Positions 1 to 60,943 of a stretch of DNA of 60,943 nucleotides are shown here, in pieces. The notes beneath the pieces were generated by a model. It saw nothing but the letters and a program-made list of their open reading frames with translations. It was not told where the DNA came from and did no database searches. The stretch is from the NCBI GenBank assembly GCA_964639185.1, contig CAZXCN010000005.1:1-60943 (forward strand), written 5' to 3'. This DNA comes from an uncultured Candidatus Saccharibacteria bacterium (GTDB lineage: Bacteria > Patescibacteriota > Minisyncoccia > Phycocordibacterales > UBA9973). Numbering within the stretch: position 1 is the stretch's first letter; each line of letters begins with the position of its first letter. The position numbers and the translations under genes were made by a program.

Positions 1-1
1 T

Positions 2-439
2 GTTGTATCTGGTGGTCGCCGTATGAGCTTTGCTGTTGCATTGGCTATTGGTGACAAGAAAGGTTCAATAGGTCTTGGTACAGGTAAAGCAAATGATACA
101 TCTCTTGCTATTGCAAAAGCTCTACGTTCTGCTCGCAAGAATATGTTCAAAATCAAAGCAACAAAGGAAATGTCTATCCCTCACGAAACATACGCAAAGT
201 TTTCAAGTTCACGTATATCATTTATGCCTAACCGTGGTAAAGGGTTGGTTGCTGGATCTACTGTTCGTGAAATGCTAATACTTGCAGGATTGAAAAATAT
301 CACAGCAAAAATAAATTCAGGTAGTAAAAATAAACTTAACAATGCTCGTGCTACATACCAAGCTTTGTATGAACTACGTGTAAAAGGTACAAAGGTCATA
401 CCAAAATTCGAAGCAGCACCTGCCGAAGTAACTAAATAA
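2..439 (+). CDS. rpsE: 30S ribosomal protein S5 (5' end cut by window edge)
   Basis: Frame is open from base 2 (VVSGGRRMSFAVALAIGD...). The GRR-x-SF..VGD core and C-terminal LAGLKNI...NNARATY are S5-like. Canonical position upstream of L15/SecY. Confidence 0.9.
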   Translation, partial: VVSGGRRMSFAVALAIGDKKGSIGLGTGKANDTSLAIAKALRSARKNMFKIKATKEMSIPHETYAKFSSSRISFMPNRGKGLVAGSTVREMLILAGLKNITAKINSGSKNKLNNARATYQALYELRVKGTKVIPKFEAAPAEVTK

Positions 440-448
440 TAAATTTTT

Positions 449-877
449 ATGCAAACAAACGAATTAAAAAGAAAGACACCAAATAAAAAGAAGAAGCTAG
501 TAGGCCGTGGGGGAACTCGTGGTAAGACTTCAGGCCGTGGTACAAAAGGTCAGAATGCTCGTGCTGGTCACAAGAAGCGTCCAGAAATTCGTGACATGAT
601 AAAGAAGTTGCCAAAGCTTCGTGGTTACCGATTTAATTCTACTGAACAAAAGCCGTTGGCTGTTAATGTTTCAGCTCTAAATATTTTTGACAATGGTGCT
701 ACTGTAACTCGCACTGATTTACTAAAAGCAAACTTGGTTCGCCGTGTTGGTGGTAAATTACCATTTATAAAAATCTTGGGTACAGGTGATATCTCAAAAA
801 AGCTAAATATAGAGGGTTGTGTTGTGTCAGCTTCTGCAAAGATGAAAATTGAGGCTGCAGGTGGTACAATAAAGTAA
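449..877 (+). CDS. rplO: 50S ribosomal protein L15
   Basis: Gly/Arg/Lys-rich N-terminus (GRGGTRGKTSGRGTKGQNARAGH) and LPKLRGYRF motif typical of L15. Lies between S5 and SecY. Confidence 0.9.
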   Translation: MQTNELKRKTPNKKKKLVGRGGTRGKTSGRGTKGQNARAGHKKRPEIRDMIKKLPKLRGYRFNSTEQKPLAVNVSALNIFDNGATVTRTDLLKANLVRRVGGKLPFIKILGTGDISKKLNIEGCVVSASAKMKIEAAGGTIK

Positions 878-2148
878 TGGAAAAAGTTTTACAAAAAATC
901 AAAACACTTTTTACTGATAAAGCTCTACGCAAGCGTATTCTGTTTGTGTTAGGAGCTTTTATTGTATTTCGATTACTATCATCTATCCCTATCCCAGGTG
1001 TAGATACTGTCCGTTTAAATCAATTACTTCAAAATAACCAACTACTAGGTGCGTTCAACGTATTTTCTGGAGGAGGTTTATCACACTTGTCTATCATCAT
1101 GCTTGGTGTAGGGCCATATATTACTGGTTCTATCATTATGCAGTTAATGACCATGATGATCCCAAGACTGAAAGCAATGTATCAAGAGGAGGGGGAAATA
1201 GGCCGCAAGAAATTTACACAATACGGTCGTATTGTAACTGTACCTTTAGCTGTTATTCAAGGTGTTAGTCTTATCGCATTACTTTCAAAGCAGGGTGTGT
1301 TGGTTGATCTAACAGCTTTCCAGATGATTGCAAATGTTTCTGTTGTTGTTGCCGGTTCTATGTTGATAATGTGGATCGGTGAGTTGATTTCAGAATACGG
1401 TATTGGTAATGGTGTGTCACTTATAATCTTTGCAGGTATTGTATCTGCTATACCATCAAATATTGCACAATTTTTATTTACTTTTGATATTAGTCATTTG
1501 CCAATGTATCTATTATTCCTAGCAGTAGGGGTGTTGATAATAGTTGGTGTAGTTGTTATTACTGAAGCCGAGCGTCCAATTCCAGTCACATATGCAAAGC
1601 AAGTACGCGGGACTTCTGTTTCAGGAGGAACAAAAACATATATTCCACTACGTATAAATCAGGCAGGTGTTATCCCTATAATCTTTGCATTATCTATACT
1701 CATGTTCCCTCAACTACTTGGTAATTTATTTGCTACTTCAAGTAGTGAAACTCTACAGAGTATCTCACGTGGTTTACTATGGTTCATACAGAATACATGG
1801 TTGTATTCATTGACTTACTTTATATTTGTATTTTTGTTTACTTATTTTTATACAGCAGTTACATTTGATCCAAAGCAAATTGCTGAGAACTTGCAAAAGA
1901 GTGGTGCGTTTATTGATGGTATTCGCCCAGGTCAAGCAACAATAGACTATATAGCAAAGATCCTAACACGTATCACTCTTGTGGGTGCTGTGTTCCTAGG
2001 TCTTATCGCTGTATTACCATTAGTCATGAAAGCTATCACAGGTATAACAAGCTTTGCTCTTGGTGGTACTGCATTGCTCATCGTTGTTTCTGTAGTATTA
2101 GATTTGATTAAAAAGGTTGAAGCTCAACTCTCTATGCGAGAGTATTAA
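877..2148 (+). CDS. secY: preprotein translocase subunit SecY
   Basis: 423 aa with about 10 hydrophobic segments. Has SecY-like motifs (GVGPYITGSIIMQL, ISEYGIGNGVSLIIFAGI, INQAGVIPIIFA). Start overlaps the L15 stop (TAATG). Confidence 0.95.
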   Translation: MEKVLQKIKTLFTDKALRKRILFVLGAFIVFRLLSSIPIPGVDTVRLNQLLQNNQLLGAFNVFSGGGLSHLSIIMLGVGPYITGSIIMQLMTMMIPRLKAMYQEEGEIGRKKFTQYGRIVTVPLAVIQGVSLIALLSKQGVLVDLTAFQMIANVSVVVAGSMLIMWIGELISEYGIGNGVSLIIFAGIVSAIPSNIAQFLFTFDISHLPMYLLFLAVGVLIIVGVVVITEAERPIPVTYAKQVRGTSVSGGTKTYIPLRINQAGVIPIIFALSILMFPQLLGNLFATSSSETLQSISRGLLWFIQNTWLYSLTYFIFVFLFTYFYTAVTFDPKQIAENLQKSGAFIDGIRPGQATIDYIAKILTRITLVGAVFLGLIAVLPLVMKAITGITSFALGGTALLIVVSVVLDLIKKVEAQLSMREY

Positions 2149-2150
2149 AA

Positions 2151-2176
2151 AATCCTCCTAAATGGAGGATTTTTTA
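2151..2176 (+). terminator. intrinsic terminator after secY
   Basis: ATCCTCC-TAAAT-GGAGGAT hairpin followed by a T-run. Confidence 0.6.
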
Positions 2177-2313
2177 ATGTTAGGATTTTAGTATATAATA
2201 ACCACGTATGAATCCCGATAGAAATTTATCAGATTTTTATAGTTAAAATATTCTGTAGGGGAGTCTTATAAAGTTAAATTATAATTTTTATTAATTAATA
2301 AATTTCACACGGG

Positions 2314-2910
2314 ATGAATAATACACCACACACATTTGTTTTCTTTGGTATCGTAGGCTCTGGCAAGGGAACTCAGGTAGAACTATTGCAGAAATATTTA
2401 AAGGATCATAATTTATCTAATGATGTATTATTTACTTCTACTGGCAATGAATATCGGAAAGTAGTAGAGAGTGGTAGCTATACTGGTAAATTAGTAAAGG
2501 AAACTTTGGAAAAGGGTCACCTTCAACCAAACTTTCTAACAATTAGTTTATTTACAAATATTCTAATAGCTAATATGAATGAAAACACTTCTTTCATTGC
2601 GGACGGGTATCCTCGCACTATTGCTCAATCAGAAGCTTTTGAAAGTGCAATGAATTTTTATAATCGCGACGAGGTGCATGTAATATATATAGAGCTTGAT
2701 AAGGATGAAGCTACCAAGCGCATGAAGCTTCGTGGACGAAGTGACGATACTGATGAAGGTATAGCAAAGCGTTTCGATGAATACATAAACAATGTTATTC
2801 CTTCTATGAATTACTTTAAAGATTTAAAGAATTACAGGATGCATACTATCAATGGTGCTCAGTCTATCGAACAAGTTCATGCTGATATAATTAAATCACT
2901 TGGCCTATAA
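2314..2910 (+). CDS. adk: adenylate kinase (short-lid type)
   Basis: P-loop GIVGSGKGTQ, DGYPRT motif, RGRSDD lid segment. Canonical position after secY. Confidence 0.9.
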   Translation: MNNTPHTFVFFGIVGSGKGTQVELLQKYLKDHNLSNDVLFTSTGNEYRKVVESGSYTGKLVKETLEKGHLQPNFLTISLFTNILIANMNENTSFIADGYPRTIAQSEAFESAMNFYNRDEVHVIYIELDKDEATKRMKLRGRSDDTDEGIAKRFDEYINNVIPSMNYFKDLKNYRMHTINGAQSIEQVHADIIKSLGL

Positions 2911-2911
2911 T

Positions 2912-3598
2912 ATGCAGAACGATAAATACATTGTTATATCACTTGGGGGGTCACTCATAGTTCCAGACAATGTAGCTTGTGATTTTATAAAAGATTTTAC
3001 TTTGTTGGTGAAGAATCATGTAAGTAATGGTTTTAAATTTGTAATTATAACTGGTGGTGGACACACTGCTCGCACATATATTGAAGCCTCAAAAGCTATA
3101 GGGGATAGTACCAATGCAGATCTGGATTGGATCGGTATAGCTTGTACACGTTTGAACTCAGAGCTTCTTCGAACTGTGTTCGGTGAATTGGCTTATGAAA
3201 AAGTTGTCCAAGACCCAGATCAGATGCCAGATACCGACAAGCCTATCATTATGTCTGCAGGTTGGAAGCCTGGTAATAGTAGCGACTTGGCTGCTGTGCA
3301 TTGCGCCCAATCTGTTGGTGCACACACTGTCATCAACCTTTCCAATATCGACTATGCTTATGACAAAGACCCAAATAAATTCCCAGATGCAATAAAGATA
3401 GAAAATACTAATTGGGCCGACTTTAGGAAGATATTGCCAGAAGAATGGGATCCAGGACTCAATGCTCCGTTTGACCCAATAGCTGCATGTAAGGCTGAAG
3501 CACTAGGGTTAGAGGTGGTAATAATGAATGGCAAGAACCTATCCAACCTAGAATCTTATCTAAAAGGTGATAAATTCATCGGTACTATTATTCGCTAG
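2912..3598 (+). CDS. pyrH: archaeal-type UMP kinase (amino-acid kinase fold)
   Basis: IVISLGGSLIVPDN and ITGGGHTARTYI motifs, about 228 aa, same layout as archaeal PyrH. ATG at 2912 preferred over the TTG at 2900, which overlaps adk. Confidence 0.7.
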   Translation: MQNDKYIVISLGGSLIVPDNVACDFIKDFTLLVKNHVSNGFKFVIITGGGHTARTYIEASKAIGDSTNADLDWIGIACTRLNSELLRTVFGELAYEKVVQDPDQMPDTDKPIIMSAGWKPGNSSDLAAVHCAQSVGAHTVINLSNIDYAYDKDPNKFPDAIKIENTNWADFRKILPEEWDPGLNAPFDPIAACKAEALGLEVVIMNGKNLSNLESYLKGDKFIGTIIR

Positions 3599-3621
3599 AA
3601 TATTGGTATACAATAAAATAT

Positions 3622-5376
3622 ATGGAAACTCGTAATTGTCAGAATTGCAAGAATAGCTTTAATATTGAGCCGGATGATTTTTCCTTCTATCAAAAAATAG
3701 GGGTTCCAGCGCCTACCTTTTGCTCAACATGTCGAGCTGAAAGACGTTTTGCTTTTAGAAATGAAAGGAAATTATTTAAAGCCAAAAGTTTCTTTTCTGG
3801 TGAAAATATCTTTTCACTATATCCACCATCCGCTATTAGAAAAGTAGTCACTGATCAGGAGTGGTTTAGTGATTCATGGGATGCAATGGAATACGGGAGA
3901 GATTTTGATTTTTCACGAGATTTCTTCACACAGTTTTTTGAACTTGAAAGGGATGTGCCTGCATATGCATTGAATATTGAACGAATGGTTGATAGCCCTT
4001 ATGCAGCAAATGCTGCAACATTAAAGAATTGTTACTTAGTTTTTAACTCTAACAGTTCTGAAGATTGTTTGTATGGTAATGATTATTTCTTGTCTAAAAA
4101 TTGTATCGATAATTCTCATGTAAATTCTTCGGAAAAATGCTATGAATGTTTTTGGCTTCATAAATGTTATCAGTGCTATTTTACAATTATGTCAGTTGAT
4201 TCTCATAATTTATGGTTTTCTCGCGATTGTCTTGGTTGTAATAATCTTTTTGGATGTACTAATTTAAGGAAGGCCTCGTATTGTATCTTTAATAAACAAT
4301 ACACAAAAGAAGAATATTTTAAAATTTTGTCTGAAATGAGGCTAGATACTAGGCAGGGTATAAAAGAAGCAGGAGAGAAAGCTAGAATATTTTGGAAAAC
4401 CCAGATAAATAAATATCACCAAGGCCTCCAGAATTTAGACTCTTATGGCTCATATGTCAGCCACTCAAAGAATGTAACCGAATCATATATGGTAAAAGGT
4501 GGCGAGGATGTAAAGTATAGCCAGTACGCTTCTGTCGCTAAGATAAAGGATTGTTATGATTATTCTATTTGGGGTCAGGATGTAGAATTGTGTTATGAGA
4601 CATCTGTGTGTGGTGAAAATATTTATAATGTAAAGTTTGCTTGGGATTGTTGGCCAAATAATAATAATGTGGAATATTCAACACACTTAAAGTCTTGTAG
4701 CGATTGTTTCGGCTGTGTGGGTTTACGCAATAAACAATATTGTATTTTTAACAAACAATACTCCAAAGAGGAATATACAGAATTAAAGAATAAAATTATA
4801 GAACACATGAATACAAACCCGTATTATGATTCACGGGGGTTGGTATATAAATACGGTGAATTTTTCCCTATTGAGTTTGCTTCTTTTGGATATAACAATT
4901 CTTTAGCTATTCAGCATTTTAATCGAGCAAAGGAATATATTTTGGAAAATAATTATGGTTGGATAGAAGAAGAGCCTGGTAAATATACTATTACCAAAAG
5001 AATGAATGAAGTACCAGATTCTATAAAGGATGTAGATGAAAGTATAATTAATGAAATTATAGAATGTGATAAGTGTAGTAGGCCATTTCGTGTAGTTGAT
5101 AATGAGTTTAAGTTTTTGAAAAATGAAAATTTACCAATTCCACCTAACTGTAGCGAATGTCGACATGAAAACAGAATTGCAGATAGATTTAAAATACATT
5201 TATACGACGGTCATTGTATGTGCAATGGGGTAGAAGATGAAATAGGTCATTTTAAAAATACAACCAAACACGATCATGGGGATACTCATTGTACTAATAA
5301 ATTCAGGACAGGATTCAATCCAAAAGATGGAGATATAGTGTATTGTGAATCTTGTTACCAGCAAGAGGTGGTATAG
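3622..5376 (+). CDS. Cys-rich protein with two zinc-ribbon-like modules and an internally duplicated core, function unknown
   Basis: C6-x2-C9-x24-C34-x2-C37-R and C482-x2-C485-x24-C510-x2-C513-R have identical spacing. Two copies of ...C-x-G-C...YCIFNKQY(T/S)KEEY sit at about aa 220 and 373. Confidence 0.6.
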   Translation: METRNCQNCKNSFNIEPDDFSFYQKIGVPAPTFCSTCRAERRFAFRNERKLFKAKSFFSGENIFSLYPPSAIRKVVTDQEWFSDSWDAMEYGRDFDFSRDFFTQFFELERDVPAYALNIERMVDSPYAANAATLKNCYLVFNSNSSEDCLYGNDYFLSKNCIDNSHVNSSEKCYECFWLHKCYQCYFTIMSVDSHNLWFSRDCLGCNNLFGCTNLRKASYCIFNKQYTKEEYFKILSEMRLDTRQGIKEAGEKARIFWKTQINKYHQGLQNLDSYGSYVSHSKNVTESYMVKGGEDVKYSQYASVAKIKDCYDYSIWGQDVELCYETSVCGENIYNVKFAWDCWPNNNNVEYSTHLKSCSDCFGCVGLRNKQYCIFNKQYSKEEYTELKNKIIEHMNTNPYYDSRGLVYKYGEFFPIEFASFGYNNSLAIQHFNRAKEYILENNYGWIEEEPGKYTITKRMNEVPDSIKDVDESIINEIIECDKCSRPFRVVDNEFKFLKNENLPIPPNCSECRHENRIADRFKIHLYDGHCMCNGVEDEIGHFKNTTKHDHGDTHCTNKFRTGFNPKDGDIVYCESCYQQEVV

Positions 5377-5419
5377 GCTCGGGGTTGTGTAAATCCTTTA
5401 TTTTGGTAGTATAAGCCTA

Positions 5420-6187
5420 ATGGCAATACGCATTAAGACTAAAGAGGAAATAGAGATACTTCGTGAAGGGGGCAGGAGGCTGGCCTCTATTTTGGCGAAA
5501 GTGGGGACTATGGTTGCCCCTGGGGTTACTACAATGGAGCTCGATGAATATGCCTATAAATTAATCAAAGAGGGTGGTGATGAGCCAGCCTTTCTGAATT
5601 ACAAGCCCGAGGGGCACCGTAAGGCTTTCCCAGCATCACTGTGTACATCGGTGAATACTGAAGTTGTTCATGGGATTCCTGGTAAAAATATAATTTTAAA
5701 AGAAGGTGACATAATATCTATAGACCTAGGCATCAAACACAAAGGTCTTTTTACTGACCACGCTATTACTGTACCTGTAGGGAAAATTTCAAAGAAAGAT
5801 CAACAATTATTAGATGACACAAAAGAGGCTCTTGATATTGGTATCTGGGCAGCAAAGTATGGGAATACGGTAGGGGATATTGGTTATGCTATTGAGCAAT
5901 TTGTTCACAAGCGTTATGGTATTATCCGTGAGCTTTCAGGTCATGGTGTTGGTATAGAGATACACGAGGATCCATATATCCCGAATTTCGGTAAAGCAGG
6001 TAAAGGGGTAAAATTAATTCCTGGTATGGTTATTGCTATTGAACCAATGCTGACAATTGGCAAGGAGAGCATAATGGTTGCTGACGATGGATATACAATA
6101 CGTACTACTGATGGATCACGCGCAGCACACTTCGAACATACAATACTTATCACTAAAGACGAACCCGAAATTCTAACCTCTTTTTAA
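5420..6187 (+). CDS. map: type I methionine aminopeptidase
   Basis: Metal-ligand contexts (DIISIDLG, TDHAITV, GHGVGIEIHE, IAIEPM, HFEHT) typical of MAP. Confidence 0.95.
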   Translation: MAIRIKTKEEIEILREGGRRLASILAKVGTMVAPGVTTMELDEYAYKLIKEGGDEPAFLNYKPEGHRKAFPASLCTSVNTEVVHGIPGKNIILKEGDIISIDLGIKHKGLFTDHAITVPVGKISKKDQQLLDDTKEALDIGIWAAKYGNTVGDIGYAIEQFVHKRYGIIRELSGHGVGIEIHEDPYIPNFGKAGKGVKLIPGMVIAIEPMLTIGKESIMVADDGYTIRTTDGSRAAHFEHTILITKDEPEILTSF

Positions 6188-6211
6188 TTTTGATGTTATA
6201 ATTAAAATGTA

Positions 6212-8935
6212 ATGGAAACATTTAATTTTAATAATGCTCCAAAATTTAAAAACCCTGAGGAAGAGTTAACTTATCTGCGCGCACAACTTGCCGAAAAAGA
6301 AACAGCTTTGGATAAAGCTGGTGAATATGTACACAAAGAGGGATTAGCCCACGATGCCATAGCTTTATATAAAAAGATATCTCCATCTGAAGTAATGCAC
6401 CCAAGTGCTGTGATACCCGATAAAGAAGTCAATGCTCTGGTGTTGCGTTTGAAGCCTGAACCTCATGATTCTAAAATGGAGGAATTGCTGGGCATATTAT
6501 TGAACAAAGGTGTCAGTAATGCATTGGCAGTCGTTGCCCACATGCAGAACCCACACCTAGACGATGATTTTCATCGATTCTTGGTTCAGTATTTACATAG
6601 TACACATAAAGTTCCGGGTTTAAATGAAGGGACTCCATTATTTAAATCACTCGATATGAAATTGTTCGAGATCACTCTGCCTGAACCAACCGAAGATAAC
6701 AAGAAAGGTTTAAGGGAATTATTGTCGGCTATGGAACAATTCTATGCAGGTATGCACTCAGTAGGTGAAGGACGTCATAATTATAATCGTAACCATTTTA
6801 CACTCGAAATAGCTATTCCTGAAGGTAGCGAGCAATTCATATTTTATACTTCCGTTCCTACTCATAAAGCCGATCTTTTTGAAAAACAAATATTGGGTGT
6901 GCATTCACATGCAAAAGTTGTAGAGGTTACCGATGATTATAATATTTTTAATGCTCATAGCGCTATTGCTGGATCATATGCAAAGCTTGCTCATAATGAT
7001 GTGTATCCTATAAAATTATATGACAATATAGATTATGACCCACTAAATATTATTTTAAATGTATTTTCTAAAATAAAGAAAACTGGCGAAGGTGCTGCAA
7101 TACAGTTCACTATTTGCCCTGAGGATGATGAAGTTATAAAGGATCTTCATATTGCTCTTGAGGATGTAAAGAGTGGCATGTCGGTACGTACAGCCCGCTC
7201 GGTAGTACGACAATTCGGCAAAGAGTTTGGCCTGCTCGCAAAGGATATGATACTGGGTGCAAAGAATCATAAAGTTCCAGAAAAAAAGGTCAATGACCGT
7301 GCTGTTGCGGCTATAACAGAAAAGGTAAAGAGTACAATAATGGCTACGAATATTCGTATCATCACATCTGCTGATACTGAAATCAGGGCAAAACAAATGC
7401 TCTCTGATATCGAAAGTTCTTTCAACCAATTCACTGATAGTGATCGTAATGGATTTAATTTTTATCATCCAACAGGTGAGAGCCTTACTCATCTTGTACA
7501 CGACTATTCATATCGAACATTTTCAGAAGGATATCATATGCCATTAAATTTAAAAGAGTTGGCAACAATATTCCACTTCCCATATGGTATTGATAGTTCT
7601 TCACAATTAAAACAAGCAAAGGCCGGTATTGCCCCAGCCCCTATAGAAATGAGTGGCGAGGGTATTATAATAGGGCACAATGATTATCGTGGGGTTGATA
7701 CAAAGGTGCATTTTGCTTCCGAGGACCGTATGCGTCATTTCTATGTATTAGGTCAGACAGGTACAGGTAAGACCACAATAATGAAGAATATGATAGCACA
7801 GGATATTGCAGCTGGTCACGGTGTATGTTATATAGACCCACACGGTACTGATATCCAAGACATACTTAGCTATGTTCCAAAAGAACGTATTGACGATGTA
7901 ATATATTTTGACCCTGCATATACAGCTCGACCGATGGGGCTCAATATGCTTGAATTCGATCCACGTTATCCCGAGCAGAAGACTTTCGTTGTAAATGAAT
8001 TGATGGGTATATTCAACAAGCTTTTTGATATGAAGACATCTGGAGGTCCAATGTTCGAACAGTATTTCAAGAACTCAGCATTCCTAATAATGGAGGACCC
8101 CGAAAGTGGTTGTACCTTATTAGAAATATCACGTGTACTTTCTGATAAAGCATTTCGGGATATGAAATTATCTAGATGTAAAAATCCAATAATCAAACAA
8201 TTTTGGATGAATGCCGAGCAGACTACCGGCGACCAATCGCTTGCGAACTTTGTACCATACCTTACATCTAAATTCGACAATTTTATTTCTAATGACATCA
8301 TGCGCCCAGTGGTTCTGCAAGAAAAATCTGTATTTAATTTCCGTGAGATAATGGATAACAAGAAGATATTACTCGTGAATCTTTCAAAGGGGCGCCTAGG
8401 TGATATAAATGCCAACTTGATTGGTATGTTACTTGTGGGCAAGATACAGATGGCGGCACTTTCTCGAGTAGATATGTATGGGCAAAAGATGAACGACTTC
8501 TTTCTTTATATTGATGAGTTCCAGAATGTTACAACAAATTCTATCGAATCAATTTTATCTGAAGCTCGTAAATATCGATTGTCTTTAACTGTTGCGCATC
8601 AATACATTACACAGCTTGATGATAAAATAAAGAATGCAGTATTTGGTAACGTAGGTTCACTTGCTGTATTTCGTGTAGGTGCCGAAGATGCTGAATTTTT
8701 AGAGAGTAAGTTCAAGCCTGTATTTACTGCCAAAGATATCATGAAGATTGATAATAGGAATGCATATGTAAGTATGCTTATTAATGGCCAGCCGACAAAG
8801 CCATTTAATATTGCAACTTACGCACCACCGGTAGGCAATATGGGAATGGTAGAATCACTCAAAGAGCTTTCGTATCTAAAATATGGTCGCGACCGCGACG
8901 AAGTCGAAAATGAAATAATGGATAAATACAAGTAA
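6212..8935 (+). CDS. TraD/VirD4-like (type IV coupling protein / FtsK-HerA superfamily) P-loop ATPase with a large unassigned N-terminal region
   Basis: Walker A VLGQTGTGKTT, Walker B-like FFLYIDEFQNV, then SLTVAHQYITQL in the C-terminal ~400 aa. I recognise no motif in the first ~500 aa. Confidence 0.6.
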   Translation: METFNFNNAPKFKNPEEELTYLRAQLAEKETALDKAGEYVHKEGLAHDAIALYKKISPSEVMHPSAVIPDKEVNALVLRLKPEPHDSKMEELLGILLNKGVSNALAVVAHMQNPHLDDDFHRFLVQYLHSTHKVPGLNEGTPLFKSLDMKLFEITLPEPTEDNKKGLRELLSAMEQFYAGMHSVGEGRHNYNRNHFTLEIAIPEGSEQFIFYTSVPTHKADLFEKQILGVHSHAKVVEVTDDYNIFNAHSAIAGSYAKLAHNDVYPIKLYDNIDYDPLNIILNVFSKIKKTGEGAAIQFTICPEDDEVIKDLHIALEDVKSGMSVRTARSVVRQFGKEFGLLAKDMILGAKNHKVPEKKVNDRAVAAITEKVKSTIMATNIRIITSADTEIRAKQMLSDIESSFNQFTDSDRNGFNFYHPTGESLTHLVHDYSYRTFSEGYHMPLNLKELATIFHFPYGIDSSSQLKQAKAGIAPAPIEMSGEGIIIGHNDYRGVDTKVHFASEDRMRHFYVLGQTGTGKTTIMKNMIAQDIAAGHGVCYIDPHGTDIQDILSYVPKERIDDVIYFDPAYTARPMGLNMLEFDPRYPEQKTFVVNELMGIFNKLFDMKTSGGPMFEQYFKNSAFLIMEDPESGCTLLEISRVLSDKAFRDMKLSRCKNPIIKQFWMNAEQTTGDQSLANFVPYLTSKFDNFISNDIMRPVVLQEKSVFNFREIMDNKKILLVNLSKGRLGDINANLIGMLLVGKIQMAALSRVDMYGQKMNDFFLYIDEFQNVTTNSIESILSEARKYRLSLTVAHQYITQLDDKIKNAVFGNVGSLAVFRVGAEDAEFLESKFKPVFTAKDIMKIDNRNAYVSMLINGQPTKPFNIATYAPPVGNMGMVESLKELSYLKYGRDRDEVENEIMDKYK

Positions 8936-8942
8936 TAATAAA

Positions 8943-9494
8943 ATGCGAGAAATAGAAGTAAAATTAAAAGTAAATAATTTAAAAGAATTAGAAGATAATC
9001 TTGTAAATCATGGGTGTGTACTTTCTGATCCTGTAGTTCAGCGTGATGTTATATATTCTTATATGGGTACAAAAGATGAATTTAGAGGCAAAATGAAAGA
9101 CGGTGATATTATATTTAGGATTAGATATACTTCTGATTCAGCCATACTTACATTAAAAAAACAAAGATCTTATGAAATGGATAACTTGGAGTATGAGACA
9201 AAAGTTGGAAGCCCAGAGGATATGCATAATATTCTTATGATACTTAATCATATACCCGCAGTTGAAGTTACTAAATCAAGACGCAAAGGACGATTTGAGG
9301 GTTACGAAGTCTGCCTTGATGAGGTTGAGCGACTTGGGTCTTTTGTCGAACTTGAAAAGTTAACAAATGACGATGATGATCCAGAATTGGTAATAGAGGA
9401 TTTGTTGCAAAAATTAGAAATGTTAGGACTTTCTCGTAAAGATCAAGTTTTTACAGGTTACGACAGTCAAATATTTGCATTAGATAATAAATAA
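8943..9494 (+). CDS. CYTH-domain protein (triphosphate tunnel metalloenzyme / class IV adenylate cyclase-like)
   Basis: N-terminal E-x-E-x-K signature (REIEVKLKV), about 180 aa. Confidence 0.7.
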   Translation: MREIEVKLKVNNLKELEDNLVNHGCVLSDPVVQRDVIYSYMGTKDEFRGKMKDGDIIFRIRYTSDSAILTLKKQRSYEMDNLEYETKVGSPEDMHNILMILNHIPAVEVTKSRRKGRFEGYEVCLDEVERLGSFVELEKLTNDDDDPELVIEDLLQKLEMLGLSRKDQVFTGYDSQIFALDNK

Positions 9495-9495
9495 A

Positions 9496-10074
9496 ATGGA
9501 AGAGATTGAAATAAAATTTTTAGATATAAATGTAGAAAAGCTTGAAAAGAAACTTAATGATATTGGTGCACAAAAAATAGGTGAATTTTTCTATAAAAGG
9601 ACTCATTTTGATTATCCAGATTTAAGACTTGATAATTCTGGTGCATGGCTCCGTGTTCGAGATGAGGGTGAAAAAATTACTATTGCTTATAAAAATGTTG
9701 CAGATTTTACTTCACACGATAAAGTAAATAAAGATTCAGCCATTTTAGAAAAAGAAATAACTGTAAGTAATTTTGATACGGCTTGTGATATATTTCTTTC
9801 TATGGGTTTAATAAAAAAGTCTTATCAAGAAAATAAAAGAATTCGATACGTGTTAAATCAAGTTGAGATCGATATTGATTTTTGGCCACTTATACCACCA
9901 TATGTAGAAATAGAGGCAAATACCAAAGATGAATTGGAAAATGTTGTTTATAAACTTGGATTTGATATGACAGATGCTGTAAAATATAGTGCAGGTTTAA
10001 TTTATGAGCGCCATTACGGTATTAAATTGCATGACTACTTATTGTTTACATTTGATAAACAGATAAAAAAGTAA
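9496..10074 (+). CDS. CYTH-domain protein, second tandem paralog
   Basis: N-terminal EEIEIKFL (E-x-E-x-K), about 190 aa. Starts 1 nt after the previous stop. Confidence 0.7.
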   Translation: MEEIEIKFLDINVEKLEKKLNDIGAQKIGEFFYKRTHFDYPDLRLDNSGAWLRVRDEGEKITIAYKNVADFTSHDKVNKDSAILEKEITVSNFDTACDIFLSMGLIKKSYQENKRIRYVLNQVEIDIDFWPLIPPYVEIEANTKDELENVVYKLGFDMTDAVKYSAGLIYERHYGIKLHDYLLFTFDKQIKK

Positions 10075-10173
10075 TAGATAGAGCTTGAGGCTCTATCTGT
10101 GGAAGGTTTGATTTTTAAGGGTTTTTCTGCTAAGATGACCTTATTATTTATTAATATTTTACTTAAAGATTAT

Positions 10174-10647
10174 ATGAATCCTACACAAGAAAAATCTCTT
10201 ATTATCATCAAGCCTGATGCAGTTCAGAGAAATTTAATAGGGGAGATAGTTGCTCGCGTTGAAAAGAAAGGTTTGAAAATTATTGGTATGAAGATGATGA
10301 GCATCGAAGATGTAACTTTGGAGGAGCACTATGCTCATATAAAAGACAAGCCATTTTTCCCAGGTATTCGTGATTTTATGAAAGCTTGTCCTGTTATCGT
10401 TTTAGCAGTAGAGGGTATTAATGCAATTTCTGCATTACGCCTACTTGTTGGCCCTACAAAAGCTTGGGAAGCAAATGCTGGTACTATCCGTGGTGATTTT
10501 TCACTTTCTACACAATCAAACATTGTACATGCATCTGACTCTATAGAGAATGGTGAAGTAGAAGTAAAGCGTTTCTTTAAAGCAGATGAAATATTTGAAT
10601 ATCAGAAGATAGACGCAGACTTTATCTACGCTGAACACAAGAAATAA
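10174..10647 (+). CDS. ndk: nucleoside diphosphate kinase
   Basis: SLIIIKPDAVQRNLIGEI, RGDF, NIVHASDS (catalytic His context). ATG at 10174 preferred over the GTG extension at 10099. Confidence 0.9.
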   Translation: MNPTQEKSLIIIKPDAVQRNLIGEIVARVEKKGLKIIGMKMMSIEDVTLEEHYAHIKDKPFFPGIRDFMKACPVIVLAVEGINAISALRLLVGPTKAWEANAGTIRGDFSLSTQSNIVHASDSIENGEVEVKRFFKADEIFEYQKIDADFIYAEHKK

Positions 10648-10657
10648 TTAAAACAAA

Positions 10658-10682
10658 AATCCCCCATATGGGGGATTTTTGT
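10658..10682 (+). terminator. intrinsic terminator after ndk
   Basis: ATCCCCC-ATAT-GGGGGAT hairpin plus a T-run. Confidence 0.75.
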
Positions 10683-10696
10683 ACGAATACTTATTT

Positions 10697-11278
10697 ATGA
10701 TTAAGGTAATAATTTTTGATGCTGATGGTGTGTTGGTAAATGGGGTAAGGTTTAGTGATGCACTAGAAAAAGATTATGGAATTTCTTTAGAAACAACCCT
10801 ACCATTTTTTACTGGTCCATTTCAGGAGTGTTTAATAGGGAATTTGGATTTAAAGGAGGCTGTTGAACCATACCTAGAATCTTGGGGTTGGAGTAATGGC
10901 GTAGATGCTTTTTTAGAATACTGGTTTAGTGTGGAACATACTCTCAATGAAGAATTAATAGAATATATTCAAGTATTAAGAGAAAAAGGTGTCTTGTGTT
11001 TCCTCGGAACAAATAATGAAAAGTATCGTTTTCAGTATATGCTTGAAAAAATGGGTTTTGCAGATAGTTTTGATAGAACATATGCATCTGCTCATCTAGG
11101 TTTCAAGAAGCCAGATCATGAGTTTTTTAAAAGAATTTATAATGATTTAAATAATATCAACAAAAGTGAGATATTATTTCTAGATGATGACACTGATAAT
11201 GTAAAAAGTGCCAAAGAGTTCGGTATCAATGCAGAAATTTACAATTCTGTAGATCAAGTAAAGAGTTTCTTCTTCTAA
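10697..11278 (+). CDS. HAD-superfamily hydrolase
   Basis: Motif I VIIFDADGVL, motif II LGTNN, motif IV FLDDDTDNV. ATG at 10697 preferred. Confidence 0.8.
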   Translation: MIKVIIFDADGVLVNGVRFSDALEKDYGISLETTLPFFTGPFQECLIGNLDLKEAVEPYLESWGWSNGVDAFLEYWFSVEHTLNEELIEYIQVLREKGVLCFLGTNNEKYRFQYMLEKMGFADSFDRTYASAHLGFKKPDHEFFKRIYNDLNNINKSEILFLDDDTDNVKSAKEFGINAEIYNSVDQVKSFFF

Positions 11279-11324
11279 ACTAAATTTGTACGTGTGTCAA
11301 AGGTGTGTTTTATTGTAAAAATAC

Positions 11325-11352
11325 TTGCATGATTGTGTCAGCATGCTAAAAT
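11325..11352 (+). promoter_or_regulatory. candidate promoter (TTGCAT, 16-nt spacer, TGc-TAAAAT extended -10)
   Basis: Read directly. The sequence is AT-rich, so the match is only moderately informative. Confidence 0.35.
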
Positions 11353-11358
11353 TTAGGT

Positions 11359-11527
11359 AGGGTTATTACGGCATATTACCTAGAACACATTTTATAGGGG
11401 AGCGTCCGTTGTTTGTTGCTTTGGTTTCAAATACAATGCACCCACTTAGCGTAACGCTATGGTAATATTTCCGGGAGTAGCCCTAAATAAACGATTCTTT
11501 TCCGCAAGGAAGAGGATTTTTTATTTT
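11359..11527 (+). ncRNA. candidate orphan structured RNA of unknown family, about 170 nt, ending in its own terminator
   Basis: No ORF. Long-range pairing ATATTACC (11373-80) / GGTAATAT (11461-68). TAGCG-TAA-CGCTA hairpin at 11447-59. GNRA-looped terminator at 11494-11517 plus a T-run. The next gene has its own -10 box. Confidence 0.3.
11494..11527 (+). terminator. intrinsic terminator (10-bp stem, GCAA loop)
   Basis: ATTCTTTTCC-GCAA-GGAAGAGGAT followed by TTTTTTATTTTTATT. Confidence 0.6.
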
Positions 11528-11596
11528 TATTCCCCTCTACTAATGTAGGAGAGGGGTTAGGGGTGAGGTAAATGTTGAGTATGGTATAATATAACT

Positions 11597-11995
11597 ATGA
11601 TTCCTCGCAAGCAAATACTTTCAATGTTGGCTATCACAATAATATTTATGGCTATTGTGAATTTGTTGGCTATGAAAGCTCTGTGGTATTCCATATTCTG
11701 GTATTTTGATATGCCAATGCATTTTATCGGTGGATTTGTATCATCATTATTGATTCTATATATTTTTTATAATAAAATTTCTATCTACGAAAAATTGCCC
11801 ACATTTTATATTATTTTAGGTATTTTTGTTATGGGAATTGGGTGGGAAGTTTTCGAATATGTATTCAACAACATTATTGCAGGGCAGCCATGGAATATGC
11901 TCGATACAATTTCTGATATTTGTTTTGATCTAGCTGGTGGAAATTTTGCTTTATTTCTAGTTAGTAATGGTTTAAAGTCTGTAAAACCTGTATAA
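11597..11995 (+). CDS. small integral membrane protein (about 4 TM), unknown function
   Basis: 132 aa with four hydrophobic stretches. TGgTATAAT lies 6 nt upstream of the ATG. Confidence 0.6.
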   Translation: MIPRKQILSMLAITIIFMAIVNLLAMKALWYSIFWYFDMPMHFIGGFVSSLLILYIFYNKISIYEKLPTFYIILGIFVMGIGWEVFEYVFNNIIAGQPWNMLDTISDICFDLAGGNFALFLVSNGLKSVKPV

Positions 11996-12003
11996 TATAT
12001 AAC

Positions 12004-13386
12004 ATGAGTACAGATAAAAAAGATACACAACTAAAGATTACATTTGCATCAGGTGCGGGGACTGTAACAGGCGCTAACTTTTTAATAGAAGGGAATGGTA
12101 AAAAGTTTGTTATTGATTGTGGGCTTATCCAAGGTGAAAAATTGACCGACGATGTAAACTGGGAATTATTTAAATATCCAATAAGTGAGATAGACATTAT
12201 TTTTATCACACATGCGCATATTGACCATATTGGTCGCTTGCCAAAAGCTATCGCTGAAGGATTCAAGGGTAGGATAATCTCTACAATACCAACAAAAGAA
12301 ATATCAGCATTTATGCTCGAAGATACTGTAAATATACTTGCTCATAATAAAGAGCATGATTTGAAGGGTGTATACAATGAGGAAAATTTAAAGAAAGTAA
12401 TGCATTTATGGGAGGGAGTAGAGTATCATCAGGTTGTAAATGTGGACCATGGTTTCCAGTTTTCATACAAAGATTCAGGCCATATACTTGGTGCTGGTAT
12501 GGTAGAGATTGTTTATAATGGCAAGAAGATACTATTTACCGGCGATTTGGGTAATTCACCATCACCACTTTTGCGTGATACTGAGGTTGTAAATGATGCT
12601 GACTATATGATAATGGAATCCGTATACGGTGACCGTAATCATGAAGGCCGAGATACACGACGCGATAATTTAGCAAAGGTTATAAATGATAATTTTAATA
12701 GGAAAGGTACATTAATCGTACCAATGTTTTCACTTGAACGTACTCAGGAGATATTGTACGAGATGAATGAGCTTTCTAACGAAGGTAAGATACCAAAGAT
12801 GCCTGTATTTTTAGATTCACCTTTAGCTATCAAGCTTACCAAGGTTTACCATAAATATGAAAAATATTTCAATAAAGAAACTCAGGCAATAATAGCAGGG
12901 GGTGATGATATATTTAAATTTCCAGGACTCTATTTTACTGAAGAAACCGAGGAATCCAAGGCTATACTCCATGCTTCAAATCCAAAGATGATCATGGCTG
13001 GTAGCGGTATGAGTAATGGAGGGCGTATAGTGCATCATGAAAGGAATTATCTTTCTGACCCGAACAATACAATATTACTCGTGGGTTACCAATCAGTAGG
13101 TACATTAGGTCGTGCTATTTCAGATGGTAAAAAGAAATTGCATATATTAGGCCAAGATGTGCAGCTAAATGCAAAAGTTGTAGATATTCATGGGTACTCA
13201 GGCCACAAAGATTCTACTCACTTGCTCGAATTTGTTGGTAATTCAGCCAAAACATTAAAGAAAGTTTTTGTAGTTATGGGTGAGCCAAAGAGTGCCATGT
13301 TCCTAGCTCAAAAGATCAAAGATAATTTAGGTATTACAGCTGTAACTCCACTTGCAGGGGAGAGCGCAATTATAGATTGTAAATAA
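12004..13386 (+). CDS. metallo-beta-lactamase / beta-CASP family ribonuclease
   Basis: THAHIDHIGRLP (HxHxDH) motif and beta-CASP-like C-terminal half (GHKDSTHLLEF), 460 aa. Confidence 0.8.
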   Translation: MSTDKKDTQLKITFASGAGTVTGANFLIEGNGKKFVIDCGLIQGEKLTDDVNWELFKYPISEIDIIFITHAHIDHIGRLPKAIAEGFKGRIISTIPTKEISAFMLEDTVNILAHNKEHDLKGVYNEENLKKVMHLWEGVEYHQVVNVDHGFQFSYKDSGHILGAGMVEIVYNGKKILFTGDLGNSPSPLLRDTEVVNDADYMIMESVYGDRNHEGRDTRRDNLAKVINDNFNRKGTLIVPMFSLERTQEILYEMNELSNEGKIPKMPVFLDSPLAIKLTKVYHKYEKYFNKETQAIIAGGDDIFKFPGLYFTEETEESKAILHASNPKMIMAGSGMSNGGRIVHHERNYLSDPNNTILLVGYQSVGTLGRAISDGKKKLHILGQDVQLNAKVVDIHGYSGHKDSTHLLEFVGNSAKTLKKVFVVMGEPKSAMFLAQKIKDNLGITAVTPLAGESAIIDCK

Positions 13387-13396
13387 ATACAAATAA

Positions 13397-13420
13397 AAAA
13401 CTCCCCAATTGGGGAGTTTT
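13397..13420. terminator. bidirectional intrinsic terminator between convergent genes
   Basis: AACTCCCC-AATT-GGGGAGTT flanked by an A-run and a T-run. Confidence 0.75.
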
Positions 13421-13430
13421 TTATTTGTAT

Positions 13431-13775
13431 TTATTTAACTTGAGCTATTATTCTTGCGAATGTTTCTGGATTTTCTTTTGCAAGATTTGAAAGTATCTTG
13501 CGGTCTATTAGTATATTCTTTTTCTTTAGCATGTCGATGAACTTACTGTATGACATGTCAAAGCTACGAACAGCAGCATTGATACGTGTAGTCCATAGAC
13601 TACGAGCGTCTGCCTTCTTGTCCTTGCGATGTGCAAAAGCATAGCTTCCTGCATGAAGAATTGCTTCTTTTGCTTGAGCTTCTTTTGTACTACGGCCGAA
13701 ACGAAAACCCTTTGTCTGAGCTAGGACATTCTTGCGTTTCTTGTTCTTCATTACTCCTCTTTTTACTCTTGTCAT
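13431..13775 (-). CDS. rplT: 50S ribosomal protein L20
   Basis: MTRVKRGV...KGFRFGRS...AFAHRKDKK is L20-like. Part of the infC-rpmI-rplT operon. Confidence 0.95.
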   Translation of the reverse strand: MTRVKRGVMKNKKRKNVLAQTKGFRFGRSTKEAQAKEAILHAGSYAFAHRKDKKADARSLWTTRINAAVRSFDMSYSKFIDMLKKKNILIDRKILSNLAKENPETFARIIAQVK

Positions 13776-13798
13776 TTTTTTTAATTAAATTTAACTTA

Positions 13799-13987
13799 TT
13801 AATTTGCACTTTGAAAGTGTGTATTGATATCTTTGTTTGATAGTTTGATTTCTTTGCCTTTTCTTGCACCAAGCTGCTTTGTGCGAGATTGTTTTGCATT
13901 AAAGTGGTTGAATCCTGGAGCACGTGCTAGGATCTTGCCTTTTCTTGTAACTTTCAAACGTTTTGTAAGTGATTTTCTTGTTTTCAT
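13799..13987 (-). CDS. rpmI: 50S ribosomal protein L35
   Basis: 62 aa, basic, MKTRKSLTKRLKVTRKGKI. Position between infC and rplT. Confidence 0.9.
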   Translation of the reverse strand: MKTRKSLTKRLKVTRKGKILARAPGFNHFNAKQSRTKQLGARKGKEIKLSNKDINTHFQSAN

Positions 13988-13992
13988 AATAT

Positions 13993-14508
13993 TTATACTT
14001 TTTTTGTATCTTTCTCTATTGTTATAATTGGACCTTTTGGACCTTTCTTGTATGGTTCAGCTATCTTGTAGGGTTCTGTTATAAATTGTAGAACTCTATC
14101 TAGCCTCTCTCTTAAAAATTTATCCTCCATGTATTTTGCTCTACCGGATAGGAATAATTCTATTTTGATTCTGTGGCCTTCCTTCATCCATTCGTTGGCC
14201 CTCTTTGCTTTCATTAACAAATCATTTTCTCCGGTTGCTATCTTTATCTGGATTGATTTTGTTTCGGTAGCTTTTGCACCAGTACGCATCTTCTTTTGTT
14301 TTTTGTTTTGCTCGTATTGGTACTTACCATGATCCATTATCTTTGCTATTGGGGGATTGGTGTTAGATGTAACTTCTATTAGATCCAAACCTTCCTCCTG
14401 AGCTTTGCTTAGGGCTTCCTTGAAACTTAAAACACCTAGGTTTTCACCTGTGCTTGATATAACTCGGAGCTCTTTTGCCCGTATTTGATTGTTTATGCGT
14501 TCTTTCAA
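13993..14508 (-). CDS. infC: translation initiation factor IF-3
   Basis: INNQIRAKELRVI...GENLGV, DLIEV...PPIAKIMD, and a C-domain. Non-ATG (TTG) start, as is common for infC. Confidence 0.9.
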   Translation of the reverse strand: MKERINNQIRAKELRVISSTGENLGVLSFKEALSKAQEEGLDLIEVTSNTNPPIAKIMDHGKYQYEQNKKQKKMRTGAKATETKSIQIKIATGENDLLMKAKRANEWMKEGHRIKIELFLSGRAKYMEDKFLRERLDRVLQFITEPYKIAEPYKKGPKGPIITIEKDTKKV

Positions 14509-14613
14509 ATATTTGTAACGATAGAGATAATGTCCTACCTGAGGGTAATATTAGCCTATTTATTAAGTAAAGTCAATCCCGGTATGGCTTATTTAGTATG
14601 GTAGGATAAGGGT

Positions 14614-15405
14614 ATGGAAACACTTATTTTAGAGTATAAAATGCCTGGGGAAACCCCTTTGGAATGCATAAATAGGGTAAAAGCTAGAAATAAAGCTTAT
14701 TTAAATGTACCCATGACATACGCTGGTCGCCTTGACCCGATGGCCGAGGGTCTAATGATCATACTTGCTGGAGATGAATGTCAAAATAAGGATAAATACA
14801 ATGCAATGACAAAGACTTATGAAGTAGATGTCTTATTTGGCTTTGCCACAGATACTTATGATTTGCTTGGGTTGGTGGAAAGACCAAAACAGAATCCTGA
14901 AATTATTGTCGCTTTACCCTCTCTACGGGGGTTCCGACACGACGAACAATTTCAGAATTCTGTTTCAGGTCTCTTACAAAATTTCACCGGCAAGATAAAT
15001 CAAAAGTATCCAGTGTATTCATCACGTACAGTTGCGGGCAAGCCACTGTTCCAATGGGCACGCGAAGGTAGGCTTTCGGAAATAGAGGTCCCAAGTCATG
15101 AGGTGTATATTGAAAATATTGAAATAAAAAAAACTTATGAAATATCTGGTAAGAAGTTGATGAAGTATATTACAGAAAGTATTGCTAAAGTAAAAGGCGA
15201 CTTTCGCCAAGAGGAGATATTGGCTAAATGGCATGAAGTACTCGACGACAATACAGATGAGAATTTTAAAATAATAAAGTTAGTAATTTCTTGTAGCTCG
15301 GGTACATATGTGCGTGCTATTGCACACGAGCTGGGCCAATCTATCGGCACCCCAGCTCTTGCCATGCATATCCTCCGCACTCAAATAGGAGATTATAAAA
15401 TATAA
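14614..15405 (+). CDS. truB: tRNA pseudouridine(55) synthase TruB-like
   Basis: AGRLDPMAEGLMII catalytic Asp context, KTYEVDVLFGFATDTYD, SSGTYVRAIAHELG. Confidence 0.75.
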   Translation: METLILEYKMPGETPLECINRVKARNKAYLNVPMTYAGRLDPMAEGLMIILAGDECQNKDKYNAMTKTYEVDVLFGFATDTYDLLGLVERPKQNPEIIVALPSLRGFRHDEQFQNSVSGLLQNFTGKINQKYPVYSSRTVAGKPLFQWAREGRLSEIEVPSHEVYIENIEIKKTYEISGKKLMKYITESIAKVKGDFRQEEILAKWHEVLDDNTDENFKIIKLVISCSSGTYVRAIAHELGQSIGTPALAMHILRTQIGDYKI

Positions 15406-15425
15406 AAATAATATAACAAAAATAG

Positions 15426-15456
15426 ACGGCCGTCTAAAAGTGTTATGGCCGTTTTT
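15426..15456. terminator. hairpin plus T-run between convergent truB and the phosphohexomutase gene
   Basis: ACGGCC...GGCCGT followed by TTTTTT. Confidence 0.45.
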
Positions 15457-16367
15457 TATTCTAAAACTTTTTTGGCTTCGGTGAAAAGTTCGGCTATGCG
15501 TTCGGGAGTTTTTGCTTCACCAAATAGTCGGATGATAGGCTCGGTGTTGGAAGGGCGGAGGTGGATCCATGACATGTCGGGGAAGTCGAGGCGGATACCA
15601 TCTAGATCATTTACTACCCCTTGCGGGAAGTATGATTTTAATTTTATATATAATTCATCTATATTTTTACCTTCAATACTCGCTTTATCTTTTTGCATAA
15701 AATATTTAGGCAGACTATCTACAAGCTCGCTTACTGTTTGGCCACGTTTTGCCAATAGCTCGAGAGCCAAACACATACTTACAAATCCATCTCGGCAATT
15801 ATTTATAGTAGGGTATATAACACCACTACCACCTTCGCCACCTATGAGGGCATTGTATTGTTCTATACCAGCAAACACATTTGACTCACCAACTTTGGTT
15901 CGGTAACATTTGCCATTATATTTTTCTGTTATGTCGGCACACATTTGTGAAGTAGACATATTGATCACTACATTACTGCCTGGATTTTTTGATAAAACAG
16001 CCTCTACTCCGAAACCCAATGTATATTCTTCGGAAATATATTCACCTTTTTCATTTATAATCACGAGGCGATCAGCATCTGGGTCATGAGCGAATCCAAT
16101 ATCCGCACTCGATGATGCAACCAGCTCACAAATATCTTTTAGATTTTCCTTTACTGGTTCTGGAGTGTGTGCAAATTTACCATCAGGAGTATTGTTGATA
16201 GCTACATATTCAATACCTAATTGTTCAAATAAGTATGGGTCCACAATACAGGCTGAAGCATTTATCATATCGACAGCTATTTTGAATTTACGATTACGTA
16301 TTGCTTGGGCATCTATATGTGTCAGTATCTTGTCTACGTGATTTTTTACAAAGTCTATTTTATTCAT
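15456..16367 (-). CDS. phosphoglucosamine/phosphomanno-mutase family, domains II-IV fragment (split gene)
   Basis: FAHDPDADR metal-binding loop, GGEGGSG sugar-binding loop and a C-terminal RPSNTEP-type loop. Has its own ATG at 16367. Confidence 0.75.
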   Translation of the reverse strand: MNKIDFVKNHVDKILTHIDAQAIRNRKFKIAVDMINASACIVDPYLFEQLGIEYVAINNTPDGKFAHTPEPVKENLKDICELVASSSADIGFAHDPDADRLVIINEKGEYISEEYTLGFGVEAVLSKNPGSNVVINMSTSQMCADITEKYNGKCYRTKVGESNVFAGIEQYNALIGGEGGSGVIYPTINNCRDGFVSMCLALELLAKRGQTVSELVDSLPKYFMQKDKASIEGKNIDELYIKLKSYFPQGVVNDLDGIRLDFPDMSWIHLRPSNTEPIIRLFGEAKTPERIAELFTEAKKVLE

Positions 16368-16785
16368 AGTGTTTATTTATTTCTATTACTTCTTGCTCAT
16401 TTATATTTCTGGCTTCGCTCGTTACGAATTTCAATCCATTGTATTGTATTGGGTTGTGGCTGGCAGTAATTATCATTGCTCCGTCATAATTATTGTCTTT
16501 TACTGCAAGTATAATAGTCGGTGTAGGTAGTATGTCGCCATCAATAACACTGATACCCAAGCTTTCTAATGCAGGCACAATAGCATCACTGATTATTTTG
16601 CCACTTTCGCGCCCATCGCGTGCTACTAATATTGTAGGCTTAATATCATTTCCTTTTTTATTATTTATATTATTTTCTAATATAAATAATCCAAATGCTT
16701 TGGCATAACGCATAGCAATGTCAGAGGTCAAGCTTTCACCCCACACCCCCCTGTATCCAGAAACTGTAAGTTTTGGTATTGTCAT
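16360..16785 (-). CDS. phosphoglucosamine/phosphomanno-mutase family, domain I fragment with active-site Ser (split gene)
   Basis: VSGYRGVWGE and ITASHNP (phospho-Ser loop). Ends ...HYE-TAA, overlapping the next ATG by 8 nt. ATG at 16785 preferred over 16863. Confidence 0.7.
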   Translation of the reverse strand: MTIPKLTVSGYRGVWGESLTSDIAMRYAKAFGLFILENNINNKKGNDIKPTILVARDGRESGKIISDAIVPALESLGISVIDGDILPTPTIILAVKDNNYDGAMIITASHNPIQYNGLKFVTSEARNINEQEVIEINKHYE

Positions 16786-16832
16786 GTATGGATAATACCA
16801 TATTTGCCCCATGTCATTAAATAGTCTAATAT

Positions 16833-19808
16833 ATGTATATGATAAATCGTGTATATGTCGCACCGAAAATATCTGACAGCAGGGGCAATGTCCTCTGTAA
16901 ATCTTTCAATACACTTGGCTTAAAATCTAAAGTTACAAATATAGAAGTTATCGACTCGTACTTGATAGATGCAAAATTTACAGATATAGAGCTTGATGCT
17001 ATCGGCTCACTTCTTACAAACAAGAACCTAGAGTCTTACTCTATCAACACTATGCCTGATCTATCAGGCTTTTCTTATATATTAGAAGTAGGTTATGCGC
17101 CAGGTGTTACAGACAATGTAGCTCGTACAGTGATAGAGGAAATATCCGAAACATTCAAGAAACCATTTGTAGGTAGCGATGCTGTCTACACTTCCAAAGT
17201 TTATCTACTTGCTGGCAAGTTGAATATCGAAGATGTAAATAAGATAGCTCAGGCTAGCCACAACTCTTTGATCGAGCGTGCTCGTATTCTATTAATAGAT
17301 AAAATAAATAATAAAAATAATTTCAATCTACCACTCGAAGTGCCAGCGGTTATATTGCCAAAGAAGAAGAGTGTGATAGATGTATCTTTAAATATATCTG
17401 ACGAAGAGTTGATAAACATAGGCAAGCAGGGGATCATGGATCAGAGTGGTTCAAGGCGTGGCCCATTGGCATTGGACTTGGAGAGCATGAAAGTGATACA
17501 GAAATATTTTAAAGGTTTGAATCGCAAGCCAACAGATATTGAGCTTGAGAGTTTGGCTCAAACATGGAGCGAGCACTGCAAACATACAATATTTGCCAAC
17601 CCAATAGATGATATCAAAGATGGTTTGTATAAAACTTATATAAAAGGTGCCACAAATAAAATCCGTAAAGATATGGGCAAGAAGGATTTCTGTGTTTCAG
17701 TATTTTCCGATAATGCAGGAGGTATAGTGTTTGATAATAAATATCTGGTAACTCATAAAGTTGAGACTCACAATAGTCCTTCGGCGTTGGATCCATTTGG
17801 TGGGGCTATTACAGGAATAGTGGGTGTAAACCGCGACACTATTGGATTTGGCCTCGGTGCAAAGCCTGTAGCAAACATGTATGGATACTGTTTTGGTGAC
17901 CCATACGATACACGCCCACTTTATCGTGATAAAAACAAGACAATAAAAATGCTACCTTCAAAAAGAATCATGGACGGTGTGATCAAAGGGGTAAATGTTG
18001 GAGGCAACTGTTCTGGTATACCAACAACAACAGGGTTCGTACGATACGATGATAGATTTCGTGGCAAGCCACTTGTGTTCGTAGGTACAGTCGGTTTAAT
18101 TCCTAAAAAAGTAAATGGTAAAAATTCTTGGGAGAAGCAAGCACAAAAAGGTGACTATATAGTAGTAGTAGGTGGTAGGGTTGGTGCTGATGGAATCCAT
18201 GGTGCCACATTTTCTTCGGTAGTGATGGATTCATCTAGCCCTGCGACAGCAGTACAAATAGGTGACCCAATAACTCAAAAGAAGTTGAGTGATGTAATAG
18301 TCAAAGAGGCTCGTGATATGGATTTGTATAATAGTATCACTGACAATGGCGCAGGTGGGATATCTTGCTCGGTTGCTGAGATGGCCAAAGAATCAGGAGG
18401 TGCAATTGTAGATATTGATAAAGTTCCTACAAAATACCTAGGTCTTACACCTTGGGAAATATGGATATCAGAATCACAAGAGCGCATGACTCTTGCAATA
18501 CCAAAATCAAAATGGAAAGAATTTAATAATCTGATGGAGAGTCGTGGTGTAGAGGCTGTAGTTATAGGCGAGTTTACAAATAGTAAACACTGCGTTGTTC
18601 GGAATGACGGAAAAATAATAATGGATATCGAGATGGAATTCTTGCACAACGGACTTCCAAAAACAAAATTAGAAAGTGTTGAGAATAAAAAATTCCATAA
18701 AGAACCAAAACTTCCAAACACAATAAATAGAACAAAAGAATTTATTGATTTAATAAAAGGCAAGAACGTTGCCGGCTATTCAAATATATCTACTCAATAT
18801 GACCATGAAGTGCAGGCGGGTTCGGTGGTGAAGCCACTGGAAGGCAAGGGTAGTATCAATACCGATGCTCAAGTTATCCGCCCAGTATTGGCAAGCGAGC
18901 GTGGAGTTGTATTGTCATACGGATTGTACCCATCGTATTCCGATATCGATACATACCACATGGCACTTGCTTCACTTGATACTGCTATACGCAATAATGT
19001 AGCTGTAGGTGGTGCTATGAATCATATGGCAATACTCGATAATTTCTGTTGGTGTTCATCGTATGATCAGGCTCGGCTTTATGAATTGGTGCGTGCAGTG
19101 CAGGCTTGTTACGATGGGGCGGTGGGTTACAGTGCACCACTTATATCTGGTAAGGATAGCATGTTCAATGATTTCAAAGGTTATGATGAGAATGGAAATT
19201 TCACTGCTATATCCATACCACCGACATTACTCGTGTCATCTATTAGTGTAATACCTGATATAAATAAAGTTGTAACTCCTGAATTCAAATACGCTGGCGA
19301 CACTGTATATCTAATAGGCGAGACTCATGATGAACTAGGGGCAAGCGAGTATTATATAAATAAATACGGCAAGAGTGGTGCTATAGGCAACAATGTTCCA
19401 CAAGTGAATATAAAAAATAATTTGAAAACTTATAAAGCTCTTGAAAGTGTAATTAGTAAAGAATTGATTGCATCATCTATATCGGTAAATTCCGGAGGCT
19501 TGGCCGTAGCTCTTGCTCGTGCAAGTGTCGGTGGTATGCTCGGTATTAATGTGGACTTGAAAAATTTATCAGGTACATCTTCCCACATAGACGCGAAACT
19601 ATTTTCAGAAAGTCAGGGCCGAATTGTGGTAAGTGTAGCAAAGAATAATATGATTGCATTTGAAAAAATGATGAAGGGTGTATCAATTACAAAGTTAGGA
19701 ACTGTCGGTGGTAAGAATATTGTAATAAAGAATGGTCGTGAAAAGGTTGTTGACACAACAGTTATAAAATTATCAGATGTATATCATAACCTAGCAAAGA
19801 AATTATAA
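16833..19808 (+). CDS. purL: FGAM synthase synthetase subunit PurL with a ~200-aa N-terminal (PurS-like?) extension
   Basis: SEHCKHTIF, two AIR-synthase-like repeats (GAITGIVGVNRD, DNGAGGISC). 991 aa, against about 740 for stand-alone PurL. No separate purS ORF in the cluster. Confidence 0.85.
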   Translation: MYMINRVYVAPKISDSRGNVLCKSFNTLGLKSKVTNIEVIDSYLIDAKFTDIELDAIGSLLTNKNLESYSINTMPDLSGFSYILEVGYAPGVTDNVARTVIEEISETFKKPFVGSDAVYTSKVYLLAGKLNIEDVNKIAQASHNSLIERARILLIDKINNKNNFNLPLEVPAVILPKKKSVIDVSLNISDEELINIGKQGIMDQSGSRRGPLALDLESMKVIQKYFKGLNRKPTDIELESLAQTWSEHCKHTIFANPIDDIKDGLYKTYIKGATNKIRKDMGKKDFCVSVFSDNAGGIVFDNKYLVTHKVETHNSPSALDPFGGAITGIVGVNRDTIGFGLGAKPVANMYGYCFGDPYDTRPLYRDKNKTIKMLPSKRIMDGVIKGVNVGGNCSGIPTTTGFVRYDDRFRGKPLVFVGTVGLIPKKVNGKNSWEKQAQKGDYIVVVGGRVGADGIHGATFSSVVMDSSSPATAVQIGDPITQKKLSDVIVKEARDMDLYNSITDNGAGGISCSVAEMAKESGGAIVDIDKVPTKYLGLTPWEIWISESQERMTLAIPKSKWKEFNNLMESRGVEAVVIGEFTNSKHCVVRNDGKIIMDIEMEFLHNGLPKTKLESVENKKFHKEPKLPNTINRTKEFIDLIKGKNVAGYSNISTQYDHEVQAGSVVKPLEGKGSINTDAQVIRPVLASERGVVLSYGLYPSYSDIDTYHMALASLDTAIRNNVAVGGAMNHMAILDNFCWCSSYDQARLYELVRAVQACYDGAVGYSAPLISGKDSMFNDFKGYDENGNFTAISIPPTLLVSSISVIPDINKVVTPEFKYAGDTVYLIGETHDELGASEYYINKYGKSGAIGNNVPQVNIKNNLKTYKALESVISKELIASSISVNSGGLAVALARASVGGMLGINVDLKNLSGTSSHIDAKLFSESQGRIVVSVAKNNMIAFEKMMKGVSITKLGTVGGKNIVIKNGREKVVDTTVIKLSDVYHNLAKKL

Positions 19809-20626
19809 TGAAAAAGAAACAGCCAAAAATTTTAGTGCTAGCAGGGTATGGTATCAACTGCGAAGAGGAGACCAAGTTTGCTTTTGAGCTTGCAGGTGGC
19901 CGTGCTGATATAGTGCATATCAATGACCTGATCAAGAAACCAAAGATAATGGAACAGTATGACATCATGGCATTTCCTGGAGGATTTTCATATGGCGATG
20001 ATACCGGTTCCGGTAAGGTTTTTGCAAACAAATTCCGTAATCATTTACAAAAGGAACTCGATGCATTTATTGCTGCCGATACTTTGATTATTGGTATTTG
20101 TAATGGATTCCAGATTATTACAGCACTGGGTATCGTGCCTGGAGCTCTGGCTCATAACAAGAGTGCGCAGTATATAGATAGGTGGGTGGATGTTGAAGTA
20201 AAAGGTTCAAGCCCATGGTTAAAAGGTATAAAGAAGATATCGCTACCTATCGCTCATGGTGAAGGCCGATACATAATAGAAAAGAAGGAGTATAATACTA
20301 TGGTTGCCAACAAGCAGACCCGCCTGCCATCGCCTGAAGCCGAAGGTAATGGCGGGCAGGTTGCGTTTGTATATACAAAAGGTGAGATATGTAATTTTCA
20401 GAATTTAGAGGCTAACCCAAATGGTGCAATGCATGATATAGCAGGGGTTACTTCGAATAATGGTAGAATACTAGGGTTGATGCCACACCCAGAGCGTGCA
20501 ATATTTACACATCATTCACCAATGTGGCAGATCAAGAAAGAGGAGGCAAAAAGAAAAGGACATAAGCTTGAAAAATATAGTAACAGTCTAACTTTATTCA
20601 AAAACGCAATTAATTATTTTAAATAA
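19808..20626 (+). CDS. purQ: FGAM synthase glutaminase subunit PurQ
   Basis: GICNGFQ nucleophile elbow and MPHPER His/Glu context. Contains a ~45-aa insertion relative to typical PurQ length. Confidence 0.85.
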   Translation: MKKKQPKILVLAGYGINCEEETKFAFELAGGRADIVHINDLIKKPKIMEQYDIMAFPGGFSYGDDTGSGKVFANKFRNHLQKELDAFIAADTLIIGICNGFQIITALGIVPGALAHNKSAQYIDRWVDVEVKGSSPWLKGIKKISLPIAHGEGRYIIEKKEYNTMVANKQTRLPSPEAEGNGGQVAFVYTKGEICNFQNLEANPNGAMHDIAGVTSNNGRILGLMPHPERAIFTHHSPMWQIKKEEAKRKGHKLEKYSNSLTLFKNAINYFK

Positions 20627-20629
20627 TAA

Positions 20630-22030
20630 ATGGAACACCTAAAAGAAAAATGTGGAATTGTCGGAATTTACGGAAGGGAATTATCTTTGGCTCGATTAGC
20701 ATTTTTTTCTTTGTTTGCATTACAACATCGTGGTCAGGAAGCATCGGGTATAACTACAAGTGATGGTAATGATTTATACACTCATAAAGGTGTGGGATTA
20801 GTGTCCGGTGTTTATACAGAAGATGATATTGAAAAATTGATAGGACATATTGGGATAGGTCACAATCGATATTCAACTTCAGGTGGTGGGGCTCTCGACC
20901 ATGCGCAACCAGTGCTTGGTATTGGTGGTAATTTTGCATTAGCACACAATGGCAACTTGCCAAGCGTATTAAAGCTTCAGGAATTTTTGAAATCTAAAAA
21001 TGTTTTAAAAGATAATCGGTCTGATTCTGAATATATTGCTGATGCTGTAGAATTTTATTTGAATGAAGGTATGAGCTTACCTGATTCTGTAAAAAAAGTA
21101 TTTCCACTCATGACTGGAGCATTTGCTATAACAATGATGACAAAGGATACAATGATTGCTGTACGGGATTCTTATGGTATGCGCCCACTTACACTAGGGC
21201 AGATAGATGATGGTAGTTATATGGTAGCTTCAGAAACTTGTGCTATTAAAACTGTCGGTGCAAAAGTATTGCGTGATGTTACCCCTGGTGAAATGCTTGT
21301 ATTTAGTGATAGTGGTATGGAGAGTATTATTTTAGCACCTGCTACACCGAAGCATGATATATTTGAATACGTTTATTTTGCTCGTCCTGATTCTGTGATG
21401 AACGGTAAATTAGTCTATGAAGTTCGCAAGAATTTTGGTATTGAGCTTGCTCGTGAATACAAGATTGACGTAGATATGATTGTGCCAGTTCCTGACACTG
21501 CTATGTCTGTTGCAATAGGTTATGCACAAGAGTCTGGTATACCTATAGAGATGGCATTGATCAAGAACCGTTACGTACACCGAACATTTATTGAACCTAC
21601 TCAGAAGTCACGCGAGCATTCTGTTGCACTTAAATTAATTCCTATGCCCGAAGTATTGAGTGGTAAGAGGGTTGCTGTGATCGATGACTCTATTGTGCGA
21701 GGTACAACTAGCAAGAAGTTGGTAGAAAACTTATTTAAATCAGGTGCAAAAGAAGTTCACTTTCTTGTATCTTCACCTGCTGTGAAGTTCCCAGACTTTT
21801 ATGGTATTGATACTCCAAAGCAAGCCGACCTTATTGCTTCACATAAAACAGTGGAGGAGATTCGTGAATATTTAGGGGCTACGACACTACACTATTTGTC
21901 ACTGGATGGATTGGTGCGTGCTGTGGGTATACCAGCCGAGAATTTATCTACATCATTCTTTACTGGCGAGTATCCGATAGATATATTAGAGAGGAAGGCC
22001 GAGGTTAGTTATGATGTACCGAATGAATAA
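20630..22030 (+). CDS. purF: amidophosphoribosyltransferase
   Basis: Ntn Cys in KCGIVGIYG, RGQEASGI, and PRTase loop VIDDSIVRGTT. Confidence 0.95.
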   Translation: MEHLKEKCGIVGIYGRELSLARLAFFSLFALQHRGQEASGITTSDGNDLYTHKGVGLVSGVYTEDDIEKLIGHIGIGHNRYSTSGGGALDHAQPVLGIGGNFALAHNGNLPSVLKLQEFLKSKNVLKDNRSDSEYIADAVEFYLNEGMSLPDSVKKVFPLMTGAFAITMMTKDTMIAVRDSYGMRPLTLGQIDDGSYMVASETCAIKTVGAKVLRDVTPGEMLVFSDSGMESIILAPATPKHDIFEYVYFARPDSVMNGKLVYEVRKNFGIELAREYKIDVDMIVPVPDTAMSVAIGYAQESGIPIEMALIKNRYVHRTFIEPTQKSREHSVALKLIPMPEVLSGKRVAVIDDSIVRGTTSKKLVENLFKSGAKEVHFLVSSPAVKFPDFYGIDTPKQADLIASHKTVEEIREYLGATTLHYLSLDGLVRAVGIPAENLSTSFFTGEYPIDILERKAEVSYDVPNE

Positions 22031-22040
22031 TAAAAAAAAT

Positions 22041-22637
22041 ATGAAATTAGCAATTCTTATTTCAAATGCTGGTACTGGCACAAACTTGCAATCAATAATT
22101 GACGCAGTAGAAAGTGGTAACCTGAATGCAGAAATCTGTGCTGTGGTTTCTGACAAGGAGGAGAGTCAAGGTCTTGAAAGGGCAAGAAAGCATAATCTGC
22201 GTATAGAAATATGTCCAAAGAAAGAAGATCTTAAATCTCTTTTGGAAAAATTGGCTCCAGATTATATTTGTCTTGCTGGTTGGAAACAAATAATTGTGGA
22301 CGAAGTAATACTTGCGTTCGAGAATAAAATATTGAATCTGCACCCAGGAATTATTCCAGACACATTGGATGGTGAAATAAAAAACCCAGATGATACAAAA
22401 GCTTTTTGGAATAAAGGAATGCTGACTGATAAAGCAATACAAAACTTTCTAGATAATAAATGTACTTATGCTGGTTCATCAATACACTTTTTGACACTCG
22501 ATTTTGACTTTGGTCCTGTTTTAGGTAGAACGTTTGAGAAGGTTGAAAGTGATGATGATGTGGAATCTTTATATACAAGACTAAAGAAAAAAGAAAATCA
22601 ATTATATGTTGAAGTTTTAAAAAATTTATGCAAATAA
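22041..22637 (+). CDS. purN: phosphoribosylglycinamide formyltransferase
   Basis: KLAILISNAGTGTNLQSI, LAGW...ILNLHPG motif. ATG at 22041 preferred, just after the purF stop. Confidence 0.85.
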   Translation: MKLAILISNAGTGTNLQSIIDAVESGNLNAEICAVVSDKEESQGLERARKHNLRIEICPKKEDLKSLLEKLAPDYICLAGWKQIIVDEVILAFENKILNLHPGIIPDTLDGEIKNPDDTKAFWNKGMLTDKAIQNFLDNKCTYAGSSIHFLTLDFDFGPVLGRTFEKVESDDDVESLYTRLKKKENQLYVEVLKNLCK

Positions 22638-23923
22638 ATAAACAGAAGATATTGATAATAGGCGCTGGTGGTAGGGAACATGCCATAGGTTGGAAGGTTG
22701 CGCAGTCTCCAAGGGCTGGGCAGATATATTTTACACCGGGCAATGCTGGTACAGCTGTTATTGGTATTAATGTTGGTATCAAGGCAACAGACATACAAGG
22801 GCTTCTTGAATTTGCTAAAAAAGAAAATATAGATGTAACGCTCGCTATCCCCGATGACCCACTAGCATTGGGTATCGTGGATCTTTTCCGTGAAGCGGGC
22901 TTGCGAATATTTGGCCCGACAAAGGCGGCTGCCCAATTGGAATCCTCAAAAGCATTTTCAAAGAAGTTCATGCAAACTCATAATCTGCCTACTGCAAAGT
23001 TCGCTACTTTTACAGACTTTAATATGGCAAAAGAATATTTAAATAAACAAAGTGTTCCGATCGTGGTGAAGGCTTCGGGCTTGGCACTTGGCAAGGGGGT
23101 GATAATTGCCGAGACTTTAGATGAAGCAAATGAAGCGTTGGAGAATATGATGGTGAAGAAAGTTTTCGGTGAAGCGGGTAGTGAAGTGGTGATAGAGGAG
23201 TTCATGATAGGTCCGGAAGTTTCTACTCACTGCTTCTCTGACGGAGTAACATACAAAGCTTTCCCAACAGCGCAGGATCACAAGAAGATTGGTGAGGGTG
23301 ATACGGGGCTTAATACTGGGGGTATGGGTACTATTGCACCTGTGCCATTTGTAGACGAAGGTTTGTTCGCCATGATCAAGAATACAATCATGTTGCCAAC
23401 ACTTGTGGGTATGGAACATGATAATAATAATTATGAAGGTGTTTTGTATCCAGGGTTGATGCTAACAAGTGATGGTCCGAAGATATTGGAATACAATGCG
23501 CGATTCGGTGACCCAGAGACTCAGAGTTATATGCGTTTACTTGATACTGATTTATTAGATATTGTCGATGCAGTTATTGATCATAAACTTGTGGAGTTAG
23601 AAATAAATTGGAAAGAAGGCTTTGCATGTACGATAGTCCTTGCATCTGGTGGCTACCCTGAGGATTATGAAAAGGGTAAATTGATAAGTGGTATTGATGA
23701 GGCCGAAATAGATAACGACATAATAGTATTTCATGCTGGAACAAAACTAAATGACAAAGGTGAATTGGTTACCAACGGTGGCCGAGTGTTAGGTGTGTCT
23801 GCAACAGGTGCAACACTTGAAGAAGCATTAACTAAAGCTTACAAAGCTTGTACTAAAATAAATTTCGAAGGTATATACTATCGAAAGGACATAGGCGAGA
23901 ATGCATTAGAAACAAAAATATAA
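22628..23923 (+). CDS. purD: phosphoribosylamine-glycine ligase
   Basis: ILIIGAGGREHAIGWK, ATP-grasp core, EYNARFGDPETQ. Confidence 0.95.
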   Translation: MQINKQKILIIGAGGREHAIGWKVAQSPRAGQIYFTPGNAGTAVIGINVGIKATDIQGLLEFAKKENIDVTLAIPDDPLALGIVDLFREAGLRIFGPTKAAAQLESSKAFSKKFMQTHNLPTAKFATFTDFNMAKEYLNKQSVPIVVKASGLALGKGVIIAETLDEANEALENMMVKKVFGEAGSEVVIEEFMIGPEVSTHCFSDGVTYKAFPTAQDHKKIGEGDTGLNTGGMGTIAPVPFVDEGLFAMIKNTIMLPTLVGMEHDNNNYEGVLYPGLMLTSDGPKILEYNARFGDPETQSYMRLLDTDLLDIVDAVIDHKLVELEINWKEGFACTIVLASGGYPEDYEKGKLISGIDEAEIDNDIIVFHAGTKLNDKGELVTNGGRVLGVSATGATLEEALTKAYKACTKINFEGIYYRKDIGENALETKI

Positions 23924-23925
23924 TT

Positions 23926-25056
23926 ATGGAAAATCAAAAAACAATCGGGATAGTTGGGGGAGGGCAGTTGGGCAAGATGCTAGCGTCAGGGGCGCATAGG
24001 CTTGGTTTGCGTGTGGTGGTTCTAGATCCAACCGAGAATTGCCCAGCATCATATGTAGCCGACGAGCAGATTATTGGAAGTTTCAAAGACAAGGACAAGA
24101 TACTGGAACTTGCACAAGTGGCAGACTATATAACATTTGAAATAGAGTCGGCCAATGCAGATGCGCTCGACGAGCTCGTCGCTCGTGACTTACCTGTGCA
24201 CCCAAACCCATTGATACTAAAAATAATCAAAGACAAGTTCGAGCAGAAGGTGTACCTGACCAATCACAATATCCCCGTTGCCGAATTTGCTATGGTGACT
24301 AATAAAGACGATGCATTGAAGCAGGGTGAAATATTTGGTTACCCATTCCTACTAAAGGCACGCTTTGATGCGTACGATGGGCGTGGTAACTTTGTTGTAA
24401 AGAGTGAGGTGGATATCGATGAAGCTTTTGAAAAGTTAAAAAATAGTATTCTGTATGCCGAGAAGTTTGTACCTTTTGTAAAGGAACTGGCTGTGGTGTC
24501 TGCACGCGATATGTTCGGCAAGATAGTTTCGTATCCAGTGGTAGAGACAGTGCATAAGAATAATATCTGTCATATTGTTCGATCTCCAGCACCTGTAGAT
24601 GATGAAGTAAAAGGCAAGGCTCAAGACTTGGCACAACAAGTTCTAGATGCACTTTCTTTTGTGGGAGTGTGCGCGGTGGAAATGTTCCTGACCGCTGATG
24701 GTGAAGTATTTGTAAACGAGATAGCACCAAGGGTCCACAATTCGGGCCACCACACTATTGAAGCTTTCAATATGTCGCAATTCGAAGCGCACATACGTGC
24801 TGTCACAGGTATGCACCTGCTCGATATTGAACCTGTTAGTGACTATGCTGTAATGGTGAATATACTTGGCGAGCGTGATGGCGAGGTTCTTTTAAAGGCG
24901 GATTATGTTCACTCAGACGGGAATGCAAACGTCCATATTTATGGTAAACTGGAAACACGCAAGGAGAGGAAGATGGGCCATATTACAGCCCTTGCTGACA
25001 CATTGGAAGAGGCAGAAGAGAGGGCATTGAATGCTAGAAGGAATATTGAAATTTAA
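23926..25056 (+). CDS. purK: N5-carboxyaminoimidazole ribonucleotide synthase
   Basis: IGIVGGGQLGKM, ATP-grasp, NEIAPRVHNSGHHT, RKMGHIT. Confidence 0.9.
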   Translation: MENQKTIGIVGGGQLGKMLASGAHRLGLRVVVLDPTENCPASYVADEQIIGSFKDKDKILELAQVADYITFEIESANADALDELVARDLPVHPNPLILKIIKDKFEQKVYLTNHNIPVAEFAMVTNKDDALKQGEIFGYPFLLKARFDAYDGRGNFVVKSEVDIDEAFEKLKNSILYAEKFVPFVKELAVVSARDMFGKIVSYPVVETVHKNNICHIVRSPAPVDDEVKGKAQDLAQQVLDALSFVGVCAVEMFLTADGEVFVNEIAPRVHNSGHHTIEAFNMSQFEAHIRAVTGMHLLDIEPVSDYAVMVNILGERDGEVLLKADYVHSDGNANVHIYGKLETRKERKMGHITALADTLEEAEERALNARRNIEI

Positions 25057-25063
25057 ATCTCGC

Positions 25064-25087
25064 TTCGTAAAATAGCTCCTCTCACAG
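25064..25087 (+). repeat. 24-nt exact repeat, copy 1 (TTCGTAAAATAGCTCCTCTCACAG), 5' arm of a long hairpin
   Basis: Identical 24-mer at 27772-27795. GTAAAATAG (25067-75) pairs with CTATTTTAC (25163-71). Confidence 0.8.
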
Positions 25088-25222
25088 GACACGCGTAAAA
25101 TTCTGGTGAATTTTCTGCTCTGCTCGGCCTCAGTCAGGCCTGCGCAAGTTCCTGCTCAAGGACTATTTTACTCCGCTCGATTTTATGGAATAAAATCAAT
25201 AAAAAATTTTAAAAATAAAAAT

Positions 25223-25741
25223 ATGAAAAAAGTAAACGTATCAATAATAATGGGTTCCGATTCAGACTTGGGTGTGATGCAAGACGCAGGCAAAATACTT
25301 GCCGAGTTTAATGTGCCTTATGAGATCACTGTAGTATCTGCACACCGTACACCGGATGTGTTGGTGAAATATGCAGTAAAGGCCAAAGCCCGTGGAATCA
25401 AAGTGATCATTGCTGGTGCTGGTGGTGCTGCGCACTTGCCAGGTATGGTAGCTTCTATGACTACATTGCCTGTAATAGGTGTACCAATAAAAACAAAATC
25501 TATGGATGGTATAGATTCTTTATTATCTATAGTGCAGATGCCGCCAGGTGTACCAGTTGCAAGTGTGGCGGTGAATGGAGCAAAGAATGCAGGGCTACTT
25601 GCTTGCCAGATGTTGGCCATGTCGGATAAAAAGTTAGATAAAAAGATTTTTGATTACAAGGATAGTATGAATAAAGAGGTGAAGGGTAAAGCAAAGAAAT
25701 TATTAGACCAAGGTTACGAAGAATATTTAAAAAATATGTAA
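25223..25741 (+). CDS. purE: N5-CAIR mutase (class I PurE)
   Basis: [32 protein letters not shown] at 25223 preferred, because the upstream extension is intergenic repeat sequence. Confidence 0.9.
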
Positions 25742-25744
25742 TTT

Positions 25745-26785
25745 ATGTCAGATTTATACACACAAGCGGGGGTAAATATTGATGCAGGGAATGAAGCAGT
25801 AAAGCTAATGAAGGGTAATGTTGCTAGTACCCATACGAGTGCTGTGCTGACAGGCATAGGTAGCTTCGGAGGGCTTTACGATTTGGGCGACATAATAAAG
25901 AATTATAAGCACCCAGTTTTGGTCCAGAGTATCGACGGTGTCGGTACAAAGCTTTCTGTTGCACGTATGATGAATAAATATGACACAGTAGGACAAGATA
26001 TAGTGAACCATTGTTGCGATGACTTGCTAGCCATGGGTGCCAAGTCATTAACATTTCTAGACTATGTTGCGCATGACAAACTCGACCCGATTGTAATGGC
26101 TGACATGGTTGCTGGTATGGCCAAGGCTTGTAGGGAAAATGGAGTGTCATTAATTGGTGGCGAGACAGCCGAGATGCCGGGTGTATATATGGCAGGTGAG
26201 CATGACATAGCAGGGTGTATAACAGGTGTAGTAGAGAAGGATGGTATAATCACAGGAGAGAGGATTGAAGAAGGTGATATCCTTATTGGCTTACCATCAT
26301 CGGGTTTGCACACTAATGGATTCTCTCTTGCGCGTAAAATATTATTCGATATCGCCGGTCATGATGTAAATACTGTTATTGATGAATTAGGTGAGAGTGT
26401 CGGGGAAGCATTATTAAAAGTGCATGTAAATTATTCTGTACCAGTTTTGGAAATGATTGCAAATGGAATAGACATTCGTGGTATTGCACATATAACAGGT
26501 GGAGGATTCATAGAAAACATTCCACGTGTGTTGCCAGAAAATCTTGATGCACAAATCAATCTAAATACTTGGCCAATGTTGCCAATATTCCCGTATATGC
26601 AAAAGGCAGGTAATGTAGAGCAGGCTGAAATGTATAGAGTATTTAATATGGGCATTGGTTTGATACTTGTTGTACCAAAAGGGGAATATGAAAAAATCGA
26701 AAATATTTTACAAAAATATCCAGAATTTAAAATGTACGAAATCGGCCAGATTATAAAAGGGGACGGCAAGGTTGTATTAAAGTAA
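25745..26785 (+). CDS. purM: AIR synthase
   Basis: SIDGVGTK, DLLAMGA, GGETAEMPG, SSGLHTNGFSLARK. Confidence 0.95.
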   Translation: MSDLYTQAGVNIDAGNEAVKLMKGNVASTHTSAVLTGIGSFGGLYDLGDIIKNYKHPVLVQSIDGVGTKLSVARMMNKYDTVGQDIVNHCCDDLLAMGAKSLTFLDYVAHDKLDPIVMADMVAGMAKACRENGVSLIGGETAEMPGVYMAGEHDIAGCITGVVEKDGIITGERIEEGDILIGLPSSGLHTNGFSLARKILFDIAGHDVNTVIDELGESVGEALLKVHVNYSVPVLEMIANGIDIRGIAHITGGGFIENIPRVLPENLDAQINLNTWPMLPIFPYMQKAGNVEQAEMYRVFNMGIGLILVVPKGEYEKIENILQKYPEFKMYEIGQIIKGDGKVVLK

Positions 26786-26815
26786 TATATCTATATAATC
26801 AAAATAAAATTTATT

Positions 26816-27778
26816 ATGGAAATAGAAACAATCACACAACATGTAGGAGATGTATTAAAAGGAACAGATTTGCAAGGCCTAGGTAAGAAGGTTGTAGGTA
26901 AAGTACGCGATATTTATATTGCTGATGATACTATTGCTCTTGTCTCTACTGACCGCCATTCATCATTCGACCGTATCATTGCGCACATACCTTTCAAAGG
27001 GGAAGTGCTAAATCAAATCAGTGCATGGTGGTTCGAGCAAACAAAAGATATTGTGCCGAATCATGTCGTATCTGTCCCAGACCCGGCTGTCCTTGTTGCA
27101 AAGAAGTTGACTCCACTACCTATCGAGGCTGTTATGCGTGGGTATCTGACTGGCACTACTAATACTTCGGTATGGACACATTACAAAGCTGGCAAGCGTG
27201 ATTTTGGTAATTTTATTTTGCCGGATGGTTTGCAAAAGAATTACAAGCTCGACAAGCCTGTATTTACCCCTTCTACAAAGAGCGATGATCATGATGTAAC
27301 CATTTCCCCACAAGACATGATTATGCAAGGTGTTATATCTAAAGAAGTTTTAGATAAGGTGGAAGATTATGCAACAGCACTTTTCCTGCGTGGGCAAGAA
27401 ATTGCACTCTCAAAAGGTTTGATCCTTGTGGATACAAAGTACGAGTTTGGTACTGATGAAAATGGTGAAATATATCTAATAGATGAGATTCATACTCCAG
27501 ATTCTTCACGATATTGGAAGGCTGGTACTTATCAGGAACGCATTGATGCAGGTGAAGAGCCTGAATATTTCGACAAAGAGTTTGTACGTATCTGGCTCAG
27601 TCAGCAGTGTGATCCATACACAGTAGAAGTTCTTCCAGAAATTCCAGCCGACATGGTGGCCGAACTTTCTCGCAGATATATTGAAATATACGAAACGCTA
27701 ACAGGTAAAGTCTTCGAACACGATTTTTCTATGTCATCTGTAGATCGTATAAAAATTAATTTGAAGATCATTTCGTAA
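26816..27778 (+). CDS. purC: SAICAR synthase (long form)
   Basis: GKVRDIY, VSTDRHSSFDR, LILVDTKYEFG, DEIHTPDSSRYW. Confidence 0.9.
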   Translation: MEIETITQHVGDVLKGTDLQGLGKKVVGKVRDIYIADDTIALVSTDRHSSFDRIIAHIPFKGEVLNQISAWWFEQTKDIVPNHVVSVPDPAVLVAKKLTPLPIEAVMRGYLTGTTNTSVWTHYKAGKRDFGNFILPDGLQKNYKLDKPVFTPSTKSDDHDVTISPQDMIMQGVISKEVLDKVEDYATALFLRGQEIALSKGLILVDTKYEFGTDENGEIYLIDEIHTPDSSRYWKAGTYQERIDAGEEPEYFDKEFVRIWLSQQCDPYTVEVLPEIPADMVAELSRRYIEIYETLTGKVFEHDFSMSSVDRIKINLKIIS

Positions 27779-27795
27779 AATAGCTCCTCTCACAG
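27772..27795 (+). repeat. 24-nt exact repeat, copy 2, overlapping the purC stop codon
   Basis: Identical to 25064-25087. GTAAAATA (27775-82) pairs with TATTTTAC (27799-806). Confidence 0.8.
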
Positions 27796-27816
27796 AATTA
27801 TTTTACTTCATTAATA

Positions 27817-27842
27817 ACTCGGCCTTTTGGTCGAGTTTTTTT
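27817..27842 (+). terminator. intrinsic terminator after purC
   Basis: ACTCGGCC-TTTT-GGTCGAGT plus a T-run. Confidence 0.65.
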
Positions 27843-27844
27843 AT

Positions 27845-27873
27845 TTGCAGATTGGGGTGAAATTGCATATAAT
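27845..27873 (+). promoter_or_regulatory. candidate purB promoter (TTGCAG, 17-nt spacer, TATAAT), with the ATG 6 nt downstream (leaderless)
   Basis: Read directly from the sequence. Confidence 0.5.
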
Positions 27874-27879
27874 CGCTAT

Positions 27880-29265
27880 ATGATAAACGATGCAATAAAT
27901 CCACTAGATGGACGATACTACGATAGGACACGGGCACTAGCTTCATACTTCTCCGAGAGTAGCTTGATGAAATACAGGGTTATGATGGAATGTGAATTCT
28001 TAATATGCTTATCTGAAGCAAGGGTAACTCACTTAAGAAAATTTACAATAAATGAAATCAAAGCTATTCGTATACTTTATGAAAATTGGAATGATGCATC
28101 ATACAAAGCTATCAAGAAGTTCGAGGCTACAACTAACCACGATGTAAAAGCTGTAGAATATTTTATAAAAGAATCCCTTGGCAAAACCCTCCAAAAGGGC
28201 GGGCAGGCAAGTTTGAAGGACTCTATCGAGTGGGTACACTTTGGACTAACATCAGAAGATACTAATAATGTTTCGTATGCTTTAATGCTTGCAAATTCTG
28301 TTAGGAGTGTCATGGTCCCAAGCATGTTGGAGATCCACACTGTTATGAAAAGTTATGCCAAGAATTATGCCCACACTCCTATGCTTGCACGTACTCATGG
28401 ACAGTCAGCTTCACCTACAACAGTGGGTAAAGAGTTTGCTGTATTTGCCGACAGATTACGCAGACAAATATATTTCCTTAAACAATTCAAAGTAATGGCA
28501 AAGCTAAATGGTGCTACTGGTAACTACAATGCATTTGTTGCAGCCTACCCAAAGGTAAATTGGCCAGCATTTACAAAGAAGTATATTGCACATATTGGTA
28601 AGGTTGCTGGTGTTAAATTATGCCCGAATTTATTAACTACTCAGATCGAACCACACGATACTTATGCCGAGCTTGCCGACAATATTCGCCGTGCCAACAC
28701 TATCCTTATTGATTTCAATCAAGACATCTGGAGATATATTTCAGATGGATATATAACTCAAAAGCCAAAGGCTGGTGAAGTAGGCTCATCTACAATGCCA
28801 CACAAAGTAAACCCGATAGACTTTGAGAATAGTGAAGGGAACCTAGGTATTGCGAATGCTTTATTTGAATTCTTTTCACGCAAGCTACCAGTATCACGCC
28901 TTCAGCGCGACTTGTCCGACTCTACAGTATCACGTGCTTTTGGAACTGCATTTGGTCATGCGTATCTAGGCTATGTAATGTGTCTAAAAGGTTTGAGTAA
29001 AATTTATATAAATGAAAATAAAATAAAGGAGGACTTATTGGCGCACCCCGAGGTTGTAGCCGAAGCTATACAGACAGTAATGAGAAGGGAGGGCTTGCCA
29101 GTACCGTACGAAGCCTTGAAGGAGATCACCCGTGGCAAGGTTGTGACTATGGAAGACTTCGCACAGTTTATCGATGGTCTAAAAGTCTCACCAGAAATCA
29201 AAAAAGAATTAAAAAAGTTTACCCCATTAACATACATAGGTATTGCTAATAAGTTAGCAAAATAA
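27880..29265 (+). CDS. purB: adenylosuccinate lyase
   Basis: Fumarase/lyase family signature GSSTMPHKVNP, TSEDTNN, 461 aa. Confidence 0.95.
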   Translation: MINDAINPLDGRYYDRTRALASYFSESSLMKYRVMMECEFLICLSEARVTHLRKFTINEIKAIRILYENWNDASYKAIKKFEATTNHDVKAVEYFIKESLGKTLQKGGQASLKDSIEWVHFGLTSEDTNNVSYALMLANSVRSVMVPSMLEIHTVMKSYAKNYAHTPMLARTHGQSASPTTVGKEFAVFADRLRRQIYFLKQFKVMAKLNGATGNYNAFVAAYPKVNWPAFTKKYIAHIGKVAGVKLCPNLLTTQIEPHDTYAELADNIRRANTILIDFNQDIWRYISDGYITQKPKAGEVGSSTMPHKVNPIDFENSEGNLGIANALFEFFSRKLPVSRLQRDLSDSTVSRAFGTAFGHAYLGYVMCLKGLSKIYINENKIKEDLLAHPEVVAEAIQTVMRREGLPVPYEALKEITRGKVVTMEDFAQFIDGLKVSPEIKKELKKFTPLTYIGIANKLAK

Positions 29266-29309
29266 AAATAATCTTTGAGAATATTGCTTGTAACTGATAA
29301 GATATAATA

Positions 29310-29753
29310 ATGACAGTTTTTACAGATAATCGAAAAGCATTTTTTAACTATGAAATATTAGACAAATTCGAGGCGGGTATCGAGCTTATTGGATATGAGG
29401 TTAAGTCTATTCGTGCAGGGCAATGCAACCTAAAAGGTGCATATTGTATTGTGCGTGGGGGTGAGGTGTACCTTATCGGTATGCATGTATCTCCATACCA
29501 GATTAAAAACATGCCGACTACTTATGAACCAGACCAAAATCGTAGGTTGCTTCTAAATAAGAAAGAAATCGCAATATTGCTAACAGCCGAGAAATCTAAA
29601 GGATTGACTCTAATCCCACTTTCATTGTATAGTAAGGGTCGCAGAGTAAAGGTTGAAATAGCAATTGCTAAGGGTAAAAAAATTCACGACAAACGTGATT
29701 CAATCAAAAAACGCGATACAGATCGTGATATGCGAAGAACATTGAGAGAATAA
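29310..29753 (+). CDS. smpB: SsrA-binding protein
   Basis: NRKAFFNYEILDKFEAGIELIGYEVKSIR. Basic C-tail. Immediately upstream of the tmRNA. Confidence 0.95.
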   Translation: MTVFTDNRKAFFNYEILDKFEAGIELIGYEVKSIRAGQCNLKGAYCIVRGGEVYLIGMHVSPYQIKNMPTTYEPDQNRRLLLNKKEIAILLTAEKSKGLTLIPLSLYSKGRRVKVEIAIAKGKKIHDKRDSIKKRDTDRDMRRTLRE

Positions 29754-29758
29754 TAAAT

Positions 29759-30148
29759 GGGGATGACGGGCTTTCGACAGGAAGTGCCATCTTATGTATG
29801 CGTGTCGAGTACTCAGGAATCTCGTAAAACTTCTTGAAAAAGACTAAGTGCAAACAAAGTCGCTTCAGTAAAGTCACCTTACGCTTTTGCGTTTAGTGGC
29901 TCTGCTCTATCCTTCGCCTAAACGGTCAAGGTAGTGTCCACTCTATCGACATCCGATAAATAGTTTGGGCATAATTAATCGGGTTACGAAACAATTACCG
30001 CTTGAATTTGTTTTCGACAATTAAAAGCTCGGTAATATAGTGTTTTGTCTGTTCTCTAGCTATATTATTTAAAACCAATGAACATTCTACACACGTAGAA
30101 TTGCATATGATCATTTTTTGCACGGCGGTTCAACTCCGCCCATCTCCA
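29759..30148 (+). ncRNA. ssrA: tmRNA (SsrA)
   Basis: 5' GGGGATGACGGGCTTTCGACAGG. 3' T-arm GGCGG-TTCAACT-CCGCC. Acceptor GGGGATG/CATCTCC with G3:U70. CCA is not encoded. In-frame tag ORF at 29850-29921. Confidence 0.9.
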
Positions 30149-30163
30149 CAGATAAATAAAAAG

Positions 30164-30187
30164 ACCACCTAAATGGTGGTTTTTTTT
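30164..30187 (+). terminator. intrinsic terminator after ssrA
   Basis: ACCACC-TAAAT-GGTGGT plus T7. Confidence 0.75.
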
Positions 30188-30229
30188 AAATTTTTTATTT
30201 ATTCTAAATTAATGTATAATGACCCTACT

Positions 30230-32107
30230 ATGGATATAAAAAAAATGACAAAAAAGCCTTTGAACAAAAATAAAAAGCCATTAAAAATAGGGAACCAGCT
30301 TATAACAGCTGTCCTTATATTTATGGCGATTACTGCACTGTATTCATTATTGTCTACTACTCCAGATGAAATAAAGCAATTTACAATTTCTGATATTGCA
30401 AAGAGTGTTCAAAAAGGTGAAGTAACAAAAATAATAGTAGCTGGCGAAGATGTAAATCTTGAAATGAAAGACAGTACTAAGGCCCATGCAAAGAAAGAGC
30501 CTGAGAGCGCACTTTCTGATACGCTTGTGCGTTATGGTGTTACTGTTGAACAACTTGCAAATACTCCTATTGAAATCAAAAATGAAAGTGGTTTTGGATA
30601 TTGGTTATTAAATATTTTACCATTCGCATTGCCAGTATTGATGGTGTTGTTCTTAGTATGGATGCTAACTCGCCAAGTAAAAGGTCAAGGAATGCAAGCG
30701 ATGAATTTCGGACAATCAAAAGCCCGCATCACAACACCTGATGATAAAAAGAATAAAATAATCTTTAAAGATGTAGCAGGTAATAAAGAGGCAAAGATCG
30801 AGCTCGAAGAAATAGTAGATTTTTTGCGTAATCCAAAAAAGTTCCTTGATATTGGTGCGCAAATTCCAAAAGGTGTAATGCTTACTGGTGCGCCAGGTAC
30901 AGGTAAAACATTGTTGGCACGTGCTGTTGCCGGAGAAGCTGGGGTTCCATTCTTTCATTTATCAGGAAGTGAATTCGTAGAGATGTTCGTGGGTGTAGGT
31001 GCTTCACGTGTGCGTGATTTGTTCAAGATGGCAAAGAAAGCTTCACCAAGTATTGTGTTTATTGACGAGATAGATGCAGTAGGCCGTGTGCGTGGTACAG
31101 GCACTGGAGGTGGTAACGATGAGCGCGAGCAAACATTAAATCAAATACTTGTCGAGATGGATGGCTTCGAGCCAACAGAGAAGGTGATAGTAATGGCTGC
31201 AACAAATCGCTCGGATGTTCTGGATCCAGCATTGCTTCGACCAGGGCGCTTTGATAGGCGTGTAAAATTAGATTTACCAGATAGAAAAGACAGAGAGGAC
31301 ATAATGGCAATACATTCTAGAAAGAAGCCACTCGAATCTGATGTAAATATTAAATTAATAGCAGAGAGGACTCCTGGATTTTCCGGAGCAGACTTGTATT
31401 CATTGATGAATGAAGCAGCGATACTCGCTGCCCGTGAGGACAGAAAGAGGGTAGCACAGATGGACCTAATCAAATCTATTGAAAAGGTGATGATGGGTCC
31501 TGAACGCAAGAGCCACCTGATGTCAAAAGAGGAAAAGATGATAACAGCTTATCATGAAGCTGGTCATGCGCTCGTGGCTTCTATGTTGCCAAATGCTGAC
31601 CCTGTACATAAAGTTTCTATTGTGTCCCGTGGAAGTGCTGGTGGGTATACACTTAAATTACCACTCGAAGATAGAAAGCTTCAAAGTAAGAAAGAATTTA
31701 TTGATGATTTGGCTATGTCTATGGGTGGTTATGCTGCCGAGGAGATGATATTTGGTGATGTAACAACAGGCCCATCAAATGATTTACAAGTAGCTACAAA
31801 TTTGGCTCGTGCTATGGTAACACGTTGGGGTATGAGTGACGCTATTGGTCCAGTAGCTGTCGAGAGTGACAACCCAAGATACCAGAATGAAGAGGGTTTG
31901 CCACCAGCAGTAGCCAATATAATAGGCGAAGAGGTGAAAATGATAATGACCAATGCTCTTACCACTGCAAAGCGTGTATTGACCGAGAAGAGGGAGGTTC
32001 TAGATGCAATAGCAAACAAGCTGATAGAAGTAGAAACTCTCGAGCAAGATGAATACAATTCACTTATTATGTCATTTGGTATCAAGCCACGAACAAAAGA
32101 AGTATAA
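30230..32107 (+). CDS. ftsH: ATP-dependent zinc metalloprotease FtsH
   Basis: [25 protein letters not shown] region, HEAGHA zinc site. Start is uncertain (30212, 30230 or 30245). The 30173 start overlaps the ssrA terminator. Confidence 0.9.
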
Positions 32108-32197
32108 ATAGGGTGAAAAGAATTGGGTTGCTGTTATTTGTTTTTTGAGGTAATATATAAAAATCAATATTTTTAATGTTTTTATTAAAAATATTAT

Positions 32198-32271
32198 CCA
32201 CCCTTAGCTCAGTTGGTTAGAGCACAGAGCTTATACCTCTGGGGTCCATGGTTCGAATCCATGAGGGTGGA
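32198..32271 (+). tRNA. tRNA-Ile with genomically encoded UAU anticodon
   Basis: Cloverleaf by hand: acceptor CCACCCT/AGGGTGG, D arm GCTC...GAGC, anticodon stem CAGAG/CTCTG with loop CTTATAC, T arm CATGG-TTCGAAT-CCATG, discriminator A. CCA is not encoded. Confidence 0.8.
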
Positions 32272-32279
32272 CACTAAAC

Positions 32280-32303
32280 AAAAGCACCCAACCGGGTGCT
32301 TTT
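32280..32303. terminator. bidirectional terminator between the tRNA and the ZIP gene
   Basis: AAAAGCACCC-AACC-GGGTGCTTTT. Confidence 0.75.
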
Positions 32304-32316
32304 GTTATTATGAGTC

Positions 32317-33030
32317 TTAGTGTTCGTGTGGTACGAGTACAAGTATAAGAGCCAGTATGAATGCTCCTAAAGCGAACCCAAATACCATCTTCTTGCTCCA
32401 CTTTGCCCCTGATATGTCGGCTACAACTTTCCATGCAACAATACCAGCTGATATTGCCATAAATATTACTTCTAATGGTTCAAAATTTTGGAATATGTAT
32501 CCTAGGAATATGCTCAATGATATTAAGAATGATATCATTATTGCCTTTTTTGTCTTTATACCACTTTCTACCAAAAGTATTTGTTGACCAGCTTGTTGTA
32601 TTGTCTGGTGACCTAAAATACCCAAGAAAGATGTTACCCCAACAGTTGGGTTAACAAAGAAGCCTGCAATAATAGCAATACCGTCCACGATATTATGGAA
32701 AAAGTCAGATATTAGGATTCTCCAAGTGCTACTTTTTGTATGCGAGTGCACAGCCTCCTCCTTTGTGTGGTGGTGATGGAATTCTTTGAAAGTAATACCT
32801 ATTAGTAAACTGATAACTAAACCAGCTATGAACCACATGCCCCCTGTTAATACTCCTGCATGCTCAAAAGACTCTCGAAGTAGCATTATGACAAGCATAA
32901 GGTATACTCCAAGACCAAACCCTTTTGTAGAATCTTTTTCAAAGAAAGCTCTATTTTGTGGGAATAATATTGTTATTAATATGGGTATTATTGCAACCCC
33001 TGCCAAAGCCCAAAATATTTGTGTTTGCAT
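32317..33030 (-). CDS. ZIP-family divalent metal (zinc) transporter
   Basis: Multi-TM, His-rich loop HHHHTKEEAVHSH, HNIVDGIAI and GHQTIQQ motifs. ATG at 33030 preferred, because the GTG at 33078 would read through a 35-bp palindrome. Confidence 0.8.
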   Translation of the reverse strand: MQTQIFWALAGVAIIPILITILFPQNRAFFEKDSTKGFGLGVYLMLVIMLLRESFEHAGVLTGGMWFIAGLVISLLIGITFKEFHHHHTKEEAVHSHTKSSTWRILISDFFHNIVDGIAIIAGFFVNPTVGVTSFLGILGHQTIQQAGQQILLVESGIKTKKAIMISFLISLSIFLGYIFQNFEPLEVIFMAISAGIVAWKVVADISGAKWSKKMVFGFALGAFILALILVLVPHEH

Positions 33031-33039
33031 AAGTGCATA

Positions 33040-33074
33040 ATAAACTACTTGCAAATTATTTGCAAGTAGTTTAT
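33040..33074. promoter_or_regulatory. perfect 17-1-17 palindrome, candidate Zur/Fur-type operator
   Basis: ATAAACTACTTGCAAAT-T-ATTTGCAAGTAGTTTAT, 10 nt upstream of the ZIP ATG, in the divergent region shared with the Fur-family gene. Confidence 0.6.
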
Positions 33075-33116
33075 CCACATGCTATACTATCTACGCTGTA
33101 CAGCAATGACAATTAT

Positions 33117-33151
33117 ACTAAAAATACATACCTTGCGTATGTATTTTTAGT
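33117..33151. promoter_or_regulatory. 14-bp inverted repeat upstream of the Fur-family gene
   Basis: ACTAAAAATACATA-CCTTGCG-TATGTATTTTTAGT, 17 nt upstream of the ATG at 33168. Confidence 0.4.
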
Positions 33152-33167
33152 AATATATAGTTAACAT

Positions 33168-33599
33168 ATGGAATCATTAAAAATAGAAAAATATAAAAAT
33201 ATTTTAAATCAAGCTAATATAAAAGCAACTAGCCAAAGGATAGAACTGTTATCATTGTTATCCAATAGTTCCAAGCCACTAACACTGAAGGATCTAATGA
33301 ATAAGATAAAGTTTTCTGGAGCTCATGAAGTAACTCTGTATCGTATATTAGCTATGTTCAAAGAGGCAAATTTAATCAAACAATTAGATTTACAAGATTC
33401 TGTACCATATTTTGAAATAGTAGATTATAAGAATGATCATCATCATATAGTATGTACTGTATGTAAAAAAGTTAGTGATTTTATTGGTTGTGGGTCTGAT
33501 AATCTGATAAAAAAAGCTTTAAAACAAACAAAAGATTTTAAATCTGTTACTTCGCATTCGTTTGAATTATTTGGTTTATGTAATAAATGTAGTAAATAA
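33168..33599 (+). CDS. Fur-family metalloregulator (Zur-like by context)
   Basis: wHTH N-domain (TSQRIELLSLL), HHHIVCTVCKK and C-terminal CNKC zinc sites. Confidence 0.8.
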   Translation: MESLKIEKYKNILNQANIKATSQRIELLSLLSNSSKPLTLKDLMNKIKFSGAHEVTLYRILAMFKEANLIKQLDLQDSVPYFEIVDYKNDHHHIVCTVCKKVSDFIGCGSDNLIKKALKQTKDFKSVTSHSFELFGLCNKCSK

Positions 33600-33600
33600 T

Positions 33601-34737
33601 ATGAAGAATTTATTTTTATTTTTATTTTTATTTAATCTGTTTACTAATACAGCTTGGGCAGACAGTGTCATTCGAGATAAACAAGAATCACTCAAAGCTA
33701 AAGTAATTAGTGTTGAAGATTTGGGACAGAAAAATGTATTAGGTACTGATAACGTTACTAAATCTCAAACAGTCAAGGCTCAGATATTAAGTGGTGACAA
33801 TACAGATCAAATTGTTTCATTTGATAATGATTATATTCAACTAAAAGAAGGCCAAAGATTTTATTTATTAAAAATCACAAGAGGTGATGATGGTCGTATC
33901 ACGTATTCTGTTTCTGATGTGAATAGAATACCATGGATTATATTCTTTGTTTTACTATTTATTGTACTTGTTGTTATATTTGGTGGAATACAAGGCATAC
34001 GGGGTTTATTGTCACTGGCTGGAGGGCTATTTCTTATATTTTATTTATTATTACCTCAAATTATTCAAGGGGCTTCACCTTTATTGATTAGTTGTATTGT
34101 TGCTTCATTGATTAGTATTGTTGGTTCTTATATTACTCATGGGTTTAATCGCACAACAACTAGTGCTGTTATTGGTATGGTTACAACGGTTATTATTACT
34201 GGACTACTTGCGTATTTTGCAGTAAAGATCACAACGCTTTCTGGTATGGATTCAGAAGAGGCAATGTATCTAACACTTAACAGTCGGGGTGCTATCGATC
34301 TACAGGGTTTATTATTGGGTAGTATTATGATCGGTCTTTTGGGTGTTTTGTATGATTCTGCTATTGGGCAAGCAATATCCGTAGAGGAACTGTGGCGAGC
34401 TGATAGTAAATTGTCGAAAGCTTATGTATTCAAAAGGTCTTTACGTATTGGTCGTGAACATATAGGTGCATTAGTGAATACTTTGGCTATTGCTTATGTT
34501 GGAGCAGCATTGCCATTACTTGTATTGTTTGCTTTTCCTACATCTGGTTCTTTTGTAACACTTATAAATAGGGAAATGTTTGCTTCAGAGATAATACGTG
34601 CGATTATCGGATCTATTGGTCTTGTTCTTGCTGTGCCTATTACTACAGCTATATCTGTATATATGTTGCATGGTGTTAAATTCACAGGGCATAAACACGA
34701 GCACTCACATTCGCACGGGCATAGCCATTTGAAATAA
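33601..34737 (+). CDS. YibE/F-family membrane protein with His-rich C-terminal tail
   Basis: Signal peptide, extracytoplasmic N-domain, about 7 TM, GREHIGALVNTLAIAYVGAALPLL, tail GHKHEHSHSHGHSHLK. ATG at 33601 preferred. Confidence 0.6.
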   Translation: MKNLFLFLFLFNLFTNTAWADSVIRDKQESLKAKVISVEDLGQKNVLGTDNVTKSQTVKAQILSGDNTDQIVSFDNDYIQLKEGQRFYLLKITRGDDGRITYSVSDVNRIPWIIFFVLLFIVLVVIFGGIQGIRGLLSLAGGLFLIFYLLLPQIIQGASPLLISCIVASLISIVGSYITHGFNRTTTSAVIGMVTTVIITGLLAYFAVKITTLSGMDSEEAMYLTLNSRGAIDLQGLLLGSIMIGLLGVLYDSAIGQAISVEELWRADSKLSKAYVFKRSLRIGREHIGALVNTLAIAYVGAALPLLVLFAFPTSGSFVTLINREMFASEIIRAIIGSIGLVLAVPITTAISVYMLHGVKFTGHKHEHSHSHGHSHLK

Positions 34738-34765
34738 AATCATTTGTAGATTGTAATAGAATATA

Positions 34766-35338
34766 ATGCCAGAGATAATACAAACAGACGAGGCGATAGT
34801 ACTCCTTGTTCGGAACGGGGATTCCGAGCTTTTTGGTGAGCTTGTCAAAAGATACGAGTCCAAGCTCAAACGCTATGCATACAAATTTCTTTTCGATCGC
34901 AATGATATAGACGACCTAGTTCAAGATGTGTTCATAAAGGCATATACTAATTTACAGAGCTTTGATAATGATAGGAAATTCTCGCCATGGATTTATAGAA
35001 TTGCACACAATACATATGTGAATGCCATAAAGAAGAAACTGACTGAAAAAGTATTTCCTATTGATTTCGATACATTCTTGCCACACCCGCGCGCTTTGGA
35101 GACATCAGATAATGAAAGTGAAAAGGAATATACCCGCACAATGCTCGATAAAAATATTAAATTAATTGATACTAAATATCGCGAACCATTAATTTTGTAT
35201 TTTTACGAGGAAATGGATTATAAAGAAATTGCCGAAGTGTTAGGTGTACCCGTGTCGACAGTAGGGGTACGTATTAAAAGGGGTAAAGAAAAATTAAAAG
35301 AAATATTATCAAAAAATAATTTTGTTTATGAAAAATAA
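34766..35338 (+). CDS. ECF (group 4) RNA polymerase sigma factor
   Basis: Region 2 (DDLVQDVFIKAY, FSPWIYRIAHN) and region 4 (MDYKEIAEVLGVPVSTVGVRIKRG). Confidence 0.85.
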   Translation: MPEIIQTDEAIVLLVRNGDSELFGELVKRYESKLKRYAYKFLFDRNDIDDLVQDVFIKAYTNLQSFDNDRKFSPWIYRIAHNTYVNAIKKKLTEKVFPIDFDTFLPHPRALETSDNESEKEYTRTMLDKNIKLIDTKYREPLILYFYEEMDYKEIAEVLGVPVSTVGVRIKRGKEKLKEILSKNNFVYEK

Positions 35339-35882
35339 TAACGACAAATCAATCCAAGAATACGTGATATCATCCATCAAGGAGGGTAAATTAAATATGC
35401 GCCCCAAGTGGCATTTTGTACTCAAGACAATTTTGCGCGTACTTTCAATTGTAATTTTGTTTTTTACACTTATTTACTTACTCAATTTTATTGGGCTTGT
35501 CACACACGAGAAAGATTTCAATATATTAGATCTCAGCCCTCAGGGTATGCACGCATTTATGACAGCGATACCATGGGTAATCGTATTGTTATCAATGTTT
35601 TTATTAATGACATTTTATATTTTAATAAAAAATTATTCCTTTATTTATCGTAAGCCAATCGTGTATAGCTTTTTTGGAATAATATTTTTTGTGACCATAA
35701 TCGGTTTTGCTGTGCATTTGCTTGACGTCCGATTCAGATTCGCACGATTTGGTGAAGGGCCACGTACTCCTATACTCGGGCCAATACATAAATACTACCG
35801 TGGGAAAATAGAGGATAGAAAAGATTTTGACAAGATAGATATAAATATGCCAAAAAGAGTAAAAGTGCCAAAAAACTACTAA
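35328..35882 (+). CDS. membrane protein, putative anti-sigma factor (by position)
   Basis: Overlaps the sigma gene end and has several TM segments. No recognisable zinc anti-sigma motif. Confidence 0.4.
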   Translation: MKNNNDKSIQEYVISSIKEGKLNMRPKWHFVLKTILRVLSIVILFFTLIYLLNFIGLVTHEKDFNILDLSPQGMHAFMTAIPWVIVLLSMFLLMTFYILIKNYSFIYRKPIVYSFFGIIFFVTIIGFAVHLLDVRFRFARFGEGPRTPILGPIHKYYRGKIEDRKDFDKIDINMPKRVKVPKNY

Positions 35883-35975
35883 ATTTTGAAATATTTACAA
35901 ACCCTAAGTGTAATAATATATGCAAGTGATATCCTTGCTTATTATTAGATAATATTTAAAGAAATACAAATATAT

Positions 35976-36434
35976 ATGAATAAAAATAAATTACTTAAAT
36001 ACGGGCTTCCAGCACTTGCTCTTGCGCTACTTATAGGAGCAAGCTCTGCCGAGGCCTTTGGTGGTGGAATGACTAAGAATGTTACACCTGAGCAAGTTGC
36101 AACCATGCATGCACAAATGTTCCAAACTCAAGCTACTTTGATTGGTGCAAGTGTGGATGAAGTAAAAACTGCATGGGCAAATGGTACAAGTTTTAAGGAA
36201 TTGGCCAAGCAAAAAGGTATAACAGAAGAAGCTTTGAAGACAAAGATGCAAGAATCTCATAAAATACAGATGAAAGCTCAGCTTCAAACTCTCGTAGATA
36301 AAGGTGTCATTACTCAAGCTCAAGCTGATGCTCGTATTGCTACAATGCAAAAAATGGCAGAAAACATGAAAGACAAGAAAGGGAAGGGTAAAGGAGGAAT
36401 GGGTCATGGTATGGGAATGGGATTTGGTTTCTAA
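35976..36434 (+). CDS. secreted helical protein with Gly/Met/His-rich C-terminus
   Basis: Signal peptide ...LLIGASSAEA, tail KGKGKGGMGHGMGMGFGF. Confidence 0.55.
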   Translation: MNKNKLLKYGLPALALALLIGASSAEAFGGGMTKNVTPEQVATMHAQMFQTQATLIGASVDEVKTAWANGTSFKELAKQKGITEEALKTKMQESHKIQMKAQLQTLVDKGVITQAQADARIATMQKMAENMKDKKGKGKGGMGHGMGMGFGF

Positions 36435-36465
36435 AAAATAATAATTAATAATTCGACCTAACAAA

Positions 36466-36489
36466 AAACTCCCGAAAGGGAGTTTTTTG
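36466..36489 (+). terminator. intrinsic terminator
   Basis: AACTCCC-GAAA-GGGAGTT plus a T-run. Confidence 0.75.
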
Positions 36490-36550
36490 TTGTTGTTGAC
36501 ATTCCAATATATATGTATTAATCTTTGATCAAAACTTAAAAATAAAGAAT

Positions 36551-37216
36551 ATGAAAAGATTAACCATTTTTCTAGCTATTTTCTGTATCAGATTTGGCTT
36601 AAATTCAGCAAGTGCTAATGCACAAGAAACGATTACCCAAGATACTGTGGTAGAGGGCCAAAATATTTTGATAACAGAAATTGTAACCCAAACCAAAAAG
36701 TTAGCTACCTATCCAAAACCTGAATGTTCTAAGGCTGTCACGAAAAAAGATGTCATTAGTGCAATAAAAAATCGTAATGATTTGGTTGAGAATATTTATT
36801 TTACTGACAACATTTTTGGTAGATTAAAATATTTGAAAGTTATTCATTCATTCAACTACGGACAGTATTATTGGGATAAACCAGTTCAGAAAATTATGGG
36901 ATATAACTATTTCTTTTACTGGTTTACTCTTGTATTTTCTATCGGGTTTTTTTTGATTGGTTCCTTTGTAAAATATACTGAAAAAGATTTTCTCTTTATG
37001 AAGTTTATTTATATGATATTACTTTATTTTGTTGCTTTTTTGAGTGTAATATTTTTTGTAATATTTTTGGAACATTACCAGCATAAAAACATTAAATACA
37101 CCTTTGATTGGTGCTCGCAATCTCCGTTTATTAAAATTTTCTTATTGATTACAGTAGCTTTATTTTTTATTGGTCATTTTCTCCAATGGAGAAGACTTAA
37201 AAGAGTAGGTAAGTAA
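36551..37216 (+). CDS. membrane protein with signal peptide, unknown function
   Basis: N-terminal signal sequence, three to four C-terminal TM segments, no recognised motif. Confidence 0.5.
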   Translation: MKRLTIFLAIFCIRFGLNSASANAQETITQDTVVEGQNILITEIVTQTKKLATYPKPECSKAVTKKDVISAIKNRNDLVENIYFTDNIFGRLKYLKVIHSFNYGQYYWDKPVQKIMGYNYFFYWFTLVFSIGFFLIGSFVKYTEKDFLFMKFIYMILLYFVAFLSVIFFVIFLEHYQHKNIKYTFDWCSQSPFIKIFLLITVALFFIGHFLQWRRLKRVGK

Positions 37217-37240
37217 TTTCTGCTAAAATTGTAAATAAAA

Positions 37241-37270
37241 ACTCGCCTGATTTATAAGGCGGGTTTTTTT
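37241..37270 (+). terminator. intrinsic terminator
   Basis: ACTCGCC...GGCGGGT hairpin plus T7. Confidence 0.6.
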
Positions 37271-37360
37271 ATTTAAAAAGAAAGTGTAACAGATTCTAAT
37301 GCTCATCCAAAATTTATAAACTTTGTAGTAAATATTGTTAATATGAGATAATTTACCATG

Positions 37361-39535
37361 CTATTCAAAATGCATTTCTTTTAGGTTTTTTTCTTTTATG
37401 ATTTGTGACAGGAGGGGGAAGGAGGTTAGTTTCGCGTCTTTTTCTGTAATTTCTCTTGCTGTATTTCTTGCAGCTTCGACAAGCTTTATATTTTTTATTG
37501 CCTCCATTCCAATATCAGTGATACCCCATTGTTTACCACCTGACAATATTCCGGCTCCACGTTGGGCAAGGTCAAGCTCGGCCAGTTCAAATCCGTTGCT
37601 AGCACTTGTCATAGCTTTTAATCTATCTAAGGTTTTTTCGGTTTTTGCATCGGCAAATAAATAACAATACGATTGGTGATTGCTACGAATAACACGGCCA
37701 CGTAATTGATGTAGCTGGGCTAGACCAAATCTTTCCGAGCCTTCTATGATTATAGAAGTTGCATTTGGAACATTCACCCCGACTTCAATAACTGATGTAG
37801 ATACAAGTATGTCTATTTTATGCTCTTTGAATTCCTGCATGATATCCTCTTTCTTTTGTTTAGTCATCTTGCTATGCATGATACCAATTTTGTATTCAGG
37901 GAAAATATCTTTTTGTAATCTCTTTGCTTCTGATGTTACAGATTTTATATTTAATTTATCCTCTTCGTTTTCATCTGGAGCATCAATACGAGGGCATATA
38001 ACATAGGCTTGGCGACCTTCGGACAATTCTTTTTTAATATCATTATATGCAATTGCACGTTTATCTTCGGTGATTATTTTGGTAATTACTTTTTTTCTAC
38101 CAGCTGGCATTTCGTCGATAATAGATAAATCCAAATCACCATATATTGTCAGTGCCAATGTCCGAGGTATTGGTGTTGCTGTCATGGATAAATAATGTGG
38201 TGCATGACCCTCTTTTTTTGCGAGCTTCATACGCTGATTTGTACCGAAGCGATGTTGCTCGTCGATAATAACCAATGCTAAATCTTCGAATTTTACAGAT
38301 TTGGATATTAATGCATGTGTACCTATTAGTATAGGTATTTCACCATTTGCTACCCATTTTAATAATTGACTCTTCGGTATACTCGTCCACGGTGTTTGAG
38401 CCGAGGCGACTTTGGTAGGGAATTTACGACAACCACTTCCTGTAATAAGCCCGATAGATATTCCTGTGTGTTTAAAATACTCAATAAAGCTTTCGAATAA
38501 TTGTGTGGCTAGGACTTCGGTGGGTGCCATATAAGCAACTTGTAAATTACCAAAACTTTGCCCAACAGGCCGATTCTTTATTACAGCATAAGAAACAGTA
38601 GCTGCTACAAATGTCTTGCCACTACCTACATCACCCTCTACAAGGCGTGACATTGGTACATCGCGTTTGATGTCGTCGAATATAGATTCGAGTGCGTTTG
38701 TTTGTGATTTGGTTGGTGTAAATGGAAACCGTGATATAAAATCCTCGACATCTTTCTGAGGTACAGCTAATTTGTACGAGAACAATTCTTCATAAGCTTT
38801 TCTTTCTTGAAAGCGTGCCAGTTGTATAAAGAAAACCTCTTCGAATGCAAAACGTTTGCGAGCAGAATCAGCATGGTTTTTATTTTGTGGCATGTGTATC
38901 CATACCAATGCTGTGTACAAGGACGGAAGTTTATATTTATTGGTTATGTGTTCTGGAATATATTCGATAATATTTTTAATTACAGAATCTTTTAATATTT
39001 TTTGGATTGTGTGATATATCCACTTTGAAGTTACACCACGTGACTCAGGGTATATAGGATAACCAAAATTTGTTTTTGTATTTTCATCTTTTGCAAAAAT
39101 AGAATTATGAGTATCGATCGGTAGGATATCTGTCTTTGATATTTCTGGATTGGTGAGGGTAAGGCCATAGGTTTTATGTATACTAACACGACCTGTTACA
39201 GATACTGTTTGCCCATTTTTTATCATCTTTGCTAGGTATGGTTGATGGAACCATACTATCTTTATGTTGCCTGACATGTCCGACAAGGAAGCTTGACCCA
39301 TAGGAACCTTGCTCTTGAAACTTTTTTTGCTTTCCAATTTTGAAATAGTACCTATGATTGTAGCTATTTCGCCATCCTCTAGTGTGTTTATATTTCGGAT
39401 TTGTGATATGTCTGTATAACGAATAGGGAAGAAATACAATATGTCTCGAATAGACAAAATACCCAAACGAGCCAATCCAGCTTTTTGGTTCTGATCTATG
39501 CGAAAATGGTCTTCTATTTTATCATTTAGTTTCAT
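37361..39535 (-). CDS. recG: ATP-dependent DNA helicase RecG
   Basis: Wedge-domain N-terminus, GDVGSGKT, IIDEQHRFG, MTATPIPRT, QLHQLRGRV. Confidence 0.95.
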   Translation of the reverse strand: MKLNDKIEDHFRIDQNQKAGLARLGILSIRDILYFFPIRYTDISQIRNINTLEDGEIATIIGTISKLESKKSFKSKVPMGQASLSDMSGNIKIVWFHQPYLAKMIKNGQTVSVTGRVSIHKTYGLTLTNPEISKTDILPIDTHNSIFAKDENTKTNFGYPIYPESRGVTSKWIYHTIQKILKDSVIKNIIEYIPEHITNKYKLPSLYTALVWIHMPQNKNHADSARKRFAFEEVFFIQLARFQERKAYEELFSYKLAVPQKDVEDFISRFPFTPTKSQTNALESIFDDIKRDVPMSRLVEGDVGSGKTFVAATVSYAVIKNRPVGQSFGNLQVAYMAPTEVLATQLFESFIEYFKHTGISIGLITGSGCRKFPTKVASAQTPWTSIPKSQLLKWVANGEIPILIGTHALISKSVKFEDLALVIIDEQHRFGTNQRMKLAKKEGHAPHYLSMTATPIPRTLALTIYGDLDLSIIDEMPAGRKKVITKIITEDKRAIAYNDIKKELSEGRQAYVICPRIDAPDENEEDKLNIKSVTSEAKRLQKDIFPEYKIGIMHSKMTKQKKEDIMQEFKEHKIDILVSTSVIEVGVNVPNATSIIIEGSERFGLAQLHQLRGRVIRSNHQSYCYLFADAKTEKTLDRLKAMTSASNGFELAELDLAQRGAGILSGGKQWGITDIGMEAIKNIKLVEAARNTAREITEKDAKLTSFPLLSQIIKEKNLKEMHFE

Positions 39536-39630
39536 TTGCTGTACATTACTAAACCACCTATTGCTATCATTATTATCAATAGTATTATGGCCCTTCTTTT
39601 TTCTTTTGCCGGTATATCGGTGTGTATCAT
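39532..39630 (-). CDS. possible 32-aa single-TM peptide, translationally coupled to recG
   Basis: MIHTDIPAKEKRRAIILLIIMIAIGGLVMYSK. Its TGA overlaps the recG ATG (ATGA). TGtTATAAT lies 6 nt upstream of its ATG. Confidence 0.3.
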   Translation of the reverse strand: MIHTDIPAKEKRRAIILLIIMIAIGGLVMYSK

Positions 39631-39654
39631 TTGTGTATTATAACATCACATAAT

Positions 39655-39685
39655 AAAAAACCCTCCTGTGTTGGGGAGGGCTTTT
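39655..39685 (-). terminator. intrinsic terminator after the response-regulator gene
   Basis: CCCTCC...GGAGGG hairpin flanked by A and T runs. Confidence 0.7.
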
Positions 39686-39691
39686 TATTAT

Positions 39692-40060
39692 TTATTTCTT
39701 TAATACGAGTCTAATTCTATCCATTAATTCATCTAGGGTAAAGTTGGACTTAACCATAAAATCATTTGCGCCCAAGTCTTTTGCTTTCTTTACGTCCGAC
39801 TCTTCGGACAAGTTGGAAAATACAATAACAGGGACATTTTTAGTAGAATCAATTTCGCGGACTTTTTTTAGTATTTCGAAACCGTCAAAATTTGGGAGAA
39901 TAAGGTCTAATAATATAAGGTCAATATTCGGAATCATGATTTTCTTCATTGCATCTTCACCAGAAGCTGCTGAAAGTATTTCGTGATTATCTTTTTTTAA
40001 TTTACCCACTTCCAATGTTTGTAGAAATGTGTCGTCTTCAATTACAAGTATTTTACTCAT
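39692..40060 (-). CDS. single-domain (CheY-like) response regulator
   Basis: DD...D(LILLDLILP)...T/S...K receiver pattern, 122 aa, no output domain. Confidence 0.85.
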   Translation of the reverse strand: MSKILVIEDDTFLQTLEVGKLKKDNHEILSAASGEDAMKKIMIPNIDLILLDLILPNFDGFEILKKVREIDSTKNVPVIVFSNLSEESDVKKAKDLGANDFMVKSNFTLDELMDRIRLVLKK

Positions 40061-40067
40061 ATGACAA

Positions 40068-40817
40068 TTATAACACTTCTTGTTTGAGAGGCAAGGTAAT
40101 AAAGAATGTAGTACCTTTACCTATCTGTGATTCAAACCACATACGACCTTGGTGATGATCTATTATTTTCTTTGCAGTAAATAGGCCTAGTCCTGAACCA
40201 ATAGGGTCCTTGCCAATAGCATTTTCTGAGCGGTAGAATTTGTTGAATATATTTTCTTGATCTTTTTTATCAATACCTATACCTGTGTCACGCACTGATA
40301 TTTCCAGCATGTCGTTATTAGTTTTTGCGGATATAAACACTTTGTCTTCACGAGCGCTGTATTTTATGGCATTTTCTATCAAGTTTTGTAATACGACGCG
40401 AATCATCTCTCTGTCACAATTAATATCTGGAATATTATTGTTATTATTTAAATAGATTAGTTCTATACCTTTTTTATGTGATTCACCAGCAAATTCAAAA
40501 CAAGTTTCTTCTAGTAATTTATTTATATTTATTAATTCAAAGTTGAATACTAAAGCGGTGTCTTCGGTATGGTTTAGCGATAGCATGTTATTTACTAGGT
40601 GTATCATGCGCTCATTACTCTCGAACATTTTTAAAAGGAAATTCTCCTGCTCACTGGAAAGCTCGCCTAGGTCTTTGTCTAGGAACATCTTTACCATCCA
40701 TTTTATTGCTGATAGGGAAGTTCGGAGTTGATGAGCAGATATAGAAATGAGGTCACTCTTTACCGAGTTTATATTTTGCAATCTTTCATTTTCCTTTTTT
40801 AAATCTTCATCTTTCAT
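40068..40817 (-). CDS. soluble histidine kinase (HisKA + HATPase_c only)
   Basis: H-box SAHQLRTSLSAI, N-box LIENAIKYS, G1 DTGIGI, G2 GSGLGL. No TM or sensor domain. Confidence 0.85.
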   Translation of the reverse strand: MKDEDLKKENERLQNINSVKSDLISISAHQLRTSLSAIKWMVKMFLDKDLGELSSEQENFLLKMFESNERMIHLVNNMLSLNHTEDTALVFNFELININKLLEETCFEFAGESHKKGIELIYLNNNNNIPDINCDREMIRVVLQNLIENAIKYSAREDKVFISAKTNNDMLEISVRDTGIGIDKKDQENIFNKFYRSENAIGKDPIGSGLGLFTAKKIIDHHQGRMWFESQIGKGTTFFITLPLKQEVL

Positions 40818-40917
40818 GTGTGTCTTCTTGTAAAATCAATTATATCAAGAAACATTTTTATGCGCTAATTTTGACTCATGCCAATTTTTATGATATATTT
40901 TCAAAAAATAAAGACAT

Positions 40918-41379
40918 ATGGAGATACAAGAACCAAACCCTCAAGAGAAATTACCAGTATTCGTTAAAGAATTCCTTGATATGATCAAGGAACAATTCGT
41001 TGAATTAAATTATTTTTTCGATAATAGTATTCCTGTAAATACAATACAGGAAGAAGAAATTGGAAAAGTTACAGAAGAGTTGGTGGTTGCTGGGACTATT
41101 GTGATAGGGGAATATTTTGTCCCTGGAAAAGATTTTAAAAATCATTTAAAAAAGGTTTTAAGTAAAAAAAATAAAAAATATAAAAAAATTTTTACAAAGA
41201 ACATGTATGTCGATGAGGACATTCAAATAAAACAATTGATTGTTAGTAGGGATGGATCTTTCTTTAATATGATTGTATGTCCTGGTGGGCATGTAGATTA
41301 TATAGGGAAAAATTTATCCAATCTTGTTTTTGCTGGGAAAAAACCTATTCCAGGATATGTCTTAGGTGTAGGATCATAG
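40918..41379 (+). CDS. hypothetical protein
   Basis: ORF only. No motif recognised. Confidence 0.4.
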   Translation: MEIQEPNPQEKLPVFVKEFLDMIKEQFVELNYFFDNSIPVNTIQEEEIGKVTEELVVAGTIVIGEYFVPGKDFKNHLKKVLSKKNKKYKKIFTKNMYVDEDIQIKQLIVSRDGSFFNMIVCPGGHVDYIGKNLSNLVFAGKKPIPGYVLGVGS

Positions 41380-41426
41380 GTGTATAAACTTATTGATGAG
41401 AGTATATGAGTAATAATTAATGTAAA

Positions 41427-41453
41427 AAGGCTTCCGTATGGAAGCCTTTTTTT
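41427..41453. terminator. bidirectional intrinsic terminator
   Basis: AAGGCTTCC-GTAT-GGAAGCCTT plus a T-run. Confidence 0.75.
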
Positions 41454-41468
41454 ATTTGCCAGATTTTA

Positions 41469-42431
41469 TTATTCTTTCTTTAATAATATTAATTTAGACC
41501 CAGATCCCAATATTAACAATACAATTGCAATGGAGAAATGTGGCAAGTGTCCTATTAATTCTAGTGGGCCCAAAAGTATAAGTGTAGTAACCAAAAAGAC
41601 CGCTAGGATTATTGTTGTAGTTCGAGTTACTAAGCCAAGAAGAAAGAAAACTCCAAAAAGTATCTCGACTAAACCAGCGGAAAAAGCGAACCAGTAATTT
41701 GTAAAGTGTTCGAACCCAAGTGTCTGCATAAAGTTCCACTGATAATTTGATAGGAAGTTTTCTGTCAGCGATGGAGCCAGAATCTTCTCTGAGAATCCAA
41801 GTACTATTAGGTTTAAGCCTGTACCTACTCGTAGTATTGGTAGGCCATATTTATGTATATGATGAGTGAGACTTTTAAATATATTAGTTTCTTTTATTTT
41901 AAGCTTTGGTCGGCCTATAATCATTACATATATTGCGAAGCCTATCATTTCAAGAGTATCTAACATTTCCATACCACCATATTGTTTTATTCCAAAAATA
42001 AATAATACGATAATAAGTAACCCGCCTACTTTTTCATAAAGACCGAAAAATAGCATAATACCTGCTAACATCTGGATAGCAAGCATTGTATATCCAATAG
42101 TACCAACGGCTTCTAGATTTGGAGCGAAGATAAAACCTTTGATAGAGAATATGATAAAAGAAAGACCGAATCCAATACTAGCTATTGATAATGCCCACGG
42201 TGCCCACTTCTCTATATATTGATTTATTTTTTGCGGGACCTTTAATTTCTTTTCAAGGTATATACCTACAAGAATTATGATTATAGATATGATGATACCT
42301 ATAATAACAGGCTTGTCTGTTAGCTTGTATGCTGGAACCACTTTCTCCACTTCAGCGAACCACTTTACGTGAGCAGATGCTACAGAAGGGATAGCTAATA
42401 ATAATGCCAAAACATAATATATATTTTTCAT
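41469..42431 (-). CDS. polytopic membrane protein with signal peptide (DoxX-like?)
   Basis: 320 aa with about 8 TM. The family assignment is tentative. Confidence 0.5.
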   Translation of the reverse strand: MKNIYYVLALLLAIPSVASAHVKWFAEVEKVVPAYKLTDKPVIIGIIISIIIILVGIYLEKKLKVPQKINQYIEKWAPWALSIASIGFGLSFIIFSIKGFIFAPNLEAVGTIGYTMLAIQMLAGIMLFFGLYEKVGGLLIIVLFIFGIKQYGGMEMLDTLEMIGFAIYVMIIGRPKLKIKETNIFKSLTHHIHKYGLPILRVGTGLNLIVLGFSEKILAPSLTENFLSNYQWNFMQTLGFEHFTNYWFAFSAGLVEILFGVFFLLGLVTRTTTIILAVFLVTTLILLGPLELIGHLPHFSIAIVLLILGSGSKLILLKKE

Positions 42432-42656
42432 GAATATATTATATAACTATTTTATAAAAAAATGAATTGCGGAGTTAGTGAGTTCAGTACCCACACTCTC
42501 AACTGTTATAAGGCTACTCTAGCACATTTTAGGGTGTCTCATTAAGGCACATGAGTCAGAACCTGTTTATTGAGGGATAAGGGTATTTTTACATTAATGA
42601 GACAAATGAGACACTTTTTGCCCCACATCCCATAACCCTGTTTAGTCAAAATATAC

Positions 42657-42685
42657 TTGACAAATAAGGATATTTATCCTAAACT
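42657..42685 (+). promoter_or_regulatory. candidate promoter of helicase 1 (TTGACA, 17-nt spacer, TAAACT)
   Basis: Read directly. Confidence 0.45.
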
Positions 42686-42705
42686 ATGAAAAAATTATTT
42701 GACAG

Positions 42706-44478
42706 ATGAAGATAACACTTTACGAGTATCAAGAAATTGCATTGGCGAAAGTGCTTCATGCACTCCGTAAATTTGGTAAAGCTTTAATGGTGATGGCCAC
42801 AGGCCTTGGTAAGACGATAGTTTCAGTTAAAATAGCTGAGTTATTTCTCTCGTCTAATCCAGGAAAGCGTATTCTATTTCTTTCCCATGATAATGGTATT
42901 TTAGAGCAATCTTTTAAAAAGTACGAAAGTATTTTAGGAAAGGATTATTCTTATGCACGTTTTTTTGGAAAAAAGAAAAATTGGAATGCGGATAAATACG
43001 ATATCGTATTTGCAACATTTCAATCAAGTCCGCATAAATTATTTAATGCGGATCACTTTGACCTCATCATTGTGGATGAAAGTCATCATAGTCAAGCAGA
43101 TACTTACTTTGAGTGCCTAGAGTATTTTAGGCCAAAGTGGAAACTTGGCATGACTGCGACACCTGACCGAGAAGATGAACAAGATATTCGTTCTATTTTT
43201 GGAAAAGAGGTGGTAAATTATGACCTACCAGAGGCGATGGCTAAAGGTTGGCTTACTCCTGTTGAATACAGAGTGCTTTCTGACGGACTGGACGTAGAAA
43301 AGTTAGAAGCAATTTGTTATGAAGTGCTTGTAGAAAATGTACGAATTACTCAAGGGCAACTTAACGAGCGAATATTTATTCGTTCTCGAAGCGAAGAACA
43401 GTGTAAGCAAATTGTAGATTATACCCAAAATGGGTTAAAAGCAATTGTGTTTTGTCGTAATATTGCTCATTTGGAACACGTTATGGAAATTTTGCCTAAC
43501 AGTGTCGTGGTTCATTCCGAACGTAGTGATGCTGGAAATGACGAAGCCGAAGAAATGTATAGATCAGGTAAAGCATCACATATACTTGTTGTAGATAAAT
43601 ACAATGAAGGTAAAGATTTGCCGGATACTGACCTACTTGTGTTCCTCCGTGATACTGATTCCTATCGGATATGGGCGCAACAACTTGGAAGAGGGCTACG
43701 TTTATTTCCTGGAAAAGATAAAGTAACTGTATTGGATTTTGTGGCAAACATTGATCGTATTAAAAATGTGTACAAACTCATAACACAAATTGGCCAATTT
43801 AATCCTGCGGGAGAGATAGACTCACTGTTGAAGCTTGACTCGCCACTGCATTTAGAAGCAAAAAACTTTACTTTTGATTTTACTTCTGAAATTGTAAACA
43901 TTTTTTCAGTTCTGGAAAGAATTGCTTTACCTTACTATAAAACATGGCAAGAGGCTTCGGTTGGAGTTCAGTTTTTGGGAATACAGTTTGAACCTAAATA
44001 CAGAGAGAAATATAAACAAGACCCAAGACTTCCATCATCCCCAGATCGCCACTATGAAGATTTTCCCGGTTGGCCAATGTTTTTAAGAAACGAGAATTAT
44101 CAAGTATCCTTTAATTTTGTAAAAAATTATAAAACTTGGCAAGAAGCTTCTTTGGCTGCAATTACATTAGGAATAACGAGTAAGCGTGAATATGAGAAGA
44201 ATAGCAAGTTGGATAAAAAATTTCCCTCAACTCCACGTACATACTACAAAGATTTTCCTGGATGGGGTCTTTTTTTAGGAACACTTCGCACTCCAAATGT
44301 AAAGAATAAGGCTTATTATCCTAATATTGAAGAAGCTTCTATTGCTGCCATTAAAATTGGTATTCAGAGCAAAGGATCTTACACTGAAATGTATAAGTTA
44401 GATGAAAAATTGCCATCTACTCCTCATAAATATTATGAAAATTTCCCAGGCTGGCCAAAATTTCTCGGTAAAATCTAA
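42706..44478 (+). CDS. SF2 (ResIII/DEAH-type) helicase with three C-terminal ~55-aa repeats
   Basis: Motif I MATGLGKT, II IVDESHH, III MTATPDR, VI QQLGRGLR. C-terminal repeats Y-K-T-W-Q-E-A-S...LGI...Y...D.(R/K)LPS.P...Y.DFPGW..FLG. Confidence 0.8.
   Translation: MKITLYEYQEIALAKVLHALRKFGKALMVMATGLGKTIVSVKIAELFLSSNPGKRILFLSHDNGILEQSFKKYESILGKDYSYARFFGKKKNWNADKYDIVFATFQSSPHKLFNADHFDLIIVDESHHSQADTYFECLEYFRPKWKLGMTATPDREDEQDIRSIFGKEVVNYDLPEAMAKGWLTPVEYRVLSDGLDVEKLEAICYEVLVENVRITQGQLNERIFIRSRSEEQCKQIVDYTQNGLKAIVFCRNIAHLEHVMEILPNSVVVHSERSDAGNDEAEEMYRSGKASHILVVDKYNEGKDLPDTDLLVFLRDTDSYRIWAQQLGRGLRLFPGKDKVTVLDFVANIDRIKNVYKLITQIGQFNPAGEIDSLLKLDSPLHLEAKNFTFDFTSEIVNIFSVLERIALPYYKTWQEASVGVQFLGIQFEPKYREKYKQDPRLPSSPDRHYEDFPGWPMFLRNENYQVSFNFVKNYKTWQEASLAAITLGITSKREYEKNSKLDKKFPSTPRTYYKDFPGWGLFLGTLRTPNVKNKAYYPNIEEASIAAIKIGIQSKGSYTEMYKLDEKLPSTPHKYYENFPGWPKFLGKI
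43933..44475 (+). repeat. three tandem protein-level repeats (starts about 43933, 44128, 44314)
   Basis: WQEAS / FPGW..FL pattern recurs three times in the translation. Confidence 0.8.
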
Positions 44479-44490
44479 ATTTGTATATTC

Positions 44491-44560
44491 TAATAAAAGA
44501 AAAAAAGAGGCTTTAGAGCACTCTAAAGGGTATCAACTATGTTGATGCCCTTTCTTTATT
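44491..44560 (+). repeat. 70-nt conserved 3' element, copy 1 (two hairpins plus T-run)
   Basis: 66 of 70 nt identical to 48038-48107. Hairpins CTTTAGA-GCAC-TCTAAAG and GGGTATCAAC-TAT-GTTGATGCCC. Confidence 0.85.
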
Positions 44561-44571
44561 TTATTGGCATT

Positions 44572-44598
44572 AAAAAAAACGCTGGGGTTAGCAGCGTT
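44572..44598 (-). terminator. intrinsic terminator of the sigma-factor gene
   Basis: AACGCTG-N7-CAGCGTT with a T-run on the minus strand. Confidence 0.7.
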
Positions 44599-44609
44599 CT
44601 CCTATAGTT

Positions 44610-45959
44610 TTACATGAGAGGTATTGATTTACGAGTCAAATCCTGAAGTTCAAGGTAGCTTTCAATATTAGCAGTCAGTTTTAGTTCATCCATAGGACAC
44701 TTGTTAATTTTAAGTAATCTCCATATACGATTAACTATTTGTCTGATACGTTCTCTTGATAAATCAAATTTTGAACCAATGGAGTAGAAGGTGTAGATTT
44801 CATCTCCATCAAGTTGGTAATACATTGCAAACATTGATTTATCACGATCATCTATTTTCAAGCTTTTAACTGTTGAAATAAAATGGCTAATTTCATCAAT
44901 CTTAGATTCAAGTATTTCTTTTGCTTCCAACAGTTGGTGGGGTGATGCATCAATTGGATCCAGTATAAAATCACTAATCGTGGAGCTTGATTCATCTTCA
45001 TCAGACACTGATTCATCTAAAGAATTCATTTGAGTATGCGTCAAATCAACCAATATCCTAAGGTTTCCAATTTCAGCAGTATGAACAACCAGTTCTTCTT
45101 CAGTCGGTTCTCTTCCTAATTCCTGAGAAAGTTTATGATGGACCTTCCTTAGCTTTATTAGATCTTCCTGTATGTGTACAGGAAGACGGATAATACTTCC
45201 TAAATCCTGAATGGTACGCTGGATCTTTTGCCGTATCCATTGAGTTGCATAGGTGCTAAAAGCAAAACCCAAAGAAAAATCAAATTTTTCAATTGCTTCA
45301 ATGAGGCCGAAATTGCCTTCTTGAACAAGATCCATTAAATCAAAGCAGGGGTTGTGATGATATTTTTTAGCAATAGAAACTATTAACTTTTGATTATGTT
45401 CTATTATTTTGTTTCGAGCTTTAATATCACCACTTTGAGCTGCCTTAATAAGATCATTGAAAACTTCTCGGCTTAAAATTTTATGTTTTCCGCCATTTTT
45501 CATAAACCAATCAAAAGTTTCATCATTTATTACTTTATGAATTTTAGTGGTTTCGTAAAAGTGACTTGAAAACCCTGAGGAATTTCCGAGACTTATAGTG
45601 CCGGAATGATGTTGAGGTTTAGAACTTTTTTCGTTCCTTGCCCTAGTTGCTGTGGTGATTTGTCGTATCTTATCGGGCGTGAGCTCTGTAAGACCTTCTT
45701 TGGCTTGCTGATCGTTTAATCTGGGATATCTAACTATGATACCGTGCTGATTGAAAAAATTGCCAAGTATGTGCATAAGATTAATAAATACTTTACCTTT
45801 CTTTGTAGAATAAGAGATTATCTGACCTACCTGATTAGTTAATATGTATTTATTCGTTTGGGCATCAGCCAAGATATCCTTGGATTTTTGTGATAACTCC
45901 AGTGGTAAAAAACCAAAGGGAGTAAGGTTTTCGTCTATTGGTTTTATTTGCATAGTCAA
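44610..45959 (-). CDS. RpoD-family (group 1/2-like) sigma-70 factor with a ~190-aa unassigned N-terminal region
   Basis: Region 2 DLVQEGNFGLIEAIEKFDFSLGFAFSTYATQWIRQKIQRTI, region 3 IRLPVHIQEDL...LGREPTEEEL, region 4.2 LSRERIRQIVNR. Confidence 0.85.
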   Translation of the reverse strand: MTMQIKPIDENLTPFGFLPLELSQKSKDILADAQTNKYILTNQVGQIISYSTKKGKVFINLMHILGNFFNQHGIIVRYPRLNDQQAKEGLTELTPDKIRQITTATRARNEKSSKPQHHSGTISLGNSSGFSSHFYETTKIHKVINDETFDWFMKNGGKHKILSREVFNDLIKAAQSGDIKARNKIIEHNQKLIVSIAKKYHHNPCFDLMDLVQEGNFGLIEAIEKFDFSLGFAFSTYATQWIRQKIQRTIQDLGSIIRLPVHIQEDLIKLRKVHHKLSQELGREPTEEELVVHTAEIGNLRILVDLTHTQMNSLDESVSDEDESSSTISDFILDPIDASPHQLLEAKEILESKIDEISHFISTVKSLKIDDRDKSMFAMYYQLDGDEIYTFYSIGSKFDLSRERIRQIVNRIWRLLKINKCPMDELKLTANIESYLELQDLTRKSIPLM

Positions 45960-45976
45960 AGATTATTTTGATTATT

Positions 45977-46005
45977 ATCTTAACTTTAAAATGCAATTAT
46001 GTCAA
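45977..46005 (-). promoter_or_regulatory. candidate sigma-gene promoter (TTGACA, 17-nt spacer, TAAGAT on the minus strand)
   Basis: Read directly. Confidence 0.4.
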
Positions 46006-46047
46006 TACCTTCCTGTAATTTTACTTTTCTACAGAAAATAAATTTTC

Positions 46048-46076
46048 TTGACTATTCTAGGAAATAATGTTAAAGT
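46048..46076 (+). promoter_or_regulatory. candidate promoter of helicase 2 (TTGACT, 17-nt spacer, TAAAGT)
   Basis: Read directly. Confidence 0.4.
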
Positions 46077-46110
46077 TTGAAAAATTGAAAATTTAAAATA
46101 ATAGATCTAT

Positions 46111-48024
46111 ATGGTAATAGCTACAGAAACTCAAATTGTACCTTTTGATTATCAGCTTGAGTGTCTTGAGATACTTGAACGTACTGAAAAAATTGGTAGA
46201 AAAAAAGCCCTTGTAATTCTTGCAAGTGGTTTAGGAAAAACAATACTATCTGCGCTTTTTGTAAAGAGAAGATATTTGGATTTTACTAAAGTCCGATGCC
46301 TCTTTTTATGTCACCAGAATGATGTGCTCCAACAAGCTCAGCTTGAATACGAGCAAATCTTTCAAGGCGCCGTAAATTACGGCTTCTTTCATGGTGAAGA
46401 CAAGAGTGGTCTGGGTGCTAATATCTTATTTGCATCACTACAGACAATGAGGGATCATCTGGAAAAGTTTGATCCAAATGAATTTGATGTAATCATTGTT
46501 GATGAGACACATCATATCTACGCGGAAACATATGTACCCGTGGTGCATTATTTCCAACCTGAATTCTTGTTGGGAATCACAGCAACCCCTGATCGGATGG
46601 ATGAATTAGACATAAGAGATATCTACGGAGAGGAAGTATATAATCTTCCTCTTATAGAAGCCCTTATTAGAGGATTATTAACCCCAATTGATTATCGGTT
46701 AATGACAGATGAGATCAGTTTAAGTAAAGATGTCGAAACACCGTTAGGAAAATTAAGCATAGGTTCTTTGAACCGAACAATGTTTATCCCTAAGCGCGAC
46801 GATGAGATCACCCGGATCATTCAAGAGAAAATGTACGAGGTGAGCAATCCTCGGGTTATGATTTTTTGCTCTTCAATTGAGCATTGTGAGCAGATAGCAG
46901 GACTTCTTCCTAATGCTGTACCAATTCATTCGCGAATGAATCCAAATGATCGCAAGGTGCGTTTGGAGTTATTCAAACAAGGTATGTTTAATATGGCTGT
47001 TACAGTTGATATGTTTAACGAAGCTTTAAATATTCCGGAGGCTAATGTAATCGTTTTTCTGCGGTCTACTCAATCCATGACAGTGTATCTTCAGCAATTA
47101 GGGCGAGGGTTACGACCACAAGAAAACAAACCCAAGGTTCTCATTCTTGATTTTGTGGGTAATTGTGAACGTATATCTTTTATCTACAATCTATGGGAAA
47201 AAATTACCCAAGAAAGAGGAAAACGATTGCGTAAAGGACGTAGATGGCTCATCGAACCTTTTCTCTTAAATGTTGACGCTATTGATTTCAAGGAGAAAAT
47301 TTTTCCTTTAATTGATTACATCAATAATGTAAAGTTGGGATATTACTCCACTTGGCAAGAGGCCTCAGTGGTAGCAATGGGACTTGGAATAAAAGGTGTA
47401 ATGGATTATAAGATGAATTACAGGAAAGATCCTCGGCTCCCCGGCAATCCTCATGAGTACTACGAAGATTTCCCTGGATTTCCAATATTTCTTGAAAGTA
47501 AAAATCCAAAATATGCTAAGAAATATTCTACATGGCAAGAAGCTTCAGAAAAAGCAGTAAACCTAGAATTCGTAGACAAAAGAAGTTATCGGAAAGATTG
47601 TAAACTTGACTCAAGACTTCCAAAAAATCCAGATAGGTACTATAAAGATTTTCCAGGGTGGTTATTATTTTTGCAGACAGATACTTACAAAACTTGTAAT
47701 GAAGCTGCTATTGCTGCCCGAAAGTTAGGGATTAGATCATGTATCCAGTACAGCAGGGAAAAGTTATACAAACAAGATCCTAAATTACCTGCTGCCCCCG
47801 ATCAAATCTACACTGACTTTCCTGGCTGGGAAAAATTTCTTGGAACCGATGAAAGAGATTTTTACAAAACATGGCAGGAAGCATCAATTGCTGCAATTCA
47901 ATTAGGAATTAAAAATGGTAGGGAATATTCAAAGACTTATGGTCAAGACCCTTTTCTTCCTTTTCATCCAAGTATTCAGTATAAAGACTTTCCAGGATGG
48001 TCAAAATTTCTTGGAAAAAAATAA
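46111..48024 (+). CDS. SF2 (ResIII/DEAH-type) helicase paralog with four C-terminal ~55-aa repeats
   Basis: LASGLGKT, IVDETHH, ITATPDR, QQLGRGLR. Four WQEAS...FPGW..FLG repeats. Confidence 0.8.
   Translation: MVIATETQIVPFDYQLECLEILERTEKIGRKKALVILASGLGKTILSALFVKRRYLDFTKVRCLFLCHQNDVLQQAQLEYEQIFQGAVNYGFFHGEDKSGLGANILFASLQTMRDHLEKFDPNEFDVIIVDETHHIYAETYVPVVHYFQPEFLLGITATPDRMDELDIRDIYGEEVYNLPLIEALIRGLLTPIDYRLMTDEISLSKDVETPLGKLSIGSLNRTMFIPKRDDEITRIIQEKMYEVSNPRVMIFCSSIEHCEQIAGLLPNAVPIHSRMNPNDRKVRLELFKQGMFNMAVTVDMFNEALNIPEANVIVFLRSTQSMTVYLQQLGRGLRPQENKPKVLILDFVGNCERISFIYNLWEKITQERGKRLRKGRRWLIEPFLLNVDAIDFKEKIFPLIDYINNVKLGYYSTWQEASVVAMGLGIKGVMDYKMNYRKDPRLPGNPHEYYEDFPGFPIFLESKNPKYAKKYSTWQEASEKAVNLEFVDKRSYRKDCKLDSRLPKNPDRYYKDFPGWLLFLQTDTYKTCNEAAIAARKLGIRSCIQYSREKLYKQDPKLPAAPDQIYTDFPGWEKFLGTDERDFYKTWQEASIAAIQLGIKNGREYSKTYGQDPFLPFHPSIQYKDFPGWSKFLGKK
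47341..48021 (+). repeat. four tandem protein-level repeats
   Basis: YSTWQEAS...FPGFPIFL, YSTWQEAS...FPGWLLFL, YKTCNEAA...FPGWEKFLG, YKTWQEAS...FPGWSKFLG. Confidence 0.8.
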
Positions 48025-48037
48025 TTTGTACCTTCAC

Positions 48038-48107
48038 TAATAAAAGAAAAAAAGAGGCTTTAGATTGCTCTAAAGGGCATCAACTATGTTGATGCCCTTT
48101 CTTTATT
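48038..48107 (+). repeat. 70-nt conserved 3' element, copy 2
   Basis: See 44491-44560. The four differences all fall in the loop of hairpin 1, or convert a G-U pair to G-C in hairpin 2. Confidence 0.85.
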
Positions 48108-48197
48108 CTGTGTTTTTGAAAATACTTTTCCTGAATTCAAAAAACCGATAGGTGATTATCCTCATTTATTTTCATTGGTGAGGTCTTGAAATTATGA

Positions 48198-48398
48198 GAA
48201 TATATTGGAATCGGAATAATAGTATTTGGAAATATAATTCTGGCACTCCACATAACAAAGAAGAAACTACACCTGAGTAAAGCGTTTTATTTAATAATTT
48301 TTGCTCCAACGCTTTTAGCTATCGAACATATATTGTTTAAATATATGTTCGAACACGGGATCAATTGGAGTACCGCTGTAGGCTCTTTATTATGTTAA
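48198..48398 (+). pseudogene. possible 3' remnant of a membrane-protein gene (66 open codons, no start codon)
   Basis: Hand translation EYIGIGIIVFGNIILALHITKKKLHLSKAFYLIIFAPTLLAIEHILFKYMFEHGINWSTAVGSLLC-stop. Hydrophobic and TM-like. Preceded by an in-frame TGA. Confidence 0.3.
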
Positions 48399-48426
48399 AA
48401 ATTAAATAATTTGTTATACTTAAAAA

Positions 48427-48843
48427 ATGGACAAGACTAATGAATTTTCTTTTTTACTTAAACCATCAACTCACGGTGTTGGTGTTTTTGCGGCGCATGA
48501 TATTAAAATAAATACACCAATGCGTTTATTTGGAGATGCTAATCCTCGAAGAATTTTAAAAAAAGATGATATACCTGAAGAATTTAGAAATTTTTGCGCT
48601 GATAGGGGTGAGACAATGATTTGTCCTCCTGATTTCGGATATATGCCACATGGATGGTTTTTAAATCATTCGCAAAATTCAAACACTGAAACAAGGGGCG
48701 GGTATAATGAAAAAGATGGGTATAGTTTTTTTGCAAAAAAGGATATAAAAGCTGGTGAAGAAATTACTATAGATTACAACAACCTAGAGGAGACAGAAAA
48801 TTCAAAAGAGGATTATTATAAAAGTGACATTAATATTATATGA
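48427..48843 (+). CDS. SET-domain protein (putative protein-lysine methyltransferase)
   Basis: GVGVFAAHDI, FLNHSQNSN (NHS motif), GEEITIDYN. 138 aa. Confidence 0.7.
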   Translation: MDKTNEFSFLLKPSTHGVGVFAAHDIKINTPMRLFGDANPRRILKKDDIPEEFRNFCADRGETMICPPDFGYMPHGWFLNHSQNSNTETRGGYNEKDGYSFFAKKDIKAGEEITIDYNNLEETENSKEDYYKSDINII

Positions 48844-49005
48844 AAATCAATATTTCTTACAGCATGCAATATCTAATCTACTAACTATTTTTTTATTATT
48901 AATGGTCTATCTTTGTAATCTACACGCAAAACCATTCGCTGATGACAAAAGGGAGGAGTCGGCAAAACATGTAGGTTTTAAATATTAGATTCTTTGGACA
49001 AAATA

Positions 49006-49028
49006 AAAACACGATGAATCGTGTTTTT
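49006..49028 (+). terminator. intrinsic terminator
   Basis: AAAACACGA-TGAA-TCGTGTTTT. Confidence 0.65.
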
Positions 49029-49103
49029 ATTTACACCTATTAGGTATTTTTGGGTCGCACCACTTACATAGGTAAACGGGTCGACTCCGATACTTTAATT
49101 TTT

Positions 49104-49193
49104 TGGCGGAGCCGGCGAGATTCGAACTCGCGAGGGCTTTTACACCCTGCCTCTTTAGCAAAGAGGTACGTTAGACCACTCTGACACGGCTCC
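49104..49193 (-). tRNA. tRNA-Ser (GCU), type II, CCA encoded
   Basis: Minus strand GGAGCCG...CCTCT-TTGCTAA-AGAGG, long variable arm, GCGAG-TTCGAAT-CTCGC, CGGCTCC-G-CCA. Confidence 0.85.
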
Positions 49194-49303
49194 AGATTGG
49201 TTATGAATGCATATTAGCACATAAAAAACATAAATAAAATAAGGCTTTTATAAATCTAAAAATGTAGTATAATGCCTGTCATAAGGAATAAAGTTAATAA
49301 TAC

Positions 49304-49393
49304 GGAGGATTGGATGAGTGGTTTAAATCAACGGTTTACTAAACCGTCGAACCTTAATCGGTTCCGTGAGTTCGAATCTCACATCCTCCGCCA
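49304..49393 (+). tRNA. tRNA-Ser-like type II tRNA with ACU anticodon (A34), CCA encoded
   Basis: GGAGGAT/ATCCTCC acceptor, G73. Anticodon stem ACGGT/ACCGT with loop TTACTAA. Variable arm GAACC...GGTTC. T arm GTGAG-TTCGAAT-CTCAC. Confidence 0.75.
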
Positions 49394-49440
49394 TTGACAG
49401 GTAGCACGAGATGCTATATGTTTTTGAAAATTTTAATTGT

Positions 49441-50439
49441 ATGACGAATAAAATAATCGAAGTCAAAAACCTCTCCAAAACCTTTTCTTTTTCTGTAAAG
49501 AAACAGGGTTCTTCGTTTTTTCGAAATCTCATTTCCCCTGAAATAAAAACTGTGAATGCGGTTGACGATATTTCATTTTCTGTGAACGAAGGCGAGCGAA
49601 TTGCTTTCATTGGACCAAACGGTGCGGGGAAATCAACAACAATCAAAATGTTGACTGGTATTTTATTCCCAACAAAAGGGCAAATATCTGTACTCGGCTT
49701 TGACCCAACAACTGACCGCAAGTCACTTGCATACAAGATTGGTACAGTTTTTGGACAACGTAGTCAATTATTCCCAAACTTGCCGATCACAGATTCATTT
49801 GAGTTCTTTGGTGTTATGTATGATCTATCCAAAAAAGAAATTGCATCACGCACCGCAGAATTGATTGAGCAATTTGACCTTAGTTCTTTCAAGGACCAGC
49901 CCGTTCGCAAACTCTCACTTGGACAAAGAATGCGTGCAGAAATTGCCGTATCTCTTATTCATAAACCAAAGATTATTTTTCTCGATGAGCCAACTATTGG
50001 TCTCGATGTTGTTGCAAAGAAATCACTTCGTGAACTCTTGATCAAAATAAACAAAGAAGAAAAAACAACCATCTTTTTGACTTCTCACGATGTTGGGGAT
50101 ATTGAATCCCTGTGTGATCGTACCATCATCATCAATCACGGAACAGTAGTGCGTGATATGCCAACAGACGAACTTTCAAAATCTTTTGTGCACGAGAAAT
50201 ATCTTGATATTACACTTGAATCAAAACCAAAAACTTTCCCAGAACTTCCGCAAGGGATCAAGTATGTAGAAAAAGATAGCAACAAAATAACCCTTGCGGT
50301 TGATCAAAGGGTTCTTGGTGTATCTGATGCACTCCAAAAAATACTCCCTTATTTTTCTGTTTCAGACATTGACGTCTACAATGTTGATCTTGAAACAGTA
50401 ATCAGAGAAATGTATGAAGCAACTTCGATTAGCAAATAG
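49441..50439 (+). CDS. ABC transporter ATP-binding protein
   Basis: Walker [10 protein letters not shown], signature LSLGQRMR, Walker [14 protein letters not shown]-loop SHD. ATG at 49441 preferred, because the 49411 start abuts the tRNA. Confidence 0.9.
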
Positions 50440-51214
50440 CATCATAACAATGATGATCAAAGACAGGATACAATATCCTGCTCGTTTGATTGTTGATACG
50501 TTTGGCATCGCAACACGATGTGGTGTTTTACTTATTCTCTATTACTACATTTTCAGTACTCGTGGCGGTGTAATCAATGGACTCACTTTTCAAATAACCG
50601 CTTGGAGTATGTTTTTGTACTTTGCATTTATGACACTGCGATTGCGTGATCTTGCAACGGCTATTATGCAAGACATAAAATCTGGAACAGTTGAGGTATT
50701 ACTTTCAAAACCAATACACTATTTGTCCTATCGTATGTGGTGGCAATTAGGTGCAGGACTATACCCATTCTTTGTTGCAGTAGTGTTGGGAACCATTGCT
50801 CTTGTTGTAGCGGTTGGTATCCCTGCAAGTATGTCGAGTTGGTTTTTCGTAGGAACTCTCTCAATTGTCTTTATTTTGGGAATCATATTGTCATTACTTG
50901 TGTATTCTGTTGTTGGATTGCTTGCCTTTTGGATAGAGGATATCAAACCATTATATTGGATTGTAGACAAAGCAGTGATGATTCTCGGAGGATCATATTT
51001 ACCAGTAGCACTTTTCCCTGCAATAATGTACAAGATTGCAATTTGGAGTCCATTTGGTGCATCTCAATTCGTGACACATACTGTGTATGACACTTGGAGA
51101 ACTGGATACTCTGAAATGATCGGAATACAAGTATTCTGGATTATAGTTTTTGGAATAATTGTCTCGTATATGTTCGGTCGAGCACACAAAAAAGTATCCG
51201 TAAATGGAGGATAA
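50414..51214 (+). CDS. ABC-2-type transporter permease
   Basis: About 6 TM. Overlaps the ATPase gene end. Typical ATPase plus two-permease trio. Confidence 0.7.
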
Positions 51215-51218
51215 ATAT

Positions 51219-52013
51219 ATGAAAAAAGAAATCAATTTCGCTATCTATGCAATAAAAAAGAATATCCAAAGTAGTGCAGAACTTCGTACAAGTTTTTGGA
51301 TGAATGTTTTTGGAATGATGATCAATAATATCTCTTTTGTGATATTGTGGGTTTTTCTTATTCAAACAGTTGGTAGTATCGGTGGATGGAGCCAAGCAGA
51401 TATCTTTGGTCTACAAGGTTTCGTTGCTTTGGTTTTCGGTATAGTTTATTCAATCGGTTCAGGGCTTCGAGAAATGCCACAACTAATTTCAGGTGGTAGA
51501 TTTGACCAATTTCTTATATCCCCAAAAAATCTTCTATCTCGTATAGCAACATCATCTTTTGGTGCTTCAGCGGTCGGAGATGTTTTCTTTGGAATCATTT
51601 GTATTGTGATATATCTTTCAATGATATCAGCGACACTTCCACAAATAGGGATGACTTTACTTCTGATCATTATTGCTTTGATCACATTTACAGGCGTGAC
51701 CATTGCAATACAATCAATCAATTTCTTTTTTACTGATCCAGAAGCGGTCACACGAAGTGTATTTGAACTATTCTTCACACCGTCACTATTTCACGGAGGA
51801 GCATTTCAAGGTACAACACGATTTGTATTTACATTCCTTGTACCATCGTTACTCATTGGAACTTTACCAGTGGAAGCGATCACTCAAACATCATTCTCAA
51901 AAATGTTTCTGCTTTTGGTATTATCAATCTTTTGGTTTATGATTTCTCTATGGTTTTTCAAGAAAGCAGTACGAAAATATGAGAGTGCAAACTTTATGAC
52001 TTTTGGTTCATGA
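51219..52013 (+). CDS. ABC-2-type transporter permease, second subunit
   Basis: About 6 TM. GGAGG lies 8 nt upstream of the ATG at 51219 (alternative start 51204). Confidence 0.7.
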   Translation: MKKEINFAIYAIKKNIQSSAELRTSFWMNVFGMMINNISFVILWVFLIQTVGSIGGWSQADIFGLQGFVALVFGIVYSIGSGLREMPQLISGGRFDQFLISPKNLLSRIATSSFGASAVGDVFFGIICIVIYLSMISATLPQIGMTLLLIIIALITFTGVTIAIQSINFFFTDPEAVTRSVFELFFTPSLFHGGAFQGTTRFVFTFLVPSLLIGTLPVEAITQTSFSKMFLLLVLSIFWFMISLWFFKKAVRKYESANFMTFGS

Positions 52014-52024
52014 TACTAAAAGAT

Positions 52025-53353
52025 CTATTTTTTACTTTTTTCAAGGCTAATATTTTTACTCGCTAAATAGACTTTACTCTTCAGACACCCAAGTAATTCT
52101 CGCTTCTCAATATCATTTCCTTCTTTCAATATATACTTTGCATATCCTCGTATATCAATATCAGGGATACTAATTTTTTCTTTAGTTCCTACCAGAAACT
52201 TTTGCATTTTAGAAAAGCGTTCAACATCTTCTTTTATCTTTTCTTTGATATAGATCTCATTGAGATCTATACTTTCTATGAGTAATTCAAATTGCTTCAA
52301 TAATTCTTTTTCTTCTATAGCACCACACTTACAATCTGGATCTCTGGCTCTTGTGCATCTATAGTAAACATAACGATGCACATTACCATTCTTTTGTTTC
52401 TTAAATTTCTCGTCAGCGGTGATACCCGATCCACATAGTCCACAAGTCATCATCTTAGTAAAAGCAAATTCTTTATTCTCTACTCGTAAGACATTACTTT
52501 TAATCTGCTCTTGAACTAGGTCAAAAAGTTCTTTTGTAATAAGTGGCTCGTGTTTACCTGTGTACCAATTACCTGACTTTTTAGGATACTCAAAAATTCC
52601 ATAATAGAATGGATTATCTAGTATTTTATAAATATTCCCTAAACTAAGATGTTTTTTGCCATATGCTGTTCTAAAGTTAAGATCAAATCTTAACCAGTTG
52701 TATACTTTTCTACCAGTCCAATGTTCGTGAGCAACTTTTTCAAACATCTTTTTAACTGTTGGAGCGCGCTCTGGGTCAACCAATGTTTCGCATTTTCTAT
52801 CCATTCGTTTTTCTTTTAAATATCCAGTTGGTGCAGGTGCAGGCCATAGTCCCATTTCGACTCTTGTTCGTAATCCTCGTTTTACGTTTACACTTTTGTT
52901 ATCATTCTCGAGCTTTGCTTGAGAACACAGAATCATGAGTAGAAACTTTTCATTTGGTGAGTTCTTAAAGTGTTGTCCGTATGTACGAATCTCCATGAGT
53001 AACTTTTGATCCATAAGGTCAACGATACTTCCAAGATCACCGGCATTACGAGAAAGACGATCAGGTGCCCATGTGAGTATTCCATTGAATCTACCTCGCC
53101 TGATATCTTCCAAAATTTCCTTGTATACGGGGCGTTGTCCTGATTCTTTTGCACTATGAGACTCACGCCTAATTTCTACAATTTCCAAACCATCTCGTTC
53201 GGCAAGATCAAGCATTTCTTTGACTTGTGAATCAATAGACAGGACTTGTTTTTCTTCTGATTCAGTTGATTTACGAGCATAAAGTACATATTTGATTTTT
53301 TGTAGTGGGGCAATGATTTCTTTGCCAATACGAGCTGATGTGTATATCTCCAT
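52025..53353 (-). CDS. large serine recombinase
   Basis: Resolvase catalytic domain YARKSTESEEKQVLSIDSQ, recombinase domain, and zinc-ribbon CGLCGS...YYRC. Confidence 0.9.
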   Translation of the reverse strand: MEIYTSARIGKEIIAPLQKIKYVLYARKSTESEEKQVLSIDSQVKEMLDLAERDGLEIVEIRRESHSAKESGQRPVYKEILEDIRRGRFNGILTWAPDRLSRNAGDLGSIVDLMDQKLLMEIRTYGQHFKNSPNEKFLLMILCSQAKLENDNKSVNVKRGLRTRVEMGLWPAPAPTGYLKEKRMDRKCETLVDPERAPTVKKMFEKVAHEHWTGRKVYNWLRFDLNFRTAYGKKHLSLGNIYKILDNPFYYGIFEYPKKSGNWYTGKHEPLITKELFDLVQEQIKSNVLRVENKEFAFTKMMTCGLCGSGITADEKFKKQKNGNVHRYVYYRCTRARDPDCKCGAIEEKELLKQFELLIESIDLNEIYIKEKIKEDVERFSKMQKFLVGTKEKISIPDIDIRGYAKYILKEGNDIEKRELLGCLKSKVYLASKNISLEKSKK

Positions 53354-53554
53354 ATATAATTAATGACAGAGAAAGAGCTTTTTGCTAAGCTATGCAGAGC
53401 TAAAAATACATTGCATACTCGCGTTGACAGCCTTAGCAAAACCATTGATTTGCGATACAATTTAGTAGAATAATTTCACAAAAAATGATATTATTTCTTT
53501 ACAAGTTAATATGTGTTGACCTAACCCCTTTGGTTTCCCAAAGGATATGGTTGA

Positions 53555-53703
53555 AAAACTCGCTACAAGATAAAAACCCCGTCGTCAGGGTTACTTGTAG
53601 CGAGTCACATCGGGAAACTGGTGTGGGTGATCTTCGGGTCATCGGCTTGGCGGCGGGATTTTTGTCTACCTGCCAAGTTTATTATTAAAACTCGCTACAA
53701 GAT
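53555..53703. promoter_or_regulatory. 17-nt direct repeats plus one inverted copy, bracketing a GC-richer structured segment
   Basis: AAAACTCGCTACAAGAT at 53555-71 and 53687-703. CTTGTAGCGAGT at 53594-605. Internal hairpins. Confidence 0.5.
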
Positions 53704-53704
53704 T

Positions 53705-54295
53705 ATGGACAAAGAAAAAATAATGAGTTGGGTAAACTCTCACAAAATACTCAGTGTTTTTATTGGTATTGTTTCTTTTATAATTATTATTGGTGTTATT
53801 ACTCCAAGTTCACCAAAAACAACTCCAACACCACAAGTTGCGACTACACCTCAAACATATGAGGATCGTATAAAAGCACTTGCAGTGAAAACAGGTACGA
53901 CTAACATATCGTACAAAGGTATTGAAGATGTAAAAGCAGATAGTAATCGACCAGAAGGATCTCGCATGATTACAGTTAGTTTGAATATTGGAGATTATTA
54001 TAATGCGAGTGCTTTGTATAAAAACACAGGAGAATTATCAGGAAAAATAATGCAAGAAACATTTGCATCAAATCCAAATGTATACGATGTTATCGTTTGG
54101 TATTATGCAGAAATGACTGATTCATACGGTAACAAAGAAAACAAAGTATTGATCTCACAAGGGATTGATAAAGATACATACCAGAAAATCAATTGGCAAA
54201 ATTTTGATAGCACCAAGCTCTGTGATTTATTGAAAACAGAAGGAACTAAAAACGGAGGCGAAACAGCATGTGTTGTATTAGCAAATATAAAGTAA
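53705..54295 (+). CDS. membrane-anchored/secreted hypothetical protein
   Basis: N-terminal TM (ILSVFIGIVSFIIIIGVI) followed by a Pro/Thr linker. ATG at 53705 preferred over the extension at 53621. Confidence 0.55.
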   Translation: MDKEKIMSWVNSHKILSVFIGIVSFIIIIGVITPSSPKTTPTPQVATTPQTYEDRIKALAVKTGTTNISYKGIEDVKADSNRPEGSRMITVSLNIGDYYNASALYKNTGELSGKIMQETFASNPNVYDVIVWYYAEMTDSYGNKENKVLISQGIDKDTYQKINWQNFDSTKLCDLLKTEGTKNGGETACVVLANIK

Positions 54296-54396
54296 AGAGA
54301 TTTTTTAGAAAATTATTCTATAAGAATAATACTTTCATTGTGAAGATATTTATCAATATCCCAACACAGTCAAAGAAACAAAAACCTTATACACCC

Positions 54397-54426
54397 AAAA
54401 AGCGACTCGAACAGAAGTCGCTTTTT
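54397..54426. terminator. bidirectional terminator
   Basis: AGCGACT-N8-AGTCGCT flanked by A and T runs. Confidence 0.65.
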
Positions 54427-54437
54427 GATTAGTGTAT

Positions 54438-55919
54438 TTAATCTACAGTTACATAATCTGAATAATAAAGGGTGTCGTTACCGCAAGAGATTATCCATGT
54501 TGAATCCCTCGAATGTTTTTCTAGTGTTGAATTTATGAGAAGCGAGAATGCATCCGCAAGGTCATCATGTTTTTCAACTCCAAAACCAACAAGCTCTCGT
54601 ATCAGATCTTCACATCCATGTCTTGGAAACTTAATGATTCCAGACTTGATAGACGTTGAAGTTAAAGACAAGCGAGTTCTTTTATCTCCTTTAGGCTTTA
54701 CTGATTCCGCTTTTACGCCATTTAATTCAAGCATCTGTGGTAGTGCTTCTTGATACGATACGCTTTCGACAAACAATGTATCTGTGTATCTCGGCATTTG
54801 TGTTTCTTTAAAGTTTTTCATTAAATCAACTTGTGCAGGAAAATTAAGTTTTTGAGCAATTGGATTTGGAAGAATATATATTCTCATTTTTTCTCTACGA
54901 CCATAAATATGAGCAGAGACAATCGTTGTAAAATCTGCTGAATCTTTTGTTGAAATAGCAAGATCAACACCAGCATATGTACCACGATATGCTTTATGAC
55001 TTTTCCCTGGTAACTCATCGTAGAATTGAATCCATTCAGAATAAATCACTTGATCATCACTTGGGATGATACGGAGTAAGTACTCTCGTTGCCATGATAT
55101 CTCACTTGCAACATTTAATTTCTCATCTTCAATGTCTTTCATAGTCGGGTACTTTCCAAGCCATAAACATACATCATCTTGGTCAAGCAATGGGTACCGA
55201 CTGAAAGTTCCTTTTGACCTATTGTTTTCAATATCGTCCTTGATTCGCATGATAAGAGAGTCTTCGTGCAAAAGGTTCCCAACGATGATTAGGCGTGTCC
55301 TACGGTCTCCCGCAGGTGCAACCTCTCCATATAGCCATTGGTACGTCTTATCTCGTCCCTCGCGTGTTTTGGTGGACTGTACGTCCTCTACGTCGTCGCA
55401 GATAATAAGGTCTGGTCTATGCTCATTATGTCTCGCTCCACGGATACTTTGTTCAGTTGAAGCAACGGTGATACGAGCACCATGCTTTTTAAAGACTAAA
55501 GAAAATGAACCCCACTCATCGCTCTCTTCTTGAAATGGTCCAAGATCTTTTTTAAGAAGATCATTATCTTCAAGCTCACTTTTAATGTTCATCATATGTT
55601 GTTTGGCTTGTATTCTTGTCTGACAAAAAATCATACAAAATTTCTTTTGCTGTTTTCCAAGAATCGCCCAGATTGGATACGCAGTCGTCACCATAGTAGA
55701 CTTACCTGATCCACGAAAGGCAACTATGTATAAATTTTCAACAGCACTTTTTTCGAGATTATGAATAATCTCTTTTTGAAAGTCTGCAGTTTCGTATTTT
55801 ACATAATGGGCATAGTAAAAGTGAAAGAAGTACAAAAAGCTATCTTTGGTGATAGAAGTTCGTACTAACTTATCTTTCATCATTCGATTTACCAAACTAT
55901 TTTCAATTATTTTGTTCAT
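54438..55919 (-). CDS. phage terminase large subunit
   Basis: Walker A AFRGSGKST, Walker B LIICDDVED, C-terminal nuclease-like half, 493 aa. Confidence 0.8.
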   Translation of the reverse strand: MNKIIENSLVNRMMKDKLVRTSITKDSFLYFFHFYYAHYVKYETADFQKEIIHNLEKSAVENLYIVAFRGSGKSTMVTTAYPIWAILGKQQKKFCMIFCQTRIQAKQHMMNIKSELEDNDLLKKDLGPFQEESDEWGSFSLVFKKHGARITVASTEQSIRGARHNEHRPDLIICDDVEDVQSTKTREGRDKTYQWLYGEVAPAGDRRTRLIIVGNLLHEDSLIMRIKDDIENNRSKGTFSRYPLLDQDDVCLWLGKYPTMKDIEDEKLNVASEISWQREYLLRIIPSDDQVIYSEWIQFYDELPGKSHKAYRGTYAGVDLAISTKDSADFTTIVSAHIYGRREKMRIYILPNPIAQKLNFPAQVDLMKNFKETQMPRYTDTLFVESVSYQEALPQMLELNGVKAESVKPKGDKRTRLSLTSTSIKSGIIKFPRHGCEDLIRELVGFGVEKHDDLADAFSLLINSTLEKHSRDSTWIISCGNDTLYYSDYVTVD

Positions 55920-55924
55920 ATATT

Positions 55925-56338
55925 TTATTTTTTGTTAATTCTTTTAATAGATTTCGATTTTGTAATCGAAGCAAGCTTAAGAGCGTTACGGACAATTTTT
56001 GCTTGTGACGGAGTGAGTGCTTCACTTTCTTCTTTTGTTGTGATTTCAAGTTTGTTCTTGTAGTTGTCGTTTCGGTGACGGAGCCAGAAACTAATGGCAG
56101 GATAATTCTTTTCTTTTATGAGTGTTAGCAACTGGCTTTCACTCATGTCGTTCACCAACGCTACACCGTCTTTGAGTGCCTGATCCATTTTCTTACAGAA
56201 TGATTGATCATCTTTTCGCCAGCGATAGACACTATTACGAGAGACACCTGTTTTTTCACAAGCGACTTGAATAATTGGTACCTTGGTCAGTTCTTCAAAA
56301 AACTGATCTTGTAATTTATTCTTTTTCATAATGTTCAA
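55925..56338 (-). CDS. HTH protein, putative terminase small subunit
   Basis: HTH VACEKTGVSRNSVYRWRK. Position immediately upstream of the large terminase. Confidence 0.5.
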   Translation of the reverse strand: MNIMKKNKLQDQFFEELTKVPIIQVACEKTGVSRNSVYRWRKDDQSFCKKMDQALKDGVALVNDMSESQLLTLIKEKNYPAISFWLRHRNDNYKNKLEITTKEESEALTPSQAKIVRNALKLASITKSKSIKRINKK

Positions 56339-57599
56339 TAGTTGCTTTATTATCAGTCATGGCTTCGTACCGCTTGATAATCAAATCGCAAAAGCGAGGC
56401 TCGAGTTCACAGCCATAAACTTTTCGACCAAGTTGTTCTCCTGCAAGGAGAGTACTACCTGACCCGAGGAAACTATCCAGAATAATTTCACCTGGTTTAG
56501 TGCATCGTTTGATAGCTTTCTCATGAAGCGTGATCGGCTTTGAAGTGGCATGTTGGTAATCTTTTGCAGATAGACGCTTTGCAGTCCAAATTTCTAAAAA
56601 GTCATCGACTTGCTCAATAAGATCATTACCTGTACCAAATTCTTTGTTCATCACTTCATTGAGATCCATCATTGATTCTGATAAATATGGTCTGCCACGA
56701 ATTCCATACACAGCTGGTTCGTATGCTTTATTGCAATAAATTTTAGGTACAGGATTTTGAGAATTCTTCAACCACAAACACACTCGTTTATTACTAATAC
56801 CAAATGAGCGATATACATCTTGAATCAAACCAATATAAATTTGGTCACAATAATAGAAGACATGAGTACTAGGATTCGATACAGCAAGTGCACAGCCGAG
56901 ACTATCACGAATGAAAGTTTTGTATTCTTCAAAAGTACGAGAGTCTTTGACGCTTCCTCCATAATTTTGATTTCCGCCTATGCCACCGCCATAATCAATT
57001 TCAAGATTGTAGACAGGATCACTGTAAATCATGGAGGCGCGCTCGTTGCCAAGTAATCTTGTGAGAGTTTCTTGTTTAGTTGAGTCGCCACAAATAACTC
57101 TGTGCTTGCCGAGTCTGATAATGTCACCGAGTTTAGTTACTGGATCAACAATCTTTGCTAATTCTTTTTCTACATCAAATGAATCTTCTTTAATTTCTTT
57201 ATCTTTATCCCAGAATTTTGCAAGCTCCATACTATCGAACCCTGCGAAGGAGAGGGTCTCCATATCAAATGACTCAAGCAAGTCATAATCCCAATCACCG
57301 CCGAGCTTGTTTGAGCCAATCAAGTATTCTTTCGATTCTTTTTCTGTGAGGTTACGATTAGGTACACGAATATCAATAAGTTCATTTCCTCGACCAAGTA
57401 ATTGGAGGGCACGAATGCGTTGATGTCCCGCAAGAATAGCCCCATTATAATCCACGGCTGGGATTTCAACGAGGTTAAACTTTTTGAGACTTCTAGTAAG
57501 GTCTGACATCTGTTTGTCAGATATTTTACGAGGGTTGATCTCTTGGGGAATTAGATCATCTACTCGCTTTTGGACAGTCGTCCATGATAGCTTTTTCAT
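56316..57599 (-). CDS. ParB-like nuclease domain fused to an N6A/N4C DNA methyltransferase
   Basis: ParB motif ILAGHQRIRAL, MTase motif IV SDPVYN, motif I DSFLGSGSTLLAGEQLGRK. Confidence 0.8.
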   Translation of the reverse strand: MKKLSWTTVQKRVDDLIPQEINPRKISDKQMSDLTRSLKKFNLVEIPAVDYNGAILAGHQRIRALQLLGRGNELIDIRVPNRNLTEKESKEYLIGSNKLGGDWDYDLLESFDMETLSFAGFDSMELAKFWDKDKEIKEDSFDVEKELAKIVDPVTKLGDIIRLGKHRVICGDSTKQETLTRLLGNERASMIYSDPVYNLEIDYGGGIGGNQNYGGSVKDSRTFEEYKTFIRDSLGCALAVSNPSTHVFYYCDQIYIGLIQDVYRSFGISNKRVCLWLKNSQNPVPKIYCNKAYEPAVYGIRGRPYLSESMMDLNEVMNKEFGTGNDLIEQVDDFLEIWTAKRLSAKDYQHATSKPITLHEKAIKRCTKPGEIILDSFLGSGSTLLAGEQLGRKVYGCELEPRFCDLIIKRYEAMTDNKATIEHYEKE

Positions 57600-57777
57600 A
57601 AATATTTTATTAATAAACTTAATAAAATGTATGAAGATAGAAATATAAAAAGCCTATCCCACACACGAAACAAAAGAAGTTCGAAGCTTCAATTATTTCT
57701 AGCGCGGAATAGGCATGGTTTTTTAGGCGATACACTATTCTACTTTTTACTACGCAGAAACTAACACAATTATTTTA

Positions 57778-58182
57778 TTACTTATCTATTTCTTTTGCAA
57801 TACCTCGAGTAAATCTTTTACCATTCTTACTTTTAATAAATTCGACCGTGTCTTTTCCTGCAAAAACAGGAATGCCTTCTTTGGGTAGTTCAATAAGGAT
57901 TTTATATCCTTTTGCTTCTTCAGCTTGAACCATTTTTACAAAGTCAGGATCCGCCTTTAAAAGATTAAGGGTGAACTCTCGATGGTCAGAGGTAGAAAAC
58001 TTTTCAATAGTTGAATATATTCTGTCAGGTTTATTTTTCTCAAATGCTTTTTGTATTTTCTTACCGACTGAGAGAGTGGGGATCCTATTTGCAGTGTGAA
58101 GAGCGATATCCGTTATCTGGATAATTTTATACTTTACACCATCTTTTTCTACAAAAGGTTTTAATTCGACTTTGTAATCCAT
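57778..58182 (-). CDS. hypothetical protein
   Basis: ORF only. Confidence 0.4.
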   Translation of the reverse strand: MDYKVELKPFVEKDGVKYKIIQITDIALHTANRIPTLSVGKKIQKAFEKNKPDRIYSTIEKFSTSDHREFTLNLLKADPDFVKMVQAEEAKGYKILIELPKEGIPVFAGKDTVEFIKSKNGKRFTRGIAKEIDK

Positions 58183-58240
58183 TTAGAAAGTATACCAGGT
58201 ACTTGCTTTTTTGTATAGGATAATTTATACTATTTATACC

Positions 58241-58858
58241 ATGACCAATAACCTTAGTGACAAAGACAAAAAAGCTTTTGCCCTTATCCGCAACAAGATT
58301 ATCCATTATGGTAAAAGCCCTACCCTCCGTGAAATTAACGAAGTCACAGGAGGTAAATCTCCACGATCCGCAAGCTTAGTGATCGACCGACTTGTAGAAT
58401 CTGGTCTTATAAAAAAGAGCGGGAGAAATCTCATACTTGCAAACACATACAGTGAAAGTTCTGTAAGTACGATAGATATACCTCTCGTCGGTTCCGTTGC
58501 ATGCGGAACGCCGATCTTCGCAGAAGAAAATATACAAACCTACATTCCCATATCAACGCGAATGGCACAAAAGGGTTCAAAATATTTCCTCCTTCGAGCG
58601 TCAGGTGATTCCATGGACGAAGCAGGAATCAACAGCGGTGATCTGCTTCTTATAAGACAACAGGATTCAGCAGAAAAAGGAGACAAAGTTGTTGCACTCA
58701 TCAATGATGAAGCGACAGTAAAGGTTTTTGAAAAGACTCGTGATGCTGTCATCCTCCGACCAAAGTCGAAGAACCAAAATCACAAGCCTATTATATTAAC
58801 AGATAATTGCATGATCCAAGGAGTAGTTGTTGCGGTGCTTCCAGCGGATCTATACTAA
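58241..58858 (+). CDS. lexA: LexA-like repressor (wHTH + S24 self-cleaving peptidase)
   Basis: GKSPTLREINEVTG...LVESGLIKK wHTH, VACG cleavage-site-like motif, SGDSM (Ser), ATVKVF (Lys). ATG at 58241 preferred. Confidence 0.8.
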   Translation: MTNNLSDKDKKAFALIRNKIIHYGKSPTLREINEVTGGKSPRSASLVIDRLVESGLIKKSGRNLILANTYSESSVSTIDIPLVGSVACGTPIFAEENIQTYIPISTRMAQKGSKYFLLRASGDSMDEAGINSGDLLLIRQQDSAEKGDKVVALINDEATVKVFEKTRDAVILRPKSKNQNHKPIILTDNCMIQGVVVAVLPADLY

Positions 58859-58864
58859 AAACAT

Positions 58865-59236
58865 ATGAAAAGAATATTTATTGCATTCGCTATTGAAGAT
58901 AAGACATTTCGTGACTTTCTTGTAGGTCAAGCAAAAAATGATAAGTCTCCGTTTGAGTTTGTCGATATGTCAGTTAAAACACCATGGGAAACTGACTGGG
59001 AATCTAAGTGTCGTACAAAAATTAAAGGATGTGACGGTATGATTGCACTTATAAGTAAAAATACACCCTCAGCAACTGGAGAGCTTTTTGAAATCAAAAC
59101 AGCGGGTGAAGAAAAAGTGCCTGTCATGCTTATGTACACAGGAACAGATCGTCCCACTCTTCCATCCTCATTGAGCGGTCGTCTTGTTAATGTTTGGAGT
59201 TGGTTGAATATTAAATCATTCATCAGCAAACTTTAA
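58865..59236 (+). CDS. stand-alone TIR-like protein (DUF1863 / ThsB-like)
   Basis: RIFIAFAIED N-terminal strand, CDGMIALISKNT, and LFEIKTA with a candidate catalytic Glu. 123 aa. Confidence 0.55.
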   Translation: MKRIFIAFAIEDKTFRDFLVGQAKNDKSPFEFVDMSVKTPWETDWESKCRTKIKGCDGMIALISKNTPSATGELFEIKTAGEEKVPVMLMYTGTDRPTLPSSLSGRLVNVWSWLNIKSFISKL

Positions 59237-59237
59237 A

Positions 59238-60179
59238 ATGAGAAAAGCATTAATTGTCGGCATAAATAATTACCCCACAGCACCTCTTAAGGGGTGTATA
59301 AATGACGCGTCAGCATTTGCGAATACAATAGAAAAGAATGGTGATGGCTCACCGAATTTTTCAGTGAGACTAGAAACAGACGTTGCCACAAAATCAGTAT
59401 TCAAAACAATGGTCAGAGAACTTTTTGAAGGAGATAGTGATATATCCTTATTATATTTTTCTGGTCACGGTTTCTTTAATGATTTAGGTGGATATATCGT
59501 TACTCCAGACCACCAACAAAATGACGAAGGAGTTTCTATGGACGAGATCCTAGTACTGGCTAACAAATCCAAAGCAAAGGATAAAATTATTATCTTGGAT
59601 TGTTGCCATTCTGGTGCTTTTGGATCTCCTGCTGTATCAGGAGGTCTTTCAGCACAAATCATTGAGGGCGTGGTAGTTTTGACAGCTAGCAGACCTGACG
59701 AGAGTGCCATTGAAGTTAATGGTCATGGAATTTTCACAAATCTATTGATAGATGCTTTACAGGGAGGAGCGGCTGATCTTAGAGGTCATATAACTCCAGG
59801 TAGTGTATATGCATACATTGACCAAGCATTGGGACCATGGGATCAAAGACCTGTGTTTAAAACAAATGTAACGAGGTTCACTTCTTTACGAACTATACAG
59901 CCCCAAGTGCCGATGGAGACACTCAGAAAACTAACAGAATATTTTCCAATGGCGGAACAAGAATATGCACTAGATCCTACTTACGAGTTTGATAACAAAG
60001 ATATTGCTATACCCGAGAAAGTTGCCATTTTGAAAGATCTACAAAAATTCGTAGGTATCGGCTTAGTAGTCCCAGTTGGTGAAGAACATATGTATTACGC
60101 CGCGCAGAATTCAAAATCTTGCAAGCTTACAGCTCTCGGATATCATTATTGGAGGCTTGTAAAAGACGGCAAATTGTAA
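59238..60179 (+). CDS. caspase-family (peptidase C14) protein with unassigned C-terminal domain
   Basis: ALIVGINNY, YFSGHG (His), IILDCCHSG (Cys), TASRPDESA. Confidence 0.8.
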   Translation: MRKALIVGINNYPTAPLKGCINDASAFANTIEKNGDGSPNFSVRLETDVATKSVFKTMVRELFEGDSDISLLYFSGHGFFNDLGGYIVTPDHQQNDEGVSMDEILVLANKSKAKDKIIILDCCHSGAFGSPAVSGGLSAQIIEGVVVLTASRPDESAIEVNGHGIFTNLLIDALQGGAADLRGHITPGSVYAYIDQALGPWDQRPVFKTNVTRFTSLRTIQPQVPMETLRKLTEYFPMAEQEYALDPTYEFDNKDIAIPEKVAILKDLQKFVGIGLVVPVGEEHMYYAAQNSKSCKLTALGYHYWRLVKDGKL

Positions 60180-60188
60180 TTATTATTT

Positions 60189-60854
60189 ATGGATTTTGAG
60201 CGAGCCATCAAAATTCTAAATGACACTCTTTCTGAAAAGAACCCCTCAAAAATTAGCTCCTCATGGATTCTTCAAAATGCCCCGCGTGTATACCGATACA
60301 TCAATAAAAATATCAGAACCGAAAATGATGATATCGACTGGGATAAGGTAACTTCTTCTCTCGACAGATCGTTCTGCAAGCGGTGGTTACGGTATCACCA
60401 AAAGTCCATCAAGATCTACGAGAAACAGTCCGAGGTAGATATCATTCTTTCAAAATACAAAGATCGTCTGTATACATTTATTGCCTACGCCAACGAAGAC
60501 GACAGAAAGATGCAAAGCCGAATGCTTATCAGTCTGGTGCGCTTAAGCCAGAAAGGAAACGTCTGTGCCGAGCAGGAGGTAGTAAAATGGATTACCTATA
60601 TAACCGACGACTGGATTGATCGCTATCCTCAAATGTACCGTTGGAGAGGATATGCAGACGAGGTAGACGGTCATATAAAGGGCTGTGTTAGGCGATACCG
60701 CTATACAGGATCATTTCTTGGATATCTGTTCAAAACGCTTGAATATTCAGTCCGTGGCAAGCCACCGTTGGTGTCCTTAAATGACAATATATTTGGAGAC
60801 AAGACACGGGAAGAATACGCTAAAGTGGAAGAAGACTGGCAGATCTACAAATAA
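60189..60854 (+). CDS. hypothetical protein, last gene of the LexA-TIR-caspase operon
   Basis: ORF only. Weak, unverified resemblance of aa ~125-190 to sigma-70 region 2. Confidence 0.4.
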   Translation: MDFERAIKILNDTLSEKNPSKISSSWILQNAPRVYRYINKNIRTENDDIDWDKVTSSLDRSFCKRWLRYHQKSIKIYEKQSEVDIILSKYKDRLYTFIAYANEDDRKMQSRMLISLVRLSQKGNVCAEQEVVKWITYITDDWIDRYPQMYRWRGYADEVDGHIKGCVRRYRYTGSFLGYLFKTLEYSVRGKPPLVSLNDNIFGDKTREEYAKVEEDWQIYK

Positions 60855-60943
60855 TTACAGATGGCTGTAACTTTATATACCCTATACCGTGTAACTTTTG
60901 TCACTTTTTGATGTGCTCGAGACGCGTCGTTATGGTATTATAA

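Follow-up and report, generated by a model that had tools for sequence, protein, structure and literature searches.

In the 60,943-nucleotide stretch of DNA analyzed here (the window), a sigma-70-family gene lies between two genes for SF2 helicases. The initial annotation proposed a helicase-sigma-helicase cassette, with a housekeeping rpoD beside coincidental neighbors as the fallback. Which of these genes belong together, and what could a sigma factor and a helicase do as a pair? Promoter opening without ATP has its textbook example in sigma-70-type holoenzymes. Motors of the SF2/SF1 type, RapA/HepA and HelD, do act on the bacterial RNA polymerase; to our knowledge, no sigma factor is fused to either of them or encoded as its genetic partner. 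The question is set in the Patescibacteria, a very large, mostly uncultured group in which regulation has been little studied experimentally.

Layout of the locus and the two helicases

The features of the locus are as follows.

42657..42685, plus strand: promoter-like site of helicase 1, TTGACA-17-TAAACT (consensus match)
42706-44478, plus strand: helicase 1, 590 aa; SF2, ResIII and Helicase_C, three INT_rpt units
43930..44475, plus strand: INT_rpt array of helicase 1, three units of about 55-64 aa
44490..44560, plus strand: 71-nt 3' element, copy 1, with two hairpins; a T-run follows the 13-bp stem of the second
44610-45959, minus strand: sigma-70-family gene, 449 aa from TTG; RpoD-like, of the helicase-linked paralog clade
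44613..44708, minus strand: family-specific C-terminal extension of the sigma, with a helix after region 4.2 (family alignments)
44709..45527, minus strand: sigma regions 1.2-4.2, residues 145-417
45729..45899, minus strand: N-terminal domain of the sigma, a probable diverged region 1.1, residues 21-77 (family alignments, hhalign)
45960..46110, strandless: divergent intergenic region between sigma and helicase 2, 151 bp, with back-to-back promoter-like sites
46005-45977, minus strand: promoter-like site of the sigma gene, TTGACA-17-TAAGAT (consensus match)
46048-46076, plus strand: promoter-like site of helicase 2, TTGACT-17-TAAAGT (consensus match)
46111-48024, plus strand: helicase 2, 637 aa; SF2, predicted DNA-translocase type, four INT_rpt units; apparently the conserved partner of the sigma
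47332..48021, plus strand: INT_rpt array of helicase 2, four units, each modeled as a small 4-helix unit
48037..48107, plus strand: 71-nt 3' element, copy 2, 94% identical to copy 1

The coordinates and translations of the open reading frames confirmed the three genes as first described. The sigma gene runs on the strand opposite to both helicases, tail-to-tail with helicase 1; the database call starts it at the ATG at 45953 (447 aa). The same gene order was found in an independent Logan assembly from the same sample (L001), and the locus was found in none of the RNA runs. Beyond the proposed cassette, the SET gene (by Pfam) and the tRNA genes (two tRNA-Ser) were present, whereas the interval annotated as a gene remnant (48025-48426) contains only open reading frames of at most 45 aa.

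Similar promoters had been described for all three genes. The sites exist where they were placed, but the region holds 27 promoter-like sites in total against 23.2 +/- 5.2 in shuffled sequences, which is no excess; therefore, only the positions of the sites are suggestive. Pairs of GTCAA and TTGAC also occur in the equivalent divergent intergenic regions of relatives.

A full-length alignment of the two helicases gave 39% identity (E = 2e-139). Both RecA-like domains are present, as are Walker A, DExH, motif III and motif VI, and the motifs GLGKT, DE(S/T)HH, TATPDR and QQLGRGLR, noticed at the outset, were found in both translations and were invariant in 25 homologs. Pfam recognized ResIII (118 and 109 bits) and Helicase_C (31 and 58 bits) and no nuclease or reader domain. 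The C-terminal arrays hold three copies in helicase 1 and four in helicase 2, as annotated, and all seven units align. The repeat is the Pfam family INT_rpt (PF14882; 65.7 bits in helicase 1 and 90.4 bits in helicase 2, with a cut-off of 26.5). Its association with integrases, phages and giant viruses, suggested at the outset, was borne out by this family and by BFVD fold matches to SF2 helicases of Bodo saltans virus, Terrestrivirus and Klosneuvirus, which have the same architecture of helicase plus repeats; this likeness, from a two-repeat model, was weak (E of 6e-4 to 1e-2). We know of no sigma partner for the giant-virus helicases.

A structural model of helicase 2 (pLDDT 83.8) had its best fold matches in SauUSI, RadD, HsdR and XPB, all of them DNA translocases (Foldseek E of 2.5e-20 to 1e-12). 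SauUSI was the best match in the PDB, and the XPB chains included those of TFIIH and pre-initiation complexes. The INT_rpt array of helicase 2 had no fold match in the PDB. Judging from the model, helicase 2 is probably an SF2 enzyme of the double-strand-DNA-translocase type. It shares with the four matches the fold, the ResIII and Helicase_C domains and intact ATPase motifs, but it lacks a nuclease of the PLD or any other kind, a DUF3427-type reader and HsdM/HsdS partners. Two specific candidates were rejected. For a SauUSI-type type IV restriction enzyme, Pfam found no PLD nuclease or modified-base reader, and the PADLOC match spans about positions 215-570 of models of 945-953 positions. For the repair helicase RadD (YejH), the scores with NF053632 were 104.3 and 108.8 bits against a cut-off of 720, and the RadD zinc finger and C-terminal region are missing, with INT_rpt repeats instead.

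Linkage and fusion of sigma and helicase genes in Patescibacteria

A neighbor-joining tree was built from 87 helicase cores; like the sigma tree below, it has long branches and carries no support values. The clade that contains helicase 2 comprises 20 GTDB loci; in 17 of them a divergent sigma gene lies immediately upstream (or the order is sigma-helicase-helicase). Two of the other three loci were cut by contig ends, leaving 17 of 18 informative loci linked. From the sigma side, nine loci of sigma relatives were looked up, one of them cut by a contig end, and the helicase was adjacent and divergent in six of the eight informative ones. The partner was absent from L010 in the helicase 2 clade and from L090 and L171 among the sigma relatives. 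As a control, such a helicase was found within 8 kb in none of 80 loci of other sigma-70-family genes. This neighborhood test upheld a recurrent helicase-sigma adjacency, and sigma and helicase were the only gene families common to the 18 linked loci.

Helicase 1 falls outside the helicase 2 clade, in a sister clade that has no sigma gene nearby in 24 other genomes, and its position beside the sigma looks lineage-specific. Because the sister clade has no sigma linkage elsewhere, the three genes do not form a cassette as first proposed. The conserved unit appears instead to be the divergent pair of sigma and helicase 2, recurring across the Patescibacteria (CPR bacteria). In several genomes the pair adjoins rnc or canonical rpoD. 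In a Saccharibacteria-labeled clade of helicases without repeats, most members had no sigma gene within 10 kb; some pairs in this clade are co-directional and nearly abutting, with gaps of 28 bp (L071) and 148 bp (L041).

Sigma and helicase were also found within single proteins. P0203, present in three assemblies, joins sigma regions 1.2-4 to ResIII/Helicase_C and INT_rpt in 1049 aa; the fusion at L051 consists of sigma, helicase and four HNH_repeat units, and that at L069 of a DEAH/HA2 helicase, sigma and DnaA_C. Fusions of this kind are thus present in three separate lineages.

Class of the sigma factor

Regions 2-4 of the sigma, recognized at first reading, were confirmed by Pfam with all scores above the cut-offs (PF04542, 62.7 bits; PF04539, 26.1 bits; PF04545, 26.8 bits). 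Pfam reported neither r1_2 nor r1_1; the NCBIfam and PDB alignments begin at about residue 145 and cover region 1.2. Regions 1.2-4.2 are about 40% identical to solved SigA/RpoD chains. The N-terminus had been called novel, which probably does not hold: in family alignments and by hhalign, the profile of the N-terminal domain matched canonical region 1.1 (probability 91.9%, E = 6.9e-7). It is probably a diverged region 1.1 followed by a linker.

The sigma scored below the RpoD equivalog cut-offs (TIGR02393, 187.4 against 354; NF006666, 183.4 against 572; NF004208, 171.9 against 555). In the tree, it grouped with the helicase-linked sigmas on long branches, apart from the compact canonical clade. 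By its sequence, it is a member of a fast-evolving clade of RpoD paralogs and probably a second (alternative) RpoD-like sigma. No second RpoD-like or group-1-like sigma was found within the 61-kb window; two contigs of relatives (L017 and L037) carry, besides a linked sigma, a canonical RpoD in which regions 1.1 and 1.2 are present.

In the linked sigmas, the residues for core binding and for reading the -35 element are conserved, and the -10/melting region is relaxed. Of 26 linked sigmas, 6 have another residue in place of W433 (E. coli numbering) and 12 retain T440; among 119 canonical sigmas the numbers are 3 and 114. In the window sigma both positions, in region 2.3/2.4, are Gln (W433Q and T440Q), and the -35 reading residues are intact. 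Most linked sigmas keep W433, which gives no support to a general melting defect.

Compared with group 1 and group 2 sigma-70 factors (RpoD/SigA, RpoS and SigB types), the window sigma aligns over regions 1.2-4.2, keeps the -35 reading residues and has a probable region 1.1-like domain. It differs in scoring under all NCBIfam RpoD and RpoS cut-offs, in its separate fast-evolving clade, in its pairing with a helicase, and in the C-terminal helix and a Trp after region 4.2 that is specific to the sigma clade. Linked sigmas of relatives add one to four copies of DnaA domain IV, an alpha-CTD or HNH_repeat.

Function of the pair and alternative explanations

A sigma paralog that is nearly always beside a DNA-translocase helicase, repeatedly fused to one and often equipped with DnaA domain IV or an alpha-CTD points to a layer of transcription control in Patescibacteria for which we found no published description. 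The recurring and fused pair suggests that this control is helicase-assisted. We tentatively favor the explanation, at somewhat less than even chance, that sigma and DNA translocase cooperate at RNA polymerase, on a promoter set of their own. We infer that the sigma would bind core RNA polymerase and direct it to promoters with a near-consensus -35 element, and that the helicase would physically cooperate with this holoenzyme, tethered to DNA or to the sigma by its INT_rpt repeats. Its ATP-driven motor would then remodel promoter DNA or the polymerase, in opening, escape or recycling. Sigma and helicase 2 would be co-expressed from the back-to-back promoters; helicase 1, the sister-clade paralog, would be a chance tail-to-tail neighbor in this genome. 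The pair also gives a context to two abundant, unannotated types of protein, the "integrase repeat-containing" helicases and the long sigma-70 paralogs.

RapA/HepA and HelD may serve as functional analogs of the window helicase; the RapA model gave 16.1 bits against 576, which is no meaningful sequence match. ATPases are coupled to promoter opening in TFIIH (XPB/Ssl2) and by the AAA+ activators of sigma-54. In a stronger form of the favored explanation, a sigma-70-family initiation factor would be obligately paired with an SF2 DNA translocase driven by ATP. The arrangement would be conserved in Patescibacteria, in some lineages as a single polypeptide, and would be a bacterial counterpart of ATP-dependent opening or escape by TFIIH/XPB or sigma-54 and its activator. 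We regard this form as rather unlikely. TFIIH is represented among the fold matches of the helicase, but the pair has no AAA+ domain, and a role like that of TFIIH or sigma-54 activators would be speculative here.

Alternatively, the sigma could be an alternative sigma of a stress or DNA-damage type and the adjacent RadD-like helicase its main regulated target, with no protein contact between them. Co-regulation alone could account for the divergent layout with back-to-back promoter-like sites; the repair helicases RadD and XPB have a similar core, and the sigma has the appearance of an RpoD paralog of group-2 style. However, sigma and helicase were fused independently three times, which speaks for their acting in one complex, and the DNA-binding modules gained by linked sigmas (DnaA domain IV, alpha-CTD, HNH_repeat), together with the similar repeat modules on the helicases, suggest joint work on DNA. 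This alternative is possible but unlikely.

We consider it distinctly unlikely that the pair serves defense, with the helicase scanning DNA for a foreign feature and turning on an effector or abortive programme via the sigma. If true, the pair would represent a new sensor system built on a sigma factor. In favor of it, the best PADLOC matches of the helicase cores were type IV methyl-directed restriction enzymes (136-180 bits), and SauUSI led the PDB fold matches; one known defense system (the MZA anti-phage system) already includes a sigma-like protein, MzaA; prophage-like genes lie near the pair in the window and in relatives; and at L009 the pair stands among genes for Mrr_cat, a PIF1-like helicase, a methylase and a reverse transcriptase. 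Nevertheless, neither the pair nor its conserved neighbors carry a nuclease or other effector domain, and the pair, near-obligate across a deep clade, looks vertically inherited rather than patchy; in several genomes it stands next to rnc or canonical rpoD. The PADLOC check suggested with the initial annotation was run on the three proteins and gave generic helicase and sigma matches only, and the NCBIfam matches were likewise to generic cores, far under the family cut-offs. MZA itself was rejected: the sigma domain matched the MzaA models (127 bits in PADLOC; 176.6 bits with NF041931) through its generic sigma core, far below the cut-off of 800, and no Mza partner was seen beside the pair, with PADLOC run on the three proteins.

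More doubtful still is that an integrative element or prophage carries sigma and helicase(s) as cargo that serves its transcription or replication. To the right of the pair, at 4-9 kb, lies a prophage-like patch with a large serine recombinase, a methylase and a gene of weak likeness to terminases. Close homologs of the recombinase (570-720 bits) occur within 10 kb of the pair in five relatives (L088, L089, L009, L053 and L062), against one weak match in 80 control loci. Both proteins also have generic PHROG matches, and INT_rpt helicases occur in giant viruses. On the other hand, the left part of the contig carries ordinary chromosomal genes (SecY, the pur operon, FtsH, tmRNA and RecG), GC content is flat, and the two tRNA-Ser genes and an ABC transporter stand between the pair and the nearest recombinase, 4 kb away. 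No att-like direct repeats were found flanking the pair, nor a nuclease or integrase belonging to it. The position and side of the recombinase relative to the pair vary in every locus, and no recombinase is among the families common to the 18 linked loci.

Finally, a housekeeping rpoD with unrelated neighbors has a nearly negligible chance of being the answer: the sigma is RpoD-like from its putative region 1.1 to region 4.2 and the only group-1-like sigma of the window, but this fallback is contradicted by the recurrent linkage, absent from the controls, by the fusions, by the scores of the sigma below the RpoD cut-offs, by its grouping with the linked paralogs, and by the canonical rpoD that accompanies a linked sigma in L017 and L037.

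Helicases, repeats and sigma gene of the locus

The window, an entire 60.9-kb contig from a wastewater metagenome, has a GC content of about 36% without a compositional break. Clean ORFs were found at all three positions where the initial annotation had proposed a helicase-sigma-helicase cassette, and L001, a Logan assembly made independently from this sample, had the same gene order.

42706-44478, + strand: helicase 1, 590 aa
44610-45959, - strand: sigma factor, 449 aa from TTG (the database start, ATG at 45953, gives 447 aa)
46111-48024, + strand: helicase 2, 637 aa
44490-44560 and 48037-48107: copies of a 71-nt element, just 3' of helicase 1 and helicase 2

Both helicases are SF2 proteins with ResIII and Helicase_C domains and a C-terminal repeat array, and they are 39% identical over their full length. 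Their ATPase motifs are intact, and helicase 1 has three repeat units and helicase 2 four, as had been counted initially. The arrays matched the Pfam family INT_rpt (PF14882, formerly PHINT_rpt) with 65.7 bits in helicase 1 and 90.4 bits in helicase 2, above the cut-off of 26.5. Therefore, the repeat, which the initial annotation had tentatively likened to one in some phage, giant-virus and integrase-associated proteins, is an already known family. The INT_rpt unit was modelled as a small four-helix unit. A two-unit model (pLDDT 87) gave no significant match in a PDB fold search; in BFVD it matched giant-virus SF2 helicases weakly. As modelled by AlphaFold (pLDDT 83.8), helicase 2 resembles DNA translocases, its top fold matches being SauUSI, RadD, a type I HsdR fragment and XPB. 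The non-coding gap of about 270 bp 5' of helicase 1 (42432-42705) contained no long ORF and gave no Rfam match; it appears higher in G+C than its flanks.

Recurrence of the sigma-helicase pair

Helicase relatives were collected by an alignment-based locus scan; a locus scan with the helicase 2 sequence alone gave two remote fragments only. Each scan was limited to its best 80 matches. The fetched loci, 78 of them around helicase relatives, are MAG-derived, with unreliable taxon labels, and their ORFs are stop-to-stop translations. In a neighbor-joining (NJ) tree of 87 helicase cores, calculated without support values, the helicase 2 clade held 20 GTDB loci. A sigma gene lay directly upstream and divergent, or in a sigma-helicase-helicase arrangement, in 17 of them; two others end at contig ends, and one (L010) is a true exception. 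From the sigma side, nine relatives were looked up, and six of the eight informative loci had an adjacent divergent helicase 2-type gene (L076, L086, L087, L088, L089 and L173, but not L090 or L171; L172 was uninformative). As a control, a helicase 2-type gene was sought within 8 kb in 80 loci around other sigma-70-family genes and was found in none. These loci came from a sigma-side contig scan with an alignment (A6) whose patterns were generic and thus matched canonical rpoD; nearly all were canonical rpoD, from many phyla. Recurrent helicase-sigma linkage, which the initial annotation had named as a check, was thereby borne out for the sigma and helicase 2.

When 18 linked loci were compared, the helicase and the sigma were the only gene families in common. 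A sigma was also found fused to a helicase in P0203 (sigma, helicase and INT_rpt; three assemblies), in L051 (sigma, helicase and four HNH_repeat units) and in L069, where a single 1380-aa ORF combines a helicase of the DEAH/HA2 type with a sigma and DnaA_C. Some pairs in a Saccharibacteria-labelled clade are co-directional and almost abutting (L071, L041). In relatives, the pair had a semi-recurrent third neighbour, a protein of about 350 aa with Sigma70_r4 and HARE-HTH domains (L009, 6994-8049; L087, 5323-6363; L089, 6758-7825; L011, 7994-9058), with weaker copies in L053, L015 and L019 and none in the window. The parts of the locus are new members of known families. No published description of the sigma-helicase pairing was found in the literature on INT_rpt/PF14882 and on sigmas and helicases of Patescibacteria/CPR/Saccharibacteria, and we know of none.

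The proposed cassette did not hold for helicase 1, which belongs to another INT_rpt-bearing clade. Around the 24 GTDB members of that clade, no sigma was found within 10 kb and no neighbour of any kind was conserved, and a helicase 1-type gene 3' of the sigma was absent in all close sigma relatives looked up. Therefore, the three-gene layout is lineage-specific. Helicase 1 is still tied to the sigma theme by the fusion P0203, which falls in its clade, and by the 71-nt element common to both helicase genes. The two copies of this element are 94% identical, whereas the encoded helicases are merely 39% identical. It comprises two hairpins, the second of which has a 13-bp stem and precedes a T-run (RNA fold z-score of the element about -4.2). 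It had no Rfam match, and its 29-nt hairpin core was missing from the other loci and from the metagenome contigs searched. The element could be a terminator that both genes share and that gene conversion has kept similar; alternatively, it could be a small repeated element.

Sigma factor architecture and relation to RpoD

Regions 2, 3 and 4 of the sigma were found by Pfam, and residues from about 145 (region 1.2) to about 417 aligned with NCBIfam models and with solved SigA/RpoD chains at about 40% identity. Its score misses all curated RpoD/RpoS cut-offs by a factor of at least 2. A word-indexed protein search gave no relative that exceeded 41% identity or spanned the N terminus. An exhaustive search of 1.84 billion representatives yielded full-length relatives (P0241, P0243, P0244, P0245 and P0284), aligned from residue 12 to 22 or so. 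Alignments revealed a common layout with an N-terminal domain of about 60 aa, a variable low-complexity linker and regions 1.2 to 4.2, followed by a conserved Trp just past the recognition helix of region 4.2 and, at the C terminus, an amphipathic helix. A 66-column profile of the N-terminal domain had no match at E <= 0.01 in the word-indexed search because the domain is too short for a database that large. Compared by hhalign with canonical region 1.1, it matched with a probability of 91.9% (E 6.9e-7). The N terminus, initially considered novel, thus probably consists of a diverged region 1.1 and a linker.

In the linked sigmas, the residues reading the -35 element are conserved, and region 2.3/2.4 is relaxed. 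Among 26 linked sigmas, W433 (E. coli numbering) is substituted in 6 and T440 retained in 12; among 119 canonical ones, the corresponding counts are 3 and 114. The window sigma has W433Q and T440Q. A general melting defect was rejected as a rule, W433 being kept in 20 of the 26. Extra DNA-binding modules are frequent in linked sigmas (L009, L012, L016, P0246, L045, L014, L069): DnaA domain IV occurs in one to four copies, sometimes accompanied by a second region 4, whereas L045 has the alpha-CTD of RNA polymerase and L014 an HNH_repeat.

The initial annotation had kept the housekeeping rpoD as a fallback. This was contradicted by an NJ tree of the sigma domain, also without support values, where the window protein fell among helicase-linked sigmas on long branches and the canonical Patescibacteria RpoDs formed a compact clade apart. 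It was also contradicted by the contigs L017 and L037, each of which encodes, within 10 kb, a canonical RpoD with Pfam regions 1.1 and 1.2 in addition to a linked sigma. We think, then, that the window sigma is not the housekeeping rpoD. No second RpoD-like gene occurs within the 61-kb window, which is part of the genome; its sole other sigma gene encodes an ECF sigma (34766-35338).

Genomic context and possible roles of the pair

Back-to-back promoter-like sites lie between the sigma gene and helicase 2; their positions alone are suggestive, since sites of this kind are no more numerous in the region than expected by chance. Our leading reading, held tentatively, is that the protein would be a functional alternative sigma binding core polymerase, that the helicase would work with this holoenzyme on DNA, and that both genes would be co-expressed from these sites. 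The ATPase might serve in promoter opening, promoter escape or polymerase recycling. The fusions and the near-obligate adjacency point to a physical coupling of sigma and helicase. That the two are regulator and target only seems unlikely. No RNA-seq run contained the window locus. A GTCAA...TTGAC inverted pair is common in divergent sigma-helicase intergenic regions (L009, L014, L037, L053, L076 and window 45960-46110) and could represent an operator or a pair of -35 boxes placed back to back. These regions showed no enrichment of DnaA boxes.

To the left, the contig carries ordinary chromosomal genes (SecY, pur operon, FtsH, tmRNA, RecG). To the right, the locus is followed by a SET-domain gene, a pair of tRNA-Ser genes and an ABC transporter.

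48427-48843: stand-alone SET-domain protein, 138 aa, directly downstream of helicase 2 (Pfam E 4.6e-13)
49104-49193, - strand: tRNA-Ser (ARAGORN)
49304-49393, + strand: tRNA-Ser (ARAGORN)
52025-57599: prophage-like patch with a large serine recombinase, LOOT RNA, a weak terminase-like gene and a DNA methylase
53518-53643: LOOT RNA (RF03000)

A defence sensor is a rather improbable reading. In L009, the pair lies amid Mrr, PIF1-like, methylase and reverse-transcriptase genes; in the helicases of the window, Pfam found no nuclease or other effector domain, and PADLOC/NCBIfam matches span the generic motor core alone, well under family cut-offs. A mobile-element module is slightly less probable. 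Close homologues of the window recombinase (570-720 bits) lie at most 10 kb from the pair in L088 (4731-6092), L089 (1202-2518), L009 (1520-2899), L053 (1363-2685) and L062 (6107-7540), at positions and sides that vary by locus, and the 80 control loci gave one weak match. No att-like repeats flank the pair, whose neighbour in other genomes is rnc or the canonical rpoD. The recurrence of the recombinase and the neighbours in L009 leave the mobile and defence readings as minor alternatives. Set beside the recurrence of the pair, coincidence is extremely improbable.

Apart from L001, which is from the same genome, no fetched locus had a homologue of the SET-domain protein. The tRNA-Ser genes are head to head, with one ACT (unusual) and one GCT anticodon according to ARAGORN; a tRNA-Ile gene (anticodon TAT) lies at 32198-32272 on the + strand. 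The contig also carries a de novo purine biosynthesis cluster (16833-29265) with purL-, purF-, purD-, purK- and purB-like genes. Patescibacteria usually lack this pathway; the sigma and helicase relatives of the contig are all Patescibacteria.

Follow-up and report, generated by a model that had tools for sequence, protein, structure and literature searches.

[quoted passage not shown] In the studied homologs, the signal produced by the TIR protein is N7-cADPR; the published mutants include PsTIR E79Q and PsCaspase C129A, and the C-terminal domain of the caspase is listed as having an unknown function (bioRxiv 10.1101/2024.10.24.620036). The authors' detection rule combines a caspase hidden Markov model (HMM) with TIR_2 or ThsB at an i-E value of ≤0.1 and allows no more than one gene between the two.

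The window analyzed here, the whole 60,943-nucleotide (61-kb) stretch of DNA, contains four plus-strand genes, ORF1 to ORF4 (positions 58241 to 60854), that are separated by 6, 1, and 9 nt. They are transcribed divergently from a minus-strand block encoding a 134-aa protein, a ParB-like/N6_N4 methyltransferase, a TerS-like protein, TerL, and a serine recombinase (Table 1). The same quartet is found again in locus L010, where ORF4 is 59% identical. The first-pass annotation had correctly described the tight packing, the divergent phage-like block, and the sequence motifs VACG, SGDSM, and TVKVF in ORF1; RIFIAFAIED, CDGMIALISKNT, and LFEIKTA in ORF2; and YFSGHG and ILDCCHSG in ORF3. Its view that the four genes form a single novel system was not supported by the comparison with other genomes: ORF2 and ORF3 match the published type IV Thoeris, and ORF1 and ORF4 appear to belong to the backbone of a mobile island. 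No terminator or convincing promoter was found inside the four-gene stretch; given this absence of terminators and the gaps of 1 to 9 nt, the genes are likely to be cotranscribed.

Table 1. Features of the island portion of the window
Feature	Positions	Strand	Basis and remarks
Large serine recombinase (island integrase), left island end	52025..53353	-	Pfam Resolvase/Recombinase/Zn_ribbon_recom; PHROG integrase 1e-63
LOOT RNA (Rfam RF03000), beside the recombinase	53518..53643	+	86.5 bits versus gathering score of 46.4
Terminase large subunit (TerL)	54438..55919	-	PHROG phrog_38 2.7e-74
TerS-like HTH protein	55925..56338	-	PHROG terminase small subunit 2e-8; weak Pfam HTH/Sf6_terminase matches
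ParB-like N-terminal domain plus N6/N4 DNA methyltransferase	56316..57599	-	Pfam N6_N4_Mtase 2.4e-26
134-aa backbone protein, first gene of the leftward unit	57778..58182	-	Position in related islands
Rightward promoter: TTGCTT (58203-58208), 17-nt spacer, TATACT (58226-58231)	58203..58240	+	Sequence reading
Candidate operator palindrome GTATA-N8-TATAC	58213-58230		Sequence reading; overlaps the -10 box
ORF1, LexA-type wHTH plus S24 self-cleaving-type repressor	58241..58858	+	Profile matches, motifs, island context; read from ATG
ORF2, predicted signal synthase with a short TIR fold (ThsB of type IV Thoeris), Glu76	58865..59236	+	123 aa; profile, fold model, alignment
ORF3, caspase-like protease, predicted effector of type IV Thoeris, His77/Cys123, C-terminal domain of ~110 aa	59238..60179	+	313 aa; Pfam, alignments
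ORF4, all-alpha island backbone protein	60189..60854	+	221 aa; occurrence with varied cargo, AF2 model
Conserved terminal noncoding element of the island	60855..60943	+	Unique in the window; contig ends inside the element

Taken alone, ORF2 is a subthreshold match to the ThsB_TIR and TIR_2 families, with E values of 0.013 to 0.014 and a score of 16.3 bits versus the Pfam gathering score of 21.2. Because single-sequence searches of PDB returned little (nothing useful for ORF2 and ORF4 and only weak metacaspase matches for ORF3), these searches were run with profiles, and the ORF2 family profile matched solved TIR and ThsB structures. The best Foldseek matches of its AF2 model (pLDDT of 82) were the Bacillus cereus TIR protein (TM of 0.74), MyD88, SARM1, and EcThsB2. 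Glu76 is invariant in the family alignments and aligns with E79 of the Pseudomonas aeruginosa TIR ortholog. Thus, the earlier recognition of ORF2 as a stand-alone TIR protein with a candidate catalytic Glu was borne out by the family profile, the modeled fold, and the invariant residue, albeit not by the Pfam score of the single sequence. The idea that so small a TIR protein had not been described was not supported: ORF2 is 45 to 46% identical, over its full length, to TIR proteins of 123 to 124 aa encoded on Escherichia coli and P. aeruginosa plasmids. Judging from the alignments and the model, ORF2 is a small TIR protein with a conserved, predicted catalytic Glu76.

The identification of ORF3 as a caspase-like protease carrying the His/Cys pair also stands: it matches Peptidase_C14 (3.7e-20), His77 and Cys123 are invariant across the family alignment, and Cys123 aligns with the Cys residue (C130) of the DSCHSG motif in the P. 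aeruginosa ortholog. ORF3 is 47% identical, over its full length, to a P. aeruginosa plasmid caspase whose gene adjoins that of a 123-aa TIR protein, and 47 to 49% identical to the plasmid caspases of E. coli and P. aeruginosa (317 to 330 aa) as a whole, with alignments spanning residues 1 to 311 of 313; the plasmid proteins used in these alignments are orthologs of the experimentally tested ones and are not identical to them. The C-terminal domain that the first-pass annotation could not assign is indeed present but is not peculiar to this locus; it is found throughout the family, is strongly conserved across phyla, and has been described in the type IV Thoeris paper.

Given that ORF2 and ORF3, which are co-oriented and 1 nt apart, are full-length orthologs of the plasmid-encoded TIR and caspase pairs with aligned catalytic residues, they represent, as far as sequence can tell, type IV Thoeris and not a new system. 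The TIR_2 and ThsB E values of ORF2 fall within the published i-E limit, which covers the TIR half of the rule only; orthology to the Pseudomonas and E. coli pairs makes it very likely that the full rule would recognize this pair. The family has a wide and patchy distribution: in 66 of the 80 species-level caspase loci, from many phyla, a TIR gene adjoins the ORF3-like gene, just as in the plasmid pairs. In contrast to those pairs, the one described here, known from its sequence, lies on a Patescibacterial island, where the gene of a LexA-type repressor precedes it and an unrelated backbone gene follows. The tight packing of the quartet and its recurrence in L010 could mean that all four genes make up one new defense system. 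The LexA-like protein and ORF4 would then be dedicated to the TIR-caspase pathway, the former as a sensor or regulator and the latter as an accessory protein or a second effector. However, an S24 repressor is present in only 8 of the 80 caspase loci and ORF4 in a single one, ORF1 and ORF4 also enclose cargo of other kinds (CBASS and type II Thoeris, for example), and ORF4 is also encoded where there is no TIR or caspase gene. In other phyla, the two genes usually occur on their own, as they do in E. coli and P. aeruginosa, whose pairs are orthologs of the type validated by experiment. A four-gene system is therefore very unlikely.

For ORF1, the mechanical list of open reading frames gave TTG at 58211 as the start; the ATG codon at 58241 was chosen because the homologs all open with MT[ND]NLSDKDKK at ATG. 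The proposed combination of a LexA-type wHTH with an S24 domain was confirmed by matches to NCBIfam LexA TIGR00498 (143 bits; cutoff, 110.95), Peptidase_S24 (4.5e-29), and LexA_DNA_bind (1.4e-5), as well as by the predicted catalytic dyad, formed by the Ser of GDSM and the Lys of TVKVF. The predicted cleavage position, Cys-Gly (VAC/GTP), is conserved in loci L001, L010, and L011. UmuD likewise has Cys-Gly at its cleavage position. Because of its equivalog-level LexA score, ORF1 could also act as the LexA of the cell. It might then be a genuine chromosomal LexA with the island merely adjacent to it, or an island copy that became the only LexA of the cell; the domain architecture, the Ser/Lys pair, the cleavable-type site, and the small Patescibacterial genomes, where it is possibly present in a single copy, are consistent with either version. 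Such a role appears unlikely, given that 33 of the 33 close relatives of ORF1 are found in one Patescibacterial island, beside Mtase-TerS-TerL(-SerRec), whereas LexA homologs that are less closely related and come from other phyla show no island linkage. Furthermore, islands with ∼80% identical TerL and methyltransferase carry a 35%-identical S24 repressor in the place of ORF1, which points to swapping of immunity regions; related islands have different right-hand flanks; and the candidate operator is found in the 61-kb window solely at the promoter of ORF1 itself. On these comparisons, ORF1 is an immunity-type repressor of the island backbone, neither a component of Thoeris nor its specific regulator.

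The ATG of ORF1 is only 9 nt past the -10 box (near-leaderless), and an additional TATAC half-site is located at 58235-58239, next to the palindrome. Both the promoter and the half-sites are retained in L001, L010, and L011, with a variable spacer. The perfect palindrome occurs once in the window and, among the 107 loci, at LexA-type promoters only; with one mismatch allowed, it shows no enrichment in the window (6 occurrences versus 3.0 expected). The divergent promoter region between ORF1 and the minus-strand unit comprises 58 bp, and a promoter-like site on the minus strand (58217..58189) overlaps the left half-site of the palindrome. No recA or uvr gene was identified within the 61-kb window. 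Since the conserved palindrome overlaps the -10 box of the operon, autorepression by ORF1 and SOS derepression are both plausible, and so, judging from the sequence, is LexA-type control of the whole cassette through this putative operator.

Other repressors encoded upstream of immune operons (CBASS, Thoeris, and others) include CapW/BrxR, CapH+CapP, and CapK+CapS, for which derepression by DNA damage or single-stranded DNA has been predicted; CapK+CapS has been reported upstream of type IV Thoeris in 12 cases (PMC13373217). ORF1 similarly lies directly upstream of an immune operon but differs in being a one-protein LexA/S24 repressor, presumably RecA dependent, that belongs to the backbone of a mobile element; a sequence relationship to these regulators is not expected.

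ORF4 combines an N-terminal repeat-type module of ∼70 aa, which is present in tandem in relatives, with a conserved C-terminal helical domain. It matched no family in Pfam, NCBIfam, PADLOC, or PHROG; Pfam and profile-versus-PDB scans of 30 members yielded no consistent match, and the AF2 model (pLDDT of 75) had no significant fold match. Often the last gene of the cargo slot, ORF4 is found behind unrelated cargo in loci L104, L111, L118, and L134 to L136 (CBASS, other Thoeris types, and PDC-M48) and in the absence of TIR and caspase genes in L017, L019, and L020. Together with its presence in just one of the caspase loci, this distribution contradicts its earlier assignment to the TIR-caspase system; by its genomic occurrence, ORF4 is an island backbone gene and not a component of Thoeris. 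The pattern KGNxxAxxEL...YRYTGSFxGYLF and compact partial Foldseek matches to SigC and sigma-E region 2 had prompted a comparison with region 2 of sigma factors, but hhalign gave a probability of 0.2 against E. coli RpoE, and profile, Pfam, and PHROG scans showed nothing consistent. This reading was set aside, and the model-based likeness is at best a weak lead. Our best guess, offered with low confidence, is that ORF4 is a DNA-binding protein or transcription regulator of the island.

Complete Patescibacterial genomes with the island include CP011215 and CP060227. The serine recombinase, which has host ABC-transporter genes to its left, accompanies the rest of the backbone in most of the related loci; LOOT RNA is found at the equivalent position in L007, and TerL is 78 to 83% identical in related islands. 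The product of the methyltransferase gene matches PHROG families of DNA methyltransferases (4e-80) and ParB-like proteins (7e-23). The 134-aa protein matched no family; in related islands, its position is occupied by homologs or by an alternative 210-aa protein. The element encodes TerL and TerS, and capsid genes are absent.

The genes that follow ORF1 vary from locus to locus and include CBASS (CD-NTase plus Cap15), type II Thoeris (ThsB plus Macro ThsA), type IV Thoeris, the PADLOC candidate systems PDC-M48 and PDC-M36, and other TIR sets. In most loci, the cargo starts within ∼12 nt of the stop codon of the repressor gene or overlaps it. No "empty" LexA-ORF4 site was seen, as every locus has cargo between or after these genes. 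For every cargo type examined, the last cargo gene is followed by the terminal element, copies of which (75 to 92% identical) are located directly 3' of that gene in ∼40 related loci. The element starts with the hairpin TTACAG-ATGG-CTGTAA (60855-60870) and contains an invariant tandem repeat, GTGTAACTTTTGTCACTTTT, at 60889-60908, the terminal repeat sequence being GTGTMACTTTTGTCACTTTT. A second copy that could form an att pair at the left end of the island was not found in the window, which has only an 8-nt chance repeat, and the conserved stretch past the terminal repeat yielded no Rfam family and no RNAalifold consensus. The right junction of the island and any att site there lie beyond the end of the window. 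Right-hand flanks of the related islands include trxB/ftsZ in L001, EamA in L104, and Cu-oxidase/RNR in L007; these differences, along with matches in IMG/VR, suggest that the island is mobile. Overall, the most probable reading is that a small, integrative Patescibacterial island resembling a satellite has its right half here and holds type IV Thoeris in its slot, with ORF1 and ORF4 as parts of the backbone.

PICI and P4-like satellites and islands are likewise small and combine an integrase and a repressor with genes related to packaging and a variable hotspot for defense systems. The island shares all these components but is distinguished by the presence of TerL together with TerS, a ParB-like methyltransferase, LOOT RNA, a large serine recombinase, and a Patescibacterial host. 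In lambda cI-rexA-rexB and similar prophage operons, an S24 repressor gene is divergent from lytic or packaging genes and shares a transcription unit with downstream abortive-infection or exclusion genes. The island has the same layout, with defense genes downstream of an S24 repressor that is divergent from packaging genes and an immunity region that is swapped. Unlike lambda, it has terminase genes without structural ones, and its repressor contains a LexA-type wHTH instead of the CI-type HTH; with the candidate operator over the repressor's own -10 box, simple autorepression is predicted rather than PRM-style activation.

In the proposed scheme, the divergent promoter would drive ORF1, the variable cargo, and ORF4, followed by the terminal DNA element. 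By analogy with the published system, ORF2 would sense phage infection and produce an ADP-ribose-derived signal; bound by the C-terminal domain of ORF3, this signal would trigger indiscriminate protein cleavage and so abort the infection; the earlier suggestion of a TIR-made signal acting on a caspase thus remains the best reading of this pair, based on homology. The most likely binding site of ORF1 is the palindrome, which covers the -10 box of its own promoter and overlaps the -35 box of the leftward one. Bound there, ORF1 would keep expression of the operon low and autoregulated, and expression would rise once RecA stimulates the repressor to cleave itself. Phage satellites carry interference functions, and this pair shares an operon with the repressor gene of an element that has TerL and TerS and no capsid genes; it might thus serve the life cycle of the island, through host killing or arrest upon induction or interference with a helper phage, rather than host-level abortive infection. 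This alternative is very unlikely, however, given that such pairs are also found in many phyla on plasmids and chromosomes without such an island, close homologs have been shown in published work to defend against phage, and the slot accepts interchangeable classical defense systems. The region can tentatively, and with considerable doubt, be viewed as an apparently undescribed, widespread Patescibacterial island in which interchangeable abortive-infection cassettes are controlled by a RecA-cleavable LexA-type repressor, with ORF4 as a regulator and the terminal element as an exchange or attachment site. A description of such an island was not found in the searchable literature, which also contained nothing relevant on LOOT or 8xMP.

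The TIR-caspase core offers no new immune mechanism; the value of the finding lies in the context. To our knowledge, few defense systems have been reported in Patescibacteria/CPR. Judging from their genes, these bacteria have type IV Thoeris, CBASS, and type II Thoeris, and a compact, widely shared island appears to offer a slot into which abortive-infection systems can be plugged, with a LexA-type repressor over them. If this reading of the island is true, a single SOS or induction signal would boost defense and turn on the packaging genes at the same time. If the regulation is real, it would add a fourth, RecA-linked route to the control of immune operons by DNA damage, beside CapW, CapH/P, and CapK/S. 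The putative operator, the terminal repeat, and ORF4 may provide a handle on the exchange of defense cassettes in organisms that are not yet genetically manipulable.

The four genes ORF1 to ORF4 lie on the same strand, separated by 6, 1, and 9 nt and oriented away from the phage-like block, with coordinates and gaps that agree with the first-pass annotation. No terminator-like site and no convincing promoter between the genes were found in a scan of this stretch. The window is part of a low-GC bacterial chromosome with tmRNA and tRNA genes, and relatives of each of the four genes come from assemblies of Patescibacteria (CPR). The initial interpretation of this quartet as a single novel defense system is partly supported: the LexA-type, TIR, and caspase-like identities hold, but the four-gene system itself does not.

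Features of the island and its surroundings in the window
Feature	Coordinates	Strand or direction	Remarks
SNF2/ResIII helicase, SET-domain protein, tRNA-Ser genes	46111-48024, 48427-48843, 49104-49393		
Recurring unit	52025-57599		ParB-methyltransferase, TerS, TerL, (0-3 genes), large serine recombinase
Large serine recombinase	52025-53353		Left island end; host ABC-transporter genes adjoin
LOOT RNA (Rfam RF03000)	53518-53643	+	86.5 bits
Promoter	58203-58208, 58226-58231	rightward	TTGCTT, 17 nt, TATACT; common to LexA-type islands
Palindrome	58213-58230		GTATA-N8-TATAC; common to LexA-type islands
ORF1	58241-58858	+	LexA-type wHTH + S24
ORF2	58865-59236	+	Small TIR
ORF3	59238-60179	+	Caspase-like C14 protease
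ORF4	60189-60854	+	No family
Conserved terminal element	60855-60943		89 nt, 3' of ORF4; contig end inside element

ORF2 is a TIR protein. As a single sequence, it reaches E values of ∼0.013 at best for ThsB_TIR and TIR_2. The profile of its family (>1,000 clusters at 90% identity, proteins of 123 to 125 aa) matches the solved Bacillus cereus TIR protein 8fz9 (E = 2e-4), EcThsB2 (8v6t), and ThsB (9uv0), and Glu76, unchanged throughout two alignments (32 and 53 members), falls in the catalytic Glu column of all three. The AlphaFold2 model (pLDDT 82, pTM 0.77) matches 8fz9 (E = 1.6e-6, TM 0.74), as well as MyD88, SARM1, EcThsB2, and SPARTA TIR domains, bearing out the predicted TIR-like protein with a conserved Glu. 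ORF3 is likewise confirmed as a caspase-like protein by its match to the C14 family (3.7e-20) and by the invariant His77 and Cys123 dyad. Its family comprises at least 8,000 clusters, and the members are always full length. It scores 104.5 bits with the NCBIfam model “caspase, EACC1-associated type,” under the 140-bit cutoff, and a profile search of structures returned only metacaspases and paracaspases, covering only the protease domain. The C-terminal ∼110 residues show the same degree of conservation as the protease domain.

Searches with ORF3 (tblastn) revealed full-length matches (47 to 49% identity) on Escherichia coli and Pseudomonas aeruginosa plasmids, in which a 123- to 124-aa “TIR domain-containing protein” is encoded 9 nt 5' of a “caspase family protein.” These TIRs are 45 to 46% identical to ORF2 over the whole length; Glu76 pairs with the Glu at residue 79 of the P. 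aeruginosa protein, the numbering of the published mutant, and Cys123 of ORF3 pairs with the Cys of DSCHSG in the plasmid caspase. ORF3-type caspases were examined in 80 species-representative loci (from Bacteroidota, Bacillota, Pseudomonadota, Planctomycetota, Methanosarcina, and other taxa), 66 of which have a TIR gene as the direct neighbor, usually with a 1-nt spacing or a 4-nt overlap; contig ends cut several of the remainder. The plasmid orthologs and this adjacency argue, at the sequence level, that ORF2 and ORF3 belong to a known system, type IV Thoeris (Rousset et al.). This system also has a very small TIR and, on its caspase, an unassigned C-terminal domain, two features of ORF2 and ORF3 that were initially regarded as novel or unusual. 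In several loci (L004:8001-8905, L001:8001-9326, L009, and L014), small TIRs of the ORF2 type (75 to 95% identical) are found without a caspase; what follows is either 8xMP, an octameric membrane protein (PF24838), or a second ThsB together with 8xMP. Given that such TIRs lie directly 5' of 8xMP, this TIR type may feed a membrane effector.

ORF4 matched no family in a single-sequence domain search, and its model (all-alpha, pLDDT 75) had no significant neighbor in a structure search. Its homologs form ∼415 clusters and co-occur with the ORF3-type caspase in just 1 of the 80 loci. In L017 (a Nomurabacteria chromosome) and L019, they are immediate neighbors of the methyltransferase/terminase block, facing away from it, and neither a TIR nor a caspase gene is close by; in L020, the homolog is elsewhere in the genome; in L104, a 95%-identical ORF4 follows an S24 repressor, DUF2188, a 190-aa ThsB, and a 226-aa protein without a family; and others lie 3' of CBASS or an MBL-fold system. 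This rarity beside caspases and the unrelated preceding cargo place ORF4, as predicted from gene neighborhoods, outside type IV Thoeris, contrary to its proposed role as a component. A HMMER scan of 1.8 billion representatives identified 306 relatives, many with 3 to 12 tandem N-terminal ∼70-aa modules followed by a single C-terminal domain; one bears a homing-endonuclease-associated repeat (PF18780). Long relatives (P0362, P0367, and P0449) reach up to 1,110 aa. A resemblance to sigma region 2 had no statistical support. With low confidence, ORF4 may bind DNA or act as a regulator.

The assignment of ORF1 as a LexA-type wHTH protein with an S24 domain is upheld by an equivalog-level match to TIGR00498 (143 bits; cutoff, 110.95), Peptidase_S24 (4.5e-29), and LexA_DNA_bind (1.4e-5). 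A scan of species-representative genomes identified 33 close relatives (71 to 96% identity) in many Patescibacterial lineages, all adjoining a leftward block of a small gene, ParB-like methyltransferase, TerS, TerL, and usually a large serine recombinase; this block was absent next to distant LexA homologs (35 to 51%) from other phyla in the same scan. ORF1 is thus a gene of the island backbone. TerL (2.7e-74), TerS, the serine integrase, and the methyltransferase are all supported by PHROGs and Pfam. In L007 and L013, TerL and the methyltransferase are ∼80% identical to those in the window but the S24 repressor only 35%, a difference that resembles swapped immunity regions. The right-hand flanks of related islands vary (trxB/ftsZ, EamA, Cu-oxidase/RNR).

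The methyltransferase-TerS-TerL-recombinase cassette recurs in IMG/VR contigs (L169-L188) that lack portal and capsid genes, so the element is read as a satellite-like integrative island, which suggests dependence on a helper phage. ORFs of 680 to 770 aa, recognized by size alone, occupy the expected portal position only after distant TerLs (24 to 40% identity). The LOOT RNA lies between the recombinase gene and a conserved ORF of 224 aa, with the GTG start called for this ORF (53621) falling inside the RNA; a LOOT RNA in the matching position of L007 (2191-2308) suggests that it belongs to the backbone. Just past the terminase side, a closely related genome has a diversity-generating retroelement (RVT_1 reverse transcriptase and bAvd; L001:415-1815, L003). 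Upstream of the bordering ABC-transporter genes, the window encodes an SNF2/ResIII helicase whose C terminus bears three “integrase repeat” units (INT_rpt), as well as a SET-domain protein and two divergent tRNA-Ser genes, one with anticodon ACT (ARAGORN).

The ORF1 ATG is 9 nt past the -10 box, so the mRNA would be near-leaderless. The palindrome has fixed half-sites and a spacer that differs among loci; its perfect form occurs once in the window and, among 107 loci, only at LexA-type island promoters. A leftward promoter-like site overlaps its left half. ORF1 has the Ser/Lys pair of S24 proteins and, where cleavage would occur, a conserved Cys-Gly, which we take to be a UmuD-type site. These features support a model in which ORF1 would be an autorepressor keeping both divergent units low, with RecA-stimulated cleavage lifting repression; the RecA-sensitive control proposed initially is therefore best regarded as plausible. 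Precedents for such control are lambda cI-rexAB together with CapW/BrxR, CapH+CapP, and CapK+CapS. The latter three are DNA-damage-responsive regulators, and 12 instances of CapK+CapS 5' of type IV Thoeris have been reported (PMC13373217).

The slot 3' of the repressor is a defense hotspot. Its cargo, defined as genes beginning within ∼12 nt of the repressor stop codon or overlapping it, includes in other genomes CBASS cyclases with Cap15-type two-TM effectors (PADLOC cyclase down to 1e-118; Cap15_CD_rec, 1.8e-27), type II Thoeris (ThsB, 7e-75; Macro ThsA, 1e-44), the PADLOC candidate systems PDC-M48 and PDC-M36, DUF2188 sets, and further ThsB proteins, some with 8xMP. This mosaicism agrees with the reported multi-TIR, multi-effector Thoeris islands, where DUF2188 is listed as a putative effector (10.64898/2025.12.03.692087). 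Several cargo proteins have no Pfam or PADLOC family: 303 aa, 5' of a CBASS cyclase (L125:5622-6533); 217 aa, 3' of the caspase in L007/L013 (L007:9356-10009); and 226 aa, 3' of the 190-aa ThsB (L104:3332-4012). These are candidate new effectors or accessories.

Directly 3' of the last cargo gene, whatever the cargo, ∼40 loci carry the terminal element (L001:9341-9414, L104:4691-4765, L108:7037-7101, L125:8063-8105, and ∼35 more), a hairpin TTACAG-N4-CTGTAA with the invariant tandem repeat GTGTMACTTTTGTCACTTTT. Outside the window, a TATAAT-like -10 box comes next, then a conserved ∼90-nt stretch (no Rfam family or consensus fold detected) and an intrinsic terminator. The element could mark the island end or be an att arm; other possibilities are a site of cassette exchange and a small-RNA promoter.

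The core adds a further member to the known type IV Thoeris system. The “LexA coupling” and “fourth gene,” once considered undescribed defense components, are explained by the mobile island, in which the repressor and ORF4 flank a swappable defense slot. No description of this island was found in the searchable literature. The carrier island is more interesting than its TIR-caspase core, while still varying known themes: mobile elements as carriers of defense hotspots and immune operons under DNA-damage control.
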